A stretch of 64,000 nt of DNA from an uncultured SAR86 cluster bacterium (lineage in GTDB: Bacteria; Pseudomonadota; Gammaproteobacteria; Magnimaribacterales; AG-339-G14), in the NCBI GenBank assembly GCA_902524805.1, contig CABZES010000003.1:30574-94573 (forward strand). Direction: 5' to 3'. The position numbers and the translations under genes are program-made. Below, piece after piece: positions 1 through 64,000 of this stretch; the first letter of the stretch is position 1, and each line of letters begins with the position of its first letter. The notes below the pieces were generated by a model. It searched no databases, had not been told where the DNA came from, and saw nothing but the letters and a program-made list of their open reading frames with translations.

Positions 1-1296
1 TTTAGACTCTCCTTCAAACCTAAAAACCAATGAAGGAGAGGTATTAGATGCTCTAGCTAAGCCCCAAGACTCCTCATTTTCTATTCTTATTCCATCAATT
101 AAGACTTTCTCATAGTCATTAAATTCAAATTCTTTTTTCAATTTTTTAATAATTTCAAATTTTCTTTCGTCAGTTGTATGGAGATTAATTTCTGGAGTAG
201 TAAATAGTTGAGGAAATTTACTAAACATTTCGGCAGAAGAATCTTCAGATTGAGCAATGATTTCTATCAATCTAAGAGCGGAATAAATACCATCATCAAA
301 ACCGTACCAGTCATCATTAAAAAAAATATGACCGCTCATTTCGCCGCCTAAAATTGCATTCTGTTTTAAAATTTCTTCTTTAATAAATGAATGCCCAGTT
401 CTGGTCATAATAGGGACGCCTTTACTTTTACTAATTGATTCTTTGAGCCTGGATGAGCATTTAACGTCAAAGACAATTTTACGACCTGAGTTATTTTTTA
501 AGATTTGATCTGCTATTAAAGACATGTACTGATCTGGAAAAATTATATTCCCTTTGTTATCAACCACTCCCAGTCTATCGGCATCCCCATCCAAGGCAAT
601 TCCGAGGTGAGCTTTATTTTCTCTTACCTTGACAATTAAATCTTTCAGGTTTTCAGGATTGCTTGGATCAGGGTGATGATTAGGAAAATTTCCATCAACT
701 TCGCCATAAAGTTCAATTAGTTCTATGCCTAAATCTTTAAAAAGTTTTGGCGCTACTAATCCTCCCGCTCCATTTCCACAATCAAGAACTATCTTGAGAG
801 TTCTCTTCAAATTGATTTTTGACTTAATTTCAGTTTGATAGTTTTCCAAAAGAGGAGTCTTTTGTTCTTTGCCTTCACCACAAATGAAGTCTTCATTTTC
901 AATTAAATTTTTTATTTCAGTAATGGATTCTCCCGAAAGAGGTTTTTGGTTGACTACTATTTTGAAACCATTGTAGTTTTTTGGGTTATGACTTCCTGTA
1001 ATCATTACTCCATTTCTAATTGACGTCTTAAAAGTTGAAAAATAAAGTAAAGGAGTAGGGCCTAAATCTAAATTATAGACATTACACCCAGTTGAAAGAA
1101 CTCCCTCAGTAAACAACTCAGATATGTGAGGACTAGACAATCGTCCATCTCGGCATACATTTAAAGCATCTGAATTATTTCTTCTTAGCAATGTGCCAAT
1201 TGCTTTTCCTAACTTTTTAACCAGTTCGTCTGAAAGTTCCTCATTAACGATCCCTCTTATATCATAGGCTCTAAAAACTTGAGAATTGACTTTCAT
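1..1296 (-). CDS. phosphomannomutase/phosphoglucomutase (alpha-D-phosphohexomutase family); C-terminal end lies beyond the window edge
   Basis: Absent from the ORF track because it runs off the window. Reverse translation from the ATG (cat at 1294-1296) reads MKVNSQVFRAYDIRGIV... The phosphoserine loop GVMITGSHNP (about 982-1011) and the Mg-binding DGDADR (574-591) were read directly from the sequence. Confidence 0.9.
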   Translation of the reverse strand, partial: MKVNSQVFRAYDIRGIVNEELSDELVKKLGKAIGTLLRRNNSDALNVCRDGRLSSPHISELFTEGVLSTGCNVYNLDLGPTPLLYFSTFKTSIRNGVMITGSHNPKNYNGFKIVVNQKPLSGESITEIKNLIENEDFICGEGKEQKTPLLENYQTEIKSKINLKRTLKIVLDCGNGAGGLVAPKLFKDLGIELIELYGEVDGNFPNHHPDPSNPENLKDLIVKVRENKAHLGIALDGDADRLGVVDNKGNIIFPDQYMSLIADQILKNNSGRKIVFDVKCSSRLKESISKSKGVPIMTRTGHSFIKEEILKQNAILGGEMSGHIFFNDDWYGFDDGIYSALRLIEIIAQSEDSSAEMFSKFPQLFTTPEINLHTTDERKFEIIKKLKKEFEFNDYEKVLIDGIRIENEESWGLARASNTSPSLVFRFEGESK

Positions 1297-1338
1297 ATAA
1301 ATCTCTCCTGCTTATAATGATCCTTTTTATAAACAAAC

Positions 1339-2262
1339 ATGGATACTTTAGCAAATAGAGAAGGATTTATATGGATGGACGGCCAATTAATTGATTGGGC
1401 TGATGCAAAAGTTCATGTGCTTACTCATACCTTGCATTATGGACTGGGAGTTTTTGAAGGGGTCAGGGCATATTCAACTCCAAAAGGCACAAAGATTTTT
1501 CGATTAAATGATCACACAAACAGACTTTTTGAATCTGCCAATGCGGTCAACATGAAAATTCCTTTTTCTCAGCAAGAAATAAACGAAGCGCAAAAAGAAG
1601 TTTTTAGAGTTAACGAATTGGATGAAGGTTATATAAGACCAATGTGTTTTTATGGTTCGGAAGGAATGGGTTTGAGAGCTGATAACTTAAAAGTTCACTG
1701 CATAGTTGCAGCCTGGGAGTGGCCAAGTTATATGTCTCCGGAAGCTTTTGAAAAAGGAATAAATATTAAGGTTTCTTCTTATAAGAGAGAAACAGGGAAT
1801 ATTGTCTCGAGATCAAAAGTTAATGGTAACTACGTTACATCTATCATGGCTTTGCAAGAGGCTATAAAGGAAGGCTATGACGAAGCTCTCCTTTTGGATG
1901 ATGAAGATAATATTTCAGAGGGTTCAGGAGAAAACTTTTTTATTGTGAAGAATAAAACGCTCTACACTCCAGATCTAGATGCATCTCTAGATGGGATAAC
2001 TAGAAAAAGCATCATTAGCTTGGCGGAAGAATTGGGAATAAAGGTCGAAGTAAAAAAAATAAAGTTACAGGATGTATTGGATGCAGATGAATTATTTTTT
2101 ACTGGAACGGCTGCAGAAGTTGTTCCGATTAGAAGTGTAGATAAAAAACTCATTGCCGACGGAGAAAGAGGAGAGATAACAACGATTCTTCAAAAAAATT
2201 ACTTTGATCAAGTCAGAGGTAAAAGAGATTCTTTTTCCGAATGGCTATCTGCAATAGACTAA
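1339..2262 (+). CDS. ilvE: branched-chain-amino-acid aminotransferase
   Basis: 307 aa with class IV aminotransferase motifs HYGLGVFEGVRAY and SEGSGENFF, co-linear with E. coli IlvE. Confidence 0.93.
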   Translation: MDTLANREGFIWMDGQLIDWADAKVHVLTHTLHYGLGVFEGVRAYSTPKGTKIFRLNDHTNRLFESANAVNMKIPFSQQEINEAQKEVFRVNELDEGYIRPMCFYGSEGMGLRADNLKVHCIVAAWEWPSYMSPEAFEKGINIKVSSYKRETGNIVSRSKVNGNYVTSIMALQEAIKEGYDEALLLDDEDNISEGSGENFFIVKNKTLYTPDLDASLDGITRKSIISLAEELGIKVEVKKIKLQDVLDADELFFTGTAAEVVPIRSVDKKLIADGERGEITTILQKNYFDQVRGKRDSFSEWLSAID

Positions 2263-2274
2263 AATTAAATAATC

Positions 2275-3513
2275 ATGAAAAGACTCAGGATCGCCTTCCT
2301 CAGTTATAGAAGTAATCCATACTCAGGCGGTCAAGGAATATACGTTAAATATGTAACTAAAGCTCTTGTCGATTTAGGCCATAAAGTTACAGTTTTTTCC
2401 GGACCGCCTTATCCAGACTTAGATTCGCGAGTAAAACTAGAAGTTGTACCAAACCTTGATTTGTATTCAAAAAAAAATAAATTTACTGACGTTAAACTTA
2501 AAGATCTTTTGATTCCTATAAATTTCTTTGAGTGGTTTAGCATCAATTCCGGAGGTTTCGCTGAACCTTACACTTTTGGAAAAAGAATTAAAAAAGTTTT
2601 AAAACATAGACTGGACGAATTTGACGTTATTCATGACAATCAAAGCCTTTGTTATGAGTTATTATTTTTTCAAAAAAAAATTCCTTTGGTAGCAACTATT
2701 CATCATCCGATTTCTAAAGATTTAAAGTTTCAACTCAAAAGTACCAAATCTATCTTTCTAAAGTTCCTGATGATTAGATGGCACTCTTTTTTAAGAATGC
2801 AAATAAAAGTAGCCAAAAAGTTAAATTCTGTAATCGTCGTATCGAAATCTTCAAAACAGGATATTCATGATGATTTTGGTTTGAAGAAAGAAGTTATGAA
2901 AGTGATACTTAACGGCATTGACACAGAGGCCTTTTTTCCCGATGAAAATATAAAAAAAATACCTTTTAGAATTGTTACTTCTGCAAGCGCAGACGTGCCT
3001 TTAAAAGGATTAGATTATTTACTTGAAGCTTTCTCCGAAGTAATAAAAATCTATCCAAATTCAACACTTCAAATTATGGGTAGTTCAAAACAAGGTGGAC
3101 ACACATCAAGAAAAATAAATGATTTAGACATTAAAGAAAAAGTGGAATTCAATAATGATCTTTCATTTAAGGAAGTAAGGGATTTGTATTGTTCTGCAGA
3201 TGTTGTTGTAATACCCTCTCTTTATGAAGGTTTTGGATTTGCAATTGGCGAAGCAATGGCATGTCGAGTTCCTGTGATAACTACTTCAGGAGGAGCAATT
3301 CCGGAAGTCATTGGAGATTGCGGAATTTTAGTTTCACCTGGCAACTCTAAGGAATTGGAAGAAGCAATACTCAAATTACTTCCGGATGAGGAGAAAAAAA
3401 GTTTTTTTGCTGAAAAAGGATTTAATAGAATTATTGAGCATTTACAATGGAAAAAAGTAGCAAAACTTATGACTGAAAGTTACGAAACCGAAATTAATAG
3501 AATCACCAATTAG
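2275..3513 (+). CDS. GT-B fold glycosyltransferase (family 4-like)
   Basis: 412 aa. N-terminal RIAFLSYRSNPYSGGQGIYV and C-terminal YEGFGFAIGEAMACRVPVITT (E-x7-E donor-binding motif). Starts 12 nt after ilvE; its stop abuts the next ATG (TAGATG). Confidence 0.85.
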   Translation: MKRLRIAFLSYRSNPYSGGQGIYVKYVTKALVDLGHKVTVFSGPPYPDLDSRVKLEVVPNLDLYSKKNKFTDVKLKDLLIPINFFEWFSINSGGFAEPYTFGKRIKKVLKHRLDEFDVIHDNQSLCYELLFFQKKIPLVATIHHPISKDLKFQLKSTKSIFLKFLMIRWHSFLRMQIKVAKKLNSVIVVSKSSKQDIHDDFGLKKEVMKVILNGIDTEAFFPDENIKKIPFRIVTSASADVPLKGLDYLLEAFSEVIKIYPNSTLQIMGSSKQGGHTSRKINDLDIKEKVEFNNDLSFKEVRDLYCSADVVVIPSLYEGFGFAIGEAMACRVPVITTSGGAIPEVIGDCGILVSPGNSKELEEAILKLLPDEEKKSFFAEKGFNRIIEHLQWKKVAKLMTESYETEINRITN

Positions 3514-4224
3514 ATGCAAACCGTTGATTTAAAAAAACTTGAACTAGAGCCAAATTCTAAATTTCTAGACCTAGGTTGCGGTGAGGGCAGACATTGTTTT
3601 GGAGCATACATGTCTGAAAGCATTGATGTATTTGGTTTTGATATGAGCTTGTCAGACGTAGCAACAGCAAAAAAAAATTTCGATCAATTTAATGAAAACG
3701 AATCTTCAAAAAGCTGCAATTTTGGAGTAGCTGATGCAAAGAAGCTACCATTTAAAGATAACACATTTGATTTCATAGTTTGTTCTGAAGTTTTAGAACA
3801 CATAATAGATTATCAAAGTGCACTTTCTGAGATTAATAGAATTTTAAAACCTCAAGGCAAGTTAGCAATTAGTGTTCCAAAATTTTTTCCTGAATGGGTC
3901 TGCTGGAAACTAAGTATTGATTATCAAAATACTCCAGGCGGACATGTGAGAATATTTAAATTTAAAGAATTAAAGAATGACATAACAAATTTTGGCCTTA
4001 CTTTTACGCAAAGACATTGGGCCCATGCTTTGCATTCTCCTTATTGGTGGCTTCAATGCTTATTTTGGAAATCAAAAGAAAGTTCAAGAATAATTAATCT
4101 TTATCATGATTTTTTAGTTTGGGACATGATCAAGAAACCTTTGTTGACCAAAATTTTGGAATTTATATTTCAACCATTAATTGGAAAAAGTGTAGTGCTT
4201 TATTTTAATAAAGATAAAGTATGA
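3514..4224 (+). CDS. class I SAM-dependent methyltransferase (Methyltransf_11-like) with hydrophobic C-terminal extension
   Basis: Motif I LDLGCGEGRH and post-I/II FDFIVCSEVLEH. The Trp-rich tail HSPYWWLQCLFW is not part of the Rossmann core. ATGA overlap with the next ORF. Confidence 0.85.
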   Translation: MQTVDLKKLELEPNSKFLDLGCGEGRHCFGAYMSESIDVFGFDMSLSDVATAKKNFDQFNENESSKSCNFGVADAKKLPFKDNTFDFIVCSEVLEHIIDYQSALSEINRILKPQGKLAISVPKFFPEWVCWKLSIDYQNTPGGHVRIFKFKELKNDITNFGLTFTQRHWAHALHSPYWWLQCLFWKSKESSRIINLYHDFLVWDMIKKPLLTKILEFIFQPLIGKSVVLYFNKDKV

Positions 4225-5216
4225 TAAGAAATTTATTGGGTTCATATAGTCATTTAGGGGAATATATAATTTCCTGCCAGGAAAAAAATGGAGCCATCGC
4301 TTGGGAGCCAAGATCTAAAATAGATCCATGGGATCATGTTGAATCAGCCATGGGCTTAGATGTTTTAGGCTTTGAAGATAATTCAAAAAAAGCATATGAA
4401 TGGCTCATTGATTCTCAAGAAAATGATGGATCTTGGTTCAGCCAATATAAAGATGGAGAAGTTACAAACTTTAGGAAAGAAACTAATTTTACGGCTTACA
4501 TTGCGACTGGAGCTTGGCACCATTACCTTAATTTCGAAAATATAAAATTTCTAAAAGATCTATGGCCAACACTCGAAAAAGCAATGAACTTTGTTCTTGA
4601 TGGTCAGACAAACGACGGCGATATTCTTTGGGCAAAAGATAAAACCAATAAATGGATGGACGATTCATTGCTTACCGGGTGCTCTTCTATTTATAAAAGT
4701 CTGGTTTGTGCACAAAATATTTCAAAAGAATTAGGTATTGAAAAAGAAGCTTACAAAAAAGAAATTTCTATGATTTCTGAGGCAATAAGAAATAAACCTG
4801 AGAGATTTGACAGATCATGGGAAAGCAAAAGTAGATATAGCATGGATTGGTATTATCCGATTTTATGTGGAGTCATTGATGGTGAAGACGCTGTTGAAAG
4901 AGTGAATAAAAAATGGCATAAATTTGTAGTTAAAGACTTAGGCTGTAAATGCGTGGAAGAGGAACCTTGGGTTACCGCAGCTGAATCCTGTGAATTAGTT
5001 CTCGCATTAAATAAAATTTTAGAGAAGGAGAAAGCAGAAGCTATTTTTAAAGATGTGTTGAATTTAGTCGATCCAAAAAGCAATCTTTTCTGGACAGGCT
5101 ATGTTTTTAAAGACAAAAAATATTGGCCTACAGAAAAACCTAGCTGGACAGCAGCAGCAGTTATTTTAGCTGCCAATTCACTTTATAAATTCACCAAAGC
5201 TTCAGACTTTTTCTAA
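4221..5216 (+). CDS. alpha/alpha-toroid protein with prenyltransferase / squalene-cyclase-type repeats; function unknown
   Basis: 331 aa. Three Q-x-x-[ND]-G-x(0-2)-W repeats (CQEKNGAIAW, SQENDGSWF, GQTNDGDILW). No DxDD or DDxxD catalytic motif seen. Translationally coupled to the upstream methyltransferase. Confidence 0.6.
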   Translation: MIRNLLGSYSHLGEYIISCQEKNGAIAWEPRSKIDPWDHVESAMGLDVLGFEDNSKKAYEWLIDSQENDGSWFSQYKDGEVTNFRKETNFTAYIATGAWHHYLNFENIKFLKDLWPTLEKAMNFVLDGQTNDGDILWAKDKTNKWMDDSLLTGCSSIYKSLVCAQNISKELGIEKEAYKKEISMISEAIRNKPERFDRSWESKSRYSMDWYYPILCGVIDGEDAVERVNKKWHKFVVKDLGCKCVEEEPWVTAAESCELVLALNKILEKEKAEAIFKDVLNLVDPKSNLFWTGYVFKDKKYWPTEKPSWTAAAVILAANSLYKFTKASDFF

Positions 5217-5804
5217 AATAGCTAGGGATTTCACAAGCTCTATCTCTTTAAAGCTCTTAGATTGTTTTGCAACGCAAAAAATCTCATATGGAGGCCTTCC
5301 GCCATCTTCAGGATTTGGAAAAACGTCATGAATAGCAAGCAAGCCTCCTGAAATTATATGTTTACTCCAACAATCAAAATCGTTCTTAGCTGCCTCCATG
5401 CTATGGCCCCCATCAATAAATAAAAGGCCCAAAGGAATTTCCCAATTTCTAGAAATTTCAACTGAATCACCAATAATTGGAATTATATTTTCTAAAAAGG
5501 GAGATTTTTCAATATTTTTTAAAAACTCTGGCAGAGAATTAAACCTGTTTAATCTTGCGTCAAAGAGGTCTTTATCATGATATTCCTCTCCAACTTGATG
5601 CTCTTCAGAACCAATATGATGATCTAAGGTAAAAATATAACTACCATTTCTATTGCATGCCTCAGAAAACATTAAAGCTGATTTGCCGCAATAAGTTCCG
5701 ATTTCCAATGTAGGCCCTAAAGACGAAGTTTTATCAATTAAGCTCGAAAGTTTTTTTGCTTCAGTATCGTCTAGAAAACCTTTAACCTTATCTAAATATT
5801 CCAT
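5202..5804 (-). CDS. class I SAM-dependent O-methyltransferase-like protein (Methyltransf_24 / metal-dependent type)
   Basis: LEIGTYCGKSAL (motif I) and LLFIDGGHSMEAAKNDF...GGLLAIHDV. I place the start at MEYLDKVKGF (cat at 5802-5804) rather than ORF-track position 5918, which would overlap the divergent gene. Confidence 0.75.
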   Translation of the reverse strand: MEYLDKVKGFLDDTEAKKLSSLIDKTSSLGPTLEIGTYCGKSALMFSEACNRNGSYIFTLDHHIGSEEHQVGEEYHDKDLFDARLNRFNSLPEFLKNIEKSPFLENIIPIIGDSVEISRNWEIPLGLLFIDGGHSMEAAKNDFDCWSKHIISGGLLAIHDVFPNPEDGGRPPYEIFCVAKQSKSFKEIELVKSLAILEKV

Positions 5805-5826
5805 AATTAAATATAGTTTAAAAATA

Positions 5827-6732
5827 ATGACCGATAAAGATAAAGCTTCTAGAGAAGAATTTTTTTTGAATGGTGAAAGTTTTTCATATCTTTTTTTTAA
5901 GGGAAGCACTCTCCTCAATCCAATTATTTTTTTTCATGCTACTGGGCTTAATTCCGCAACTTATTTGAAATTACTATCAAAGATTTTTGATAGTTTTGAC
6001 GGAAAGAGGTCTATTTATGCTTTTGATCAAAGAGGACATGGATTGAGTAAAGCGGAAGCTGATTACAAAAAATTAAAATCTTGGGGGCAGTTTTCAAAAG
6101 AGGCTATTTCTTTTTTAAATTCTCTTGGTCACGGAAGCATTGACTTAATGGGGCACTCAATGGGAGGAATTGTTGCTTCAGAAATAGCTAGTCAATTAAA
6201 ATTTAAGGTAAGAAATTTAGTCATGTTAGAGCCGGTTTTATACTATGCACCAGAAGACGTTATGAAGTTGAAAATAAAAAAGTTACTACAATTTGGCGAT
6301 TATAGCGCTTCCGATAAATCTTCAAGTGCAAAACAAAGAAGAAATAATTTTGACAGTTTAAAGCAAGCTATAGAGCATTTTACTGGAAGAGCAATGTTTG
6401 TGAGTTGGCCTGAAGAATCTATTAAAAATTATTTAGAAGGAGGATTGGTCCAAAGAGAAGGTAGCTTTTTTCTTTCTTGTGACCCGGCTTGGGAAGCAAA
6501 AACTTTTGAAACAGTAACTTTCGACACATATAAGTTTTTAAAAAGATTAACTTGTCCAGTTCTAATAATCAGAGGGGACAAAGAAACTTCAACTTTTACT
6601 GAGGAAGCTAAAAAAGCATTATCAAAAAAAGATAAAATACTAATCGAGGAGCACAAAGGCTCGCATTTTCTTCCTATTGAAAATGTTGAATTAATTTCTT
6701 CGAGAGTATTTAATTTTTTAAATAAAGATTAA
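5827..6732 (+). CDS. alpha/beta-fold hydrolase
   Basis: 301 aa. Oxyanion region FFHATGLNS, nucleophile elbow GHSMGG, C-terminal GSHFLPIE (catalytic His region). Confidence 0.8.
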   Translation: MTDKDKASREEFFLNGESFSYLFFKGSTLLNPIIFFHATGLNSATYLKLLSKIFDSFDGKRSIYAFDQRGHGLSKAEADYKKLKSWGQFSKEAISFLNSLGHGSIDLMGHSMGGIVASEIASQLKFKVRNLVMLEPVLYYAPEDVMKLKIKKLLQFGDYSASDKSSSAKQRRNNFDSLKQAIEHFTGRAMFVSWPEESIKNYLEGGLVQREGSFFLSCDPAWEAKTFETVTFDTYKFLKRLTCPVLIIRGDKETSTFTEEAKKALSKKDKILIEEHKGSHFLPIENVELISSRVFNFLNKD

Positions 6733-6756
6733 TGTTAAAGTTATTTTTTATATCAA

Positions 6757-7572
6757 ATGGCAAAACCAGAACCCAATAAAACTATATCCCTGCAGACTTT
6801 TAGAGATTTAAAACAAAAAGGTGAAAAGTTTGCTGCTTTAACATCTTATGAGGCTACTTTGTCATCAATGATGTGTGATGCTGGAGTAGAACTCATTTTA
6901 GTTGGCGATAGCTTGGGTATGGTGATTCAAGGACATGATTCTACAGTGCCAGTTTCGATGGAAGATATTTTGTATCATTTAAGATGTGTCAAGTCAGGAA
7001 ATAAGGGAGCTCACTTAATGGCAGATATGCCTTTCATGAGCTACGCTACAGAGCAACTTGCTTATGAAAATGCTACTCGGCTCATGCAGGCTGGAGCAAA
7101 TTCAGTAAAAGTTGAAGGCGGGGAAGTAATTCTTAAAATAACTGAGCTTTTGTCTGAAAGAGGAATTCCAGTTTGTGCCCATATGGGGCTCACTCCTCAA
7201 TCAATAAACAGAATAGGTGGGTTTTTTGTTCAAGGCAGAGATCCTTCTTCTCATTCAAAAATAATAGAAGAAGCTTTGAGCTTGGAGAGTGCAGGAGCTG
7301 AGCTGTTGTTATTAGAGTGCATTCCAGACGAATTAACAAAAAAAATTGCCGAAGTTGTCAAAATTCCAACTATTGGAATAGGGGCAGGTTTGGAAACCGA
7401 CGGACAAATAATGGTCGTTCATGACATGCTTGGAGTTTCTTGTTTAGAAAAACCGCCAAAGTTTGTAAAAAATTTCTTAGCGCAGAATAATTCTATTTTT
7501 GAAGCAATAAAGGATTATGTGAGGTCAGTAAAATCCTCGTCTTTTCCAGCCAAAGAACATTGGTTTGACTAG
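6757..7572 (+). CDS. panB: 3-methyl-2-oxobutanoate hydroxymethyltransferase
   Basis: 271 aa with ILVGDSLGMVIQGH and VKVEGG motifs; followed by panC. Confidence 0.95.
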   Translation: MAKPEPNKTISLQTFRDLKQKGEKFAALTSYEATLSSMMCDAGVELILVGDSLGMVIQGHDSTVPVSMEDILYHLRCVKSGNKGAHLMADMPFMSYATEQLAYENATRLMQAGANSVKVEGGEVILKITELLSERGIPVCAHMGLTPQSINRIGGFFVQGRDPSSHSKIIEEALSLESAGAELLLLECIPDELTKKIAEVVKIPTIGIGAGLETDGQIMVVHDMLGVSCLEKPPKFVKNFLAQNNSIFEAIKDYVRSVKSSSFPAKEHWFD

Positions 7573-8423
7573 TGAAAATTATCAAAAAAATTGGTGATTT
7601 AAAAATTGTTGATAAAGAAAGACCTATTGCTCTTATTCCTACAATGGGAAATTTACATGCAGGTCATTTAAGTTTAGTTAAACAATCAAAAAACTTAAAG
7701 TTAACTTCGTTAGTAACTATTTTTGTTAACCCTCTTCAGTTTGGCCCCGATGAAGATTTCGAAACATATCCAAGAACAATTGCTCAAGATGAAGAAAATC
7801 TTGAAAAAGAAAATTGCGATTTTCTTTTTCTTCCCGACAAGACAGAATTGTTGAAGGGAATAAAAAATTTAAAAGCTCCATTTTCAAATTTTCTATGTGG
7901 GAAAAGTAGACCTGGACATTTCGATGGAGTAATAACTATAGTGAATCGATTTCTAGAACTATTAAATCCGGAATTTTGTTTTTTTGGACAAAAGGATTTT
8001 CAACAGCAATTAATTATCCACGATCACTTAAAAAAAAATAATTTCTCTACAAAATTAATTGTGGGCCAAACAATAAGGGATTCCAATGGTCTAGCGTTGT
8101 CATCAAGGAACAACTACCTATCTGAAAGAGAAAAAAAGAACGCGTCTTTGATTTATACATATTTAAAGGAAATAGTTGATCAATTAATGCAAGAACTTGC
8201 AAAAGACTCTTTGAATATTTCGACAAACGTTTTAATAACTTGTGAAAAATATAAAAATAAATTTGAAGAAGAGGGTTTTAAGATTGATTACTTAGAAATT
8301 CTAAATGCTAAAAATTTGAAAAAACTAAAAAAAGGAGATACAGAAATACTTGTTGCAGTTGCAGCTTATTACAAAGGAGTGAGGTTAATTGATAACTTAA
8401 TCTGCGATTTATCTTCTTCTTAA
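7572..8423 (+). CDS. panC: pantoate--beta-alanine ligase
   Basis: GTG start sharing 1 nt with the panB stop (TAGTG). PTMGNLHAGHLSLV (HIGH-type motif) and FGQKDFQQ. Confidence 0.93.
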   Translation: MKIIKKIGDLKIVDKERPIALIPTMGNLHAGHLSLVKQSKNLKLTSLVTIFVNPLQFGPDEDFETYPRTIAQDEENLEKENCDFLFLPDKTELLKGIKNLKAPFSNFLCGKSRPGHFDGVITIVNRFLELLNPEFCFFGQKDFQQQLIIHDHLKKNNFSTKLIVGQTIRDSNGLALSSRNNYLSEREKKNASLIYTYLKEIVDQLMQELAKDSLNISTNVLITCEKYKNKFEEEGFKIDYLEILNAKNLKKLKKGDTEILVAVAAYYKGVRLIDNLICDLSSS

Positions 8424-9299
8424 TAAATCATCGGGGTAAAAAGATGCTTCACCTTCTGGCCTATTTTTAAATCTTCTATGAGACCATAAATAATTATCAG
8501 GATTTTTTTTGACACATTCCTCTATAGCTTGATTTATTTTTTTTAAATCTTTTTCTGCATCCTTTCCACATAAGTCTAAATTAATTAAATTGATTTCATA
8601 TTTAAACTTCTTTTTATTTACCGTGAATAAATAAACATCACAATTTGTTCTTTGAACAAGAATTGAAGGAAAAATTACAGTCAAAGCTTTGTGACCAAAA
8701 AAATCAACAAAAACAGAATTTTTGTAGCCGTAATCTTGATCGGGAGCGTAAAGACAAGCTTTCCCATTTTTAATAGAATCTAAAAATCCACTGCCTTCAT
8801 GCGGTCGAAATATTCTTTCTGTGATCTTATTTCTACTAGCAGTTAATAAATTATCAATTATTTTTATACTTTGTTGCTTAGCCATCCCAGAAACGGTCAT
8901 AAATAAGGAAGTTATTCTAACGACAAGGTCAACGTTGGGGGTGTGCATCACTAGAAGAAGTTTTCCTTTTTGAGGATTTAATTTTGATGTTAATTCCTCA
9001 ATTTCTTCAAAATTTAAAATTGTTTTCTTTATTTTATTATCTGAGGCCCAAAAGGCATTCAAAAATTCAAATAACGACTCTCCGATTCTAAAAAAACTTT
9101 CTTTTAAAATATTATTAATTTCATTATCATTTTTTGAAGGAAAGCATTTTTTCAGATTCCATCTAGCAATTTCTCTTCTTTCTTTAAAAAACAAATAGAA
9201 GACAGAGCCCAAACCTTTGCCTAAAAAAAATTGTAATCTTTGAGGGAGAAGACTTAATAGTTTTAAAATTAAGTAAACAAAATACTCTATAAATTTCAT
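8409..9299 (-). CDS. lpxL: lipid A biosynthesis late acyltransferase (LpxL/HtrB family)
   Basis: 296 aa. N-terminal membrane anchor, HX4D motif (HTPNVD), divergent from waaA. Confidence 0.8.
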   Translation of the reverse strand: MKFIEYFVYLILKLLSLLPQRLQFFLGKGLGSVFYLFFKERREIARWNLKKCFPSKNDNEINNILKESFFRIGESLFEFLNAFWASDNKIKKTILNFEEIEELTSKLNPQKGKLLLVMHTPNVDLVVRITSLFMTVSGMAKQQSIKIIDNLLTASRNKITERIFRPHEGSGFLDSIKNGKACLYAPDQDYGYKNSVFVDFFGHKALTVIFPSILVQRTNCDVYLFTVNKKKFKYEINLINLDLCGKDAEKDLKKINQAIEECVKKNPDNYLWSHRRFKNRPEGEASFYPDDLLRRR

Positions 9300-9360
9300 T
9301 TTAATAAACTTTCAAATTGTATATTTATAAGATTAACCTATTTAGTCTAGAATCACCTTA

Positions 9361-10626
9361 ATGTTGTTTCTCTATAATTTTCTTACCTTTCTATATTTGC
9401 CAATCGCTGTAGCTAGACTCTTTTATAAAAAGAAATTTTCTATTGATGAATTTTATAGATTAAAGGAAAGGTTTGGGTTTTTTGATAATGATGAAGTGCT
9501 TCATAACAAGAAGATAATCTGGGTTCATGCAGTGTCTGTCGGCGAAGTAAATACATCTATAAATTTGATTAAAAGTTTAAAAAAAACTTTTCCTAATAAG
9601 AATATTCTTGTTACAACAACGACAGCGACAGGTTCAGCTATTTTAATGAAAAAATTTAAAGAGGGTATTTTTCATCAATATTTGCCGTTCGACATAATTT
9701 TTTTTATAGAAAAATTTTTAAACTACTGGAAGCCCGAGTGCTTAATCTTGATAGAAACCGAAATTTGGCCAAACTTGATTAATAATAGTTCAAAAAAGAA
9801 TATTCCAATAATTTTACTTAATGGGAGACTCTCGGATAAATCTTTGATGAACTACAAAAAAATAAGAAGTCTTTTTTCAAAAATTTTTATGAAATTGAAT
9901 CTGATTATTGCACAGTCAGAAAAAGATAAAAGAAATTTTTTAGAGATTGGAGCTAAACTGGATAAAGTCCACATTGATTCTTCTTTAAAGTTTGATGCTT
10001 TAGAGCAAAATACTTTAAAACCATCTTTTGATTTTGAAGAAAAATTTGTTAATCAAAAGAAAATAATTACTTGTGCCAGTACACATCCTCAAGAAGAAGA
10101 AATTCTTTATGAAAGTTTTAAAATTTTAAATGATAAATCCGCTCATCTAGTTCTTGTTCCTAGGCACCCAGAAAGAGCAAATTTCATAGGTAGCTTTTTA
10201 AAGAAAGAAAACGCCATTTTTTCTTTTCTTTTCAATGGCGAAAAGCTTATTTTAAATCTCGACAACGAAGTAACTATTGTTAATGAAATCGGCCATTTGA
10301 ATTATCTTTACTCAATTTCTGATTTAGCTTTTATAGGAGGGACATTGATAGAACATGGGGGTCAAAATTTTCTGGAACCACTTAAACATGGCATTCCTCT
10401 TAGTGCAGGGAGTAGTGTTTATAATTTTCAAGAAATTGCTGATCAATTATCTGAATTAAAATTACTTAAATATGGAAATACAGCAGAAGAAATTGCTTCT
10501 ATTTGGTATAAAGAACTTGCAAGCAATGATCCTCAACTCATAAAAGAGAGAAGTTTTAACTATATTGCTTCACACAAAGGCTCTTTGGAAAGATCAGTGG
10601 GAAAGATAAAAGAATTTATTTTATAA
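9361..10626 (+). CDS. waaA: 3-deoxy-D-manno-octulosonic acid (Kdo) transferase
   Basis: 421 aa with WVHAVSVGEV and the VPRHPER motif typical of KdtA/WaaA. Confidence 0.93.
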   Translation: MLFLYNFLTFLYLPIAVARLFYKKKFSIDEFYRLKERFGFFDNDEVLHNKKIIWVHAVSVGEVNTSINLIKSLKKTFPNKNILVTTTTATGSAILMKKFKEGIFHQYLPFDIIFFIEKFLNYWKPECLILIETEIWPNLINNSSKKNIPIILLNGRLSDKSLMNYKKIRSLFSKIFMKLNLIIAQSEKDKRNFLEIGAKLDKVHIDSSLKFDALEQNTLKPSFDFEEKFVNQKKIITCASTHPQEEEILYESFKILNDKSAHLVLVPRHPERANFIGSFLKKENAIFSFLFNGEKLILNLDNEVTIVNEIGHLNYLYSISDLAFIGGTLIEHGGQNFLEPLKHGIPLSAGSSVYNFQEIADQLSELKLLKYGNTAEEIASIWYKELASNDPQLIKERSFNYIASHKGSLERSVGKIKEFIL

Positions 10627-10689
10627 CTTCAAATCTTTGAATGCGTCTTAAATTAGGAGTAACATATCGAATCCCCCAGTAATTATTAA

Positions 10690-12663
<1,974 letters not shown>

Positions 12664-12747
12664 AATTCTCTCCCTAAAAGCTTATTAAAATCGTTTTTTA
12701 ATTCTAAGTTATCATTTAACCTATTTAGAACTCAAGATAAATTAATT

Positions 12748-13668
12748 GTGAATATTGTTAAACCAATCATTTCAATAATGGGCCCAACAAACACAGGAAA
12801 AACTTCCTTGGCCATTAGTCTTGCTGAAAAGCTAGACGCTGAGATTATTTCAGTTGATTCGGTTCAGATCTATAAGTACGCTGATATAGGTAGCAATAAA
12901 TTAAAGCCAAATCTGTTAAAAGATCATCCTCACCATTTAATCAATTCGATTGAGCCGCAAGATTCTTATTCAGTTGGAAACTTTAGGAATGATGCTATAA
13001 AAACAATAAATACATTAGATGAAAAAAACAAAAATATCATTCTGGTTGGAGGGACGATGATGTATTTCAATTCTTTATTCAAAGGCATTTCCGACTTGCC
13101 AGAAAATGACTTAGAAATAAGGCGACAACTTGATGCAGAAGAAAAGAAATATGGCATAAATTTTTTATATCAAAGACTTAAGAAGATTGACGAAGAATCG
13201 GCTCTTAAAATTCATAAAAACGATCAACAAAGGATCAAAAGATCATTAGAGGTCTTTATCAAAACAGGAGAGACTCACAGCAAATTAAAGAAAAAAATTG
13301 CATTCAACCCTCTTGAAAACAGAAATTTTTTAAATTTTGCAATTGTTCCGGAAGATAAAAAACTTTTTAAAAAAAATTTAAATGCAAGATTTCAAATGAT
13401 GTTAGACCAAGGCTTGGTAGAAGAAACAAAATTTCTTATCGAAAAGTTTTCAAAAAACGTAAAATTATTGAGCTCAGTTGGCTACAAGCAAGTAGTGGAA
13501 TATCTTGAAGAGAAAACTTCTCTTGAAGAGATGATTGAGAAAGCAACTAACGCAAACTATCAGCTTTCTAAAAGACAAATAACTTGGTTAAAAAAATTTA
13601 AAATCACAGAAACTTTTTCGACCAATCAATCGAATATGGTTATAAAAATTCTAAATTATTTAGAATAG
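12748..13668 (+). CDS. miaA: tRNA dimethylallyltransferase
   Basis: P-loop GPTNTGKT and DSVQIYK. I prefer the in-frame GTG at 12748. The track ATG at 12652 adds 32 non-conserved residues and overlaps the divergent gene start. Confidence 0.9.
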   Translation: MNIVKPIISIMGPTNTGKTSLAISLAEKLDAEIISVDSVQIYKYADIGSNKLKPNLLKDHPHHLINSIEPQDSYSVGNFRNDAIKTINTLDEKNKNIILVGGTMMYFNSLFKGISDLPENDLEIRRQLDAEEKKYGINFLYQRLKKIDEESALKIHKNDQQRIKRSLEVFIKTGETHSKLKKKIAFNPLENRNFLNFAIVPEDKKLFKKNLNARFQMMLDQGLVEETKFLIEKFSKNVKLLSSVGYKQVVEYLEEKTSLEEMIEKATNANYQLSKRQITWLKKFKITETFSTNQSNMVIKILNYLE

Positions 13669-13708
13669 TTAAGTTCCATTATCATGACGAAACACATAGA
13701 ATACCCTC

Positions 13709-14854
13709 ATGTCTTGGAATGATAATGGCAATAATGGCTCTAGAGACCCTTGGGGAAACAAAAATGATGGCCCCGATATTGATGAAGCCATAAAAAAATT
13801 CAAATCTTTAGTCGGCTCTTTTATGGGCGGCAAGGGCGGTGGGAGCGAATCATCTGGTGGTTCACCTTCTTTTAAAAAAATATTACCAACAGCCTTGGTG
13901 GTGATAATCGTTCTTTATTCGGCTCTAGGAATTTACACAGTCGATGCACAAGAAGAGGCAGTGGTTCTAAGATTCGGAACCTATTCAACTACCAAAGGAC
14001 CGGGTATACATTGGAACCCTCCATTTATCGATAACAGATTCATTGTGAATACTGAAAAATTATTCACTCATACCACCAACTCTTCGATACTAACGAAAGA
14101 TGAAAATATAGTTAATGTTGAAACCGCAGTTCAATACAAAAGATCTAATCCTGTCTTTTATTTATTAGAAGCAGCATCACCAGAAGACAGTATTGCTCAA
14201 GCTTCTGAATCGGCACTAAGACATGTTGTTGGAAGCAATTCAATGGATAATGTTTTAACTACTGGAAGGGAGCAAATCGCTATTGATGTCAGAAAAAGAT
14301 TACAAGAAAGACTTGATGCTTATTACACCGGAATAGAAGTTGTTACTGTAAGCATAAGAGAGTCGAGACCTCCGGATGCAGTAAAAGAAGCTTTCGATGA
14401 CGTGGTGAAGGCTAGGGAAGATGAGGTCACTCTAAGAAATGAAGCAGAAACTTATGCAAACGAAGTTGTTCCAATAGCTCGTGGTGCCGCAAAAAGAGCG
14501 ATTCAAGATGCTGAAGGTTATAAAGCGAAAGTTATAGCTGAGGCAGAAGGAGAAGCAACAAGATTTGATCAATTACTTAGCGAATATTCCAAAGCTCCTG
14601 ATGTTACTAGAAAGCGTTTATATATCGATGCTGTGCAGTCAGTGATGTCGAATAGTACAAAAGTTATGATAGATGTAAAAGACGGAAATAATATTATGAT
14701 GTTACCTCTTGATCAGGTGGCTGCAGCATCAATAGCAAGAAGCAACCAAAATTCTGAAGTACAAAATGATTCAAATGCTTTGTCCGGTAATGCCATTCAA
14801 AATTTGACGGATCAGGTAATCGAAGAAATTAGAAAAAGACAGGAGAGAAGATAA
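13709..14854 (+). CDS. hflK: FtsH protease modulator HflK (SPFH/band-7)
   Basis: N-terminus MSWNDNGNNGSRDPWG...GPDIDE, one TM segment, SPFH domain, followed by hflC. Confidence 0.93.
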   Translation: MSWNDNGNNGSRDPWGNKNDGPDIDEAIKKFKSLVGSFMGGKGGGSESSGGSPSFKKILPTALVVIIVLYSALGIYTVDAQEEAVVLRFGTYSTTKGPGIHWNPPFIDNRFIVNTEKLFTHTTNSSILTKDENIVNVETAVQYKRSNPVFYLLEAASPEDSIAQASESALRHVVGSNSMDNVLTTGREQIAIDVRKRLQERLDAYYTGIEVVTVSIRESRPPDAVKEAFDDVVKAREDEVTLRNEAETYANEVVPIARGAAKRAIQDAEGYKAKVIAEAEGEATRFDQLLSEYSKAPDVTRKRLYIDAVQSVMSNSTKVMIDVKDGNNIMMLPLDQVAAASIARSNQNSEVQNDSNALSGNAIQNLTDQVIEEIRKRQERR

Positions 14855-14855
14855 G

Positions 14856-15743
14856 ATGAAATCTTTTGGAATAGGATTTGTAATCGCTATTTTAGCTTTG
14901 ATAGTTCTATTGGCTAACAGCCTTTACATTGTCACAGATAAACAAACTGCTATTCTTCTCAGATTTGGAGAAATAATAGATCCAAAAATTGAATCGGGCC
15001 TACATTTTAAAATACCCATTCTTAACACAGTAAGAAAATTCGATTCCAGAGTTTTAACTTTAGATGCAATCCCACAACCTTACTTCACAGAAGAGAAGAA
15101 AAGATTAATAGTTGATGCATTTGTTAAGTGGAGAATCAGTGATAACGAACAATTTTATATTACTTCGTCGGGCGGTCAGCTCAGCGCTTTGAGAACGCTT
15201 TTAACTCAAAGGGTAGATGAGGGTCTTAGGAACCAATTCGGTAAAAGAACAGTCCAAGACGTAATCTCTGGTGAAAGAGACCAATTGATGAATGCACTAA
15301 CAGCAGATTTAAACACAGTAGCAAATGCTGAATTAGGCGTAGAAGTTATTGACGTAAGAGTTAAAAAAATTGAACTACCTTCGGAAGTTAATGATTCTGT
15401 ATACAATCGTATGAGAACTGAAAGAGAAAGACTCGCACAAGAATTAAGAGCCGAAGGAAATGAAATAGCAGAAGAAATTAGAGCGAACGCTGATAAAGAA
15501 AGGACTGTTATTCTTGCCGATGCTTATAAGACTGCCGAAATTATTAAAGGTGAGGGCGATGCAGAAGCGACAAGCACTTATGCAAAAGCTTTTAACAAAG
15601 ATCCAGAATTCTATGAATTTACTAGAAGTTTATCTGCTTATCAGTCTACTTTTGAAAACAAGTCGGACGTCTTGCTTATAGATCCTGAGAGTGACTTTTT
15701 TAAATATCTTGATAGCTCCTTCGGTACTTCTACTAGCGAATAA
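14856..15743 (+). CDS. hflC: FtsH protease modulator HflC (SPFH/band-7)
   Basis: 295 aa. N-terminal TM segment plus SPFH domain; starts 1 nt after hflK. Confidence 0.93.
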   Translation: MKSFGIGFVIAILALIVLLANSLYIVTDKQTAILLRFGEIIDPKIESGLHFKIPILNTVRKFDSRVLTLDAIPQPYFTEEKKRLIVDAFVKWRISDNEQFYITSSGGQLSALRTLLTQRVDEGLRNQFGKRTVQDVISGERDQLMNALTADLNTVANAELGVEVIDVRVKKIELPSEVNDSVYNRMRTERERLAQELRAEGNEIAEEIRANADKERTVILADAYKTAEIIKGEGDAEATSTYAKAFNKDPEFYEFTRSLSAYQSTFENKSDVLLIDPESDFFKYLDSSFGTSTSE

Positions 15744-15745
15744 TC

Positions 15746-16702
15746 ATGACATCTGGTTCCTTTAATCTTCCTGGTGGAGTGGAAGATATACTTTCGGAGC
15801 GAGCACTTGAACTAGAAAATCTTCGAAGATCTCTAATTGATTTTTATTCCCAAAAAGGATTTTGTCTAGTTTATCCATCGATTATCGAATTTGCTGATGC
15901 TATTGGAGGCGAAGTAAATTCTGAATTAAAAAAAAGAGCGTATACATTTTCAGATGATTCTTCTTCAAATGAAATTGCTATAAGACCTGACATTTCTCAA
16001 CAAATAGCTCGAATAGATCAAACAAATAATTCGGAAAAAGTAAAAAAATATTGCTACTCAGGAGAAGTAATCAAGAAAAGAAAAGATTCTTTTGCCAAAT
16101 CAATTTTGGCCATTAAATCCGGAATAGAAATATTTGGTTCAGAAAACTCAGAACAGGAAGTAATAGACTTATTAATTGAAAGTCTAAAAATTAGTGGGTT
16201 AACCAACGTATGTCTGTCAATGGGAAGAACAGAAATTCTCGATGAGATAATTTCAAATGAGACATTATCAAATTCTAAAGAAAGGGAATTAAGAGAAATT
16301 ACTTCTAATAAATCTGAATCTAATTTAATTGCTTGGTCTAAAGAAAATAAATTAAGCAAAAACGCTACAGAAAAAATTATAATTCTTATGCAATGTTATG
16401 GGGATTCTCAGTGTCTTGACGAAGTTATTAATTTTAGCAAACTTGCTAAAGATTCTGTGGATAGCTTAAAAAAAATTACTGAAAATATTGCCTTTGAAAA
16501 TATTCATTTTGATATGACAGATTTCCCTGGGTTTAATTACCACAAAGGGTTAGTCTTCTCTGCTCACGTAAAGAACTTTGGTTTTGCGATTGCAAATGGC
16601 GGGCAGTATTCTTATCAAAAAATAGAAGGAGAGAAAAGACTGGCCATTGGGTTTGATATTGACCTAATTTCTTTATTAAATATTCAAGAGAACTTTAAAT
16701 GA
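15746..16702 (+). CDS. hisZ: ATP phosphoribosyltransferase regulatory subunit (class II aaRS-like)
   Basis: 318 aa. N-terminal LPGGVEDILSERA...GFCLVYPSIIEF pattern, in the Pseudomonas-type position between hflC and purA. Confidence 0.8.
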   Translation: MTSGSFNLPGGVEDILSERALELENLRRSLIDFYSQKGFCLVYPSIIEFADAIGGEVNSELKKRAYTFSDDSSSNEIAIRPDISQQIARIDQTNNSEKVKKYCYSGEVIKKRKDSFAKSILAIKSGIEIFGSENSEQEVIDLLIESLKISGLTNVCLSMGRTEILDEIISNETLSNSKERELREITSNKSESNLIAWSKENKLSKNATEKIIILMQCYGDSQCLDEVINFSKLAKDSVDSLKKITENIAFENIHFDMTDFPGFNYHKGLVFSAHVKNFGFAIANGGQYSYQKIEGEKRLAIGFDIDLISLLNIQENFK

Positions 16703-17985
16703 AAGCTGAAAATCTTGCCGTTTTAGGATTGCAATGGGGAGATGAAGGAAAAGGTAAAATCGTAAATTTCCTCGCTGATCGTACAAGCGCTGCATGCAGA
16801 TATCAGGGAGGTCATAACGCAGGTCATACTTTGATAGTTGATGGCAAAAAACTTGTTCTACATCTTCTCCCTTCATCTATTTGTCATGAAAAAGCTAGTT
16901 CTTTAATAGGTCGAGGAGTAGTAGTTTCATGTGAAGCTTTGTTTGAAGAAATAAAAGAAATCGAACCTTATGCGAATGGCATCACCGAAAGACTTAAAAT
17001 TAGCCCTGCTTGCACTTTAATCCAGCCATATCATATTCTTCTAGATCAGCTGAAGGAAAAGTCTAATAGTTTCACTACAATTGGAACTACTCTTCGAGGC
17101 ATTGGCCCAGCCTATGAAGATAAGGTAAGCAGAAAAGCCGTTAGAATCATAGATACGCTTAATGAGTCAAAATTAAATTCTAAATTAGAGGAAACACTTT
17201 CTTATTATAATTTTCTATTTAAAGCATATTTTGGTGAAAAGGAATTAACCTTCAATGAAATCAAAGACAAAAATCTTGAATATGGAATTAAACTAAAGCC
17301 TTTGTTAGCTGATATTTCCAGTGAAATATTATCTATGAATCAAGTAAATAAGAGAGTGCTTTTTGAAGGAGCCCAAGGCGCTTTGTTAGATGTGGATCAA
17401 GGCACTTATCCATTTGTAACTTCCAGTAATTGTTCACCCGCCGGTATTGCTTCAGGAGCAGGTTGCGGTCCGCTGGACGTCGGTTACATTTTAGGAGTGG
17501 TCAAAGCTTATGTTACAAGAGTAGGCGAAGGTCCATTGCCCACCGAAATTAAAGGGAGTCTAGGAAAAGAAATTGCTAAAAAAGGTGGAGAAGTAGGCGC
17601 CACTACAGGAAGGCCAAGAAGGTGTGGTTGGTTTGACGCGGTAAGTGTCAAAAGAATTATTCAGTCGAATAGCGTCTCAGCTTTATGTCTGACAAAGATA
17701 GATGTACTAGACTGTTTTGAAAGTATAAAAATTTGTACAGAGTACGAAGAGGACGATGACCAGAAAGCATTTGCCGAATGTATGGAATTAGACAACGTAA
17801 ACCCAAAGTATATAGAGTGTGAGGGGTGGTCTGAACCAACTGCAGGTATAGATGATTATGAAAAAATTCCTGAAAATGCAAAAAAATTTGTAAAAAAAAT
17901 CGAAGAGATTTGCGGAGTGCCAATAGACATTATTTCGACTGGCCCTGACGATGCTAGTACAATTTTATTGAATAGAGAAATTTAA
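16699..17985 (+). CDS. purA: adenylosuccinate synthetase
   Basis: GLQWGDEGKGK P-loop and GTTLRGIGPAYEDK; ATGA overlap with hisZ. Confidence 0.96.
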   Translation: MKAENLAVLGLQWGDEGKGKIVNFLADRTSAACRYQGGHNAGHTLIVDGKKLVLHLLPSSICHEKASSLIGRGVVVSCEALFEEIKEIEPYANGITERLKISPACTLIQPYHILLDQLKEKSNSFTTIGTTLRGIGPAYEDKVSRKAVRIIDTLNESKLNSKLEETLSYYNFLFKAYFGEKELTFNEIKDKNLEYGIKLKPLLADISSEILSMNQVNKRVLFEGAQGALLDVDQGTYPFVTSSNCSPAGIASGAGCGPLDVGYILGVVKAYVTRVGEGPLPTEIKGSLGKEIAKKGGEVGATTGRPRRCGWFDAVSVKRIIQSNSVSALCLTKIDVLDCFESIKICTEYEEDDDQKAFAECMELDNVNPKYIECEGWSEPTAGIDDYEKIPENAKKFVKKIEEICGVPIDIISTGPDDASTILLNREI

Positions 17986-17987
17986 AA

Positions 17988-18383
17988 TTAGTTAGCTACC
18001 TTATCTAAAAGAGCATTGACGAATTTATGACTTGAATCCTGTCCAAATCTTTTTGCAAGTCTTATTGCTTCGCTGATAATTACTGGTTTATCCAGATTGC
18101 TATTTTTTATCTCATAAATAGCTTGTTTTAAAATGGCCAATTCTATTTTACTAATTTGGTCGATATTTATATTGGTATGTTTGTCTATTGTTGAATCAAT
18201 ATCTAAGATATTTTGTTTTATCTCTTTAAGGTAAGTCTCAAAATTTTTTAAATTTAGATTTCTATAATTTTGTTTAAATTGTTTTATCAAATTCGTATTT
18301 GATGAGCCAGTCATCTCCTTTTGATACAAAGCTTGCATCACTAATTCTCGCAGCTTTGCTGGAGAGGGAGTTTTCTTAACCAT
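17988..18383 (-). CDS. nusB: transcription antitermination factor NusB
   Basis: I place the start at MVKKTPSPAKLRELVMQALYQ (18383). The track start at 18404 adds 7 residues. Conserved ribH-nusB order. Confidence 0.9.
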   Translation of the reverse strand: MVKKTPSPAKLRELVMQALYQKEMTGSSNTNLIKQFKQNYRNLNLKNFETYLKEIKQNILDIDSTIDKHTNINIDQISKIELAILKQAIYEIKNSNLDKPVIISEAIRLAKRFGQDSSHKFVNALLDKVAN

Positions 18384-18837
18384 CAAACACAATATCCAAG
18401 ACACTGAGAGCGCTAAGAGCTAATTCTTTTCCTTTATAAGATGCTCGTTCTTTAGCTTGATCTATATTATTAGTTGTAAGCACCCCAAAAAGGATCGGTA
18501 TTTTGCCTCTTGTATTTGAAGCTAAAATTGAATCACTTATGGATTGAGAAATAATATCGAAGTGAGGAGTCTCGCCTTTGATAATTGCACCCATAGTAAT
18601 GATTGCATCAAAGTAGGGGCGCTCATAATTTAAATATTTATTTACAATATAGGGAATTTCATAAGCTCCGGGCACGGAAAGAACATGAGTGTTTACTTTA
18701 AATTCTTTAAGTGTTTCTAAACAATCTTGCACCATGGGCTCGATTATTTCTGCATTCCAATGCGTACTGATTATCACTATTTTTTTCTTTGAATAATCTT
18801 CACGATAAAGTTTTATATCTAATGATCTTTTTTTCAT
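18376..18837 (-). CDS. ribH: 6,7-dimethyl-8-ribityllumazine synthase
   Basis: 153 aa with VPGAYEIP and the TPHFD motif. Confidence 0.93.
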   Translation of the reverse strand: MKKRSLDIKLYREDYSKKKIVIISTHWNAEIIEPMVQDCLETLKEFKVNTHVLSVPGAYEIPYIVNKYLNYERPYFDAIITMGAIIKGETPHFDIISQSISDSILASNTRGKIPILFGVLTTNNIDQAKERASYKGKELALSALSVLDIVFDG

Positions 18838-19931
18838 TTTTGAATATATTTCGTAACTTCCAAACCAAAACCTGAAATAGATGGGTACCTAGTTTCAGAG
18901 CCCATTAGGATGAGTTTTTTAACCCCAAGGTCTCTCAGAATTTGAGAACCAGCTCCTATTCTTCTCACATCAATACCAACTTGTGATGAGTTTTTATAAG
19001 ATTTTTTTAATTGTTTAACTTCTTGAGGAATATCATCTTTGCTATGTCCGCCATCAATTAATATGATTAAACCCACCCCCGCTTTGCTAATTTTTTTCAT
19101 TGCATCGCTAAGTGACCACCTGGAGCCGAATTCATCAACTTTGAGCAGATCATGCATGACATTTGTTTGTTGGACTCTAACTAAAACAGGTTTAGATTTA
19201 GTAATTTTTCCTTTTTTGAAAACCACATGAGTTTCACCACTGATGGAATCTTTATAAAGAATTAACGAAAATTTTCCATATTCAGTATTAACGATCCTTT
19301 GTTCAATTTTTTCTACAGTGTGTTCGTTTATGATCCTATAATTTATAAGATCTGCGATGGTGCCAATTTTAAGGTTATGTTTCTTGCTGAAATCTAATAA
19401 ACCTTTTTTTCGAGCCATTGTTCCATCTTCATTCATCACTTCACATATAACTGCTGATTCAGTTAATCCAGCTAATCTACAAAGATCAGTACTTCCTTCA
19501 GTATGCCCAGCACGAGATAAAACTCCTCCAGGCAAGGCCTTGACAGGAAAAATATGTCCAGGAGAAACTATATCTTTAGCTTTAGCTCTAGCTTTAGAAG
19601 CAATAGCGACTGTTCTAGATCGATCTGCTGCAGAAATTCCTGTAGATATGCCAGAGGCCGCTTCAATTGAAACAGTAAAACCAGTGCCATGACCACTTTT
19701 GTTATCGCTTACCATTTGGTTAAGATTTAGGTCTGCACATTTTTTTTCACTCATCGCCAAACATATCAGCCCTCTGGCGTGTTTAGCCATAAAATTTATT
19801 TTTTCAGGAGTAACTTTTTCTCCTGCGAGAATAACGTCGCCTTCATTTTCCCTATCTTCGTCATCCATTAAAAGGACCATGTTGCCTCTTTTGATTTCAG
19901 ATATAAGTTCTTTAGTACTATTTAAATCCAT
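18834..19931 (-). CDS. ribB: 3,4-dihydroxy-2-butanone-4-phosphate synthase with degenerate C-terminal GTP-cyclohydrolase-II-like domain
   Basis: The N-terminal half carries [10 protein letters not shown] and GHTEGS. The C-terminal half aligns to RibA, but the zinc-binding Cys motif is replaced ([13 protein letters not shown], no Cys). Confidence 0.9.
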
Positions 19932-19936
19932 GTTTT

Positions 19937-21034
19937 TTAAATTCTTTTAAAAATAAGTTTTTTATCGTCTTTTATTTTTTCTTCGTCAGTCAATTCAAAA
20001 AAACTTGAATTGAACGGAGATTTATCTTTGTCCCCATTAAAAAAAGATAAAGCCGTATTTGATAGTATCTTTGGAGCAATGTAAATGATGAACTCATCAA
20101 TTAAATCTTCATTTATAAAGGATGTTATTAGAGATGGACCTGCTTCAAGAAGTACATCGTTGTATTCCAACGAATTTATCTTCGTCAAAAGTTTTTTTAA
20201 ATTTATTTTATTATTTTCTAAATGGTCAATTTCAACAATAGAAACATTATTATCATTCTTAAAGTTTTCATGCTTATCTTTTTTATTACAGAAAATTATC
20301 TTTTTTCCTTCAGCAGTGAAGAAATTTAAGCTTGGCTCGATAGACGAAGACGTAATTAAGCCCTTCGTAGGTTGAGAAAAGCCTTTTAAATTAACAAGTT
20401 CTTTATTTCTGACGTTTAAATAGGGGTCATCAGTTAAGACAGTTCCAGAGCCGGTTAGAATTAAATCTGATAAAGCTCTATATTTTTGACCATCCTCTCT
20501 TGATTCTACTGACGTAATCCATTTCAGATCATTTTTTTTAAACGCAATTTTTTGATCTTCCGACATAGCAATCTTTGCTCTTACATAAGGCCTTTTATTT
20601 AAAAGACTACTAAAAAAACCTTTATTTAATTCATCAGATATTTCTTCAATCTCGACTTCTATTCCAGCAGCTTTAAGTTTCTTGATGCTAGATTGAGATG
20701 GGTCTAAAGAGCCAATAATGACCTTTTTAAAATTGTATTTAAGAATTTCATCTAAGCAAGGTGGAGTTTTCCCAAATTTGCTGCAAGGCTCGAGGGTCAC
20801 TGTGAGAGTGCTGTCCGATAAAAGCTCCATATAATTGTCTTTATTTGCTTCTTTAACCGATTCAATAGCTTTTATTTCTGCATGAGGAGCGCCAAAATAT
20901 TCATAATAGCCTTGTCCGAGAATTTTATTATTTTTTGAAATTACGCATCCCACGCAACACCCATTTTGTTTCGTGTATTGACCTTTTTTTGCTAGCTCTT
21001 GAGCCTCCAGCATGAAGGAAGAATTAGTCATCAC
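19937..21034 (-). CDS. ribD: bifunctional diaminohydroxyphosphoribosylaminopyrimidine deaminase / 5-amino-6-(5-phosphoribosylamino)uracil reductase
   Basis: Deaminase zinc motifs HAE and PCSKFGKTPPC, plus a C-terminal reductase domain. Confidence 0.93.
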   Translation of the reverse strand: MMTNSSFMLEAQELAKKGQYTKQNGCCVGCVISKNNKILGQGYYEYFGAPHAEIKAIESVKEANKDNYMELLSDSTLTVTLEPCSKFGKTPPCLDEILKYNFKKVIIGSLDPSQSSIKKLKAAGIEVEIEEISDELNKGFFSSLLNKRPYVRAKIAMSEDQKIAFKKNDLKWITSVESREDGQKYRALSDLILTGSGTVLTDDPYLNVRNKELVNLKGFSQPTKGLITSSSIEPSLNFFTAEGKKIIFCNKKDKHENFKNDNNVSIVEIDHLENNKINLKKLLTKINSLEYNDVLLEAGPSLITSFINEDLIDEFIIYIAPKILSNTALSFFNGDKDKSPFNSSFFELTDEEKIKDDKKLIFKRI

Positions 21035-21476
21035 TCAAGCGTTTAACTTCCTCACTGAATTCAAGCGGATCTTGAAAACTTCTATAGACGGAGGCAAATC
21101 TTACAAAGGCGACTTCGTCGATTTTTCTTAAGTTTTTCATAACCGTCTCACCAACTTTTTTAGATGGAACTTCTCGTTCTCCCATAGATCTTAGTTCTTT
21201 TTTAATTGTCTCTATTAAGGTTTGAAATGCTTCTTCGCTAACAGGTCTTTTTTCCAAAGATCTAGCTATGCCTTCTTTTAGCTTTATCTCATCAAAAGGA
21301 ACTCGTGAGTTGTCTTGTTTAATAATTTTCGGCATAACTAATTCAGCTAGTTCATAGGTCGTCCATCTTTCTTGGCATCTTAAGCACTCTCTTCTTCTAC
21401 GTATTTCATTACCATTAGCTATTAGGCGCGAATCAATTACTTTGCTTTCTTCAAAGGTGCAAAAAGGACAATGCAT
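21024..21476 (-). CDS. nrdR: transcriptional repressor NrdR
   Basis: MHCPFC...CLRC zinc ribbon plus an ATP-cone domain. Confidence 0.95.
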   Translation of the reverse strand: MHCPFCTFEESKVIDSRLIANGNEIRRRRECLRCQERWTTYELAELVMPKIIKQDNSRVPFDEIKLKEGIARSLEKRPVSEEAFQTLIETIKKELRSMGEREVPSKKVGETVMKNLRKIDEVAFVRFASVYRSFQDPLEFSEEVKRLSDD

Positions 21477-21479
21477 GAT

Positions 21480-22736
21480 TTATTCAGAGTAGACGGGGAA
21501 TTGACCACAGAGGTCAGTTACTTCATTTTTAGTCTGATTAATTAGTTTTTCGTTTTCAACATCATGGATAATATTTTTAATCCAGGAGGCTATTAAATCC
21601 ATTTCAGTTTCTTTGAACCCTCTACGTGTAACGGCAGGTGTACCAATTCTAATTCCAGAAGTCACGAAAGGAGACTGAGGGTCATTAGGGACAGAGTTTT
21701 TATTTACTGTAATGTTTGCTTGGCCCAACGCAGCATCAAGTACTTTTCCAGTTATTTTATTTTTTACTAGATCAACTAGGAACATATGATTTGATGTGCC
21801 GTTAGAGACGATATCAATATCATTTTTCATTAAGGCAGCACTCATCCTTTTAGCGTTGTTCAGGATTTGTTGTTGATACTCAATGAATTCAGGTTCCATA
21901 GCTTCTTTGAAGCAGACTGCTTTGGCAGCTATGACATGCATCAGAGGACCGCCCTGTGAGCCAGGAAATAGGGCTGAATTTAGCTTCTTATGTAAATCTT
22001 CGTCCTTACCAGCTAAGATAAGCCCACCTCTTGGGCCAACTAAAGTTTTATGAGTTGTTGTAGAAACCACATGAGCGTGAGGAAAAGGATTGGGATATAA
22101 ACCAGCCGCAACAAGTCCAGAGACATGAGAAATGTCAGCTAATAAATATGCGCCAATGGAGTCAGCAATTTCTCTAAACCGTTTAAAATCTAAAATTCCA
22201 GAAAAAGCCGAGAAACCGCAAATAATTAATTTCGGTTGATGTTCTTTGGCTAAAGATTGCACTTCATCATAGTCAATGTCACCAGTTACTGGATCAATAC
22301 CGTAACTATAAGATTCGTATATTTTTCCAGAAAAATTAACTTTAGAACCATGTGTCAGATGACCACCATGATCGAGACTCATACCTAAAATCTTATCACC
22401 AGCATTAAGCAATGCTAAAAATATTGCTGCATTTGCGCTAGCTCCAGAGTGCGGTTGAACATTTGCAAAATCCGCTTTGAATAGTTTTTTTGCTCTGTCG
22501 ATAGCTAATTGCTCTGCTACATCAACAAACTCACAACCGCCGTAGTATCTTTTTCCTGGATAACCTTCAGCGTACTTATTAGTTAAAATTCCGCCTTGAG
22601 CTTCCATAACTCTAGGCGAAGCATAGTTCTCAGAAGCTATAAGCTCTATGTGCTGCTCTTGACGGGTACGCTCTGCTTCCAAAGCTTGCCAGAGGTCTTT
22701 ATCAAAAGTTTCAATGGATAAATTATTTCCGTACAT
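21480..22736 (-). CDS. glyA: serine hydroxymethyltransferase
   Basis: PLP-lysine peptide [16 protein letters not shown]; 418 aa. Confidence 0.97.
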
Positions 22737-22782
22737 TATTCACTAATAAAAAAGACAATTATACCTTGCCTTACGATCTTTT

Positions 22783-23436
22783 CTACGGCTTATTGGTTAT
22801 AACCTTACTTCTTCTCTTTGGAAAGAGGGTTTTACATAATTTGCAATCCAAGCCGTAACATTTTCTCGCCTGACAAAATTCTCGCCCATAAAAAATGATT
22901 TGTAAGTGCAAATCACCCCACGATTCTTGGGGAAATAGCTTTTTTAAGTCTTTTTCAGTTTGCTCAACATTTTTACCATTAGTTAGTTTCCATCTTTGAG
23001 CTAATCTATGAATATGGGTATCAACAGCGAAAGAGGGTTTGCCAAAGGCTTGGTTGAGAACTACCGATGCGGTTTTGTGGCCAACCCCAGGTAAAGTCAC
23101 AAGCTCTTCTATGGTTTGTGGAACTTTTGAACGATATTTCTCAATGAGTATCTTGGATGTTTCAAAAATAGCTTTAGATTTTTTTGGCGCCAGACCACAA
23201 GTCTTTATATAAGAGTGAATTTTAGCTCTGCCTAGAGCATGCATTGCTTTGGGGGTTTTAGCCTTCTTGAACAAGGTTTTGGTGACGATGTTTACTCTTT
23301 CATCAGTGCATTGGGCACTTAAAAGCACTGCAATGAGCAAAGTAAATGGATTAGAGAAATCTAAAGGTGGCTTGGGATTTTTGTACATTTTGCCTAATTC
23401 CCTTCTTATAAAATCAGCTCTCTCTTGTCTTTTCAC
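22783..23436 (-). CDS. nth: endonuclease III (HhH-GPD DNA glycosylase/AP lyase)
   Basis: GTG start (cac at 23434-23436). LIAVLLSAQCTD, HhH LPGVGHKTA, catalytic-region VDTHIHR. The C-terminal four-Cys cluster has unusual spacing. Confidence 0.92.
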   Translation of the reverse strand: MKRQERADFIRRELGKMYKNPKPPLDFSNPFTLLIAVLLSAQCTDERVNIVTKTLFKKAKTPKAMHALGRAKIHSYIKTCGLAPKKSKAIFETSKILIEKYRSKVPQTIEELVTLPGVGHKTASVVLNQAFGKPSFAVDTHIHRLAQRWKLTNGKNVEQTEKDLKKLFPQESWGDLHLQIIFYGREFCQARKCYGLDCKLCKTLFPKRRSKVITNKP

Positions 23437-23451
23437 TAAAAATTCAAAGTG

Positions 23452-23481
23452 TTGTGTTAATTTAGGGTTTTGGGTTAATAT
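23452..23481 (+). promoter_or_regulatory. candidate sigma-70 promoter for the first TonB-dependent receptor
   Basis: TTGTGT (23452-23457), 18-nt spacer, TAATAT (23476-23481). The AT-rich background makes this weak evidence. Confidence 0.3.
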
Positions 23482-23600
23482 ACACGAACAGTTAAGGGAA
23501 TAACTGTTTCTGGGGGGACACGGAAGGTCAATTTTCCTATTTTTTCTCTAAAACATTAATATCCTTTAATTATTAATAAATTTCTTAAGGAGAAGAAATA

Positions 23601-26600
23601 ATGTTTAAAAAATTATTTATTTTATCAATTATGGCAGCCATGCCGTTTGTTGCTTTTACTCAAGCAATTGAGGAAGTAACTGTTACGGCAACAAGAAAGT
23701 CAGAATCCGTGCAAGATATTGCACTATCGGTCCAAGTACTTTCTGCAGAAGATATTGGCGAGAATAAAATTCTTAATGCTGCTGATTTGCAACAATTAGT
23801 TCCTGGGTTCAGCTATGTGCAAGGAATAGGTTCTGGATCTGGTTATTCCATTAGGGGTCTATCAGTTCCAGCTACTGGTTCTGCAACCACTGATGCTGCC
23901 GGTTCAGCAGTCAACAACCACTACGTCAATCCTACTATTATTGGGTATATCGGTTTTATGGATGCGGAAAACGTACAGGTTCTTGAAGGACCTCAAGGAA
24001 CTTTGTACGGACGAAACACTACTACGGGACTAATGAATGTGGTGACTAATACTTATGGCGCAGGAAATTATGTTTCTGTAAACACAGGTGAAGATGGTTA
24101 CGGCGTTGTAAAACTTGGTTACGATCTTGATTTAGGCCTTGATAGTGTAACTGCAAGACTTGCCTACCAAGCAAAAACCAAAGATGGGATGGTCTTTAAT
24201 AAAGTCACTGATACCGACATTGACAGTAGAGACGCTAGTTCGGGTCGAATTTCTTTAGCTTTCGATGCTGCTAGCAATCAAATAATTAACCTAATGTACG
24301 AGCATCATGAAGCGGATGACAATAGATTAAACAGAGGAACAGCGATGTGCTCAAGAGAAGCTTTTTATGGTTGTAGTCCTTTAGAAAGAGGAGACATTAA
24401 TGAACCGTACATGATCTCTGGGACCGTCAGTAACACTTGGGCTGATTTAACTCAGACAAACAGATTAATAACTTCACCTCAATTAGGTAAAGTAGATTAC
24501 TACGCTGGTACGGAAGCTCTTGCTGGAAATTCTATTGATCAAGTTTATAAGACAAGAAACTTAGAACATGCATTCGACTATGATTTAGTGCAACTTGAAC
24601 ATATCTGGGATATTTCTGACGAATTAGAAATGACTTCAAAATATTCATACTCGGATTGGGATTTTCGTCAGGTGGACGATAATTCTCACTCGCACCCCTC
24701 AGCTACACTTGTATATGACTTAGGACCTTTAACATTAGGTTCCGCAGCTTATCCGTTTAAGTACAGATGTATGCCAGAGCAAAATACAACTAATCTAACT
24801 GAGGCAATTGAGTGTTCAAATGTGAATACTGATATTGATCAATTTGAAATTAATTTAGTTTCAGATTTTGACGGACCGCATAACTTTACTGCTGGTCTTT
24901 ACTACTATGAATCTGAATCTTTCAACCAATATTCAATTCAAACCACTGCCTACGCGGTAGCTGGAGATTTCCAACTTCACCCACTATCACAGGTTCTTTT
25001 TAGTGGTGCATTAGATGGCTATGGCGGTACTTCTTTTTTCCAAACTCTCTATGGAACAATAACTGGAGGTGCAAGTGGAACTCTTGAAGCGCCAGCTGGA
25101 TCTCCTCCTGCAGTTCTAGGAGCATTTGCAGCAGCAAATGGATACGCTGCAGCTTTACAAGCTTATGCGACGGATCCAACTCCTGGCGGTGCAGCTGAAA
25201 CTGCTTATAAACAAGTAGGTGCAGCTATGGCGGCCATCATACAACAAGCTGGTCTCACTAAGAAAACAATTCCTTGGGAAAACCGTGGTTCTATGACTGA
25301 CCAAAGAAGCACAATCGATACAACGGCGCTTTTTGGTGAGTACTATTATCAAATAAACGACGATTTGAAACTTACTTTGGGTGCAAGATTCATGGATGAT
25401 AACTATGTTTCTCAATCAACAGGTGGTCTGTTGGATGGTGCAAGTGGTTATACCTCGACAAGCACTGACTATGAAACGGGTTATCAAGAATCAGCTACTC
25501 TGTCAGATGGTGGAAGCGATGAAGAGATGTTCAAAGTTGCTCTTCAATATGACTTTTTAGATGACAGTATGGTTTATGCATCAGCAGTGACCGGTGTTCG
25601 TCCTGGTGGAATCGAGCCGACGGGTGCTTTGTATGATGCTGAAGAAACTACCTCTCTAGAGCTAGGAACCAGAAATATTTTAATGGACGGTCGCCTAAAG
25701 CTTAACGCTACTTATTTCTCTCATGAGACAGAAGGAGCACAGTTTTCAAACACAAGAGGTTTTTCAGCTTACGTAGAAGCGCAAGATTTTACTCAGACTG
25801 GTATCCAAGTTCAGGCTGAATACAACCTTACAGATTCTACTATTCTTAAATTCAGCGCACTCTCAATTGATAGTGAGATGGATGGAAATAATAATGTTTC
25901 GGATGTACTTAATCCTACTGGAATGAAGTCTGTATTAGGCGTGTACACAGCTTCAACCTTATCAACAGGAATTGATCAGTTTGTTGCGCCGGTTTCAGCC
26001 GCGTTAGCAGCCGGCTTTAAGTCTGATCTTGATGGAAGTGGATCTCTGGATATAATAGATGCCTGTGTTGCAGGAAATGCACTATGTGGAGCAGCGGCAT
26101 TCGCAATAACTACATCTGAAATGCCAAGTGGCTTTGATATACTCGCTAACCCATTGGGAACAATTACTTGTTTGACTTGTATTGCTCTTTTCGGAAATGA
26201 TCCAGCAACTAATGCAAATTTGTATAGTCAAACAGGCGTCAACTCAAGTGATGCAGCTATGTTAGGACAATATGCACCTAGCCTTGCTGGAAATGAAGTA
26301 CCTGGTTCACCTGATCTAGATTACAACATCTCAATCACTCAATTCTTTCCAGTTTTTAATGGAATTGGTTCAGCGACTTTGTTGTTCTCTCACAAAGGTG
26401 AGTTCTATACCGATATTTGGAATAGAGAGCATCAAAAAGTAGAAGAAGCAGACTTTATTGATTTGCAAACTTACTTCAGACCTAACGATGGCGATTGGTA
26501 TGTTTCTCTTTGGGCTAAAAACCTTGAAGATAAAAGAAACATAACTTCAATTGGAAGCGGAAGCCCTTTGCAAGGAGGAATTAGCTTTGTAACTTTTGAT

Positions 26601-26642
26601 GAAGGAATGAGAGCTGGATTAGAATTCGGTATGGAATTTTAA
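23601..26642 (+). CDS. TonB-dependent receptor (large, 1013 aa)
   Basis: Signal peptide MFKKLFILSIMAAMPFVAFT/QA. TonB-box/plug EEVTVTATRKSESVQDI and VLEGPQGTLYGRNTTTG. C-terminal aromatic residue (..GMEF). RBS AAGGAG 9 nt upstream. Confidence 0.9.
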   Translation: MFKKLFILSIMAAMPFVAFTQAIEEVTVTATRKSESVQDIALSVQVLSAEDIGENKILNAADLQQLVPGFSYVQGIGSGSGYSIRGLSVPATGSATTDAAGSAVNNHYVNPTIIGYIGFMDAENVQVLEGPQGTLYGRNTTTGLMNVVTNTYGAGNYVSVNTGEDGYGVVKLGYDLDLGLDSVTARLAYQAKTKDGMVFNKVTDTDIDSRDASSGRISLAFDAASNQIINLMYEHHEADDNRLNRGTAMCSREAFYGCSPLERGDINEPYMISGTVSNTWADLTQTNRLITSPQLGKVDYYAGTEALAGNSIDQVYKTRNLEHAFDYDLVQLEHIWDISDELEMTSKYSYSDWDFRQVDDNSHSHPSATLVYDLGPLTLGSAAYPFKYRCMPEQNTTNLTEAIECSNVNTDIDQFEINLVSDFDGPHNFTAGLYYYESESFNQYSIQTTAYAVAGDFQLHPLSQVLFSGALDGYGGTSFFQTLYGTITGGASGTLEAPAGSPPAVLGAFAAANGYAAALQAYATDPTPGGAAETAYKQVGAAMAAIIQQAGLTKKTIPWENRGSMTDQRSTIDTTALFGEYYYQINDDLKLTLGARFMDDNYVSQSTGGLLDGASGYTSTSTDYETGYQESATLSDGGSDEEMFKVALQYDFLDDSMVYASAVTGVRPGGIEPTGALYDAEETTSLELGTRNILMDGRLKLNATYFSHETEGAQFSNTRGFSAYVEAQDFTQTGIQVQAEYNLTDSTILKFSALSIDSEMDGNNNVSDVLNPTGMKSVLGVYTASTLSTGIDQFVAPVSAALAAGFKSDLDGSGSLDIIDACVAGNALCGAAAFAITTSEMPSGFDILANPLGTITCLTCIALFGNDPATNANLYSQTGVNSSDAAMLGQYAPSLAGNEVPGSPDLDYNISITQFFPVFNGIGSATLLFSHKGEFYTDIWNREHQKVEEADFIDLQTYFRPNDGDWYVSLWAKNLEDKRNITSIGSGSPLQGGISFVTFDEGMRAGLEFGMEF

Positions 26643-26663
26643 AAATCTCATAAAATAACCCCG

Positions 26664-26696
26664 AAAAGCCCTGCTCAAAAGCAGGGCTTTTTTTTT
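26664..26696 (+). terminator. Rho-independent terminator after the first TonB-dependent receptor
   Basis: AAAA-GCCCTGC-tcaaaa-GCAGGGC followed by a run of 9 T. 7-bp GC-rich stem, located 22 nt after the stop codon. Confidence 0.85.
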
Positions 26697-26706
26697 CTAC
26701 GAATGC

Positions 26707-26735
26707 TTGTCTTATAAAAATAGCTAGGGTATTAT
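26707..26735 (+). promoter_or_regulatory. candidate sigma-70 promoter for the second TonB-dependent receptor
   Basis: TTGTCT (26707-26712), 17-nt spacer, TATTAT (26730-26735). Lies just downstream of the terminator and leaves a leader of roughly 115 nt. Confidence 0.45.
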
Positions 26736-26856
26736 CGAAAAATAGGGGAGACATATAGACTTGTAGCAAGACGCTTCAACCTTTCAATAGTCAATGGATT
26801 GAGAAACAGAAAGTTTGTTTCTTTATTTACATTTGTACTCAAATTGGGAGGAGTCA

Positions 26857-29800
26857 ATGAACCGATTTATTAAATTTTTAATAGCTGGCGCAGTTATTAT
26901 GGGCTTCCAAGTGCCCGCTTTTGCGCAAGCTTCGCTTGAAGAAGTAATCGTAACAGCACAACGTACCGAGCAAAGTCTTCAAGACGTACCGATTGCGGTA
27001 ACCGCATTAACTAGTGATGACTTAGACGTAAAACAAGTTATTACTTTCTCAGATTTACAATTAAATGTACCGGGTCTAAGTTACGGACAAACTAACTTTG
27101 GTGGTGCATCAATTAATTTAAGAGGTATAGGTAATTTAGCTACTGGAGCTTCTTTTGACCAATCCGTTACTTATCATGTAAACGGTGCAGCAGTTTCTAC
27201 TTCTGCAGTTGGACTGGAGCAATATGATGTTGCTAGGGTTGAGGTCTTAAGGGGACCGCAAGGAACTCTGTTCGGAAGAGGCACAACTGGTGGAGCTATT
27301 AACGCCATTACCAATTCCGCTGATTTTGATGAATCTTATGGAAAGGTAAAAGTTACAGCTGGTAACTTTAATACTCAAAAAATAGAAGGTATGTTCAACA
27401 TGCCTATCTCTGAAAATCTTGCTGTGCGTTTTGCTGGTTATGATTTACAAAGAGATGGATTCATCGATAACTTATTTATGCCTAACGATGATTACGATGG
27501 TAGAAATCAAACTTCTGGTCGTTTTTCATTAGCTTGGAATCCTTCCGATCAAATTTCAATAACTGCAATGTTTGAAAACTACAACGAAGAGAGTTCAAGA
27601 GCTTTGAAAGGTCGTTATGTTTGTACAGAAAGCCCAACTCCCAATAGAGGTTGTACTTTAGGTGGAAAAGGCTCTGACTTGGCTAATCCTTCAGGAGTTT
27701 ATGATGGAATTATTGCTTCGGCTTTATTGGGCACTGCCCCTGCAGGAGCTAATGTTGCCGGTTATAGAGCTTTCGGACTGTTAGCGGGTAACGAAATTAG
27801 ACCTACTAATTTAGGGGTTAGAGAAGCTCATGCTGACTTCAGTCCAATTTGGAAACGTGACAGCATAACTTCACAATTTACTTTTGCTTATGAATTAGAC
27901 GCTGGAACAGTTTCTTTTAACTACACGGGTCAAGAAGGCGAATCATACGACCGTTCTGACACGGATATGGCTGTTAACCCAGCTATTGCAACTAAAGTTG
28001 GTTCAGGTGCGTCAGCTACTTATACTAGAAATGATTCTGATCCTACTTTTGGCTTGCCTCTATTAGATGGTTGTGCGGGCGACTGGTGTGGATATACAGG
28101 ACCAACTAAAGCTGAAGAAATTGCTGCAAACAGCGTTAATTTGTTTGAAAAGTACACTATCGCTACCGTCACGAGAGGTACCTTTATCGATGGTACTACA
28201 TCTAACAATGATCAAGATTATTACGAATTTAAATTTATCTCTGATTTCGATGGTCCGCATAATTTCTTACTGGGTATCAATTCGTACGAAGCTTATTCGA
28301 CTGGTCGATACTTAACAGTTAGCTCGCCATTAGCGATGTTAGCCACTGCGGTTGCTTACTATCCTTCTAACTTTGGAACGCTTACAAATTACAGTTTGGA
28401 AGCTGAAGGGATTTTTGCTGAGTATTACTATCAAATAAACGACGACATGAAGCTTACTTTAGGTGCGCGTTATGCCGATGAGACAAAAACTCAAGACACA
28501 TTCAGAACTACTTATAATATGGGTCGAAACATTAATGTCCTGCCGGGTGGAATAGCTACTGCTGGTCAAAAATTTCTGGGTTGGTCTGAAGAAGGTAACG
28601 GTAAATTTGTTCATGCGACTCTATGGGGTAACTGTATCGAAGGTATAACCGGTACATTAACTTCATCATTCACAGAGGGAGCTAAACCTAATGCCTTGTT
28701 TCCAGGAACAGAAAATACTTGTTCGGTTGATGCTCTAGAGGTCATAGCTCAACACGATGGTGCCTTAACTAAAATTAATAATGCTTATGCGGCTTTCAAA
28801 GCAGCAAAAATTACTTATGGTGGACAGCTTGCTGTCGGTGGTGGTTCAACTTCTGCTGAGAATGATGCTGTATACGGACTTGCTTTAGCTACTTATTTGG
28901 GTGAAGTTTCAGATGCAGTGCCATCTTTGTACGTTCAAAACCAAGACTATTTAAATCCAACTTGGCCTGCTTATAAACAAAACTCGTTTGATTATGAAAC
29001 GGTTTCAGGACGTGTGGTCTTTGACTGGCAATATGATGAAAACTCTATGATGTATGCTTCTTATGCAAGAGGTGTGAAGCCAGCGGGGATTAACCCAGCT
29101 GCGAACCCTAGAGTTTACAGACCTTGTACTGCTGGAGCTTGGGGAGCTGCAACGTCAGCCGCCGATGGTTGTATTGACATCCCTGCTCAAACTAAAAAAG
29201 AAGAAGTAGATACTTTTGAATTAGGTGTGAAGACCGATCTATTAGATGGTCAATTAAGACTTAATGCGAACTACTTCATGTCTGATTATTCTAATCTTCA
29301 AATAGCTTCGGTTATCGCTGCGACGACTTATAACTTTAACTCAGATGCAGAAATTTCAGGGGCCGAAGTAGAGCTTACTTATGTTCCAACTGATGTGCCT
29401 AACTTAAGAGTAGACTTTATGTTGTCGCTCTTAGATACGGAATTAACATCAGATGATAGGAGAATCAACCCATTCAATAAATTAGGAATAGGTACTAAAA
29501 ATGACATCTCTACTACTCATCACGAGATTAAATGTACAGCGATTCTTTATCGAGCAACTGGTTGTATTGGTAATAACTTTGTTGTCGCGAAAGCTGATCT
29601 TTTAGCTAAAGGACCTGCTGGAGTTGGAGCTGCAGGTGGTGTCGGCGGTGATGGCACTATTTCTACTACTGAATGGTTAACTGGATTAGGAACTATTGCA
29701 GGGTTCGCTTTATCTCCAGTTAATGTAACTTCGCTCCCAACTTATGGGGACAGAAGTTGTTACGATAATGAAGCAGACTGTTCTGGTACTTTCTATGATA

Positions 29801-30195
29801 TTCCTACTATTACAGGATCGTCTCAGTCCTTGAAAGGCAACCAACTGCCTCAAGCACCGGAATACTCTGGTAATTTGAGTGTCAGTTATGACTTTAGAAC
29901 TGCGAATGGATATACATTAATCCCAACAGTAAGTTATTACTTCCAAGATGACTCTTTCTCAACTGAGTACAATGCTACCATTTCAGATATTATAGAGTCT
30001 TGGGATGAAGTAAATCTTGGGTTGGTAGTAATTCCGCCTCAAGGAGACTGGTCTATAAAAGCCTATGCAAGAAACGTAACAGATGAAGATAATGTTACTA
30101 CTAAGTACAACTCGACGGATATTACAGGTAACTTCCAATCATGGCAGTACCGTGATCCTAGAACGCTTGGTATGGAATTCACAATGAATTTCTAA
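26857..30195 (+). CDS. TonB-dependent receptor (large, 1112 aa), paralogue of the upstream receptor
   Basis: I place the start at MNRFIKFLIAGAV... (GGAGG RBS just upstream) rather than the track TTG at 26815. Signal peptide ..VPAFA/QA; EEVIVTAQRTEQSLQDV; VLRGPQGTLFGRGTTGG; ends ..FTMNF. Confidence 0.9.
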   Translation: MNRFIKFLIAGAVIMGFQVPAFAQASLEEVIVTAQRTEQSLQDVPIAVTALTSDDLDVKQVITFSDLQLNVPGLSYGQTNFGGASINLRGIGNLATGASFDQSVTYHVNGAAVSTSAVGLEQYDVARVEVLRGPQGTLFGRGTTGGAINAITNSADFDESYGKVKVTAGNFNTQKIEGMFNMPISENLAVRFAGYDLQRDGFIDNLFMPNDDYDGRNQTSGRFSLAWNPSDQISITAMFENYNEESSRALKGRYVCTESPTPNRGCTLGGKGSDLANPSGVYDGIIASALLGTAPAGANVAGYRAFGLLAGNEIRPTNLGVREAHADFSPIWKRDSITSQFTFAYELDAGTVSFNYTGQEGESYDRSDTDMAVNPAIATKVGSGASATYTRNDSDPTFGLPLLDGCAGDWCGYTGPTKAEEIAANSVNLFEKYTIATVTRGTFIDGTTSNNDQDYYEFKFISDFDGPHNFLLGINSYEAYSTGRYLTVSSPLAMLATAVAYYPSNFGTLTNYSLEAEGIFAEYYYQINDDMKLTLGARYADETKTQDTFRTTYNMGRNINVLPGGIATAGQKFLGWSEEGNGKFVHATLWGNCIEGITGTLTSSFTEGAKPNALFPGTENTCSVDALEVIAQHDGALTKINNAYAAFKAAKITYGGQLAVGGGSTSAENDAVYGLALATYLGEVSDAVPSLYVQNQDYLNPTWPAYKQNSFDYETVSGRVVFDWQYDENSMMYASYARGVKPAGINPAANPRVYRPCTAGAWGAATSAADGCIDIPAQTKKEEVDTFELGVKTDLLDGQLRLNANYFMSDYSNLQIASVIAATTYNFNSDAEISGAEVELTYVPTDVPNLRVDFMLSLLDTELTSDDRRINPFNKLGIGTKNDISTTHHEIKCTAILYRATGCIGNNFVVAKADLLAKGPAGVGAAGGVGGDGTISTTEWLTGLGTIAGFALSPVNVTSLPTYGDRSCYDNEADCSGTFYDIPTITGSSQSLKGNQLPQAPEYSGNLSVSYDFRTANGYTLIPTVSYYFQDDSFSTEYNATISDIIESWDEVNLGLVVIPPQGDWSIKAYARNVTDEDNVTTKYNSTDITGNFQSWQYRDPRTLGMEFTMNF

Positions 30196-30214
30196 ATTCA
30201 TAGAATTTCCAATT

Positions 30215-30245
30215 AAAAAGCCCTGTTTCGACAGGGCTTTTTTTT
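30215..30245 (+). terminator. Rho-independent terminator after the second TonB-dependent receptor
   Basis: AAAAA-GCCCTGT-ttcg-ACAGGGC followed by a run of 8 T. UUCG tetraloop; located 20 nt after the stop codon. Confidence 0.85.
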
Positions 30246-30254
30246 GAAATAGAA

Positions 30255-30284
30255 TTAGATAATAGAAAACAAATTCTTTATAAT
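30255..30284 (+). promoter_or_regulatory. candidate sigma-70 promoter for the thiolase gene
   Basis: TTAGAT (30255-30260), 18-nt spacer, TATAAT (30279-30284), downstream of the second terminator. Confidence 0.35.
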
Positions 30285-30328
30285 CTCTCTCTGTTTAAAA
30301 AAAATTAAACAATATTTTAGGAGAAAAA

Positions 30329-31522
30329 ATGAAAACAGCAGTAATAGTAGATAGCGTCCGAACTGGACTAGCTAAATCTTTTAGGGGAGGCTTTAATCAA
30401 ACTCGTGCCGACGATATGACAGCTCATTTAGTCAATGCGCTATTAGAGAGAAATCCTGGATTAGATCCGTCTTTGGTAGAAGATATGATTTTAGGTTGTG
30501 GAGCACCAGAAGGAGCTCAGGGCCATAATATTGCAAGAAATGCGGCTGTATTGTCTAATCTGCCAATAGAAGTAGGCGGTACTACAGTTAATCGTTACTG
30601 TTCTTCAGGCTTACAGACTGTGGCTATGGCAGCAACTCAAGTTCAAAGTGGTTTTTCAGATTGTATTATTGCAGGTGGAGTTGAATCCATTAGCACTACT
30701 CAAGGAAATACCAATATGCATATGTATGTAAATGATAAATTAGCAGCTGACGTTCCAGGTATTTATCATGCAATGGGGCAAACAGCAGAATGTGTAGCAA
30801 AAAGATATGACGTTTCTAGAGAAGCTCAAGATGAATATGCGTTATCTAGTCAACTGAGAACAGCTGCAGCTCAAGAAGCTGGTCTCTACAGCGATGAAAT
30901 CGTTCCAATGGACACGACAATGAAATTGGTTAACAAAGAATCTGGAGAAGAAAAAGATGTCGAAGTCACTGTAGATAAAGACGATTGCAATCGACCTGAA
31001 ACAACAATTGAAGGATTGCAATCTTTAAAACCAGTCTTTGATCCAGAAAATGGTTCTGTGACTGCTGGTAATTCGTCGCAACTTTCTGATGGAGCTTCAG
31101 TAACTTTAGTCATGAGCGAAGACAAAGCTAAAGAAATGGGCTTAACTCCAAAACTTTATTTCAGAGGCTTTACAGTCGTTGGTTGTCAGCCAGATGAAAT
31201 GGGCATAGGGCCAGTCTATTCAATTCCGAAATTACTAAAATCAGCGGGCTTATCAATTGAAGATATTGATCTTTGGGAACTTAATGAAGCTTTCGCTTCG
31301 CAGGTTGTATACATCAGAGATCAACTAAAACTTCCTAGCGATAAATTGAATGTGAATGGTGGTTCAATTTCTATTGGACATCCTTTTGGTATGACTGGGT
31401 CAAGACAGGTTGGTCACATGGCTAGAGAACTCAACAGAAGAGACGGTAAATACGGCATCGTCACCATGTGTGTTGGCGGCGGCATGGGAGCAACTGGCCT
31501 TTTTGAAGCTTACAAAGCTTAA
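30329..31522 (+). CDS. acetyl-CoA C-acyltransferase (thiolase I/II family)
   Basis: Active-site Cys NRYCSSGLQ, GHPFGMTG and CVGGGMG motifs; RBS AGGAG. Confidence 0.9.
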   Translation: MKTAVIVDSVRTGLAKSFRGGFNQTRADDMTAHLVNALLERNPGLDPSLVEDMILGCGAPEGAQGHNIARNAAVLSNLPIEVGGTTVNRYCSSGLQTVAMAATQVQSGFSDCIIAGGVESISTTQGNTNMHMYVNDKLAADVPGIYHAMGQTAECVAKRYDVSREAQDEYALSSQLRTAAAQEAGLYSDEIVPMDTTMKLVNKESGEEKDVEVTVDKDDCNRPETTIEGLQSLKPVFDPENGSVTAGNSSQLSDGASVTLVMSEDKAKEMGLTPKLYFRGFTVVGCQPDEMGIGPVYSIPKLLKSAGLSIEDIDLWELNEAFASQVVYIRDQLKLPSDKLNVNGGSISIGHPFGMTGSRQVGHMARELNRRDGKYGIVTMCVGGGMGATGLFEAYKA

Positions 31523-31544
31523 GTAGACCTATTCCGTATCTTTC

Positions 31545-32489
31545 ATGAAAGATTCGGATGAGTTTGCAATACTCAAAAAAGTATTCAAAAATTTGGGGAA
31601 TCAATATTTTGATTCCTCAAATTTATTAATAGGGCCTGGAGACGACGCGGGTTTATTTCAGGCAAAAAAAGAATTAATTTTTTCAACCGACACCTCAGTT
31701 GAAAACATTCATTTTCCGAAAGGCTTAAATGCAAAGAAGATTGCATATAGATCCTGTGCTGTAGCTGCAAGTGACATAGCCGCATGCGGTGGAGAACTAA
31801 AGTGGCTAGCCGTCTCGCTCACTACTTCCTCAAAAGATAGAAACTGGATAGAAGATTTTTCAAAGGGCATTAGGGAGTTTTCCGATTCTTATAAAGTACC
31901 AATAATTGGAGGCGATCTAACCTCAGGTAAGGAAATTTCTATTTCTATTGGAGTTTGTGGAGAAATTGAAAAAAAATATTTCATGAGAAGAAGCGGTGCT
32001 AGAGAAAATGACCATATTTTTGTTACAGGTGATTTAGGAGAAGCTTTTATTGGTTTAAATCTATTAAAAAATAAAAAGCAAAAATTATCTTCAAAAGAAA
32101 AAATTTATTTGAAGAGATTTTTAAAGCCAGATATTGAAATTGCATTTAGTCAGGATTTATCTAAGTTAGCTAATAGTTGTATAGACATTTCAGATGGCTT
32201 ACTGGGCGATCTTAAGCACATTTGTGAAGAAAGTAATTTGGGCGCAAAAATATTTTTGGAAGATATACCATTTATCGGTGAATATAAAAATGCATTAACT
32301 TGTGGTGACGATTATCAACTCTGTTTTACCGCGAGTTCTAAAAATCTTGAAAGGATCTATAAAATTGCTCGAAATCATAAAATAAAATTATCAACAATAG
32401 GAAGCATGAAAAAGAGTAAAGGAATTTCAGTTTTCTCAAATGGAAAAAAAATAGCTCTTAAAAAAGCTGGGTATAATCATTTTAAATGA
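31545..32489 (+). CDS. thiL: thiamine-monophosphate kinase
   Basis: 314 aa, AIR-synthase-like fold, IGPGDDAG and DISDGL motifs; followed by pgpA as in E. coli. Confidence 0.9.
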   Translation: MKDSDEFAILKKVFKNLGNQYFDSSNLLIGPGDDAGLFQAKKELIFSTDTSVENIHFPKGLNAKKIAYRSCAVAASDIAACGGELKWLAVSLTTSSKDRNWIEDFSKGIREFSDSYKVPIIGGDLTSGKEISISIGVCGEIEKKYFMRRSGARENDHIFVTGDLGEAFIGLNLLKNKKQKLSSKEKIYLKRFLKPDIEIAFSQDLSKLANSCIDISDGLLGDLKHICEESNLGAKIFLEDIPFIGEYKNALTCGDDYQLCFTASSKNLERIYKIARNHKIKLSTIGSMKKSKGISVFSNGKKIALKKAGYNHFK

Positions 32490-32986
32490 AAAAGTTTCCC
32501 ATCTTAAAAAATCCAAGTCACTTTTTTGCAACTTTATTTGGCATTGGTTTATTGCCTCTAGCTCCTGGAACATGGGGCTCTTTGTTTGGTTTGATTTTGT
32601 TTTTATATACTGGAGTTTATTTATCTATCAGCCAAGAATTATTTTATTTTTTTCTTCTATGCATTATTTCTTTATCATTTATAGTTTGTTATTTTGCTAC
32701 CAAAGATTTAGATAACAATGAAAAAGATCAAAAATCTATCGTCATAGATGAGTTGGCTGGAGTTTGGCTAGCTTTCACTCCTGTTGCTGGGGTCGTAATG
32801 ATGAAGGAGTTTTTAATTTATTCATTTGTGGCGTTTTTTCTTTTTAGAATTTTTGATATTTGGAAGCCCTATCCGATAAATATAATAGATAGGGGGATAA
32901 AAAACTACTTTGGAGTTGTTTTGGACGACTTAATTGCTGGAGTTTATGCAGCGATTACAGTGATTCTAATTTCTTATTTATTTTAG
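32486..32986 (+). CDS. pgpA: phosphatidylglycerophosphatase A
   Basis: 166 aa membrane protein with GTWGSL and VIDELAG motifs; ATGA overlap with thiL. Confidence 0.88.
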   Translation: MKKFPILKNPSHFFATLFGIGLLPLAPGTWGSLFGLILFLYTGVYLSISQELFYFFLLCIISLSFIVCYFATKDLDNNEKDQKSIVIDELAGVWLAFTPVAGVVMMKEFLIYSFVAFFLFRIFDIWKPYPINIIDRGIKNYFGVVLDDLIAGVYAAITVILISYLF

Positions 32987-34823
32987 TAAGTAATTCTTTT
33001 TTGGTTAATTTAGAAGCTTCTTTTTGATCATCTGGCGAACCCACTACTGGAAACTCATCTGAAACACCAAAATTAAGTACGCTTGTATTTAAATAATTTG
33101 CGTTCATAAATTCATTTACACCTGAACCTGCACCTCCAGCAATTACATTTTCTTCAACAGTTACAAAGAGCTTATGGGTTTCGCTTAACTCCTTCAAAAG
33201 TTTCTCATCTAAAGGCTTAACAAATCTCATATCTATCAAGGTTGTATCTAGTTCAGACGCAACTTCTTTGGAAATGTTTAATAAACTACCGAACGATAAT
33301 ATTGCAATTCCAGAAGAATCTTTTCTTCTTAATACATTTGCCTTTCCCAATTCAATTTCATCTCCAACTTTATTTATATTTTCCCCAGGAGCATTACCTC
33401 TTGGGTATCTAACAGCTACAGGACCTTTGTGAGAATAACCGAAATTCAGCATTTGCCAGCATTCATTTTCATTTGATGGAGCCATAATAATTAAATTAGG
33501 AACACACCTAAGGTAGGTTAAATCAAATATTCCAGCATGAGTTGCACCATCTTCACCAACAAATCCGGCTCTATCAATAGCCAAAAGTATATCTAAATTT
33601 TGAATTGCAACATCATGGATAAGCTGATCATAAGCTCTTTGCAGAAAGGTAGAATATATAGCTAGAATAGGTTTCTTGCCTTCACAAGCTAAACCGGCGG
33701 CGAAAGTCATGCTGTGTTGTTCCGCAATTGCAACATCATAAAATTGATCTGGAAATCTTTCAGCAAACTCTGTCATTCCAGATCCTTCTGACATTGCCGG
33801 AGTAATAGCAACCAAATCATTATCTCCCGATTCAGCCTTTTCACACAACCATTCGCCAAAAACATCTTGGTACTTCGGACCTTTATTTTTGCTAGAAGAG
33901 GGCTTGCTATTAGAAAGGGCATGAAAGGTAATTGGATCTTTCTCCGCAGGAATAAAACCTTTGCCTTTCTTAGTAACCAAATGAAGAAAAACAGGACCTG
34001 AGAGATTATTAATATTCTTTAGGGTCCTCACTAAATCTTTCAGGTTATGACCATCCATAGGTCCTATGTATTGAAATCCCAATTCTTCAAATAAAGCACC
34101 AGGAGATAAAAAACCTTTGATAGAAGTTTCAGTTTTTTTAGCAAATCGTTTGGCCGAGGGAATCATTCTTAATACTGATTTTCCACTCTCTCTAACTTGT
34201 ATGTACCATCTACTGGACCATATTTTCGCTAAGTAGTTAGAAATTCCTCCTGTATTATTTGAAATTGACATATTGTTATCGTTTAAAATCACCAAAAGAT
34301 CTTTATCTATTGAGCCGGCATGTGCCATTGCTTCGTAGGCCATACCAGCTGTTATTGCCCCATCACCAATTACTGAAATATGTCTATTTTCGGAATTTGC
34401 AACACTCATACCTAATGCAGCGCCAATAGAAGTACTTGAATGTCCCACACCAAAAGCGTCAAAATTACTTTCTTCTCTCGATGGAAAAGGATGAAGACCA
34501 TCTTTTTGTCTCATGGAAAGCATCTTCTCTTTTCTGCCGGTAAGAATTTTATGGGGGTATGCTTGATGACCAACATCCCAAACAATCTTATCTTTGGGAG
34601 TATTGAAAACATAATGAAGTGCTACAGTTAATTCAACAACTCCCAAACCAGCACCAAAATGTCCACCAGAGATATTTGTTGAGTATAAAAGAAATTCTCT
34701 TATTTCATCAGAAAGTTTTATTAATTTTTCTGTAGAAAAATTTTTTATAAGACTAAGATCATCTAAAGAATCCAATAGAGGAGTAGAAGGTTCAAGTTGA
34801 GGTAGATCATTATGAATTTTCAT
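32955..34823 (-). CDS. dxs: 1-deoxy-D-xylulose-5-phosphate synthase
   Basis: 622 aa. GHFGAGLG, ThDP motif GDGAITAGMAYEAMAHAG...NDN; classic xseB-ispA-dxs order. Confidence 0.96.
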   Translation of the reverse strand: MKIHNDLPQLEPSTPLLDSLDDLSLIKNFSTEKLIKLSDEIREFLLYSTNISGGHFGAGLGVVELTVALHYVFNTPKDKIVWDVGHQAYPHKILTGRKEKMLSMRQKDGLHPFPSREESNFDAFGVGHSSTSIGAALGMSVANSENRHISVIGDGAITAGMAYEAMAHAGSIDKDLLVILNDNNMSISNNTGGISNYLAKIWSSRWYIQVRESGKSVLRMIPSAKRFAKKTETSIKGFLSPGALFEELGFQYIGPMDGHNLKDLVRTLKNINNLSGPVFLHLVTKKGKGFIPAEKDPITFHALSNSKPSSSKNKGPKYQDVFGEWLCEKAESGDNDLVAITPAMSEGSGMTEFAERFPDQFYDVAIAEQHSMTFAAGLACEGKKPILAIYSTFLQRAYDQLIHDVAIQNLDILLAIDRAGFVGEDGATHAGIFDLTYLRCVPNLIIMAPSNENECWQMLNFGYSHKGPVAVRYPRGNAPGENINKVGDEIELGKANVLRRKDSSGIAILSFGSLLNISKEVASELDTTLIDMRFVKPLDEKLLKELSETHKLFVTVEENVIAGGAGSGVNEFMNANYLNTSVLNFGVSDEFPVVGSPDDQKEASKLTKKELLTKINKKLESL

Positions 34824-34824
34824 C

Positions 34825-35724
34825 TTAATTTTTTCTGTTTATAACTAACTCACAAAGAAATTCCAATTTATCGGTTTTAAAAGGCAATTCGTTAAGGATT
34901 TCTAAAGCTTCATCAATTAAAAGCTCTGCCTTTTTCTGAGATTTTTCGATTCCTATTATCGAAGGATAAGTAGATTTATTATTTTTAATGTCTGATTTAA
35001 TCGGCTTACCAATTTTAGTTTCATCGCCAATTTCATCCAAGATATCATCTCTAATTTGGAAAGCTAAACCAAATTTATTTGAAAATTTAATTAATTTTTT
35101 TACCGTAATATCATCAATATTTTTTTTGATAAGACAAACACACATCACACATGCTTCGATTAATTTTCCTGTTTTTAAATAGTGTATTTCGTCGAGCTCG
35201 GCTTCTGTTAAAACTTTGTTTTCAGAGAGTATATCTCTATTTTGCCCCTCTACCATTCCTTCTGGTCCACAAGCTCGGGCAAACAAATTAATTATTTTTA
35301 ATTTTGTATCATCTTTTAGATTTGGATCTTCTATGGAAGTAAGAACTTCTAATGATAATGGTTGAATAGCATCGCCAGTTAGAATGGCTGTTGCTTCATC
35401 GAATTTTTTGTGACAGCTTAATTGTCCTCTACGAAAATCATCATCATCCATTGCAGGAAGATCGTCATGAATTAAGGAATAACAATGAATTAATTCTCCT
35501 GCAGCAGCAATTAGATCAACATTATCATTTGAAATTTCAACGTTTAATATATCGCTAAGAATAAGAATAATTTGAGGCCTTATTCTTTTGCCTCCATTCA
35601 TTACAGAATAATGGATGGCCTCAGTCACCCTGGAGATTTCTTTCTTTGGAAGAGTTTTGAATAAGGCTTTGTTTATTCTTGTGAGATTTTCTTCCAGGAA
35701 CTTATGTTCGTTAGCTATCATCAA
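34825..35724 (-). CDS. ispA: (2E,6E)-farnesyl diphosphate synthase
   Basis: First and second Asp-rich motifs DDLPAMDDDDFRRG and FQIRDDILD. Confidence 0.93.
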   Translation of the reverse strand: MMIANEHKFLEENLTRINKALFKTLPKKEISRVTEAIHYSVMNGGKRIRPQIILILSDILNVEISNDNVDLIAAAGELIHCYSLIHDDLPAMDDDDFRRGQLSCHKKFDEATAILTGDAIQPLSLEVLTSIEDPNLKDDTKLKIINLFARACGPEGMVEGQNRDILSENKVLTEAELDEIHYLKTGKLIEACVMCVCLIKKNIDDITVKKLIKFSNKFGLAFQIRDDILDEIGDETKIGKPIKSDIKNNKSTYPSIIGIEKSQKKAELLIDEALEILNELPFKTDKLEFLCELVINRKN

Positions 35725-35941
35725 ATGATTCTAAATCAAAAGATCCATCATCAGAATCAACTAATTTTTCTATTTTGAGCTCAGCTTCAGTTAGTAATTT
35801 TTGACAATGCCTAGTTAATTTTATTCCATCTTCAAAAGCTTTTATTGATTTTTCAAGAGGAAGATCTCCAGCTTCTAGTTCGGTAACAATTTCTTCTAAT
35901 TTTTTTAAGGAAGATTCAAAATCTTTATTTTTTTCAGGCAT
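35711..35941 (-). CDS. xseB: exodeoxyribonuclease VII small subunit
   Basis: 76 aa coiled-coil protein, LKKLEEIVTELEAGDLPLE; overlaps the ispA start. Confidence 0.88.
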   Translation of the reverse strand: MPEKNKDFESSLKKLEEIVTELEAGDLPLEKSIKAFEDGIKLTRHCQKLLTEAELKIEKLVDSDDGSFDLESFDDS

Positions 35942-35942
35942 A

Positions 35943-38900
35943 TCAAATATTTGGTTTTGGTTCTGATTTTACAGAATTAAAATTTGCATACAATTCTTTA
36001 ATTCTTTCAGGCAACATAAGCCAGCAGGGCGTTAAAATAAGAGTCATAAGAGAAGCAAAAGTTAAGCCCCATACAACAGCGAAGGATAAGGGAGACCACC
36101 ATTCTACTGTTCTACTTCCGACTCCAATGTCTCTTGATATTAAATCTACCCCTAAGCCGGCAGCAAGTGGCATTAGACCAACTACTGTCGTAGCAGTGGT
36201 AAGAATTATTGGTCTTATTCTTTGGGCAGCAGTTCTGACAATAAGATCTTTTCGAGATGTATTTATATTCTCTTTTCTTAGCACATTGTAGGTATCAACA
36301 AGTACGATATTATTATTTACAACGATTCCTGCCAAAGCAATTATGCCAAGATTTGTAAAAAGAAAACTTACTGGGAACTGAGTTATAAGATGTCCTAGAT
36401 AGACTCCCGCGGTTGATAGAAATACGGCCGATATAACTATCCAAACTTGATAAAAACTATTTAGCTGAATCATCAACAGGATGGCCATTAGAAAAAGACC
36501 TATAATTGCTGCAGAGACAAAAAATTCTGCATCTTCTGCAGCTTGTTCTGCTTGACCGCCAAAATCAAATTGTAGTTTCTGATATTCATTATTATCTTGA
36601 ATCCATTGATTTATTTTTGGGAGTACGTCTTCTACCAAAGCGCCTTGAGCATAATCAGCAGCTATCGTGAAGGCTCTCTCTCCCTCAACTCTTCTTATTG
36701 CAGGAGCCTCATAAGATGGTTTTACCGAAACAAAACTGCTTAATGGAACTGAGCCAAATCTTGTTGATATAGTCAATTGGTCAAATAAATCTAATCTTCT
36801 TTGAGACTCAGGAAATCTTACTCTTATATCTATAGCTTCATCTAAATCAGCAGGACGGTATTCTCCAACTTTAACTCCTGCAGTTAGAAATTGAATTGCA
36901 GTTCCTATTTCGCTAGTCGTAACTCCAAATTGCTTAGCTTTTTCCTTATCAATCTTTAATTTCCATTTGAGATCTTCTCTCGGAATTGTGTTGTAAACAT
37001 TCCTAGCTCCAGGAACTTGCTTATCAATGAAATCAGTAAGAGCGAGTGTTGCTTCATAAACCATCTGACTGTCTGGTCCAAAAACATCTATTTCAATAGG
37101 ATTGTCTGAAGGTGGACCACTATCTCTTGCTTTAATTGCAATCTTTATTCCTGGTATATTTTTTAACTTATCATCAAGCTCTTCTATAACTTCATCACCA
37201 CTTTTAATTAGCGAGTCTCTATCAAAAGGCATACCAACATAAATTTTACCTATGGAGTCAGCGTTACCTCTATCTCTTGGATCATTTGAGCCAGCTTGTT
37301 CTAAAAAAACACTTTCCGGTCCTTCTACAGAAAGAACAATTTTTTCAATTTCTTTTAAATACTCAAGAGTTTCATTAGCATTAAAGTTCCCTCTGGCCTG
37401 TACTTCAACAATAATTGTATCGGGGTCTTCTTTAATGAAAAAGGAACCACCTGGACCATGTTGGCCATAAATACTAAAAATTGTGACAACACTAAGAAGT
37501 AAAAAAGTAATTACTATGCCTGGTTTATCTAATAACTTATCTAGAAACCTGGCATATTTTCCAGTAAAACCGTCTAAAGTCTTTGGATCTCCGTTTTCAA
37601 GAAGAGCAGAATTTTGTAAGGTTTTAAAATTTCTTCTACCAAGACTTCCAAAAATAGAACCTATAGCTGGAGTAAAAGCCAAAGCATAAAGAATTGAAGC
37701 ACTTAAGACTAAGAATAAAGTAGTAATCATTGGTCTCATGAATTGACCTGAAATTCCTTCCCAAAATAAAAGCGGGAAGAATATTGCAAGGGTCGTTCCA
37801 ATAGAAATGATCACTGGCCAAAACATTCTTTTCGCAGATCTTTTGTAAGCCTCAACTCTATCTAATCCTTCGCTCATTTTTCTATCGGCATATTCAACCA
37901 CCACCACACTACCATCAATCAACATCCCTAAAGAAATCAAGAAACCAAAGCACACCATAAAGTTAAATGTATATTCAATAATATTTAGAAAAATACATGC
38001 AAAAAGAAAACAGGCAGGAATAGCTAAAGCCACCATAGACGAAGATCTTAAACCCATAGCTGCAACCACTATGATCACAACTAAAATTAAAGCCGTTAAA
38101 GTATTTCCAACAATTTCTCTTATAAGTAAAACTGAAAATTGAGTCCTATCTTCTGTAATTACAATATCGATATCAGGAGGAAGAATCTCTTCAGATTTTG
38201 AAATAATTTTATAAATTTCTCTTGCTACTACAACTTCTCTTGCATCTGTTTTTTTATAAATAGAAATCGTTGCAGAAGGTTGTCCGTTGACTCTTGAGAA
38301 AGAATCTTTGTCTCGAAAAGTTCTTTTGATATCTACGAGGTCTTCAAGAGAAACAACAGCATTGTCGTTTTCTAAAACAGGAATTCTTTTTACATCTTCT
38401 GCAGTTTCAAAGACAGAAGGAACAATTACTGAAAACTTACCCGTACCAGAAATTATATCTCCTGCGGGGATAGCTCTATTATTTTGCTGAATGGCATTGT
38501 AAATATCAAGGGCAGAAGCCTGATAACTATCTAGTTTAGTTTTATCAACAATAGCTTCTAATACTTCATCTGGAGCTCCAACCAATTTAGCTTCCAACAC
38601 TCCAGGTAATGATTCAATTTCAGTGGCCATCTCTTTCGCGAAGCGAATTAATTCTCTTTCAGATGAGGCAGCAGAAATAAAGTTAAGGTTCATCACAGGA
38701 AAGGCATCAAAAGAGAATTCTTTTACAAACGGTTTTTCCGATTCCTCTGGTAAATCAAGCAAGATTTCATCAATCGCGTCTTTAACATCAACTAGAGCAT
38801 CTTCTTTTGGATAACTATCAGGAAATTCTAAAATGATGTAACCCATGCCATCTCTGCTCCAAGATTGCATGCTTTTTACTTCACTTAAAGATCTAAAACG

Positions 38901-39110
38901 ATCTTCCAATGGCCTTGTAATAAGTCTTTCTACGTCCTCAGGCGAAGCGCCTTCATATTCAGTTGAAACAAATACATAAGGAATGTTGATGTCAGAATAT
39001 GCAGAAGCAGGAATTAAAGCTACTGAAGAAATACCCCAAACGATTATTAAAGCAAGAAAAGTTAGTGTTGCTTTATATCTATCTACAAAAAAATCAATTA
39101 ACGCGTTCAT
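35943..39110 (-). CDS. RND efflux transporter permease (AcrB/AcrD/AcrF family)
   Basis: 1055 aa. Two-fold repeated TM/periplasmic architecture; N-terminal FFVDRYKATLTFLALIIVWG. Stop lies 1 nt before the xseB start. Confidence 0.9.
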   Translation of the reverse strand: MNALIDFFVDRYKATLTFLALIIVWGISSVALIPASAYSDINIPYVFVSTEYEGASPEDVERLITRPLEDRFRSLSEVKSMQSWSRDGMGYIILEFPDSYPKEDALVDVKDAIDEILLDLPEESEKPFVKEFSFDAFPVMNLNFISAASSERELIRFAKEMATEIESLPGVLEAKLVGAPDEVLEAIVDKTKLDSYQASALDIYNAIQQNNRAIPAGDIISGTGKFSVIVPSVFETAEDVKRIPVLENDNAVVSLEDLVDIKRTFRDKDSFSRVNGQPSATISIYKKTDAREVVVAREIYKIISKSEEILPPDIDIVITEDRTQFSVLLIREIVGNTLTALILVVIIVVAAMGLRSSSMVALAIPACFLFACIFLNIIEYTFNFMVCFGFLISLGMLIDGSVVVVEYADRKMSEGLDRVEAYKRSAKRMFWPVIISIGTTLAIFFPLLFWEGISGQFMRPMITTLFLVLSASILYALAFTPAIGSIFGSLGRRNFKTLQNSALLENGDPKTLDGFTGKYARFLDKLLDKPGIVITFLLLSVVTIFSIYGQHGPGGSFFIKEDPDTIIVEVQARGNFNANETLEYLKEIEKIVLSVEGPESVFLEQAGSNDPRDRGNADSIGKIYVGMPFDRDSLIKSGDEVIEELDDKLKNIPGIKIAIKARDSGPPSDNPIEIDVFGPDSQMVYEATLALTDFIDKQVPGARNVYNTIPREDLKWKLKIDKEKAKQFGVTTSEIGTAIQFLTAGVKVGEYRPADLDEAIDIRVRFPESQRRLDLFDQLTISTRFGSVPLSSFVSVKPSYEAPAIRRVEGERAFTIAADYAQGALVEDVLPKINQWIQDNNEYQKLQFDFGGQAEQAAEDAEFFVSAAIIGLFLMAILLMIQLNSFYQVWIVISAVFLSTAGVYLGHLITQFPVSFLFTNLGIIALAGIVVNNNIVLVDTYNVLRKENINTSRKDLIVRTAAQRIRPIILTTATTVVGLMPLAAGLGVDLISRDIGVGSRTVEWWSPLSFAVVWGLTFASLMTLILTPCWLMLPERIKELYANFNSVKSEPKPNI

Positions 39111-40167
39111 TTGACATTAAACGCTCATCAATAGCTACTTCAACTTTTTCTCCGTCGCTTACATAGTCTTGGCCAACAGTAATGATTCTGGATTTTTTTG
39201 GCAATCCTGAAATCCAAGCACCTTTTTCGGTATCTTGAATCAAATTAATATTAATAAATTCTACAGTTCCTGAATCGCCAACAATTCTGATACCTAAGTC
39301 ACCTGCGTCATCTAATCTCAAAATGGAAAGAGGTACTAAATTAGCGAGTTGATTTTCTCCCGGAAGATAAATTCTTGCTGATGAGCCATCTTTTATGATG
39401 CCTTCTTTATTTTCAATTGTGACTTCTACTCTGAATGTGTGAGTTCGACTATTGGCAGAAGAAGAAATAAAACTAACTTTCCCTATATGAGATTTTCCAT
39501 CTAAAGTCTCAATTTTTGCCTCAGAACCGATGTTAACAAATCTAATATCGGTTTCAGAAATTTCACCACTCACAATCATAGGATCAAGATCTAATAAAAC
39601 TGCACAAGTTGCCCCTCTTGTTAAGAAATCTCCTTCATCCAAAGCAATTCTGTCTACAATTCCTGAAAAAGGAGCTTTAATTGTTGCATTATCAAGTTCA
39701 AGTTTTGCTCTTTCAAAGTTTGATTTAATATTTTGAAACTGATTGGAAGAATAAAGCCCCTCATCAAAAAGTTTTTGTGCAGATCTATATTCAAGTTCTG
39801 CTTTTTTAAAAAAAGATTCTTTTTCTGCCAAAAAAATTGAACAAATTGGATCTCCCTCTTTGACTAATGAACCTTGCTTAACCGGCAAAGAAATGACTCT
39901 TCCCGACGTTTCTGCTTTAAGCTCAACTTTTTTATCTGCTTCTGCAAATCCCTTAACTAGTATTTCCCTTGTGAAATCTTGTGAAACTTGTTCAATTACT
40001 CTGACCATTGATTCTTTTTCAACATAAGCTTCAAGAGTTTCTTCTTTTTCTACAAGCACGCCAGAGATCATCCAAATCAAAGCAAATCCTAAGAACATTG
40101 CAGACCACTCGATATTAGATCGAGTTAGCAAAACTTCCTTAATTGTGAGGAAATATTTATTTTTCAT
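39094..40167 (-). CDS. RND efflux periplasmic adaptor (membrane fusion protein)
   Basis: 357 aa. N-terminal TM anchor plus lipoyl/alpha-hairpin/beta-barrel pattern (..APFSGIVDRIALDEGDF..). 17-nt overlap with the RND permease. Confidence 0.85.
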   Translation of the reverse strand: MKNKYFLTIKEVLLTRSNIEWSAMFLGFALIWMISGVLVEKEETLEAYVEKESMVRVIEQVSQDFTREILVKGFAEADKKVELKAETSGRVISLPVKQGSLVKEGDPICSIFLAEKESFFKKAELEYRSAQKLFDEGLYSSNQFQNIKSNFERAKLELDNATIKAPFSGIVDRIALDEGDFLTRGATCAVLLDLDPMIVSGEISETDIRFVNIGSEAKIETLDGKSHIGKVSFISSSANSRTHTFRVEVTIENKEGIIKDGSSARIYLPGENQLANLVPLSILRLDDAGDLGIRIVGDSGTVEFININLIQDTEKGAWISGLPKKSRIITVGQDYVSDGEKVEVAIDERLMSNERVN

Positions 40168-40192
40168 ATTTTAAATAATGGGACTAAAACTG

Positions 40193-40201
40193 ATTATATC
40201 A
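40193..40201 (-). promoter_or_regulatory. candidate extended -10 promoter element for the efflux-xseB-ispA-dxs transcription unit
   Basis: The minus strand reads TGATATAAT, about 26 nt upstream of the adaptor-protein ATG, in a 78-nt spacer. Confidence 0.4.
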
Positions 40202-40245
40202 AGGTAATTTCAGGTAGATAAATTACTTTTGAAAGTGTCTTAAAA

Positions 40246-40824
40246 TTAGTAATTTTTCTTAAGATTTTCTATAAAACTTAACTGCTGAGTTTTATCTAAA
40301 GAAGAAATATTTTCTTCTAACTTAGGCGTAGCTGGATTCTCGAATTTTTCTCCTGAAAGCCAAGCTTCAATCAATAAATCAAATTTATTTTCAAATTCTT
40401 TTAATGCAGTCTGTTCAGATTCGTTTTGAAGAAGAAACCATCCTGTTTTTAATCCAGCATGATAAACAATTGGATGAGACCAATTATGTTCAGTAGGCGC
40501 ATCACAAAAAGTCGAAGCCTCTTTAAAGCATTTTTCTAGACTTAGAATGCCATTAGCTTCCAAAGTTAAGAATTTGCATTTTTGAAGAACAGAACTTAAA
40601 GACGGCAAGTATTCAGAAGTGCTCATAATGTCATCAATACTTTTAAAAATAATTTCATTTTTAAATAATGAAAGTTTTTTTAACCATAATTGTTTTGCCA
40701 GTTTGAGACTATCTGGATCAGGAAACGCCTTATGAAATTGGTTGTGATAAGTAATTTCTAGTTGAGTGAATACGACGTTGATTAAGTCTACAGGATTTTC
40801 TGGAATTTTAATTTTAGTATTCAA
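40246..40824 (-). CDS. phage lambda P-like (replicative helicase loader family) protein, chromosomal
   Basis: 192 aa with a TTG start inside the last codons of the upstream gene. Co-linear with my recollection of lambda P: LINVVFTQLEITY / IINGVFSQLLATF, YLPSLSSVLQKC / FLPSPGQFVAWC, GILSLEKCFKEASTFC / GLPNVSELVDMVYEYC. No profile search was possible. Confidence 0.5.
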   Translation of the reverse strand: MNTKIKIPENPVDLINVVFTQLEITYHNQFHKAFPDPDSLKLAKQLWLKKLSLFKNEIIFKSIDDIMSTSEYLPSLSSVLQKCKFLTLEANGILSLEKCFKEASTFCDAPTEHNWSHPIVYHAGLKTGWFLLQNESEQTALKEFENKFDLLIEAWLSGEKFENPATPKLEENISSLDKTQQLSFIENLKKNY

Positions 40825-41755
40825 CTGCCCACTCTTTATCTGTTAATCTGGAAATTATACCTGAGGACTTAGAATTATTTTTAAACCACCTATATTTTAC
40901 GTGTTGGATAAATTTTGAATTCCATGAAGTCATAACCTGATTTGAATCAAGCCAATATATCTTGAATTCTGGTATTTGATCTTTAGCAAATTTTTCATCA
41001 ATTCTGGCTAACTTTATAACATCCAAACAGTTTTGATTTGGCATCCAATCATGCGTCATTTTTTTAGGAGAAACATTGTCTTCGATAATGTTTTTATATC
41101 TTGCCCATTGTCTTCTGACATGATTTATGAAAATAGAATTCCATTCGTTAGATTTAAACTGTTTCTCTGTCCAATAAACTATAAATTCTGGAATACATTT
41201 TTTGATAAAATCAGATTCCATATCGGCAGATTCTAGAATTGATATTACGTCTTCAGACGGAGTCCAATCTTTTTCGATTAAAACCTTTTCTGCCTCAGTC
41301 TTTTCTTTTTTCTCTTCTTGTCGCCATGCCCTGATTAAATATTTAAGCAGTTGAAAATTTGTTTTAAAGTCTGATTCCAAATTTTTATTTGAGGCTTTGA
41401 AAAGGCTAGAATGAAACTGAATAAATTCCTCTGTCATACCGAGGCTTTTGGCCTGAGTAAGAACATCGTTATGAACTTTTAATTTAAGATCGTTATCGTT
41501 ATTTTCTTTTTTTAAATTTGCTCTGATACTGTTTTTTAATACAAATTCGGAGTTTAATTTTTCAATCAACTCTAGTACTAATAATTTAGACAAAGCATTT
41601 TTAATTTTTTCTTGTGATAAAAAATTTAATTTTTTAAATAAACTTTCTTCATTAAGTTTGAAGCTTTCAATTAAACTTAAGATTATGGCTTCTTCAAGCC
41701 CTAAAGATGAGGCAATTTCTGGTGAAAAAAAAATTTTTTTTAAGTCTTTAGACAT
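40814..41755 (-). CDS. putative DNA-binding protein: N-terminal helical (winged-helix-like) region plus tandem DnaT C-terminal-like repeats
   Basis: 313 aa. Two clear copies of DW-x-P...F...IPEF-x-(I/V)YW...W-N-S-x-F-I-x-HV...W, matching the E. coli DnaT C-terminus (DWQPDADF...[21 protein letters not shown]) as I remember it, plus one degenerate upstream copy. Starts 3 nt after the DAHP synthase stop. Confidence 0.5.
   Translation of the reverse strand: MSKDLKKIFFSPEIASSLGLEEAIILSLIESFKLNEESLFKKLNFLSQEKIKNALSKLLVLELIEKLNSEFVLKNSIRANLKKENNDNDLKLKVHNDVLTQAKSLGMTEEFIQFHSSLFKASNKNLESDFKTNFQLLKYLIRAWRQEEKKEKTEAEKVLIEKDWTPSEDVISILESADMESDFIKKCIPEFIVYWTEKQFKSNEWNSIFINHVRRQWARYKNIIEDNVSPKKMTHDWMPNQNCLDVIKLARIDEKFAKDQIPEFKIYWLDSNQVMTSWNSKFIQHVKYRWFKNNSKSSGIISRLTDKEWAVEY
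40883..41482 (-). repeat. intragenic tandem domain repeat: copies at 41096-41269 and 40883-41050, degenerate copy at 41318-41482
   Basis: Hand alignment of residues 163-221 against 236-294 gives 20 identical positions in 59 ungapped columns. The upstream copy keeps only the F...F...W pattern. Confidence 0.6.
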
Positions 41756-41758
41756 TAC

Positions 41759-42829
41759 TCAAGCAGATTTCTCTAGATTTTTTCTTCTAGATTTTACTGC
41801 TGAAGCCAAGAGATTTAGCATGATTTCTGTATCTTCCCAACTAACACAAGCATCTGTAATGCTTTGTCCGTAAGTAAGATCTTCTTTTGGCCCAATAGAC
41901 TGATTTCCTTCTATGAGATGACTTTCTATCATGACACCAAAAATGGACTCTTCGCCAGAAGAAATTTGGTCAGCAACATCTTTGTTGACTAACAACTGTT
42001 TTTTAAACTGCTTTTGACTATTGCCGTGACTCATATCTATCATCAATGCAGCTGGATTTCCTGACTTAGATAAAATACTGGAGGTTTCTTTGATAAATTT
42101 ACTTTCAAAATTAGGCAATTTTCCACCTCGTAAAATAACATGACAATCTTTATTGCCTGATGAATTAAAAATTGCAGATTTTCCTTCTTTAGTTATTGAA
42201 AGGAAAATATGAGGCTGAGATGCCGAACCAATTGCATCTATAGCAACTTGGATGGAACCATTTGTAGAATTTTTAAAGCCAACTGGGCAAGAAAGACCTG
42301 AGGCAAGCTCTCTATGAACTTGACTTTCCGTTGTCCTCGCCCCGATTGCTCCCCAAGAGATTAAATCAGAAATATATTGCGGAGTAATAATATCTAAATA
42401 CTCAGTAGCGGCGGGCAAGCCGATTTCATTAATCTCGAGAAGTATTTTTCTAGCTGCCCTAAGGCCTTTGTTAACATCATAACTATCGTCTAGATTGGGA
42501 TCATTAATCAAACCCTTCCACCCAACTGTTGTTCTGGGTTTTTCAAAATAAACTCTCATAATAATTTTTAATTCAGAGCTTAATGAAGATTCTAAGCGCT
42601 TAAGTTTTTTTGCGTATTCAATTGCCGCTTTTGGGTCATGAATAGAACATGGACCAACTACAACAACAAGCTTGTCATCTTTGCCATGAATTATGTCTGA
42701 AATATTTTGTCTTGATTTAAAAACTAACTCTGAAACAGCCGGTGTAATAGGAAATTCTGATATAACTTCATTAGGAGGAGAGACCTCCAAAAGGCCTGTT
42801 ATTCTGGTATTATCGGTCAAATATTGCAT
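41759..42829 (-). CDS. 3-deoxy-7-phosphoheptulonate (DAHP) synthase, class I (AroF/G/H type; isozyme not assignable)
   Basis: 356 aa with VVVGPCSIHDPKAA, KPRTTVGWKGL and IGARTTESQ motifs. Confidence 0.93.
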   Translation of the reverse strand: MQYLTDNTRITGLLEVSPPNEVISEFPITPAVSELVFKSRQNISDIIHGKDDKLVVVVGPCSIHDPKAAIEYAKKLKRLESSLSSELKIIMRVYFEKPRTTVGWKGLINDPNLDDSYDVNKGLRAARKILLEINEIGLPAATEYLDIITPQYISDLISWGAIGARTTESQVHRELASGLSCPVGFKNSTNGSIQVAIDAIGSASQPHIFLSITKEGKSAIFNSSGNKDCHVILRGGKLPNFESKFIKETSSILSKSGNPAALMIDMSHGNSQKQFKKQLLVNKDVADQISSGEESIFGVMIESHLIEGNQSIGPKEDLTYGQSITDACVSWEDTEIMLNLLASAVKSRRKNLEKSA

Positions 42830-42887
42830 AACAAAGTTGTTGATTGTATCTATTCTATTCTAAATTGAAAATCAAAATTTAAAAAAA

Positions 42888-44501
42888 ATGATAAAAATTA
42901 AATTAATTCAAGAAAATCCTGTTGTTGGAGATATTTCAGGAAATCTTGCCAAGGCGAAAGAAGAAATAATTATTGCGAAAAAAAATAACGTTAATTTGAT
43001 AATTTTCAGTGAGATGTTTCTTTGTGGCTATCCTCCTGAGGACTTGGTTTTAAGGTCAGACTTTATAAAGAAGATAGAAGACTCAATTAAAGAATTAATC
43101 AAATTAACAGCAGATATCTCGGTAATTATGGGTGCGCCATCAAAGGAAAATGACAATATCTTAAATTCAGCTTATTTTTTAGAAAAAAATGAAGTAAAAC
43201 TAATTTATTCGAAACAAATTCTACCAAATTATAAAGAATTTGACGAAAGAAGATATTTTAGTCCTGGAAAAGAAAATAAAATCATTGGATTTAATGGAAT
43301 TAAATTTGGTTTATCTATTTGTGAAGATATTTGGTCGGAGGATTATGTTTCAAATTTAGTGTCTGAGGGCGCCGAAGCCATTATTAATTTGAGCGCGTCT
43401 CCTTTTACTATTTCTAAAAAAACGACCAGAGAAAAGATGCTTTCTTCTTACGTAAACAAACACAATGTTCCGATAATATACGTAAATCAGGTTGGAGGTC
43501 AGGATGAACTAGTTTTCGATGGATCATCGATGATTTTTTCTCCAAATGATACTCAAATTTTTAGTTTAAAAAGCTTTAAAAATGACACAAAAGAAATTGA
43601 AATAACAAAAAAAGAAAATTTAGAGCTTAATATCCTCGACAGTCAAGAAAATGATTATGATGAATTAGAAGATATCTACAATGCTTTGGTGTTGGGTACA
43701 AAAGATTATGTCGATAAAAATGGCTTCAAAGGAATCATTATAGGTTCGTCTGGAGGCATTGACTCAGCCTTAACAGCAACGATTGCTCACGATGCTTTAG
43801 GCGCTTCTAGAGTAAATACTGTAATGATGCCATTTGATTATACAGCTGACATGAGCATTGAGGATGCAAAAGAATTGGCAGATAACCTTTCTATCAATCA
43901 TTCAGTCATTTCTATCAAAGAAATATATGAATCTTTTTTCAATGCTTTAAAACCCTCCTTTGAAAATACCGAAACGGATAAGACTGAAGAAAACTTACAA
44001 TCTCGTTGCAGAGGTGTGACATTAATGGCTCTTTCTAATAAGTTGGGTTACTTGGTTCTTACTACTGGAAATAAAAGTGAGGCTGCTGTTGGATATTCAA
44101 CTTTATATGGCGATACAGCAGGGGGTTTTTCCGTTTTAAAAGACGTAAGTAAAACCCTGGTTTATGAGCTATCGAAATATAGAAATTTAAAGAATGTAGT
44201 GATCCCAAAAAGGATAATTGAAAGAGCTCCTTCAGCTGAGCTAGCGCCGGATCAAAAAGATACAGATTCTTTGCCTGACTATAGTATTTTGGATCCTATC
44301 ATTGAAATGTATGTCGAAATGGATTTGAGTCCAAATGACATAATAGCGAAAGGATACAAAGAGGAGGAAGTAAGAAGAATCTTGAGATTGATTGATTTAA
44401 ACGAATATAAAAGAAGACAAGTTCCTATAGGAATTAAAATATCTGATAGAAACTTTGGAAAAGATAGAAGATATCCAATTACGAACGGTTGGAAGCCCTA
44501 A
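42888..44501 (+). CDS. nadE: glutamine-dependent NAD+ synthetase
   Basis: N-terminal nitrilase/CN-hydrolase domain (GLSICEDIW) plus a C-terminal N-type ATP-PPase (GSSGGIDSAL). Confidence 0.93.
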   Translation: MIKIKLIQENPVVGDISGNLAKAKEEIIIAKKNNVNLIIFSEMFLCGYPPEDLVLRSDFIKKIEDSIKELIKLTADISVIMGAPSKENDNILNSAYFLEKNEVKLIYSKQILPNYKEFDERRYFSPGKENKIIGFNGIKFGLSICEDIWSEDYVSNLVSEGAEAIINLSASPFTISKKTTREKMLSSYVNKHNVPIIYVNQVGGQDELVFDGSSMIFSPNDTQIFSLKSFKNDTKEIEITKKENLELNILDSQENDYDELEDIYNALVLGTKDYVDKNGFKGIIIGSSGGIDSALTATIAHDALGASRVNTVMMPFDYTADMSIEDAKELADNLSINHSVISIKEIYESFFNALKPSFENTETDKTEENLQSRCRGVTLMALSNKLGYLVLTTGNKSEAAVGYSTLYGDTAGGFSVLKDVSKTLVYELSKYRNLKNVVIPKRIIERAPSAELAPDQKDTDSLPDYSILDPIIEMYVEMDLSPNDIIAKGYKEEEVRRILRLIDLNEYKRRQVPIGIKISDRNFGKDRRYPITNGWKP

Positions 44502-44576
44502 ATGTGGGGTAGAAAAGTATAAAAAGCACTACATAGTGTGTAAAAAGCCTTTTTGCCTTATAATTGCGCTATATTT

Positions 44577-45392
44577 ATGGATAAAACAACTGTTATTCAG
44601 CCAATACAAGCTGAATTTAACCTTGCAATTCTAAATGGCGAGGAGATATCTCTGCCCACAGATGATTTATACATCCCACCTAATGCACTAAAAATTTTTC
44701 TAGAATCTTTTGAGGGACCTTTAGACCTTCTTTTGTATTTTATAAAAAAACAAAATTTAAATATCTTAGAAGTAGATGTTTCAAAAATTACAGATCAATA
44801 TGTTCAATACATAGAGTTGATGGAAAAAATACAGTTTGATTTGGTTGGAGAATATTTGGTGATGGCTGCCTATTTGACAGAAATAAAATCAAGGATGATG
44901 CTCCCTAAAGAATTTGATGAAGAAAATGAAGAAAATGATCCAAGATCAGAGCTTATTAGAAGACTTCAAGAGTATGAGCGTTACAAAGAAGCATCAAATA
45001 ATCTTGAGGAATTACCAAGAGTTAATAGAGATTTTTATGTTGCATCTTCAGCTTTGCCTGAATTTCAATCTAAAGAGAACCTTCCTTCAGTTGATCTTTC
45101 TCAGATTGCCCAAGTATTTGCTGAATTGATCGAAAGGCAAAAATTAAACGTTAGCCATGTTATAGAATTTGAAAAACTTTCTACAAGAGAAAAAATGACC
45201 TACATATTAGAACTCTTGATAAATGAAAAATATTTAGATTTTTTTAAAATTTGTCTTAAAGAAGAAGGAAAAATAGGAATTATCGTAAACTTTTTAGCAA
45301 TGTTGGAATTAGTAAAAGACTCTTTAATAACATTAATCCAGTCTGAAGATTTCGGTCAAATCCATTTATCGGCGAAAGAGGAAATTCATTAA
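44577..45392 (+). CDS. scpA: segregation and condensation protein A (kleisin)
   Basis: FEGPLDLLLYFIKKQNLNILEVDVSKITDQY. I prefer the ATG at 44577 (MDKTT...) to the TTG at 44553. Confidence 0.88.
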   Translation: MDKTTVIQPIQAEFNLAILNGEEISLPTDDLYIPPNALKIFLESFEGPLDLLLYFIKKQNLNILEVDVSKITDQYVQYIELMEKIQFDLVGEYLVMAAYLTEIKSRMMLPKEFDEENEENDPRSELIRRLQEYERYKEASNNLEELPRVNRDFYVASSALPEFQSKENLPSVDLSQIAQVFAELIERQKLNVSHVIEFEKLSTREKMTYILELLINEKYLDFFKICLKEEGKIGIIVNFLAMLELVKDSLITLIQSEDFGQIHLSAKEEIH

Positions 45393-45393
45393 C

Positions 45394-45984
45394 ATGAATG
45401 AAAATATTGAAAAGATAGTCGAATCTCTTTTGCTTTCGTCCTCGAGACCTCTCTCTGTGTCTGAAATTTTAAAAGTATTTGACGATGCCGAAGGAGTAGA
45501 TATTGGAGACATTAAAAAAGCTTTAAGTAGTCTAAAAGAATTTTATTCAGATCGAAGTATTGAGCTTGTAAAAGTGGCAAATGGATTTAGGTTGAAAGCA
45601 AAGCAAGAATACTCAATGTGGATTTCCAAACTTTGGGAAACCAAACCTCAAAAGTATTCTCGCGCAATGATGGAAACTTTAGCCTTGATAGCCTATAAAC
45701 AACCTATTACAAGAGCGGAAATTGAAGAAGTAAGAGGTGTTTCAGTCAGTAGTCAGATAATAAGAAATTTAATGGATAGAGGCTGGATAAAGGTAGTCGG
45801 CCATAGAGATGTTCCAGGAAGACCTTCATTGCTTTCTACAACAAAAGACTTTTTAGATGACTTGAATTTAAGGACGTTATCGGATTTACCTGACCTACCG
45901 GATATAGGAAACATTCCGGAAGAAGTGCAGATGCCACTTCTTATAGAAGAGCAAAAAGAGGAAAAAACCTCTATACAGGAATAA
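45394..45984 (+). CDS. scpB: segregation and condensation protein B
   Basis: 196 aa with ETLALIAYKQPITRAEIEEVRGV and GRPSLLSTT motifs. Confidence 0.9.
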   Translation: MNENIEKIVESLLLSSSRPLSVSEILKVFDDAEGVDIGDIKKALSSLKEFYSDRSIELVKVANGFRLKAKQEYSMWISKLWETKPQKYSRAMMETLALIAYKQPITRAEIEEVRGVSVSSQIIRNLMDRGWIKVVGHRDVPGRPSLLSTTKDFLDDLNLRTLSDLPDLPDIGNIPEEVQMPLLIEEQKEEKTSIQE

Positions 45985-45986
45985 AA

Positions 45987-46697
45987 ATGTCAGTGCGCCT
46001 GCAAAAGGCAATTGCTGATGCCGGCATAACTTCAAGGCGAAAAGCAGAAACGTTAATTGAATCTGGAAGAGTATTCTTAAATGATAAAAAGGCTAAATTG
46101 GGTGATAAATATCTTTCTGGAGATAAAATCTTTATCGATGGCAAAGAAATAAAATTTAATCAGCCTAAACAAAGGCTTATTATTTATCACAAACCAATCG
46201 GAGAGATATGCTCTAAATCAGGATATGGCAAACCTACTGTTTTCGACAATCTGCCTCCATTAAAAAACTCTAGATGGATTGCTTTGGGCAGATTAGATAT
46301 AAATACCAGTGGGTTGCTTCTTTTTTCAAATGATGGAGTGCTGGCGAATCAAATAATCCATCCAAAAAAACAAGTAGAAAGAGAATATTTGGCTCGAATT
46401 AGAGGAAAACCTACGGATGAAGATCTAAAAAAGCTTCTAAATGGATTTAAGATAGAAGGAGATTTCTTAAAATTTACAGACATTGTTAGAGGAAGAACTA
46501 CCAAGTCACACACCTGGTTTGCAATGGTCATTATGGAAGGAAAAAACAGAGCAGTGAGAAAATTATGGAATTCCCTTGGTTTTGAAGTTTCTAGATTAAA
46601 AAGAACAAGGTTAGGACACATCTTTTTACCTGCAGATCTTCCTTCCAGAAATTTTAGAGACTTAGAAGAAAAAGATATTAAAGTTTTTATTAAATAA
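45987..46697 (+). CDS. rluB: 23S rRNA pseudouridine synthase (RluB/RsuA family)
   Basis: S4 domain (RLQKAIADAGITSRRKAE) and catalytic GRLDINTSGLLLFSNDG. Confidence 0.88.
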   Translation: MSVRLQKAIADAGITSRRKAETLIESGRVFLNDKKAKLGDKYLSGDKIFIDGKEIKFNQPKQRLIIYHKPIGEICSKSGYGKPTVFDNLPPLKNSRWIALGRLDINTSGLLLFSNDGVLANQIIHPKKQVEREYLARIRGKPTDEDLKKLLNGFKIEGDFLKFTDIVRGRTTKSHTWFAMVIMEGKNRAVRKLWNSLGFEVSRLKRTRLGHIFLPADLPSRNFRDLEEKDIKVFIK

Positions 46698-47355
46698 AAG
46701 AAAGAATTTCTCTAATATTTTTTATGTTGAAACCTTTTGTGTTCAAGGGATAATTTCCTGTTTTTACATAACCATACTCAGCGAAAATAGGAGTAATTTT
46801 TGCGTTTTTAGCAGCTTCAAGATCTCGCCAATTATCTCCAATATAAACAGTTTCTTTGGCATTATGGTTTAACGCTTTAAGAGCGAAATTAAGTGGCGCA
46901 GGGTCAGGTTTTCGAAGGTTTTTTACGTCGTCAGGGCATACTAATATTTTTGCTTTTTTATCCCATCCCAAAGATTTAAAAATTTCTTCTGAAAATACTC
47001 TTGGCTTGTTAGTAACTATTCCCCAATTTATTTGCTTTTTTTCAAAATAAGAAATGACTTCTTCAACTCCGTCGAAAGATTCAGAATTCAAATAAACCTT
47101 TTCATATGCTTGTAAGAGAATATTTCTTTTTTCTTCAAAATTTTCATTTTGCTCGTCAATATCGAACCCAAGAGAAACTAAAGCGCCAGCTCCATCGGAA
47201 ACCTTTTCTCTAACGTTCTCAAAGCTTTGAGAAGGTTTATTTTCTTTATCTAAAACCTCATTCAATGCGACATGAAACTCTCTTGCTGTATCTAAAAGTG
47301 TTCCGTCTAAATCAAAAAGAAATAAATTAAAATTTTTATTTAGATTTTTCTGCAT
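46690..47355 (-). CDS. HAD-superfamily phosphatase (phosphoglycolate phosphatase / MupP-like)
   Basis: Motif I FLFDLDGTLLDT and motif IV YIGDNWRDLEAA; sits in the conserved position after ubiG. Confidence 0.8.
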   Translation of the reverse strand: MQKNLNKNFNLFLFDLDGTLLDTAREFHVALNEVLDKENKPSQSFENVREKVSDGAGALVSLGFDIDEQNENFEEKRNILLQAYEKVYLNSESFDGVEEVISYFEKKQINWGIVTNKPRVFSEEIFKSLGWDKKAKILVCPDDVKNLRKPDPAPLNFALKALNHNAKETVYIGDNWRDLEAAKNAKITPIFAEYGYVKTGNYPLNTKGFNIKNIREILSFI

Positions 47356-48031
47356 GGATCATATAGTTGACATCAACATCCTTTCCAAGCCAATACTTTT
47401 TGGTAAGTGGGTTATAGCTCATACCTATAATTTCCTTAACCTCAAGATTTGAATTTCTCATCATATTTGAGAGCTCTGAAGGCTTAAGAAATTTTTTGAA
47501 CTCATGTGTCCCTTTTGGCAATAAATTTAAAATATATTCCGCTCCAATAATTGCAAAAAGAAAAGATTTTGGATTTCTATTAATAGTTGAAAATACTATG
47601 GTGCCACCAGGCTTGCACAAATCGGAACAAGTTTTTACGAGCTGTTGTGGATCTGGCACATGCTCAATAGCCTCAAGACAAGTGACAACATCGAATGATT
47701 CTTTTTTTTCAGGTAGAAGATCTTCAGCTTCTCCATGTATATAAGTTACATCACAATTTGTTTTTTCAGCGTGAATCTGAGCAGTATTAATTGCAACGTC
47801 AGAAATATCTATTCCTGTAACGTTGGCTCCAAATTTATTTAGAGCTTCAACCAATAATCCACCTCCACAAGCAACATCAATTACATTTTTGTCTTGCAGG
47901 TTAACTTTTTCTGATACGTAGTTTGATCTAAGGGGATTGATAACGTGCAAAGGCGCAAACTTACCGTAAGGATCCCACCATTCGTCAGCTATCTTATTAA
48001 ATTTTTCTTTTTCAGAAGGATCGATATTCAT
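47336..48031 (-). CDS. ubiG: bifunctional 3-demethylubiquinol 3-O-methyltransferase / 2-polyprenyl-6-hydroxyphenol methylase
   Basis: FNKIADEWWDPYGKFAPLHVINPLR and SAM motif VIDVACGGGLL. Confidence 0.93.
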   Translation of the reverse strand: MNIDPSEKEKFNKIADEWWDPYGKFAPLHVINPLRSNYVSEKVNLQDKNVIDVACGGGLLVEALNKFGANVTGIDISDVAINTAQIHAEKTNCDVTYIHGEAEDLLPEKKESFDVVTCLEAIEHVPDPQQLVKTCSDLCKPGGTIVFSTINRNPKSFLFAIIGAEYILNLLPKGTHEFKKFLKPSELSNMMRNSNLEVKEIIGMSYNPLTKKYWLGKDVDVNYMIHAEKSK

Positions 48032-48095
48032 TAGAAGAGCATTATGTTAGATTTAATAGTTTTTTGTAATTAAAATTGTGTAAATTTATATTCAT

Positions 48096-49223
48096 ATGAA
48101 AATTTTCTTTCCGAAAGAGGCTATGGTAGAAAAAAGAATTTCTATTACACCTGATTTTTTAAAAAAATATATCGCAAACGGTTTTCAAGTTTCCATAGAA
48201 AAAAGCATGGGCGAACATCTTGGATTTTTGGATGACAACTTTAAAGAACTAGGCGCAGAGATTGTTGAAAGAAAAAAAGGTTTTTTAGAAGCAGATATAA
48301 TTTGTTCGGTAAACAAGCTTAGCGAAGAAGATTTAACAGAGATAAAAGAAAATTCATTAATTGTTAGTTTCTTAGATCCTTTTAATGATCAGGAATTAGT
48401 TGAAAATTTAAGAGTAAAAAAAATCTCTTCTATAAGTATGGAATTAATTCCTAGAACTACAAGAGCTCAAAAAATGGATGCCTTAAGTTCTCAAGCTAAT
48501 TTAGGAGGTTACGCAGCAGTATTGATAGCTTCGAATATTTTATCTAAATCCTTTCCTATGATGATGACAGCCGCGGGAACAATTTCGCCGTCTAAAGTTT
48601 TTGTAGTGGGGGTTGGAGTTGCTGGACTTCAAGCCATAGCTACAGCCAAAAGGCTGGGTGCTAAAGTCGAAGCATTTGACACAAGACCAGTAGTTGAAGA
48701 ACAAGTCAAATCCTTAGGAGCAAGATTCGTTAAAATTGATATTGGAGAGACAGAGGAAACGGCGCAAGGTTACGCAAAGGAATTATCGGAAGAACAAATA
48801 AATTTACAAAGAGCTGGAATGAAAAAAGCATGCTCAAATTCAGATGTAATAATTACAACTGCGCAAGTTTTTGGCAGAAAAGCTCCAGTTATTATCACAT
48901 CAGACATGATTGAGGATATGCAACCAGGAAGTGTAATTGTGGATATGGCGGTTGGAACAGGAGGCAACGTAGAAGGTTCAGTACCAGACGAAAATCTAGA
49001 GCTAAATGGGATAACTATTGTTGGAAATACTAATCTTCCTGGAGAGGTTGCTATCCACGCAAGTCAGGTCTATTCCGCTAACATTTTTAATCTGATCGAT
49101 GAATTTTGGGATCAGAAAAATTCTATTTTGGAGATAACAACATCTGATGAAATTTTATCCGGGTGTTTGGTAACACATAAAGGAGAATTTGTGAATTCAA
49201 TGGTTAAAGAGAGGTATAGCTAA
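48096..49223 (+). CDS. pntAA: NAD(P) transhydrogenase subunit alpha part 1 (dI)
   Basis: 375 aa, alanine-dehydrogenase-like fold, Rossmann motif VVGVGVAGLQA. Confidence 0.92.
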   Translation: MKIFFPKEAMVEKRISITPDFLKKYIANGFQVSIEKSMGEHLGFLDDNFKELGAEIVERKKGFLEADIICSVNKLSEEDLTEIKENSLIVSFLDPFNDQELVENLRVKKISSISMELIPRTTRAQKMDALSSQANLGGYAAVLIASNILSKSFPMMMTAAGTISPSKVFVVGVGVAGLQAIATAKRLGAKVEAFDTRPVVEEQVKSLGARFVKIDIGETEETAQGYAKELSEEQINLQRAGMKKACSNSDVIITTAQVFGRKAPVIITSDMIEDMQPGSVIVDMAVGTGGNVEGSVPDENLELNGITIVGNTNLPGEVAIHASQVYSANIFNLIDEFWDQKNSILEITTSDEILSGCLVTHKGEFVNSMVKERYS

Positions 49224-49504
49224 TGGATAGTCTTTTTATATTATTATTATTTGTTTTAATTTTGGCCATCTTTTTAGGTTTTGAATTAATCAATAAAGTT
49301 CCATCAACACTTCATACACCACTTATGTCAGGAGCCAACGCAATATCGGGAATTACTATTGTTGGTGCAATTCTTTCATCTGGCTCTGAAAGCGTTGTCT
49401 TAACAACAATTTTAGGAACTGGCGCAGTTTTTTTCGCAACAATAAATGTTGTTGGCGGGTATCTAGTTACTAACAGAATGTTAGGAATGTTTAAAAAGAA
49501 ATGA
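49223..49504 (+). CDS. pntAB: NAD(P) transhydrogenase subunit alpha part 2 (membrane)
   Basis: 93 aa, three predicted TM helices; TAATG overlap upstream and ATGA overlap downstream. Confidence 0.9.
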   Translation: MDSLFILLLFVLILAIFLGFELINKVPSTLHTPLMSGANAISGITIVGAILSSGSESVVLTTILGTGAVFFATINVVGGYLVTNRMLGMFKKK

Positions 49505-50910
49505 ACATATTTTTTCAATCAGAACTTTTTGTTAATCTGTCATACATATTAGCTTCAATTCTATTCATTTTTGGTCTGAAGATGCTGAGTTCTCCAGAGA
49601 CTGCCCAAAGAGGTAATCTGATTTCTGCTTTAGGTATGTTGTTAGCAATCATAGTTACCTTAATGAGTAATAGTATTATTTCATACCAGTGGCTTTCCAT
49701 AGCTTTAATTGCAGGTGCATTAGTAGGAGCTTCAGCCGCATCATTTGTAAAAATGACAACCATGCCAGAATTAGTAGCTTTATTTAATGGTTTCGGTGGA
49801 ATTGCCAGCTTGTTAGTTGGGTCTGCAGAATTTTTAAATATTACTTCATCTTTGAGCAGCATTGCTTTGACTGCTGTATTTTTAACCGTTTTGATTGGCG
49901 GAGTAACTTTTTCTGGAAGTTTATTAGCTTTCGGAAAGCTTTCAGAAATTATTGATGGCAAGCCTTTTCAATATATTGGTCAAAGGGTTGTTTTAGGCAC
50001 GTTTGTCATTTTTGCTTTCATTATGGGAATTGAAATAGTTGCCGACAGCGGTTTACTAGGAATCTCAAGATTCTATCTTTTAATTTCTTTGATCTTCTTT
50101 GCCCTAGTATTGGGCATTCTACTTACTGCTCCAATTGGCGGAGCCGATATGCCAGTCATTATTGCTTTATTAAATAGTTATTCGGGGGTTGCAGCCGCAG
50201 CAGCAGGTTTTGTAATAAACAATAATGTACTTATCGTTGCTGGGTCTTTAGTTGGAGCAAGCGGCCTAATTTTGACAAATATTATGTGTAAAGCCATGAA
50301 TAGATCATTGATGAATGTTCTTTTTGGAGGTTTTGGAGCGGTCTCATCCTCAGGAGCTAATACTTCCGGAGAAATTCAAGGAGAAGTCAAACCTATTAAT
50401 ACTTCTGATGCATATCTGATTCTGGAAGCAGCAAATTCTGTTTTATTTGTTCCTGGATATGGAATGGCAGTATCACAAGCTCAACATAGTGTTAGAGAAT
50501 TAGGCGAATTGCTCGAAGAAAACGGCTGTGAAGTAAATTATGGCATACATCCTGTGGCTGGAAGAATGCCTGGACACATGAATGTGCTTTTAGCAGAAGC
50601 AAATGTTTCTTATGACTTATTGGTTGAGCCTGACGACGTTAATCCGATTATGGATACTGTAGATGTTTGTGTCGTTATTGGCGCTAATGATGTTGTTAAT
50701 CCAGATGCCAGAGAGAATGAAGGAAGCCCTATCTATGGCATGCCTGTTATAGAAGTAGACCGAGCAAAAACAGTTTTTATTCTTAAAAGATCGATGGCTT
50801 CAGGGTTTGCTGGTATAGACAATCCACTTTTTCTAAAAGAAAATTCAAGAATGCTTTTCGGAGATGCAAAAGAATCCATTTCTACTTTAGTGTCCGAATT
50901 TAAGTCATAA
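49501..50910 (+). CDS. pntB: NAD(P) transhydrogenase subunit beta (dII+dIII)
   Basis: 469 aa. Polytopic N-terminal part plus a C-terminal NADP(H) domain (VPGYGMAVSQAQH, HPVAGRMPGHMNVLLAEA). Confidence 0.94.
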   Translation: MNIFFQSELFVNLSYILASILFIFGLKMLSSPETAQRGNLISALGMLLAIIVTLMSNSIISYQWLSIALIAGALVGASAASFVKMTTMPELVALFNGFGGIASLLVGSAEFLNITSSLSSIALTAVFLTVLIGGVTFSGSLLAFGKLSEIIDGKPFQYIGQRVVLGTFVIFAFIMGIEIVADSGLLGISRFYLLISLIFFALVLGILLTAPIGGADMPVIIALLNSYSGVAAAAAGFVINNNVLIVAGSLVGASGLILTNIMCKAMNRSLMNVLFGGFGAVSSSGANTSGEIQGEVKPINTSDAYLILEAANSVLFVPGYGMAVSQAQHSVRELGELLEENGCEVNYGIHPVAGRMPGHMNVLLAEANVSYDLLVEPDDVNPIMDTVDVCVVIGANDVVNPDARENEGSPIYGMPVIEVDRAKTVFILKRSMASGFAGIDNPLFLKENSRMLFGDAKESISTLVSEFKS

Positions 50911-50946
50911 ATCAAGCAATTTTAAAACCTTAAATATGCCACTAGA

Positions 50947-50955
50947 TGGTATAAT
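50947..50955 (+). promoter_or_regulatory. candidate extended -10 promoter element upstream of gyrA
   Basis: TGGTATAAT (TGnTATAAT consensus), 69 nt upstream of the gyrA ATG, in a 113-nt spacer. Confidence 0.4.
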
Positions 50956-51023
50956 TTAACCTTTGAAATTACTTATTTTTTTTAAAAAAAAATTAACCTT
51001 TTTTAATTCAAATTCCAAATTTT

Positions 51024-53549
51024 ATGGACGATATAGCTAAAGAAATAATTCCTATAAATATAGAAGAAGAGCTTAAAAATTCCTATATGGAATATGCTAT
51101 GAGCGTTATTGTTGGTAGAGCATTGCCAGACGCAAGAGATGGTTTAAAGCCTGTTCATAGAAGAACTTTATTTGCCATGGATGTATTAAACAATAACTGG
51201 AATTTAGCGCATAAAAAATCTGCAAGGATAGTTGGAGATGTTATTGGTAAATATCACCCTCATGGGGACGGCGCAGTGTACGAAACAATTGTAAGAATGG
51301 CTCAAGATTTTGCTTTGAGATATCCACTTGTTGATGGACAGGGTAATTTTGGATCTATGGACGGCGACGGAGCTGCTGCAATGAGGTATACCGAAGTTAG
51401 AATGGCTAAAATTACTCAAGAACTTTTAGCAGATTTAAATAAAAACACGGTTGATTTTGTAGAAAATTACGATGGAACAGAGCTTATTCCAGATGTACTG
51501 CCAACAAAAATACCAAATCTTTTAGTAAACGGTTCGGCAGGAATTGCAGTAGGAATGGCTACTAATATGTTGCCTCATAATTTGACTGAATCAATAGATG
51601 CAAGCCTTGCCTTACTTGAAAATCCAAATTTAGAAATTGATGACTTGATTAAAATAATTCCTGGCCCTGATTTTCCAACTGGAGGAATTATAAATGGCTC
51701 TTCAGGTTTAATTGATGCTGCTAAAACTGGGAAAGGACGAATAGTCCTTAGAGCAAAAGCCGAAGTGGAAACTGATTCTAAAGATAAATCTAAAATAGTA
51801 ATTTCTGAAATTCCCTATCAGCAAAATAAAGCCAGATTAGTCGAAAAAATCGCTCAGCTAGCGAGAGATAAAAAAGTCGAAGGTATGTCTGAAATCAGAG
51901 ACGAATCAGATAAAGAAGGAGTAAGAATCGTAATAGATATTAGATCTGGACAGAATCCAGAAGTGATTTTGAATAATTTGTATTCTCTTACTCCTCTTGA
52001 GAGTGCTTTTGGAGTAAATAATGTTGCATTAGTTAACAAAACTCCAAAACTTCTGAATCTAAAAGACCTGTTAGAAATTTTTATTGCTCATAGAAGAACT
52101 GTTGTCTCAAGACGAACTGAATTTGAACTGAACAAAGCTAAGGATAGAGGACATATTCTTGAGGGGTTAGCTGTTTCCTTGGCAAACATAGATCAAGTAA
52201 TAGATTTAATTAAAAAATCAAAAGATCCTCAAATTGCTAAAGAAAAACTTTTGTCAAAAAAGTGGAAGGCTGGAGTGGTTTCGAAATTAATCAAAAATGC
52301 TGGAGCTATTACTACTAAACCAGATTTTTTAAGTGATGATTTTGGTTTATCAGCCTCAACTTACAAATTGTCTTCTCTTCAAGCTCAAGCTATTTTAGAT
52401 TTAAGGTTACAAAAGTTAACTGGTTTAGAGCAAGATAATTTAGTAAAAGAGTACGAAGAAATTTTACTGGAAATAAAACATCTTCAGCAGATCTTAGAAG
52501 ATCCATCTGAATTGAAACGTGTCATAAAAGACGAATTAACAGAAATTAAAGAATTATATGGTGATGATAGGAAAACTCCGATCGAAGAAAGACTTGACCT
52601 ATCAACAGAAGATTTAATTAAGCCCGAAGATATGGTTGTTACTATTTCTCACGCAGGGTATGCAAAGACGCAACCTCTAGAAGTATATCAATCGCAAAAA
52701 AGAGGAGGCGTTGGAAAGGCAGCAGCATCAGTTAAAGAAGACGATTTTGTCGAACAATTAATTGTTGCAAATACTCATAGGACACTTTTATGTTTTTCAA
52801 ATTTAGGGAAAGTTTATTGGTTGAAAGTTTATGAAATTCCACAAGCTTCCCGAGCTGCAAAAGGAAGACCTTTAGTCAATTTAATTCAATTAGATGATTC
52901 AGAGAGAATTACCAGTTTGTTAAATGTTGAAACTTTTGATTCTGATGGATTTGTCTTTATGGCAACTAAAAATGGAGTAGTTAAAAAAACTCCTATCGGG
53001 GATTTTAAACTACCTAGAAAATCAGGAAAAAGAGCAATTAAATTAGATAATTCTGACGAATTAGTTGGAACTGCTATAACGAATGGAACTAATGATTTAA
53101 TGTTAATTAGCGATGCCGGAAAAGCGGTATATTTTAATGAGAAAGATGCTAGGCCAATGGGGCGAGACACCAGAGGAGTTAAAGGAATTACTTTAGAAGA
53201 AAAACAGTCGGTAATTGCTTTGATAATGCCTAATAATGATAATGAGATTTTAACAGTATCAGAGAATGGCTTCGGAAAGCGCTCCAAAGTGGAAGATTTT
53301 AGAAAAACAAAAAGGGGAGCTAAGGGAGTAATAGCCATGCAGCTGTCTGAGAGGAACGGTAAATTAATATCTGCGAATCAAGTTTCTGAAGAAAATCAAG
53401 TGATTCTTATTTCAAATAAAGGAACTTTAGTAAGAACAAAGGTGTCAGAAATTAGTGTGATAGGAAGAAATACTCAAGGCGTGAGAGTGATTAAATTAAA
53501 GGCCAACGAAAAATTAAACGGTATGGCTTTAGCAATAGAAAACGATTAG
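51024..53549 (+). CDS. gyrA: DNA gyrase subunit A
   Basis: 841 aa. [17 protein letters not shown], catalytic Tyr in AAMRYTE, C-terminal beta-pinwheel repeats. Confidence 0.97.
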
Positions 53550-53562
53550 GAAATTTATAAAA

Positions 53563-54645
53563 ATGTCTAGAAAATATAATTTTTGTGCTGGCCCATCAGC
53601 CTTACCAACGGATGTCCTAAACGATTTAAAAGAAGAGATTTTGGATTTTCAAGGTTACGGCCTTTCAACTATGGAAATGAGTCATAGAAGCAAAGAGTTT
53701 GTTGAAATTGCTGAAACGGCAAAACAAGACCTGATTGACTTGTTGCAAGTAAATAATGACTACGAAGTTTTATTTATTCAAGGTGGAGCATCTTTACAAT
53801 TTTCAATGGTTCCAATGAATTTATTGAAAAGTTCTAACTCTTCTTGTGATTATTTAGATGTAGGACAATGGTCTATTAAAGCGATTAAAGAAGCAAAAAA
53901 ATATGGGAATGTAAATGTCGCAGCTTCTTCAGCAGATATTTCATATAAAAAATATCCTAATCCAGAAAGTTGGAACTTAAATAGCGAATCAGATTATTTA
54001 CATTTAGTAATGAACGAAACGATTGATGGGGTTTGTCTTCGAGATTTTAATAACTTACCCAGCTCAAATATAGTTGCAGATTGTTCTTCATGTATTCTTT
54101 CAGAGCCAATGGACATTTCAAAATTTGGATTAATATATGCTGGTGCTCAAAAAAATATAGGACCCGCGGGGCTTGCAATTATTATTATTAAAAAAGACTT
54201 ACTAGAAGAACATCCTCACTTACCAGCGATGATGAATTATAAAACTTATGCAGATTCAGATTCTATGTACAACACACCTCCTACCTTTGCTTGGTACCTA
54301 TCAGGAAAAGTTTTTAAATGGTTAAAGAAAAATGGGGGACTAACGAACCAAAAAAAGGTCAATGAGTCAAAATCTACAAAGCTTTACTCTTTTATCGATG
54401 GAAACGACTTCTATTTTAACGATGTAGATAAAAATTCCAGGTCAATCATGAATGTTCCTTTTTTGTTGAAAGATGATTCATTAAACTCAATGTTTTTATC
54501 TGAATCAGAAGATGCTGGATTATTAAATCTTGCTGGTCATAGATCTGTAGGAGGTATGAGAGCAAGTATTTACAATGGGGTAAGTGAAGAAGCGGTTAGT
54601 GCATTAATTGACTTCATGAAACTCTTTGCTGAAAAAAATGGTTAA
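53563..54645 (+). CDS. serC: 3-phosphoserine/phosphohydroxythreonine aminotransferase
   Basis: 360 aa with FCAGPSALP and GAQKNIGPAGL motifs. Confidence 0.94.
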   Translation: MSRKYNFCAGPSALPTDVLNDLKEEILDFQGYGLSTMEMSHRSKEFVEIAETAKQDLIDLLQVNNDYEVLFIQGGASLQFSMVPMNLLKSSNSSCDYLDVGQWSIKAIKEAKKYGNVNVAASSADISYKKYPNPESWNLNSESDYLHLVMNETIDGVCLRDFNNLPSSNIVADCSSCILSEPMDISKFGLIYAGAQKNIGPAGLAIIIIKKDLLEEHPHLPAMMNYKTYADSDSMYNTPPTFAWYLSGKVFKWLKKNGGLTNQKKVNESKSTKLYSFIDGNDFYFNDVDKNSRSIMNVPFLLKDDSLNSMFLSESEDAGLLNLAGHRSVGGMRASIYNGVSEEAVSALIDFMKLFAEKNG

Positions 54646-55726
54646 TAAGAAAACAAAAAAAGCAAACCTAAACCTTATTAGAAAACAAATTGACGAGGTA
54701 GATAATTCTATCCTTAAGCTTCTTTCTAAAAGAGCAAATTTAGTAGTAGAAGCAGGTAAGAGCAAAGAAAATATTGGCGATACTTCATATTACAAACCTG
54801 AGAGAGAAGCTAAAATAATCAATACACTCATTTCAAAGAATAAAAGTAAATTAAATCAAAATCACATTAAAAATATTTACAGAGAAATTATTTCAGCTTG
54901 TTTTTCATTAGAAAAAAAAATTCAAGTTTTCTTTCTGGGGCCTCAAGGGACATATTCAGAATTAGCTGCAATAGATCATTTTGGTCGATCGGCAAAAAGA
55001 GTTTCTTGCTCTGATATTGCCCAAATTTTTACCAAAATTAACGAAGAAAATTCCTTTGGAATTGTCCCTGTAGAAAACTCTTCAGAAGGCTCAGTGAACC
55101 AAACCTTGGATTGTCTTCAAAGTCAAAATTTGTTCATTTGTGGAGAATTAGAATTATCTATAAAGCACGCATTACTGAGTAAATCAGACAATCTTAATAT
55201 CATTTCAACGATATATGGACACGAACAAGCGCTTTCTCAATGCAAGCTATGGCTAGGTAAAAACTTGCCAAACGTCAGATTAATATCTGTAGAAAGTAGT
55301 GGCGTTGCCATTGAAAATGCAAAAAAATCTAAAACCGTCGCTGCAATTGCACATGCTTCAAATTCCAAAGAATTTAAGTTAAAAATTTTAAAGAGAAATA
55401 TTGAAGATCAAAAGAATAACACCACGAGATTTTTTGTTGTTGGAAAAATAAAAGCTAAAAAAAGCGGAAAAGACAAAACTTCTATTTTAATTTCTTTGGA
55501 TAATAAACCGGGAGCACTGTCCAAAGTTTTGAAAGTTTTCGAATCGAGCAAAATTAATTTATCTCATATTCAGTCTAGACCAAATAAATCAGATAAATGG
55601 CAGTATTCATTTTTCCTAGATTTTGAAGGTCATTTTGAAGATGTCAAAGTAAAAAATCTAATGAAAAAATTATCTTCAGTCACTCAAAGTCTTAAATTCT
55701 TGGGGTCTTACCCTAAATCTTTTTAA
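54638..55726 (+). CDS. pheA: bifunctional chorismate mutase / prephenate dehydratase (P-protein)
   Basis: CM domain (LIRKQIDEVDNSILKLLSKRA), PDT domain (ENSSEGSV, NTTRF), C-terminal ACT domain. I prefer the ATG at 54638 (8-nt overlap with serC); the track TTG is at 54626. Confidence 0.92.
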   Translation: MVNKKTKKANLNLIRKQIDEVDNSILKLLSKRANLVVEAGKSKENIGDTSYYKPEREAKIINTLISKNKSKLNQNHIKNIYREIISACFSLEKKIQVFFLGPQGTYSELAAIDHFGRSAKRVSCSDIAQIFTKINEENSFGIVPVENSSEGSVNQTLDCLQSQNLFICGELELSIKHALLSKSDNLNIISTIYGHEQALSQCKLWLGKNLPNVRLISVESSGVAIENAKKSKTVAAIAHASNSKEFKLKILKRNIEDQKNNTTRFFVVGKIKAKKSGKDKTSILISLDNKPGALSKVLKVFESSKINLSHIQSRPNKSDKWQYSFFLDFEGHFEDVKVKNLMKKLSSVTQSLKFLGSYPKSF

Positions 55727-56829
55727 TGTCTGATTCTCTTTTAGATAGAGCAAATAAAGGCATATTAGGCCTTAAGCCATATGAGCCTGGAAAGCCCATA
55801 GAAGAAACTCAAAAAGAACTTGGGCTTCAAAAAATAATAAAGTTAGCCAGCAATGAAAATCCCTTGGGCATAAGTCCTAAGGCACTAAATATAATTTCTT
55901 CTTATGACGATTTAAATAGATATCCTGATGGAAATGCAACAAATTTTAAAGAAAAAGTCTCTCAAGAAGAAGGAGTAAAAACTTCTATGATTACGGTAGG
56001 AAATGGATCAAATGATTTGATAGAGTTCGTTTCCAAATGTTTTCTTTCTGAAGGTGATAATGCAATTTATTCTCAACATGGTTTTGCTATTTATCCTTTG
56101 GCTATTAAGTCAACTGGAGCAAAAGCAATTAAGGCAAAAGCCAAAGATTGGGGCCATGATTTATCCTTGATGAAAGATTTAATTAATGAAAATACTAAAG
56201 TAATTTTCTTAGCATCTCCTAATAATCCTACAGGAACCATTCTAGAGTCAGATAAAATTATTGAATTTTTAGATGATATACCATCTAATATTGCTGTATT
56301 TGTAGACCAAGCCTACTTTGAATATATACAGGAAGATAAATATAAAGTTCCTTTTAAGCTAGTCGAAAAATATAAAAATTTAATAATTTCGAGAAGCTTT
56401 TCAAAAGCTCATGGATTAGCTGCTTTAAGACTTGGCTATGCAATAAGCTCAGAAGAGATTGCTGAGTTTTTAAACCGAGTTCGACAGCCTTTTAATACTA
56501 ATTCTTTAGCTCTTGCTGCTGGAATCGAGGCTATAAGAGATAAAGATCACATTGCACAATCTGTAGAAATAAATAAATCTGGAATGCAAAAAGCTATTGA
56601 TGCATTTGACTCTTTGGGTTTTGAATATATTGCATCTTTTGGAAATTTTATAAGTTTTGATTCGAAAAAAGATTCTGATTCAAGTTTTGATTTCTTTTTA
56701 AAAAAAGGCATTATTCTGCGATCCTTAAAAGTCTATGAAATGCCAAATCATCTCAGAGTATCAATTGGTTTGGATGAAGAGATGAACGCATTTATTAAAG
56801 TTTTAGAAGAATATAAAAAGGCGCTTTAG
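55726..56829 (+). CDS. hisC: histidinol-phosphate (aromatic) aminotransferase
   Basis: LASNENPLG and PLP-Lys region SRSFSKAHGLAALRLGY; TAATG overlap with pheA. Confidence 0.92.
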   Translation: MSDSLLDRANKGILGLKPYEPGKPIEETQKELGLQKIIKLASNENPLGISPKALNIISSYDDLNRYPDGNATNFKEKVSQEEGVKTSMITVGNGSNDLIEFVSKCFLSEGDNAIYSQHGFAIYPLAIKSTGAKAIKAKAKDWGHDLSLMKDLINENTKVIFLASPNNPTGTILESDKIIEFLDDIPSNIAVFVDQAYFEYIQEDKYKVPFKLVEKYKNLIISRSFSKAHGLAALRLGYAISSEEIAEFLNRVRQPFNTNSLALAAGIEAIRDKDHIAQSVEINKSGMQKAIDAFDSLGFEYIASFGNFISFDSKKDSDSSFDFFLKKGIILRSLKVYEMPNHLRVSIGLDEEMNAFIKVLEEYKKAL

Positions 56830-57675
56830 ATGCTGGATAAAAGTATTCAAGTAGGAATAGTAGGATTAGGAATGATAGGCGGTTCTATCGCTAAATCATT
56901 AACAAAAAAAGGTTATAAAGTTTTTGCAGACGATCTAGACAAAAACTCTCTATCAAGCGCTTTAAGTGAAGGATCAATAGATGGATTTTTAGAGGATTTA
57001 AATTGCAATAATAACTTTATTCTAATTTTTACAGTTCCGATCTTATCTGCAAGCAAAGAACTTTTAAAAAATAAAGAACTTATTTCAAAAGCCTTATTAG
57101 TTTCTGATGCTTTAAGTGTGAAAGGCTCTCTTAGAAAAGAAATAGATAAAAATAAAATAAATACTAAAAATTTTGTTCTCTCCCATCCAATAGCCGGTTC
57201 TGAAAAAAGTGGTTACATACATTCAAAAGAAGATTTATTTAAAAATAAAATTGTCGTTGTTACAAAGTTACAGGATTCATCTAAAACTTCCATAGATATA
57301 TGTTACGGTTTGTGGGATCTTTTAGGAGCAAAGACAATTAATTTGAATTCTGAAGACCACGATAAGTACTTTTCTAAAACTAGTCATCTGCCCCATCTAA
57401 TAGCATTCGCTCTTATATCTATGATCTCTAAATCTGATCAAGTTCAAAAAGATATTTTTACCGGAGGCGGTTTAAAAGATTTTACGAGAATTGCATCTAG
57501 CGATCCCAAAATGTGGGAAGATATTTTTTTATCTAATCAAATCAATATCCTTAAAGCTTTGAAAAGATTTAAATCTGAGCTTGGGGAATTAGAAAAACTA
57601 ATAGAAGATAAAGATTCAGATAAAATTAATAAATTTATCAAAGACGCAAAGAAATTCAGAGATTCTTTGATTTAA
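56830..57675 (+). CDS. tyrA: prephenate/arogenate dehydrogenase
   Basis: Rossmann VGIVGLGMIGGS and the SHPIAGSEKSG motif. It is a separate ORF, not fused to aroA. Confidence 0.88.
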   Translation: MLDKSIQVGIVGLGMIGGSIAKSLTKKGYKVFADDLDKNSLSSALSEGSIDGFLEDLNCNNNFILIFTVPILSASKELLKNKELISKALLVSDALSVKGSLRKEIDKNKINTKNFVLSHPIAGSEKSGYIHSKEDLFKNKIVVVTKLQDSSKTSIDICYGLWDLLGAKTINLNSEDHDKYFSKTSHLPHLIAFALISMISKSDQVQKDIFTGGGLKDFTRIASSDPKMWEDIFLSNQINILKALKRFKSELGELEKLIEDKDSDKINKFIKDAKKFRDSLI

Positions 57676-57676
57676 G

Positions 57677-58987
57677 ATGGATATTAAAGCACTCAAGAGT
57701 TCTAATCTAAAAGGTAAAGTAAGCATTCCTGGAGATAAATCAATTTCCCACAGATCAATAATTCTCTCTTCTATAGCGGAGGGCATTTCTGAAATATCAG
57801 GATTTTTAACTGGTCAAGATTGTTTGGCTACTCTAAATGCTTTTAAAAAAATGGGAATAAAAATTGATCAACATGATAGACATATCAGAGTTCATGGACT
57901 TGGCTTGAACGGTTTAACAAAACCTAGTGAGGATTTAAATTTAGGCAACTCAGGTACTTCTATGCGTCTTTTAGCTGGTCTACTATCAGGTCAAAATTTT
58001 TCTTCAAACTTAAAAGGAGATAGCTCATTGAGTTCTAGGCCAATGAATAGAATTATTAAGCCTTTAAATAAGATGGGGGCATTAATCTCTCTAGAAGGAG
58101 ATACGGCACCAATTTTTATAAAACCTTCTAGAAAATTAAATGGAATATCTTATGAGTTACCAGTCGCAAGTGCCCAAGTGAAATCTTGCATTATGCTGGC
58201 CAGTTTATATGCGCAAACTGAAACAACAATTATAGAAAATCATCAGACCAGAAATCATACAGAAAAAATGTTTAAAAAGTTTGGTATAGAAATTAAGGAA
58301 AAGTATGAGAATAAGCAAAAAATTATCAAAGTTTCTCCCCCTAAAAAATTGAATCCAACAAATATAAAAATTCCTGGGGATTTTTCTTCAGCATCATTTT
58401 TAATTGTTGCCGGACTAATTATTCCTAATTCTGAAATAATAATTAAAAACGTTGGAATAAATTCTTCAAGAACAGCTCTTTTAAAAGTTTTAATTGAAAT
58501 GGGAGCAGATATTCAAATAAATAATGTCAAAGATGATTTCGAAAAAACAGCTGATATTTTAGTTAGAACCTCTGAACTTAAAGCTCTAGTTTTAGATGAA
58601 GATCTTGTGCCAAATCTTATTGATGAATTACCAATTCTTTTCATTGCTGCATCTTTTGCAAATGGTAAGACCATAATAAGAGGTGCTGAAGAGCTCAGAG
58701 CGAAGGAGTCAGACAGGTTAGAGGCAATGAGTGATTCTTTAGGAAATCTAGGCATCGAATTCAAAAATTATCGAGATGGGATAGATATTTTTGGGAAAGG
58801 AAGGTTTAAAAGTTCAGTGACAATTGATTCATTCGGTGATCATAGAATTGCCATGGCTTCTTCAATAGCTTGTTGTATGCTTGATGGTGCAAATACGATT
58901 AAAAACGTAGAAAATATTCAAACTTCTTTTCCAGGATTTATAGAAACTTGCAATTTTCTTGGTCTAAAAGCTGAATTATTAAAATGA
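57677..58987 (+). CDS. aroA: 3-phosphoshikimate 1-carboxyvinyltransferase (EPSP synthase)
   Basis: PGDKSISHRS, LGNSGTSMRLL and RAKESDRL motifs. Confidence 0.95.
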   Translation: MDIKALKSSNLKGKVSIPGDKSISHRSIILSSIAEGISEISGFLTGQDCLATLNAFKKMGIKIDQHDRHIRVHGLGLNGLTKPSEDLNLGNSGTSMRLLAGLLSGQNFSSNLKGDSSLSSRPMNRIIKPLNKMGALISLEGDTAPIFIKPSRKLNGISYELPVASAQVKSCIMLASLYAQTETTIIENHQTRNHTEKMFKKFGIEIKEKYENKQKIIKVSPPKKLNPTNIKIPGDFSSASFLIVAGLIIPNSEIIIKNVGINSSRTALLKVLIEMGADIQINNVKDDFEKTADILVRTSELKALVLDEDLVPNLIDELPILFIAASFANGKTIIRGAEELRAKESDRLEAMSDSLGNLGIEFKNYRDGIDIFGKGRFKSSVTIDSFGDHRIAMASSIACCMLDGANTIKNVENIQTSFPGFIETCNFLGLKAELLK

Positions 58988-59652
58988 AAAATTCAAAAAT
59001 TATTACCATCGACGGGCCAAGTGGTGTAGGCAAGGGCACCTTGGCAAAGAACCTCGCTGACGAGTTAGATTGGATTGTCCTTGATAGTGGTTCGCTCTAT
59101 AGAATGGTTGGATATCTATCTTTGTACTTAGATACTAGGGATTTTTCTGAGATAAGAGAAAAAATTAATAAAGAAGAGATTTTTTTTAAATTTATCGATA
59201 AAAATTCAAATATTTCTCTCTTTCTTGGAAAGGATGACCTTTCAGAGTTTATTAGAAATGAGGAAGTAGCTAAGCTTGCCTCTGAATTTGCTGTTCTACC
59301 TGAGGTAAGAGATTATCTTTTCAATATTCAAAGGGGATTTATGGCTAAAGGCAAAGGGCTTATCGCTGATGGAAGAGATATGGGTACGATTGTATTTCCA
59401 GAAGCAAAACATAAGTTTTTCATAACTGCATCTGCAGAGGAAAGAGCAAGAAGAAGAGAGAATCAGTTGAAAGAATTGGGATTGAGCGTTAATATGCGCA
59501 TCCTTCAGAAGAGAATTGAAGAAAGAGATAACAAAGACTCATCTCGAGAGATATCCCCTTTAATTCCATCTGAGGATGCAGTAGTTATAGATTCCTCTAA
59601 TATTGGAATTTATGAACTAAAAGATAAGGTTTTAAAATTAATTAGGAGTTAA
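58984..59652 (+). CDS. cmk: (d)CMP kinase
   Basis: P-loop IDGPSGVGKGT and LDSGSLYR. Confidence 0.94.
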   Translation: MKNSKIITIDGPSGVGKGTLAKNLADELDWIVLDSGSLYRMVGYLSLYLDTRDFSEIREKINKEEIFFKFIDKNSNISLFLGKDDLSEFIRNEEVAKLASEFAVLPEVRDYLFNIQRGFMAKGKGLIADGRDMGTIVFPEAKHKFFITASAEERARRRENQLKELGLSVNMRILQKRIEERDNKDSSREISPLIPSEDAVVIDSSNIGIYELKDKVLKLIRS

Positions 59653-61341
59653 ATGGAACAATCAACCTTTTCAAAGATGCTAGATGAAAATTTAGACACT
59701 TTGAATTTTAAAGTTGGCTCACTAATATCTGGTGTCATAGTCGATTTAACAGACGATTGGGTAGTCGTTCATGTGGGTTTAAAATCAGAGCCCATTATTG
59801 CAAGAAATGAGTTTTTGGCTGATGAAGCAGACAAAAAATTAGAGATCGGCGATCAAGTAAAGGTAACTCTTGAAGCCATTGAAGACGGCCATGGTTCTAC
59901 TAGAGTTTCAAGACTAAGAGCCATGCATGATGAGAGCTGGTCTAAACTTGAAGAATCTCTCAGCACAGGCACAATTATTAAGGGCTATATTACTGGCAAG
60001 GTAAGAGGCGGCATGACAGTCGAAGTTGGCGGAGTAAGAGCTTTTCTTCCAGGTTCTTTAGTTGACTCTAGGCCATTGGAAAGTTTCGACCATCTAGAAA
60101 AATCCTTTCAAGATTTCAAAGTAATCAAACTAGATAAAGATAAAAGTAATGTTGTTTTATCCAGAAAAGCTGTTCAAGAAGACATTAACTCCGAAGAAAG
60201 AGAAAAAATCTTTGCCACTATTCAAGAGGGGTCTCAGATTTCTGGTGTTATTAAAAACTTAACAGATTATGGTGCTTTTGTAGATTTGGGAGGCATAGAC
60301 GGGCTTTTACATATCACTGATATTACATGGAAAAGGATTAATCATCCCTCTGAAGTTTTATCAGTTGGAGAGGAGTTAGATTTAAAAGTCACTAAGTTTG
60401 ATAAAGAAAAATCTAGAATCTCTCTTGGTTTAAAACAGTTATCTGAAGACCCCTGGGAAAATATCAAAGAGACCTATCCTATAAATTCTATAAATAAAGC
60501 AAAAGTATCAAGCCTAACGGATTATGGATTTTTTGCTGAATTAGATTCAAATACTGAAGGATTAGTGCATGTATCTGAAATCGACTGGACAAATAAAAAC
60601 ATTCACCCCTCAAAGGTTGTAGCTGCAGGAGACGAGGTCGATGTAATGGTGCTAGAGATAGATATCGAAAAAAGAAGAATTTCTTTGGGCATGAAGCAAT
60701 GCATGGAAAACCCTTGGTTAGTTTTTGCTGATAATCATAGTTTGGGAGATAAAGTCCAAGGCGAGGTAAGCTCACTAACTGATTTTGGTATGTTTGTAGG
60801 GTTGGATGGTGGAATAGACGGTCTAATTCATCTTTCTGATTTATCTTGGACGGAAAAAGAAGAAGAGGCGGCAAAAAACTATAAAAAAGGCCAAAAAGTG
60901 GAAGCCACAATACTAGCTATGGATGCGCATAAAGAAAGAATCTCTTTAGGAATCAAACAATTAACTGAAGATCATTTTGAAACTTTTGCTAAAGCTAATC
61001 CCAAAGGTGCTAAATTGGTTGCTAAGGTGACTAGTATTGAAGAAGAATTAATTAACTTAACTGTCGGCCCTGATATTCCTGCTGTTTTGAAGATTAGAGA
61101 GGTTAAGGATAATATTCCTGAAGTCGGATCAGAAATAGAAGCTTTAGTTACTTCCATTGGCAGAAAAAATAGATTGATAAACTTATCTATTCGAGCTATG
61201 GAAAAAGCCGAAGAAAAATCAATTCTTAAAGAAAATTTAGAAAAGAATAAAGAAATAGAAGCTTCTAGCAAAACGTCTATAGGTGATTTAATCAAAGACG
61301 AAATAGAAGAAAGTTCAACCAAAAAAGATGAAGAAGTCTGA
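59653..61341 (+). CDS. rpsA: 30S ribosomal protein S1
   Basis: 562 aa with six S1/OB repeats (e.g. GVIKNLTDYGAFVDLGGIDGLLHITD). AGGAG Shine-Dalgarno embedded in the last cmk codons. Confidence 0.96.
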   Translation: MEQSTFSKMLDENLDTLNFKVGSLISGVIVDLTDDWVVVHVGLKSEPIIARNEFLADEADKKLEIGDQVKVTLEAIEDGHGSTRVSRLRAMHDESWSKLEESLSTGTIIKGYITGKVRGGMTVEVGGVRAFLPGSLVDSRPLESFDHLEKSFQDFKVIKLDKDKSNVVLSRKAVQEDINSEEREKIFATIQEGSQISGVIKNLTDYGAFVDLGGIDGLLHITDITWKRINHPSEVLSVGEELDLKVTKFDKEKSRISLGLKQLSEDPWENIKETYPINSINKAKVSSLTDYGFFAELDSNTEGLVHVSEIDWTNKNIHPSKVVAAGDEVDVMVLEIDIEKRRISLGMKQCMENPWLVFADNHSLGDKVQGEVSSLTDFGMFVGLDGGIDGLIHLSDLSWTEKEEEAAKNYKKGQKVEATILAMDAHKERISLGIKQLTEDHFETFAKANPKGAKLVAKVTSIEEELINLTVGPDIPAVLKIREVKDNIPEVGSEIEALVTSIGRKNRLINLSIRAMEKAEEKSILKENLEKNKEIEASSKTSIGDLIKDEIEESSTKKDEEV

Positions 61342-61603
61342 TCTTCTGGAAAATTTTAAAAAAAAGTTAACTCATTTATCAAACATAGATTCAACTACCT
61401 CATTTGAATTAATTTTAAAAGCTATCGGCGAATCTCTCGAGAAGGGAGAAAGAATGGAAGTAAGAGGTTTTGGTTCTTTGTCAACTAGAATAAGAAAGCC
61501 TATGAGAGGGAGAAATCCTCAATCTGGCGAAGCAATAGAATTATCGGAAAGAAAAGTTCCATATTTCAGAGCATCTAAGGAATTAAATCAAAAGCTAAAC
61601 TAA
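61328..61603 (+). CDS. ihfB: integration host factor subunit beta
   Basis: 91 aa with RGFGSLSTRIRKPMRGRNPQSGEAIEL (HU/IHF beta-arm). Confidence 0.94.
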   Translation: MKKSDLLENFKKKLTHLSNIDSTTSFELILKAIGESLEKGERMEVRGFGSLSTRIRKPMRGRNPQSGEAIELSERKVPYFRASKELNQKLN

Positions 61604-61638
61604 CTTATTTTTTGCCATCAACTGATATAATTTTCCTT

Positions 61639-61872
61639 GTGAAATACCTATATCTAATATTCTTTTTATCAGTTTTAGGATATCTAATTTTATTTTTTAA
61701 TTTAAATAGTTCTTTCGTAGATTTAGATTTTTATTTTTATGAACTTAGTGGAACAACTTTAGGATTTATAATTTTAGGTGCATTCTTTTTAGGAATGATT
61801 ATGAGCTACTTATTGCAACTCCCAATTTTATTGAGAAAGAGAAAAATAAAACCAAAAAATAATGACAGTTAA
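61639..61872 (+). CDS. lapA: lipopolysaccharide assembly protein LapA (YciS/DUF1049-like small membrane protein)
   Basis: Two TM helices and a basic tail (LLRKRKIKPK). From the GTG at 61639 it reads VKYLYLIFFLS..., co-linear with E. coli YciS MKYLLIFLLV... as I remember it. The track TTG start at 61612 is also possible. Confidence 0.7.
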   Translation: MKYLYLIFFLSVLGYLILFFNLNSSFVDLDFYFYELSGTTLGFIILGAFFLGMIMSYLLQLPILLRKRKIKPKNNDS

Positions 61873-62563
61873 GCTAAAGCCTAAGCAGACAATAATTGCC
61901 CTTGATGTAAGTTCTTTGGAAGAAATTAAAAGTTTACTTGCTATTATCGATAAAGATTTATTTAGATTAAAGGTTGGAAAACAACTCTTTACTTCTCAAG
62001 GGCCTAAGGCAATAGATGAATTAAGAACTTTAGGTTTTGACATATTTCTAGATCTAAAACTTCATGACATTCCTAATACCGTCTCAAAGTCTTTAGCAAA
62101 TATTTGTAATTTAGGAGTTTGGATGTCAAATATTCATTTATTAGGCGGACAAGAGATGATTCAAGAAGCATCTGCTACAGTAAAAAAATCAAACAGCGAC
62201 ATGATTTTGGTTGGAGTGACTATTCTGACAAGTTTGAATAAGAATAATTTAGTCGAACTGGGTTTTAACTCAAGTGCAGAAGAAATAGCAATAAATTTAG
62301 CTAAATTAGGAAAACAAAATGGCGTTGATGGGGTTGTTTGTTCCATAGAGGATGTAAGTGGAATTAAAGCTTCCTTGGGGGGTGATTTTCTATCAGTTAC
62401 ACCTGGAGTGAGAATGTCTCAAGACAATGATGATCAGAAAAGATCTGGATCTATATATAACGCGATTCAATTCGGTACAGATTTTGTTGTAGTAGGAAGA
62501 GAAATTACTCAATCTAAAAATCCAGAAGGAGTTTTAAAAAAAATAGAATCTTTGATAGTTTAA
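61862..62563 (+). CDS. pyrF: orotidine-5'-phosphate decarboxylase
   Basis: IIALDV, FLDLKLHDIPNT and PGVR motifs. Confidence 0.95.
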   Translation: MTVKLKPKQTIIALDVSSLEEIKSLLAIIDKDLFRLKVGKQLFTSQGPKAIDELRTLGFDIFLDLKLHDIPNTVSKSLANICNLGVWMSNIHLLGGQEMIQEASATVKKSNSDMILVGVTILTSLNKNNLVELGFNSSAEEIAINLAKLGKQNGVDGVVCSIEDVSGIKASLGGDFLSVTPGVRMSQDNDDQKRSGSIYNAIQFGTDFVVVGREITQSKNPEGVLKKIESLIV

Positions 62564-62565
62564 AA

Positions 62566-64000
62566 ATGAATTTTTTAAAAATAAAGATACTTCTTTTAAT
62601 TACTCTTTTTGTAGCTTGCTCTGAATCAAATCATTCTAAAGATAATGGCGTGGTAGTTACGAGACACTACTTAGCATCTGATGTTGGAGCTCAAATCTTA
62701 AAAGAGGGTGGAAATGCTTTCGATAGCTCAATTGCAGTAGCATTCGCTCTAGCAGTAGTAAATCCTTCTGCAGGCAATTTAGGCGGCGGTGGATTTGTTG
62801 TTTATCTTAAAAATAATAAACTTTTTACCATTGATTACAGAGAAAAAGCGCCAATAAAATCTTCCAGAGATATGTACTTAAATTCAGAGGGCGATGTTAT
62901 AAAAGGATTAAGTCTGGAATCATATTTAGCATCAGGAATACCAGGAACAGTAGCAGGGTTAATTCAACTGCATAAAGATGAAGCTTCAATGCCTTTAGAA
63001 AAGTTAATTGCTCCTGCAATAGTTTTAGCAAATGAAGGATTTCAATTATCAAATTTTCAAGCTCAATATTTAAATAAATATGCTAAAAAATTTAAAAAAA
63101 ATAAAGAAGCAGAAAAAATTTTTGTCAAAAAAGGAGGATGGAAAGAAGGCGATATTCTTATCCAAAAAGATTTAGCTAAATCTTTATCTTTAATATCTAA
63201 AAATGGAAGTAGAGCTTTTTATGACGGCGATATAACAAAAAAAATTCTCAAGGATTTCAAAGAAAATGAAGGAATATTTATTAAAGAAGATTTTTTAAAC
63301 TATGAGATTAGAAAATTAGAACCTCTTTGTGGCTCTTATAAATCTTACCAAATATGTTCTATGCCGCCTCCTAGTTCTGGAGGAGTTGCGATCATACAGA
63401 TGTTAAATATACTTGAAAATTTTGACATAAAAAATTATTCGCATGGTTCTTTAGAATATATTTATTTATTAAAAAATATTATGAGCTTTGCTTACGCCGA
63501 TAGGTCTGTCTTTCTTGGAGATCCAGATTATTTTAATATTCCCGTAGATAGGTTAGTGTCTAAGGATTATGCTAAAAAAATAGCAGAAAAAATTAAAAAT
63601 AAAGAAACCACCAAAATACAGCCAGGGATGTTGATGAAGGAAAGTGATGAGACAACGCACTTTTCTATTATCGATAAATGGGGCAATTCTGTGAGCAATA
63701 CTTATACTTTAAATAGTGCCTATGGCTCTGGGATAGTAGTAAAGGATACTGGAATTTTAATGAATAATGAAATGGATGATTTTTCGCAGAAACCTGGATA
63801 CCCAAATTTTTATGGACTCATAGGCTCAGAGGCTAATAAAATTGAACCAAAAAAAAGCCCATTATCTTCCATGTCTCCCGTAATAGTTACCAAAGATAAT
63901 ATTCCTTATCTTATTACTGGCTCTCCTGGAGGCTCAACAATTATTAATTCTGTTTTTCAAGAAATAATTAATATTTTAGATTTTGAAATGACTCTTGAAG
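62566..64000 (+). CDS. ggt: gamma-glutamyltranspeptidase (lipoprotein precursor); 3' end beyond the window
   Basis: Not in the track because it is open-ended. ATG at 62566 gives MNFLKIKILLLITLFVAC (lipobox-like). GGNAFDSSIA, GGGGF and the autoprocessing/nucleophile region DETTHFSIID were read directly. Confidence 0.9.
   Translation, partial: MNFLKIKILLLITLFVACSESNHSKDNGVVVTRHYLASDVGAQILKEGGNAFDSSIAVAFALAVVNPSAGNLGGGGFVVYLKNNKLFTIDYREKAPIKSSRDMYLNSEGDVIKGLSLESYLASGIPGTVAGLIQLHKDEASMPLEKLIAPAIVLANEGFQLSNFQAQYLNKYAKKFKKNKEAEKIFVKKGGWKEGDILIQKDLAKSLSLISKNGSRAFYDGDITKKILKDFKENEGIFIKEDFLNYEIRKLEPLCGSYKSYQICSMPPPSSGGVAIIQMLNILENFDIKNYSHGSLEYIYLLKNIMSFAYADRSVFLGDPDYFNIPVDRLVSKDYAKKIAEKIKNKETTKIQPGMLMKESDETTHFSIIDKWGNSVSNTYTLNSAYGSGIVVKDTGILMNNEMDDFSQKPGYPNFYGLIGSEANKIEPKKSPLSSMSPVIVTKDNIPYLITGSPGGSTIINSVFQEIINILDFEMTLE

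Follow-up and report, generated by a model that had tools for sequence, protein, structure and literature searches.

The nearest described counterparts of the locus analysed here are the mycobacterial clusters for methylmannose polysaccharide (MMP), MHAS_04402-04405 of M. hassiacum and MSMEG_6481-6484 of M. smegmatis, with the gene order manT-meT3-mmpH-meT1 (Maranha 2023, PMC9883506). MMP-type clusters also occur in Streptomyces, and S. griseus makes an acetylated MMP; in these clusters the manT-meT3-mmpH triad is colinear, meT1 lies on the opposite strand and, in loci with a meT1 match, it lies downstream beyond unrelated genes, at a distance of 2.3-7.8 kb. A study of the MMP cluster by Ripoll-Rozada in 2019 reportedly included the structure of MeT1. 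No prior report of an MMP cluster beyond Actinobacteria was found in the literature.

A similar logic is seen in the locus for 6-O-methylglucose lipopolysaccharide (MGLP; Rv3030-Rv3037c), where a GT4 alpha-1,4-glycosyltransferase and SAM methyltransferases lead to a polymethylated polysaccharide that binds lipids in the cytoplasm. The literature consulted lists neither a hydrolase of the MmpH type nor a reducing-end methyltransferase of the MeT1 type among the MGLP genes. GT4 mannosyltransferases and O-methylation of mannose by SAM-dependent enzymes are likewise combined in Gram-negative hosts, in the terminally methylated polymannose O-antigens of E. coli O8/O9a (WbdA-D, Wzm/Wzt) and the 3-O-methylmannan O-chain of Oligotropha carboxidovorans. 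These chains are undecaprenol-linked and ABC-exported, with the length in O8/O9a controlled by WbdD, and their systems possess neither an endomannosidase nor a reducing-end methyltransferase. Their export and length-control components are all missing from the vicinity of the SAR86 module.

Layout of the SAR86 locus

The window, a stretch of 64,000 nucleotides from an uncultured SAR86 cluster bacterium, carries at 2275-5804 a group of four genes that is probably a complete orthologue, in the SAR86 chromosome, of the actinobacterial cluster for MMP biosynthesis and recycling. The relevant features are as follows:

1-1296, minus strand: PGM/PMM-family mutase, cut by the window edge (context only)
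1339-2262: ilvE, flank of the module
2275-3513, plus strand: manT, GT4/GT-B glycosyltransferase, 412 aa
3514-4224, plus strand: meT3, Methyltransf_11/31 SAM methyltransferase, 236 aa
4221-5216, plus strand: mmpH, alpha/alpha-toroid protein, 331 aa
5202-5804, minus strand: meT1, Methyltransf_24 methyltransferase, 200 aa counted from ATG
5827-6732, plus strand: alpha/beta hydrolase gene, 301 aa, a neighbour outside the conserved module
6757-7572: panB, flank of the module
7572-8423: panC, flank of the module
8409-9299, minus strand: lpxL-type acyltransferase, flank
9361-10626: waaA, flank

All five open reading frames of the cluster proposed in the initial annotation were present, together with the flanks it had named (ilvE, panBC, lpxL, waaA and the upstream phosphomannomutase), and its junctions were exact when read from the sequence. 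The manT and meT3 genes meet at TAGATG (3511-3516), meT3 and mmpH share an ATGA overlap (4221-4224), mmpH and meT1 converge with a 15-nt overlap (5202-5216), and meT1 and the alpha/beta hydrolase gene diverge from a 22-nt spacer (5805-5826); a further 12 nt separate the ilvE stop codon from the manT ATG. A longer TTG-initiated meT1 ORF reaching 5918 was discarded, as the alignment of homologues gave it no support. In contrast to the Streptomyces loci, the four SAR86 genes are contiguous or overlapping.

The module has the four protein families of the mycobacterial MMP cluster in the same order. The GH57 branching enzyme, acyltransferases and glucosylglycerate-primer genes of the MGLP locus are missing from it, and its glycosyltransferase, hydrolase and second methyltransferase matched the MMP enzymes specifically, not those of MGLP. 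Of the resemblance to polymethylated-polysaccharide loci noted initially, the MMP half thus deepens into orthology of three enzymes in the order of MHAS_04402-04405, whereas the MGLP half falls away. The host differs from mycobacteria in being a streamlined marine gammaproteobacterium of low GC (~32%) that has an outer membrane; ilvE, panBC and LPS-core genes border its module, and the product is predicted from the genes.

Relatives and conserved residues of the module products

The direct comparison with the mycobacterial enzymes suggested in the initial annotation identified ManT, MmpH and MeT1 of M. hassiacum as by far the nearest characterised relatives of three window products, at about 40% full-length identity to these crystallised proteins, a level at which regio- or linkage specificity may still differ. 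The 2275-3513 product, with Pfam domains Glyco_trans_1_4, Glycos_transf_1 and Glyco_transf_4, aligned over residues 4-410 with ManT (7QSG; phmmer E=7.4e-84, 40.0% identity); the next-best solved GT4 reached E=8e-15 and all remaining ones were weaker. The mutagenesis-validated or signature residues G15, H142, K240, E313 and E321 of ManT were retained as G18, H143, K244, E318 and E326, the K240A and E321A mutants of the reference enzyme being inactive, and the mannosyl loop PSLYEGFG was invariant from SAR86 to Mycobacterium. The gene is therefore predicted to encode a GT4 (GT-B) alpha-(1->4)-mannosyltransferase orthologous to ManT, whose nucleotide-sugar donor is presumably GDP-mannose. Unlike the mycobacterial enzyme, the window protein lacks Asp293, a guanine contact proposed by analogy only: Phe298 takes its place, the position is F, R, Q, E or H across SAR86, and an acidic residue two positions further on is conserved. 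No gene for GDP-mannose pyrophosphorylase (manC) was found nearby in the SAR86 DNA examined.

The toroid protein at 4221-5216 matched M. hassiacum MmpH over its full length (7QSJ; phmmer E=8.8e-82, 41.3% identity). Its AlphaFold model (pLDDT 94.3, pTM 0.93) was searched with Foldseek, as had also been suggested, and the top match was again 7QSJ (TM 0.94, rmsd 1.3 Å, E=7.7e-34), followed by a second match with E=1e-8. The 11 residues published for the active site and subsites were all retained and were invariant in alignments A1 and A2 (D47/W49/D50 as D35/W37/D38, N101/F102 as N89/F90, T163 as T152, M215/Y219 as M208/Y212, E262/E265 as E255/E258 and W315 as W309). In the reference enzyme D47 and D50 are the candidate acid pair and E262 the base, alanine mutants being inactive, and some of the retained subsite residues are hydrophobic and have been suggested to accommodate a (methyl)mannose unit. 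Weak profile matches were obtained to TIGR01577 (GH15-like), Bac_rhamnosid6H and squalene cyclase repeats. GH15 and GH125 glycosidases (clan GH-L) and prenyltransferase/terpene-cyclase toroids share the alpha/alpha-toroid architecture, but showed 9-15% identity and TM 0.56-0.77 to the window protein, compared with 40% and 0.94 for MmpH. The name "prenyltransferase", under which MmpH-type hydrolases appear in public databases, was rejected for this gene, since prenyl/terpene toroids reached a TM of about 0.57 at most. The initial suspicion of a glycoside hydrolase was correct, and homology and model together indicate an (alpha/alpha)6-barrel alpha-(1->4)-endomannosidase orthologous to MmpH.

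The 5202-5804 product aligned over residues 4-199 with M. hassiacum MeT1 (6G7D/6G80/6H40; phmmer E=2.2e-51, 40.8% identity) and had no further solved relative, the next match having E=0.64. The motifs LEIGxYCGxS, DHHxGSEExQ, FIDGxH and IHDVFPxP..GGxxP are common to this family and the M. hassiacum enzyme, and the gene is predicted to encode the orthologue of the MMP reducing-end 1-O-methyltransferase MeT1.

At every locus MeT3 (Pfam Methyltransf_31/11/23/25) is encoded between manT and mmpH, with 50-73% identity within SAR86 and 40-44% to the actinobacterial gene of the same slot. Its closest solved relative, 3BUS, is deposited simply as "Methyltransferase" and corresponds to the sugar O-methyltransferase RebM; another is 6UV6, a D-glucose O-methyltransferase. 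The Trp-rich C-terminal region (H.LH.PYWW..C ... L.WD ... KS.V.Y) was kept in all four lineages sampled, and a scan of MeT3 revealed no TM-grade hydrophobic stretch. The protein appears to be a class I SAM methyltransferase and the positional orthologue of pMeT3, for which 3-O-methylation is putative, mycobacteria included. No signal peptides or TM-grade segments were detected in any of the four module proteins, which appear to be soluble and cytoplasmic, as in mycobacteria.

Synteny, distribution and neighbouring genes

The synteny survey, likewise proposed at the outset, covered 80 loci from SAR86 (16 loci from 16 species-level genomes) and, as 64 non-SAR86 loci, from Parvibaculaceae/Rhodobiaceae (Alphaproteobacteria), Syntrophaceae and Actinobacteria. 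The genes co-occur well beyond SAR86: manT, meT3 and mmpH kept their order and shared orientation in 76 of the 80 loci across these four phylum- or class-level lineages, far more than chance would produce. The meT1 gene converged on the triad in 63 loci, including all 16 from SAR86. Module proteins were 38-47% identical between SAR86 and other lineages (38-45% for Streptomyces) with identical gene order, and the flanks were unrelated from lineage to lineage. In the concatenated tree each lineage was monophyletic, and the GC content of the cluster (~32%) equals that of the remainder of the window, which indicates long residence in SAR86 and no recent transfer.

The conserved unit consists of four genes, not the five first proposed. 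The alpha/beta hydrolase gene (Pfam Abhydrolase_1/6, GHSMGG nucleophile elbow) adjoined meT1 in 11 of the 16 SAR86 loci with 33-56% identity and was absent from the other five (L006-L010) and from every one of the 64 loci outside SAR86. This SAR86-only neighbour has no close characterised homologue (best PDB match 3KXP, E=6.7e-10) and may be a lineage-specific accessory esterase. The gene at 1-1296 (Pfam PGM_PMM domains I-IV), about 1 kb upstream of manT, could supply mannose-1-phosphate; the functional link hinted at initially was not supported, because the gene stays with ilvE instead of the module and sits beside ilvE in 13 SAR86 loci, both with and without LPS genes between ilvE and manT.

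Probable product and alternative readings

The probable MMP identity of the module is supported by the specific homology of three products, the gene order, the retained residues, the fold, the synteny and phyletic pattern, and the phylogeny. The initial view that the product is not predictable from the sequence is not supported: four apparently soluble cytoplasmic proteins suggest a polymethylated mannan that is small, neutral and amphipathic and stays inside the cell. By homology to M. hassiacum and M. smegmatis we infer which sugar donor is used, how the units are linked, where they are methylated, how long the chains are and what physiological role they play. ManT would add mannose from the nucleotide sugar to short alpha-(1->4)-oligomannoside primers, and MeT3 would methylate the 3-OH of the added mannoses with SAM as methyl donor. 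MmpH, an inverting endomannosidase, would cut mature chains into defined oligomers from which further chains are primed ("partially conservative replication"), and MeT1 would add a 1-O-methyl cap to each fresh fragment at its free reducing end.

It is unlikely that the methylated oligomannose is instead placed on the SAR86 lipid A-core, either capping it in the manner of an O-chain or substituting the core. The envelope-biogenesis context behind this LPS/LOS reading, already raised in the initial annotation, was borne out: in SAR86 the module was never more than a few kb away from LPS-core genes, with lpxL and waaA 2.7-3.8 kb downstream in the window. The L006/L009 sub-clade had GT9 heptosyltransferase, FkbM methyltransferase and Kdo/WaaP kinase genes between ilvE and manT, and hldE, lpxL and an hldD-like epimerase gene downstream; L011-L016 had a GT9 gene immediately before manT. 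Poly-3-O-methylmannose also has a precedent in the alpha-1,2-linked O. carboxidovorans O-antigen (PMC9883506). However, the insertion sites of LPS genes differ among SAR86 clades, which looks like neighbourhood rather than operon membership, and no recognised LPS-core genes were seen in the flanks of the Alphaproteobacteria and Syntrophaceae modules. No Wzm/Wzt ABC transporter, flippase, O-antigen ligase or polyprenol-phosphate glycosyltransferase was found at 1-12.7 kb of the window, and the module has an endo-hydrolase as one of its core members. Such decoration is disfavoured because the characterised MeT1 reaction requires a free reducing-end 1-OH, which a glycan attached to lipid or core does not have (PMC9883506), and because the same module occurs in LPS-free Actinobacteria.

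An MMP-like soluble oligomannan could also act as a cold or osmotic protectant or a carbon reserve, not as an acyl chaperone. FAS-I, the proposed partner of MMP in mycobacteria, is missing from Proteobacteria, which have type II FAS, and the polymer may therefore play a different physiological part; SAR86 inhabits cool surface seawater. The sole genetic phenotype reported for MMP loss is that growth slows at 15 °C but not at the optimum (PMC9883506). This is nevertheless improbable, as heavy O-methylation and a capped end make the molecule amphipathic, non-reducing and hard to metabolise, properties ill suited to a reserve and unusual for an osmolyte (PMC9883506). Just as small is the chance that the module makes a different methylated glycan, with another donor or hexose, linkage or methylation pattern. 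The replaced Asp293, the lack of a nearby manC, the modest identity to the reference enzymes and the extra acetyltransferase and B12-radical-SAM genes of Syntrophaceae modules, a sign that chemical variation is tolerated, speak for it; against it stand the invariant mannosyl loop and 11 MmpH subsite residues, the PMM-family gene upstream, and the analogy-based status of the Asp293 contact beside a conserved acidic residue.

The non-actinobacterial carriers in this survey (SAR86, Parvibaculum and Syntrophaceae) are all known as specialists oxidising fatty acids, alkanes or lipids, which fits lipid binding better than a protectant or reserve. As proposed for mycobacteria, the polymer of an MMP-type module may sequester long-chain fatty acids or acyl-CoAs, and a role in low-temperature growth is also possible. 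Its retention in SAR86 genomes of 1.05-1.66 Mb points to a selected function, and beta-oxidation is described as central in SAR86 carbon metabolism (PMC11582366). The MMP machinery, described so far solely in Actinobacteria, is probably complete and well conserved in an abundant ocean bacterium, where a lipid-buffering glycan would suit a metabolism centred on lipid uptake and beta-oxidation.

Gene content and identity of the encoded enzymes

The five open reading frames reported in the initial annotation all exist exactly at the coordinates claimed there. Four of them, here called manT, meT3, mmpH and meT1, form the module under study.

Genes of the module and its neighbors (family assignments of the five open reading frames from Pfam/NCBIfam)
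2275–3513, plus strand: manT, 412 aa, GT4/GT-B glycosyltransferase
3514–4224, plus strand: meT3, 236 aa, Methyltransf_11/31 SAM methyltransferase
4221–5216, plus strand: mmpH, 331 aa, sub-threshold matches only, to the six-hairpin glycosidase models Bac_rhamnosid6H and GH15-like TIGR01577
5202–5804, minus strand: meT1, 200 aa from ATG, Methyltransf_24
5827–6732, plus strand: alpha/beta hydrolase, 301 aa
1–1296, minus strand: PGM/PMM-family gene, flank of the module

The gene junctions were likewise confirmed from the sequence. The manT start lies 12 nt from the ilvE stop, manT and meT3 are joined by TAGATG at 3511–3516 with 0 nt between the genes, and meT3 and mmpH overlap by 4 nt in the ATGA at 4221–4224. 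The mmpH and meT1 genes converge with an overlap of 15 nt (5202–5216), and the starts of meT1 and the alpha/beta hydrolase gene (5804 and 5827) diverge, being 22 nt apart. The flanking genes were present as stated, the further ones being, in order, ilvE, panB, panC, an lpxL-type acyltransferase gene and waaA. A longer meT1 reading from a TTG start at 5918 was ruled out by the alignment of homologues. The GC content stayed at about 32% all along, and the composition did not shift at the module. In the region 1100–7000, 15 promoter-like and 2 terminator-like sites were counted, compared with 19.5 ± 5.0 and 3.4 ± 1.9, respectively, in shuffles, and the Rfam scan of the window gave no matches. Neither signal peptides nor hydrophobic stretches of transmembrane grade were found in the module proteins, establishing their soluble character.

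The mmpH product, an alpha/alpha-toroid protein, was compared with all PDB sequences and matched 7QSJ over its full length (E = 8.8e-82, 41.3% identity), the next-best solved match in the phmmer search being a squalene-hopene cyclase at E = 0.15. The 7QSJ and 7QSG entries represent MmpH and ManT of M. hassiacum, respectively (Maranha et al. 2023, PMC9883506), and the functional residues of both enzymes were taken from published structure and mutagenesis work. All 11 published MmpH residues are kept in the window protein and are invariant both in an alignment including M. hassiacum and in an alignment of 21 marine members.

Published MmpH residues and their counterparts in the window protein
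Asp47/Asp50 acid pair and Trp49: D35, D38 and W37
Asn101 and Phe102: N89 and F90
Thr163: T152
Met215 and Tyr219: M208 and Y212
Glu262 (base) and Glu265: E255 and E258
Trp315: W309

In the Foldseek comparison suggested in the initial annotation, the toroid protein as modelled by AlphaFold (pLDDT 94.3, pTM 0.93) matched 7QSJ best (TM 0.94, rmsd 1.3 Å, E = 7.7e-34). Glycosidases and sugar epimerases came next, with E values near 1e-8, and terpene synthases/cyclases reached a TM of 0.56–0.58 at best. The TIGR01787 model gave 15.5 bits, its cutoff being 322.7. A prenyltransferase, squalene-hopene cyclase or terpene cyclase identity was thus ruled out by sequence and fold, and the guess of the initial annotation that the protein could be a glycoside hydrolase rather than a prenyltransferase turned out to be right. 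Sequence and modelled fold identify the product as an MmpH-type glycoside hydrolase, a predicted endomannosidase.

The manT product matched 7QSG over its full length among all PDB sequences (E = 7.4e-84, 40.0% identity), with the next solved match at E = 8e-15, so that ManT was ahead by about 70 orders of magnitude. The ManT residues Gly15, His142, Lys240, Glu313 and Glu321 are all kept as G18, H143, K244, E318 and E326, the mannosyl-binding loop PSLYEGFG is invariant and Leu291, a presumed guanine contact, is kept as L296. The residue corresponding to ManT Asp293, for which a contact with guanine N2 was proposed only by analogy to PimA, is Phe298 in the window (codon at 3166–3168). SAR86 proteins have F, R, Q, E or H at this position and Syntrophaceae proteins vary here too, while Actinobacteria and most Alphaproteobacteria have Asp. 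Two residues further on, an acidic side chain is retained in nearly all cases. No GDP-mannose pyrophosphorylase gene (manC) was matched in the window and the homologous loci by a crude N-terminal regular expression.

The minus-strand methyltransferase matched 6G7D, 6G80 and 6H40 with its residues 4–199 (E = 2.2e-51, 40.8% identity), the next solved match among all PDB sequences having E = 0.64. The matched PDB chain is named just "Methyltransferase domain protein" and we take it to be M. hassiacum MeT1. The family-invariant MeT1 motifs are all common to the window protein and the M. hassiacum enzyme, and the 5202–5804 product fits a predicted Methyltransf_24-type reducing-end 1-O-methyltransferase. 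For MeT3, there was no close solved relative; the best PDB match was 3BUS, deposited as "Methyltransferase" and presumably the sugar O-methyltransferase RebM, and 6UV6, a D-glucose O-methyltransferase, was also among the matches. The gene fills the pMeT3 slot between manT and mmpH in every related locus, with 40–44% protein identity to the actinobacterial gene product of the same slot. All lineages conserve the Trp-rich C-terminal region of MeT3, which argues for a hallmark of the family rather than a membrane anchor. The 3514–4224 product is the positional orthologue of pMeT3, with a 3-O-methyltransferase activity that is putative in the reference organisms too.

[quoted passage not shown] Judged by sequence, the locus shares the features of an MMP cluster testable in silico, with GDP-mannose as the putative donor. 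The likeness to loci for polymethylated polysaccharides (PMPS) noted in the initial annotation from gene content proved, as far as MMP is concerned, to be true orthology, and its opinion that the product was not predictable from the sequence was not upheld. The comparison with the methylglucose lipopolysaccharide (MGLP) did not stand: the MGLP locus has GH57 branching enzyme, acyl/acetyltransferase and glucosylglycerate-primer genes beside GT4 and methyltransferase genes, whereas none of these were found in the window between 1 and 23.4 kb, and the homology points specifically to MMP enzymes. An MGLP-type locus was, therefore, ruled out.

Public databases name the module proteins "prenyltransferase", "glycosyltransferase family 4 protein" or "hypothetical protein", and NCBI records label the MmpH homologue "prenyltransferase". 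The identification of an MmpH-type hydrolase corrects this widespread mis-annotation. According to the paper on the SAR86 isolate, "glucoamylases (sga1)" are encoded in a majority of SAR86 genomes (PMC11582366); given its weak GH15-like TIGR01577 match (56 bits), the MmpH homologue may have been counted as a degradative "glucoamylase" in metabolic reconstructions.

Distribution and genomic context of the module

The search of a collection of 5.8 billion proteins revealed 4,201 relatives of the MmpH homologue at E ≤ 1e-10, the closest of which were almost all marine-metagenome proteins; clustering at 50% gave 177 representatives at E ≤ 1e-30. One protein (MBV13250.1), at least 90% identical to a SAR86-type sequence, is attributed to a Flavobacteriaceae MAG, the source contig of which was probably mis-binned. 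The scan of GTDB species-representative genomes detected the homologue in at least 596 species, and the locus counts given here rest on the best 80 of these matches.

Taxonomic assignment of the best 80 of at least 596 GTDB species matches
SAR86 or uncultured Gammaproteobacteria: 16 loci, best match 70% identity
Parvibaculum, Parvibaculaceae, Rhodobiaceae and other Alphaproteobacteria: 7 loci
Syntrophaceae or "Deltaproteobacteria": 5 loci
Actinobacteria (Streptomyces, Embleya, Marinactinospora, Rhodococcus): 52 loci

With its 70% identity, the best match places the window in a genome of the SAR86 clade. The synteny and phyletic pattern of the module were established by tblastn with the window proteins. 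Colinearity of manT-meT3-mmpH on a single strand was seen in 76 of the 80 loci, the other four being truncated contigs or one degraded draft, and 63 loci had meT1 downstream in the reverse orientation. This gene directly adjoins mmpH in all 16 SAR86 loci and lies several kb off in Streptomyces. The genes flanking the module are unrelated between lineages, which indicates that the module of four genes is self-contained and portable. In the tree of concatenated ManT, MeT3 and MmpH, the SAR86, Alphaproteobacteria, Syntrophaceae and Actinobacteria sequences were each monophyletic, and several deep sub-clades were visible within SAR86. The monophyly of the lineages together with the native GC is evidence against recent acquisition, and a recent horizontal transfer from Actinobacteria was not supported. 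At least 16 SAR86 genomes of species level, about 1–1.7 Mb in size, carry the complete module with intact catalytic residues.

In three Syntrophaceae loci (L030, L035 and L044), 2.5–3.3 kb are inserted between mmpH and meT1. The L030 insert (8997–12190) encodes a hexapeptide-repeat acetyltransferase, an unknown protein of 194 aa and a B12-binding radical-SAM enzyme, which suggests an acylated or further-modified methylmannan; acetylated MMP is made by S. griseus.

The alpha/beta hydrolase gene, for which no close or informative characterised homologue was found, adjoins meT1 in 11 of the 16 SAR86 loci, including four (L002, L013, L015 and L016) in which extra DNA parts it from panB. Its absence from the remaining SAR86 loci (L006–L010) and from all non-SAR86 loci among the 80 ruled it out as a fifth module gene. 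The cluster is, hence, not the five-gene unit presumed in the initial annotation; the hydrolase was treated as a lineage-specific neighbor. The PMM gene stays beside ilvE whatever separates ilvE from manT and was ruled out as a module component as well.

In the SAR86 locus L006, genes for a GT9 heptosyltransferase, an FkbM methyltransferase and a Kdo/WaaP-family kinase are located between ilvE and manT (2698–5975), and hldE, lpxL and an hldD-like epimerase gene follow meT1 (9734–13080). Another SAR86 locus, L011, has an LPS-core gene insertion between ilvE and manT (5113–6069). Such insertions in other sub-clades indicate that in SAR86, the module is embedded in a variable envelope-biogenesis region.

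Further along the window, an AMP-binding, acyl-CoA-synthetase-like gene (11041–12663, minus strand) was noticed downstream of the module, at a distance of 4.3 kb. The 5' end of this gene and the annotated start of the divergent miaA (12652–13668, plus strand) overlap by 12 nt; since the IPPT domain of MiaA begins only at residue 72, the true start of miaA is probably later. An ORF of 112 aa (10708–11046) with a TTG start, resembling by eye a P-II (GlnB-like) nitrogen regulator, directly follows waaA; neither glnA nor amtB lies near it in the annotated part of the window. Three very large ORFs of 1013, 1126 and 1055 aa, located in 23601–30195 and 35943–39110, could be candidates for TonB-dependent receptors or RND-type transporters.

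Nature of the product and alternative explanations

The reference MMP is a cytoplasmic chain of 11–14 alpha-(1→4)-linked 3-O-methylmannose units with a 1-O-methyl aglycon. The window product would be cytoplasmic like MMP, as suggested by the lack of signal peptides and transmembrane segments in the module proteins. It is quite probable that the module is functional, of the MMP type and makes a free methylated oligomannan.

With lpxL and waaA situated 2.7–3.8 kb downstream of the module in the window, and with the GT9, FkbM and Kdo/WaaP kinase genes upstream and hldE and hldD-like genes downstream of it in other SAR86 clades, the main alternative is that the product decorates LPS or LOS. The poly-3-O-methylmannose O-antigen of Oligotropha (PMC9883506) also speaks for it. 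On the whole, we consider such a role improbable. Conservation of the module is just as strong in Actinobacteria, which have no LPS, and in Proteobacteria without recognised LPS-core genes in its flanks. The MeT1 reaction needs a free anomeric hydroxyl, which is missing on a lipid- or core-linked glycan. Moreover, an endo-hydrolase is integral to the module, and no exporter, ligase or polyprenol-phosphate glycosyltransferase was found near it in the window. The ABC-transporter-dependent polymannose O-antigen pathway (WbdA-D with Wzm/Wzt) was ruled out, as no such genes lie nearby: Wzm/Wzt exporter, WbdD-type terminator and polyprenol-linked assembly genes were not detected among the ORFs of the window between 1 and 23.4 kb, nor were the Wzm/Wzt/WbdD-type genes among the annotated flanking ORFs of L006 and L011.

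Diverged chemistry, by which the module would make another glycan, seems slightly less probable still. A non-lipid physiological role, which concerns the function and not the identity of the system, was given the same small chance. These estimates overlap with that for an MMP-type product and are not meant as shares of one whole.

Proposed cycle and significance

If the enzymes act like their homologues in the mycobacterial cycle, which is experimentally defined, ManT would add alpha-(1→4)-mannose onto oligomannoside primers of at least three units and MeT3 would 3-O-methylate the added mannoses. MmpH would then cut the mature chains asymmetrically, yielding defined oligomers that re-prime the synthesis, and MeT1 would cap the newly exposed reducing ends with 1-O-methyl groups. 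The predicted product is a small, neutral, amphipathic, cytoplasmic methylmannan. Its donor sugar, linkage, sites of methylation, chain length and role are assigned here by homology.

Parvibaculum and Syntrophaceae are fatty-acid or alkane oxidisers. The proposal for mycobacterial MMP is that it sequesters long-chain acyl-CoAs and fatty acids (PMC9883506). Such a role is attractive for SAR86, in which beta-oxidation is described as central to carbon metabolism and the genomes are only 1.05–1.66 Mb (PMC11582366). Loss of MMP has a single reported genetic phenotype, slow growth at 15 °C (PMC9883506), which makes a role in cold adaptation a live alternative.

MMP and MGLP have been described as mycobacterial/actinobacterial molecules linked to the unusual lipid biology of those hosts, and the published survey of MMP genes covered Actinobacteria only (PMC9883506). 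No literature linking MMP or MmpH to SAR86, Proteobacteria, marine bacteria or non-Actinobacteria was found in a search in which subscription journals were poorly covered. The system itself is known; what appears to be new is the orthologous module in unexpected, ecologically important hosts. For SAR86, of which a first isolate, HIMB1674, now exists (PMC11582366), 3-O-methylmannose and 1-O-methyl-capped alpha-1,4-oligomannosides are predicted.

The module reaches Gram-negative lineages (SAR86, Parvibaculaceae and Syntrophaceae) specialised in lipid/hydrocarbon oxidation, which provides a natural and independent test case for the long-debated fatty-acid-chaperone idea. A trait supposed to be actinobacterial is thereby extended to a bacterium that is among the most abundant in the ocean. 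We tentatively propose, with somewhat less than even confidence, that cytoplasmic PMPS are not peculiar to actinobacteria and that beta-oxidation-specialist Proteobacteria make an MMP-like, self-templating methylmannan buffering long-chain fatty acids/acyl-CoAs. If true, PMPS would be a widespread, ancient adaptation to lipid-based metabolism and would represent a previously unrecognised methylated-sugar pool in marine biomass.
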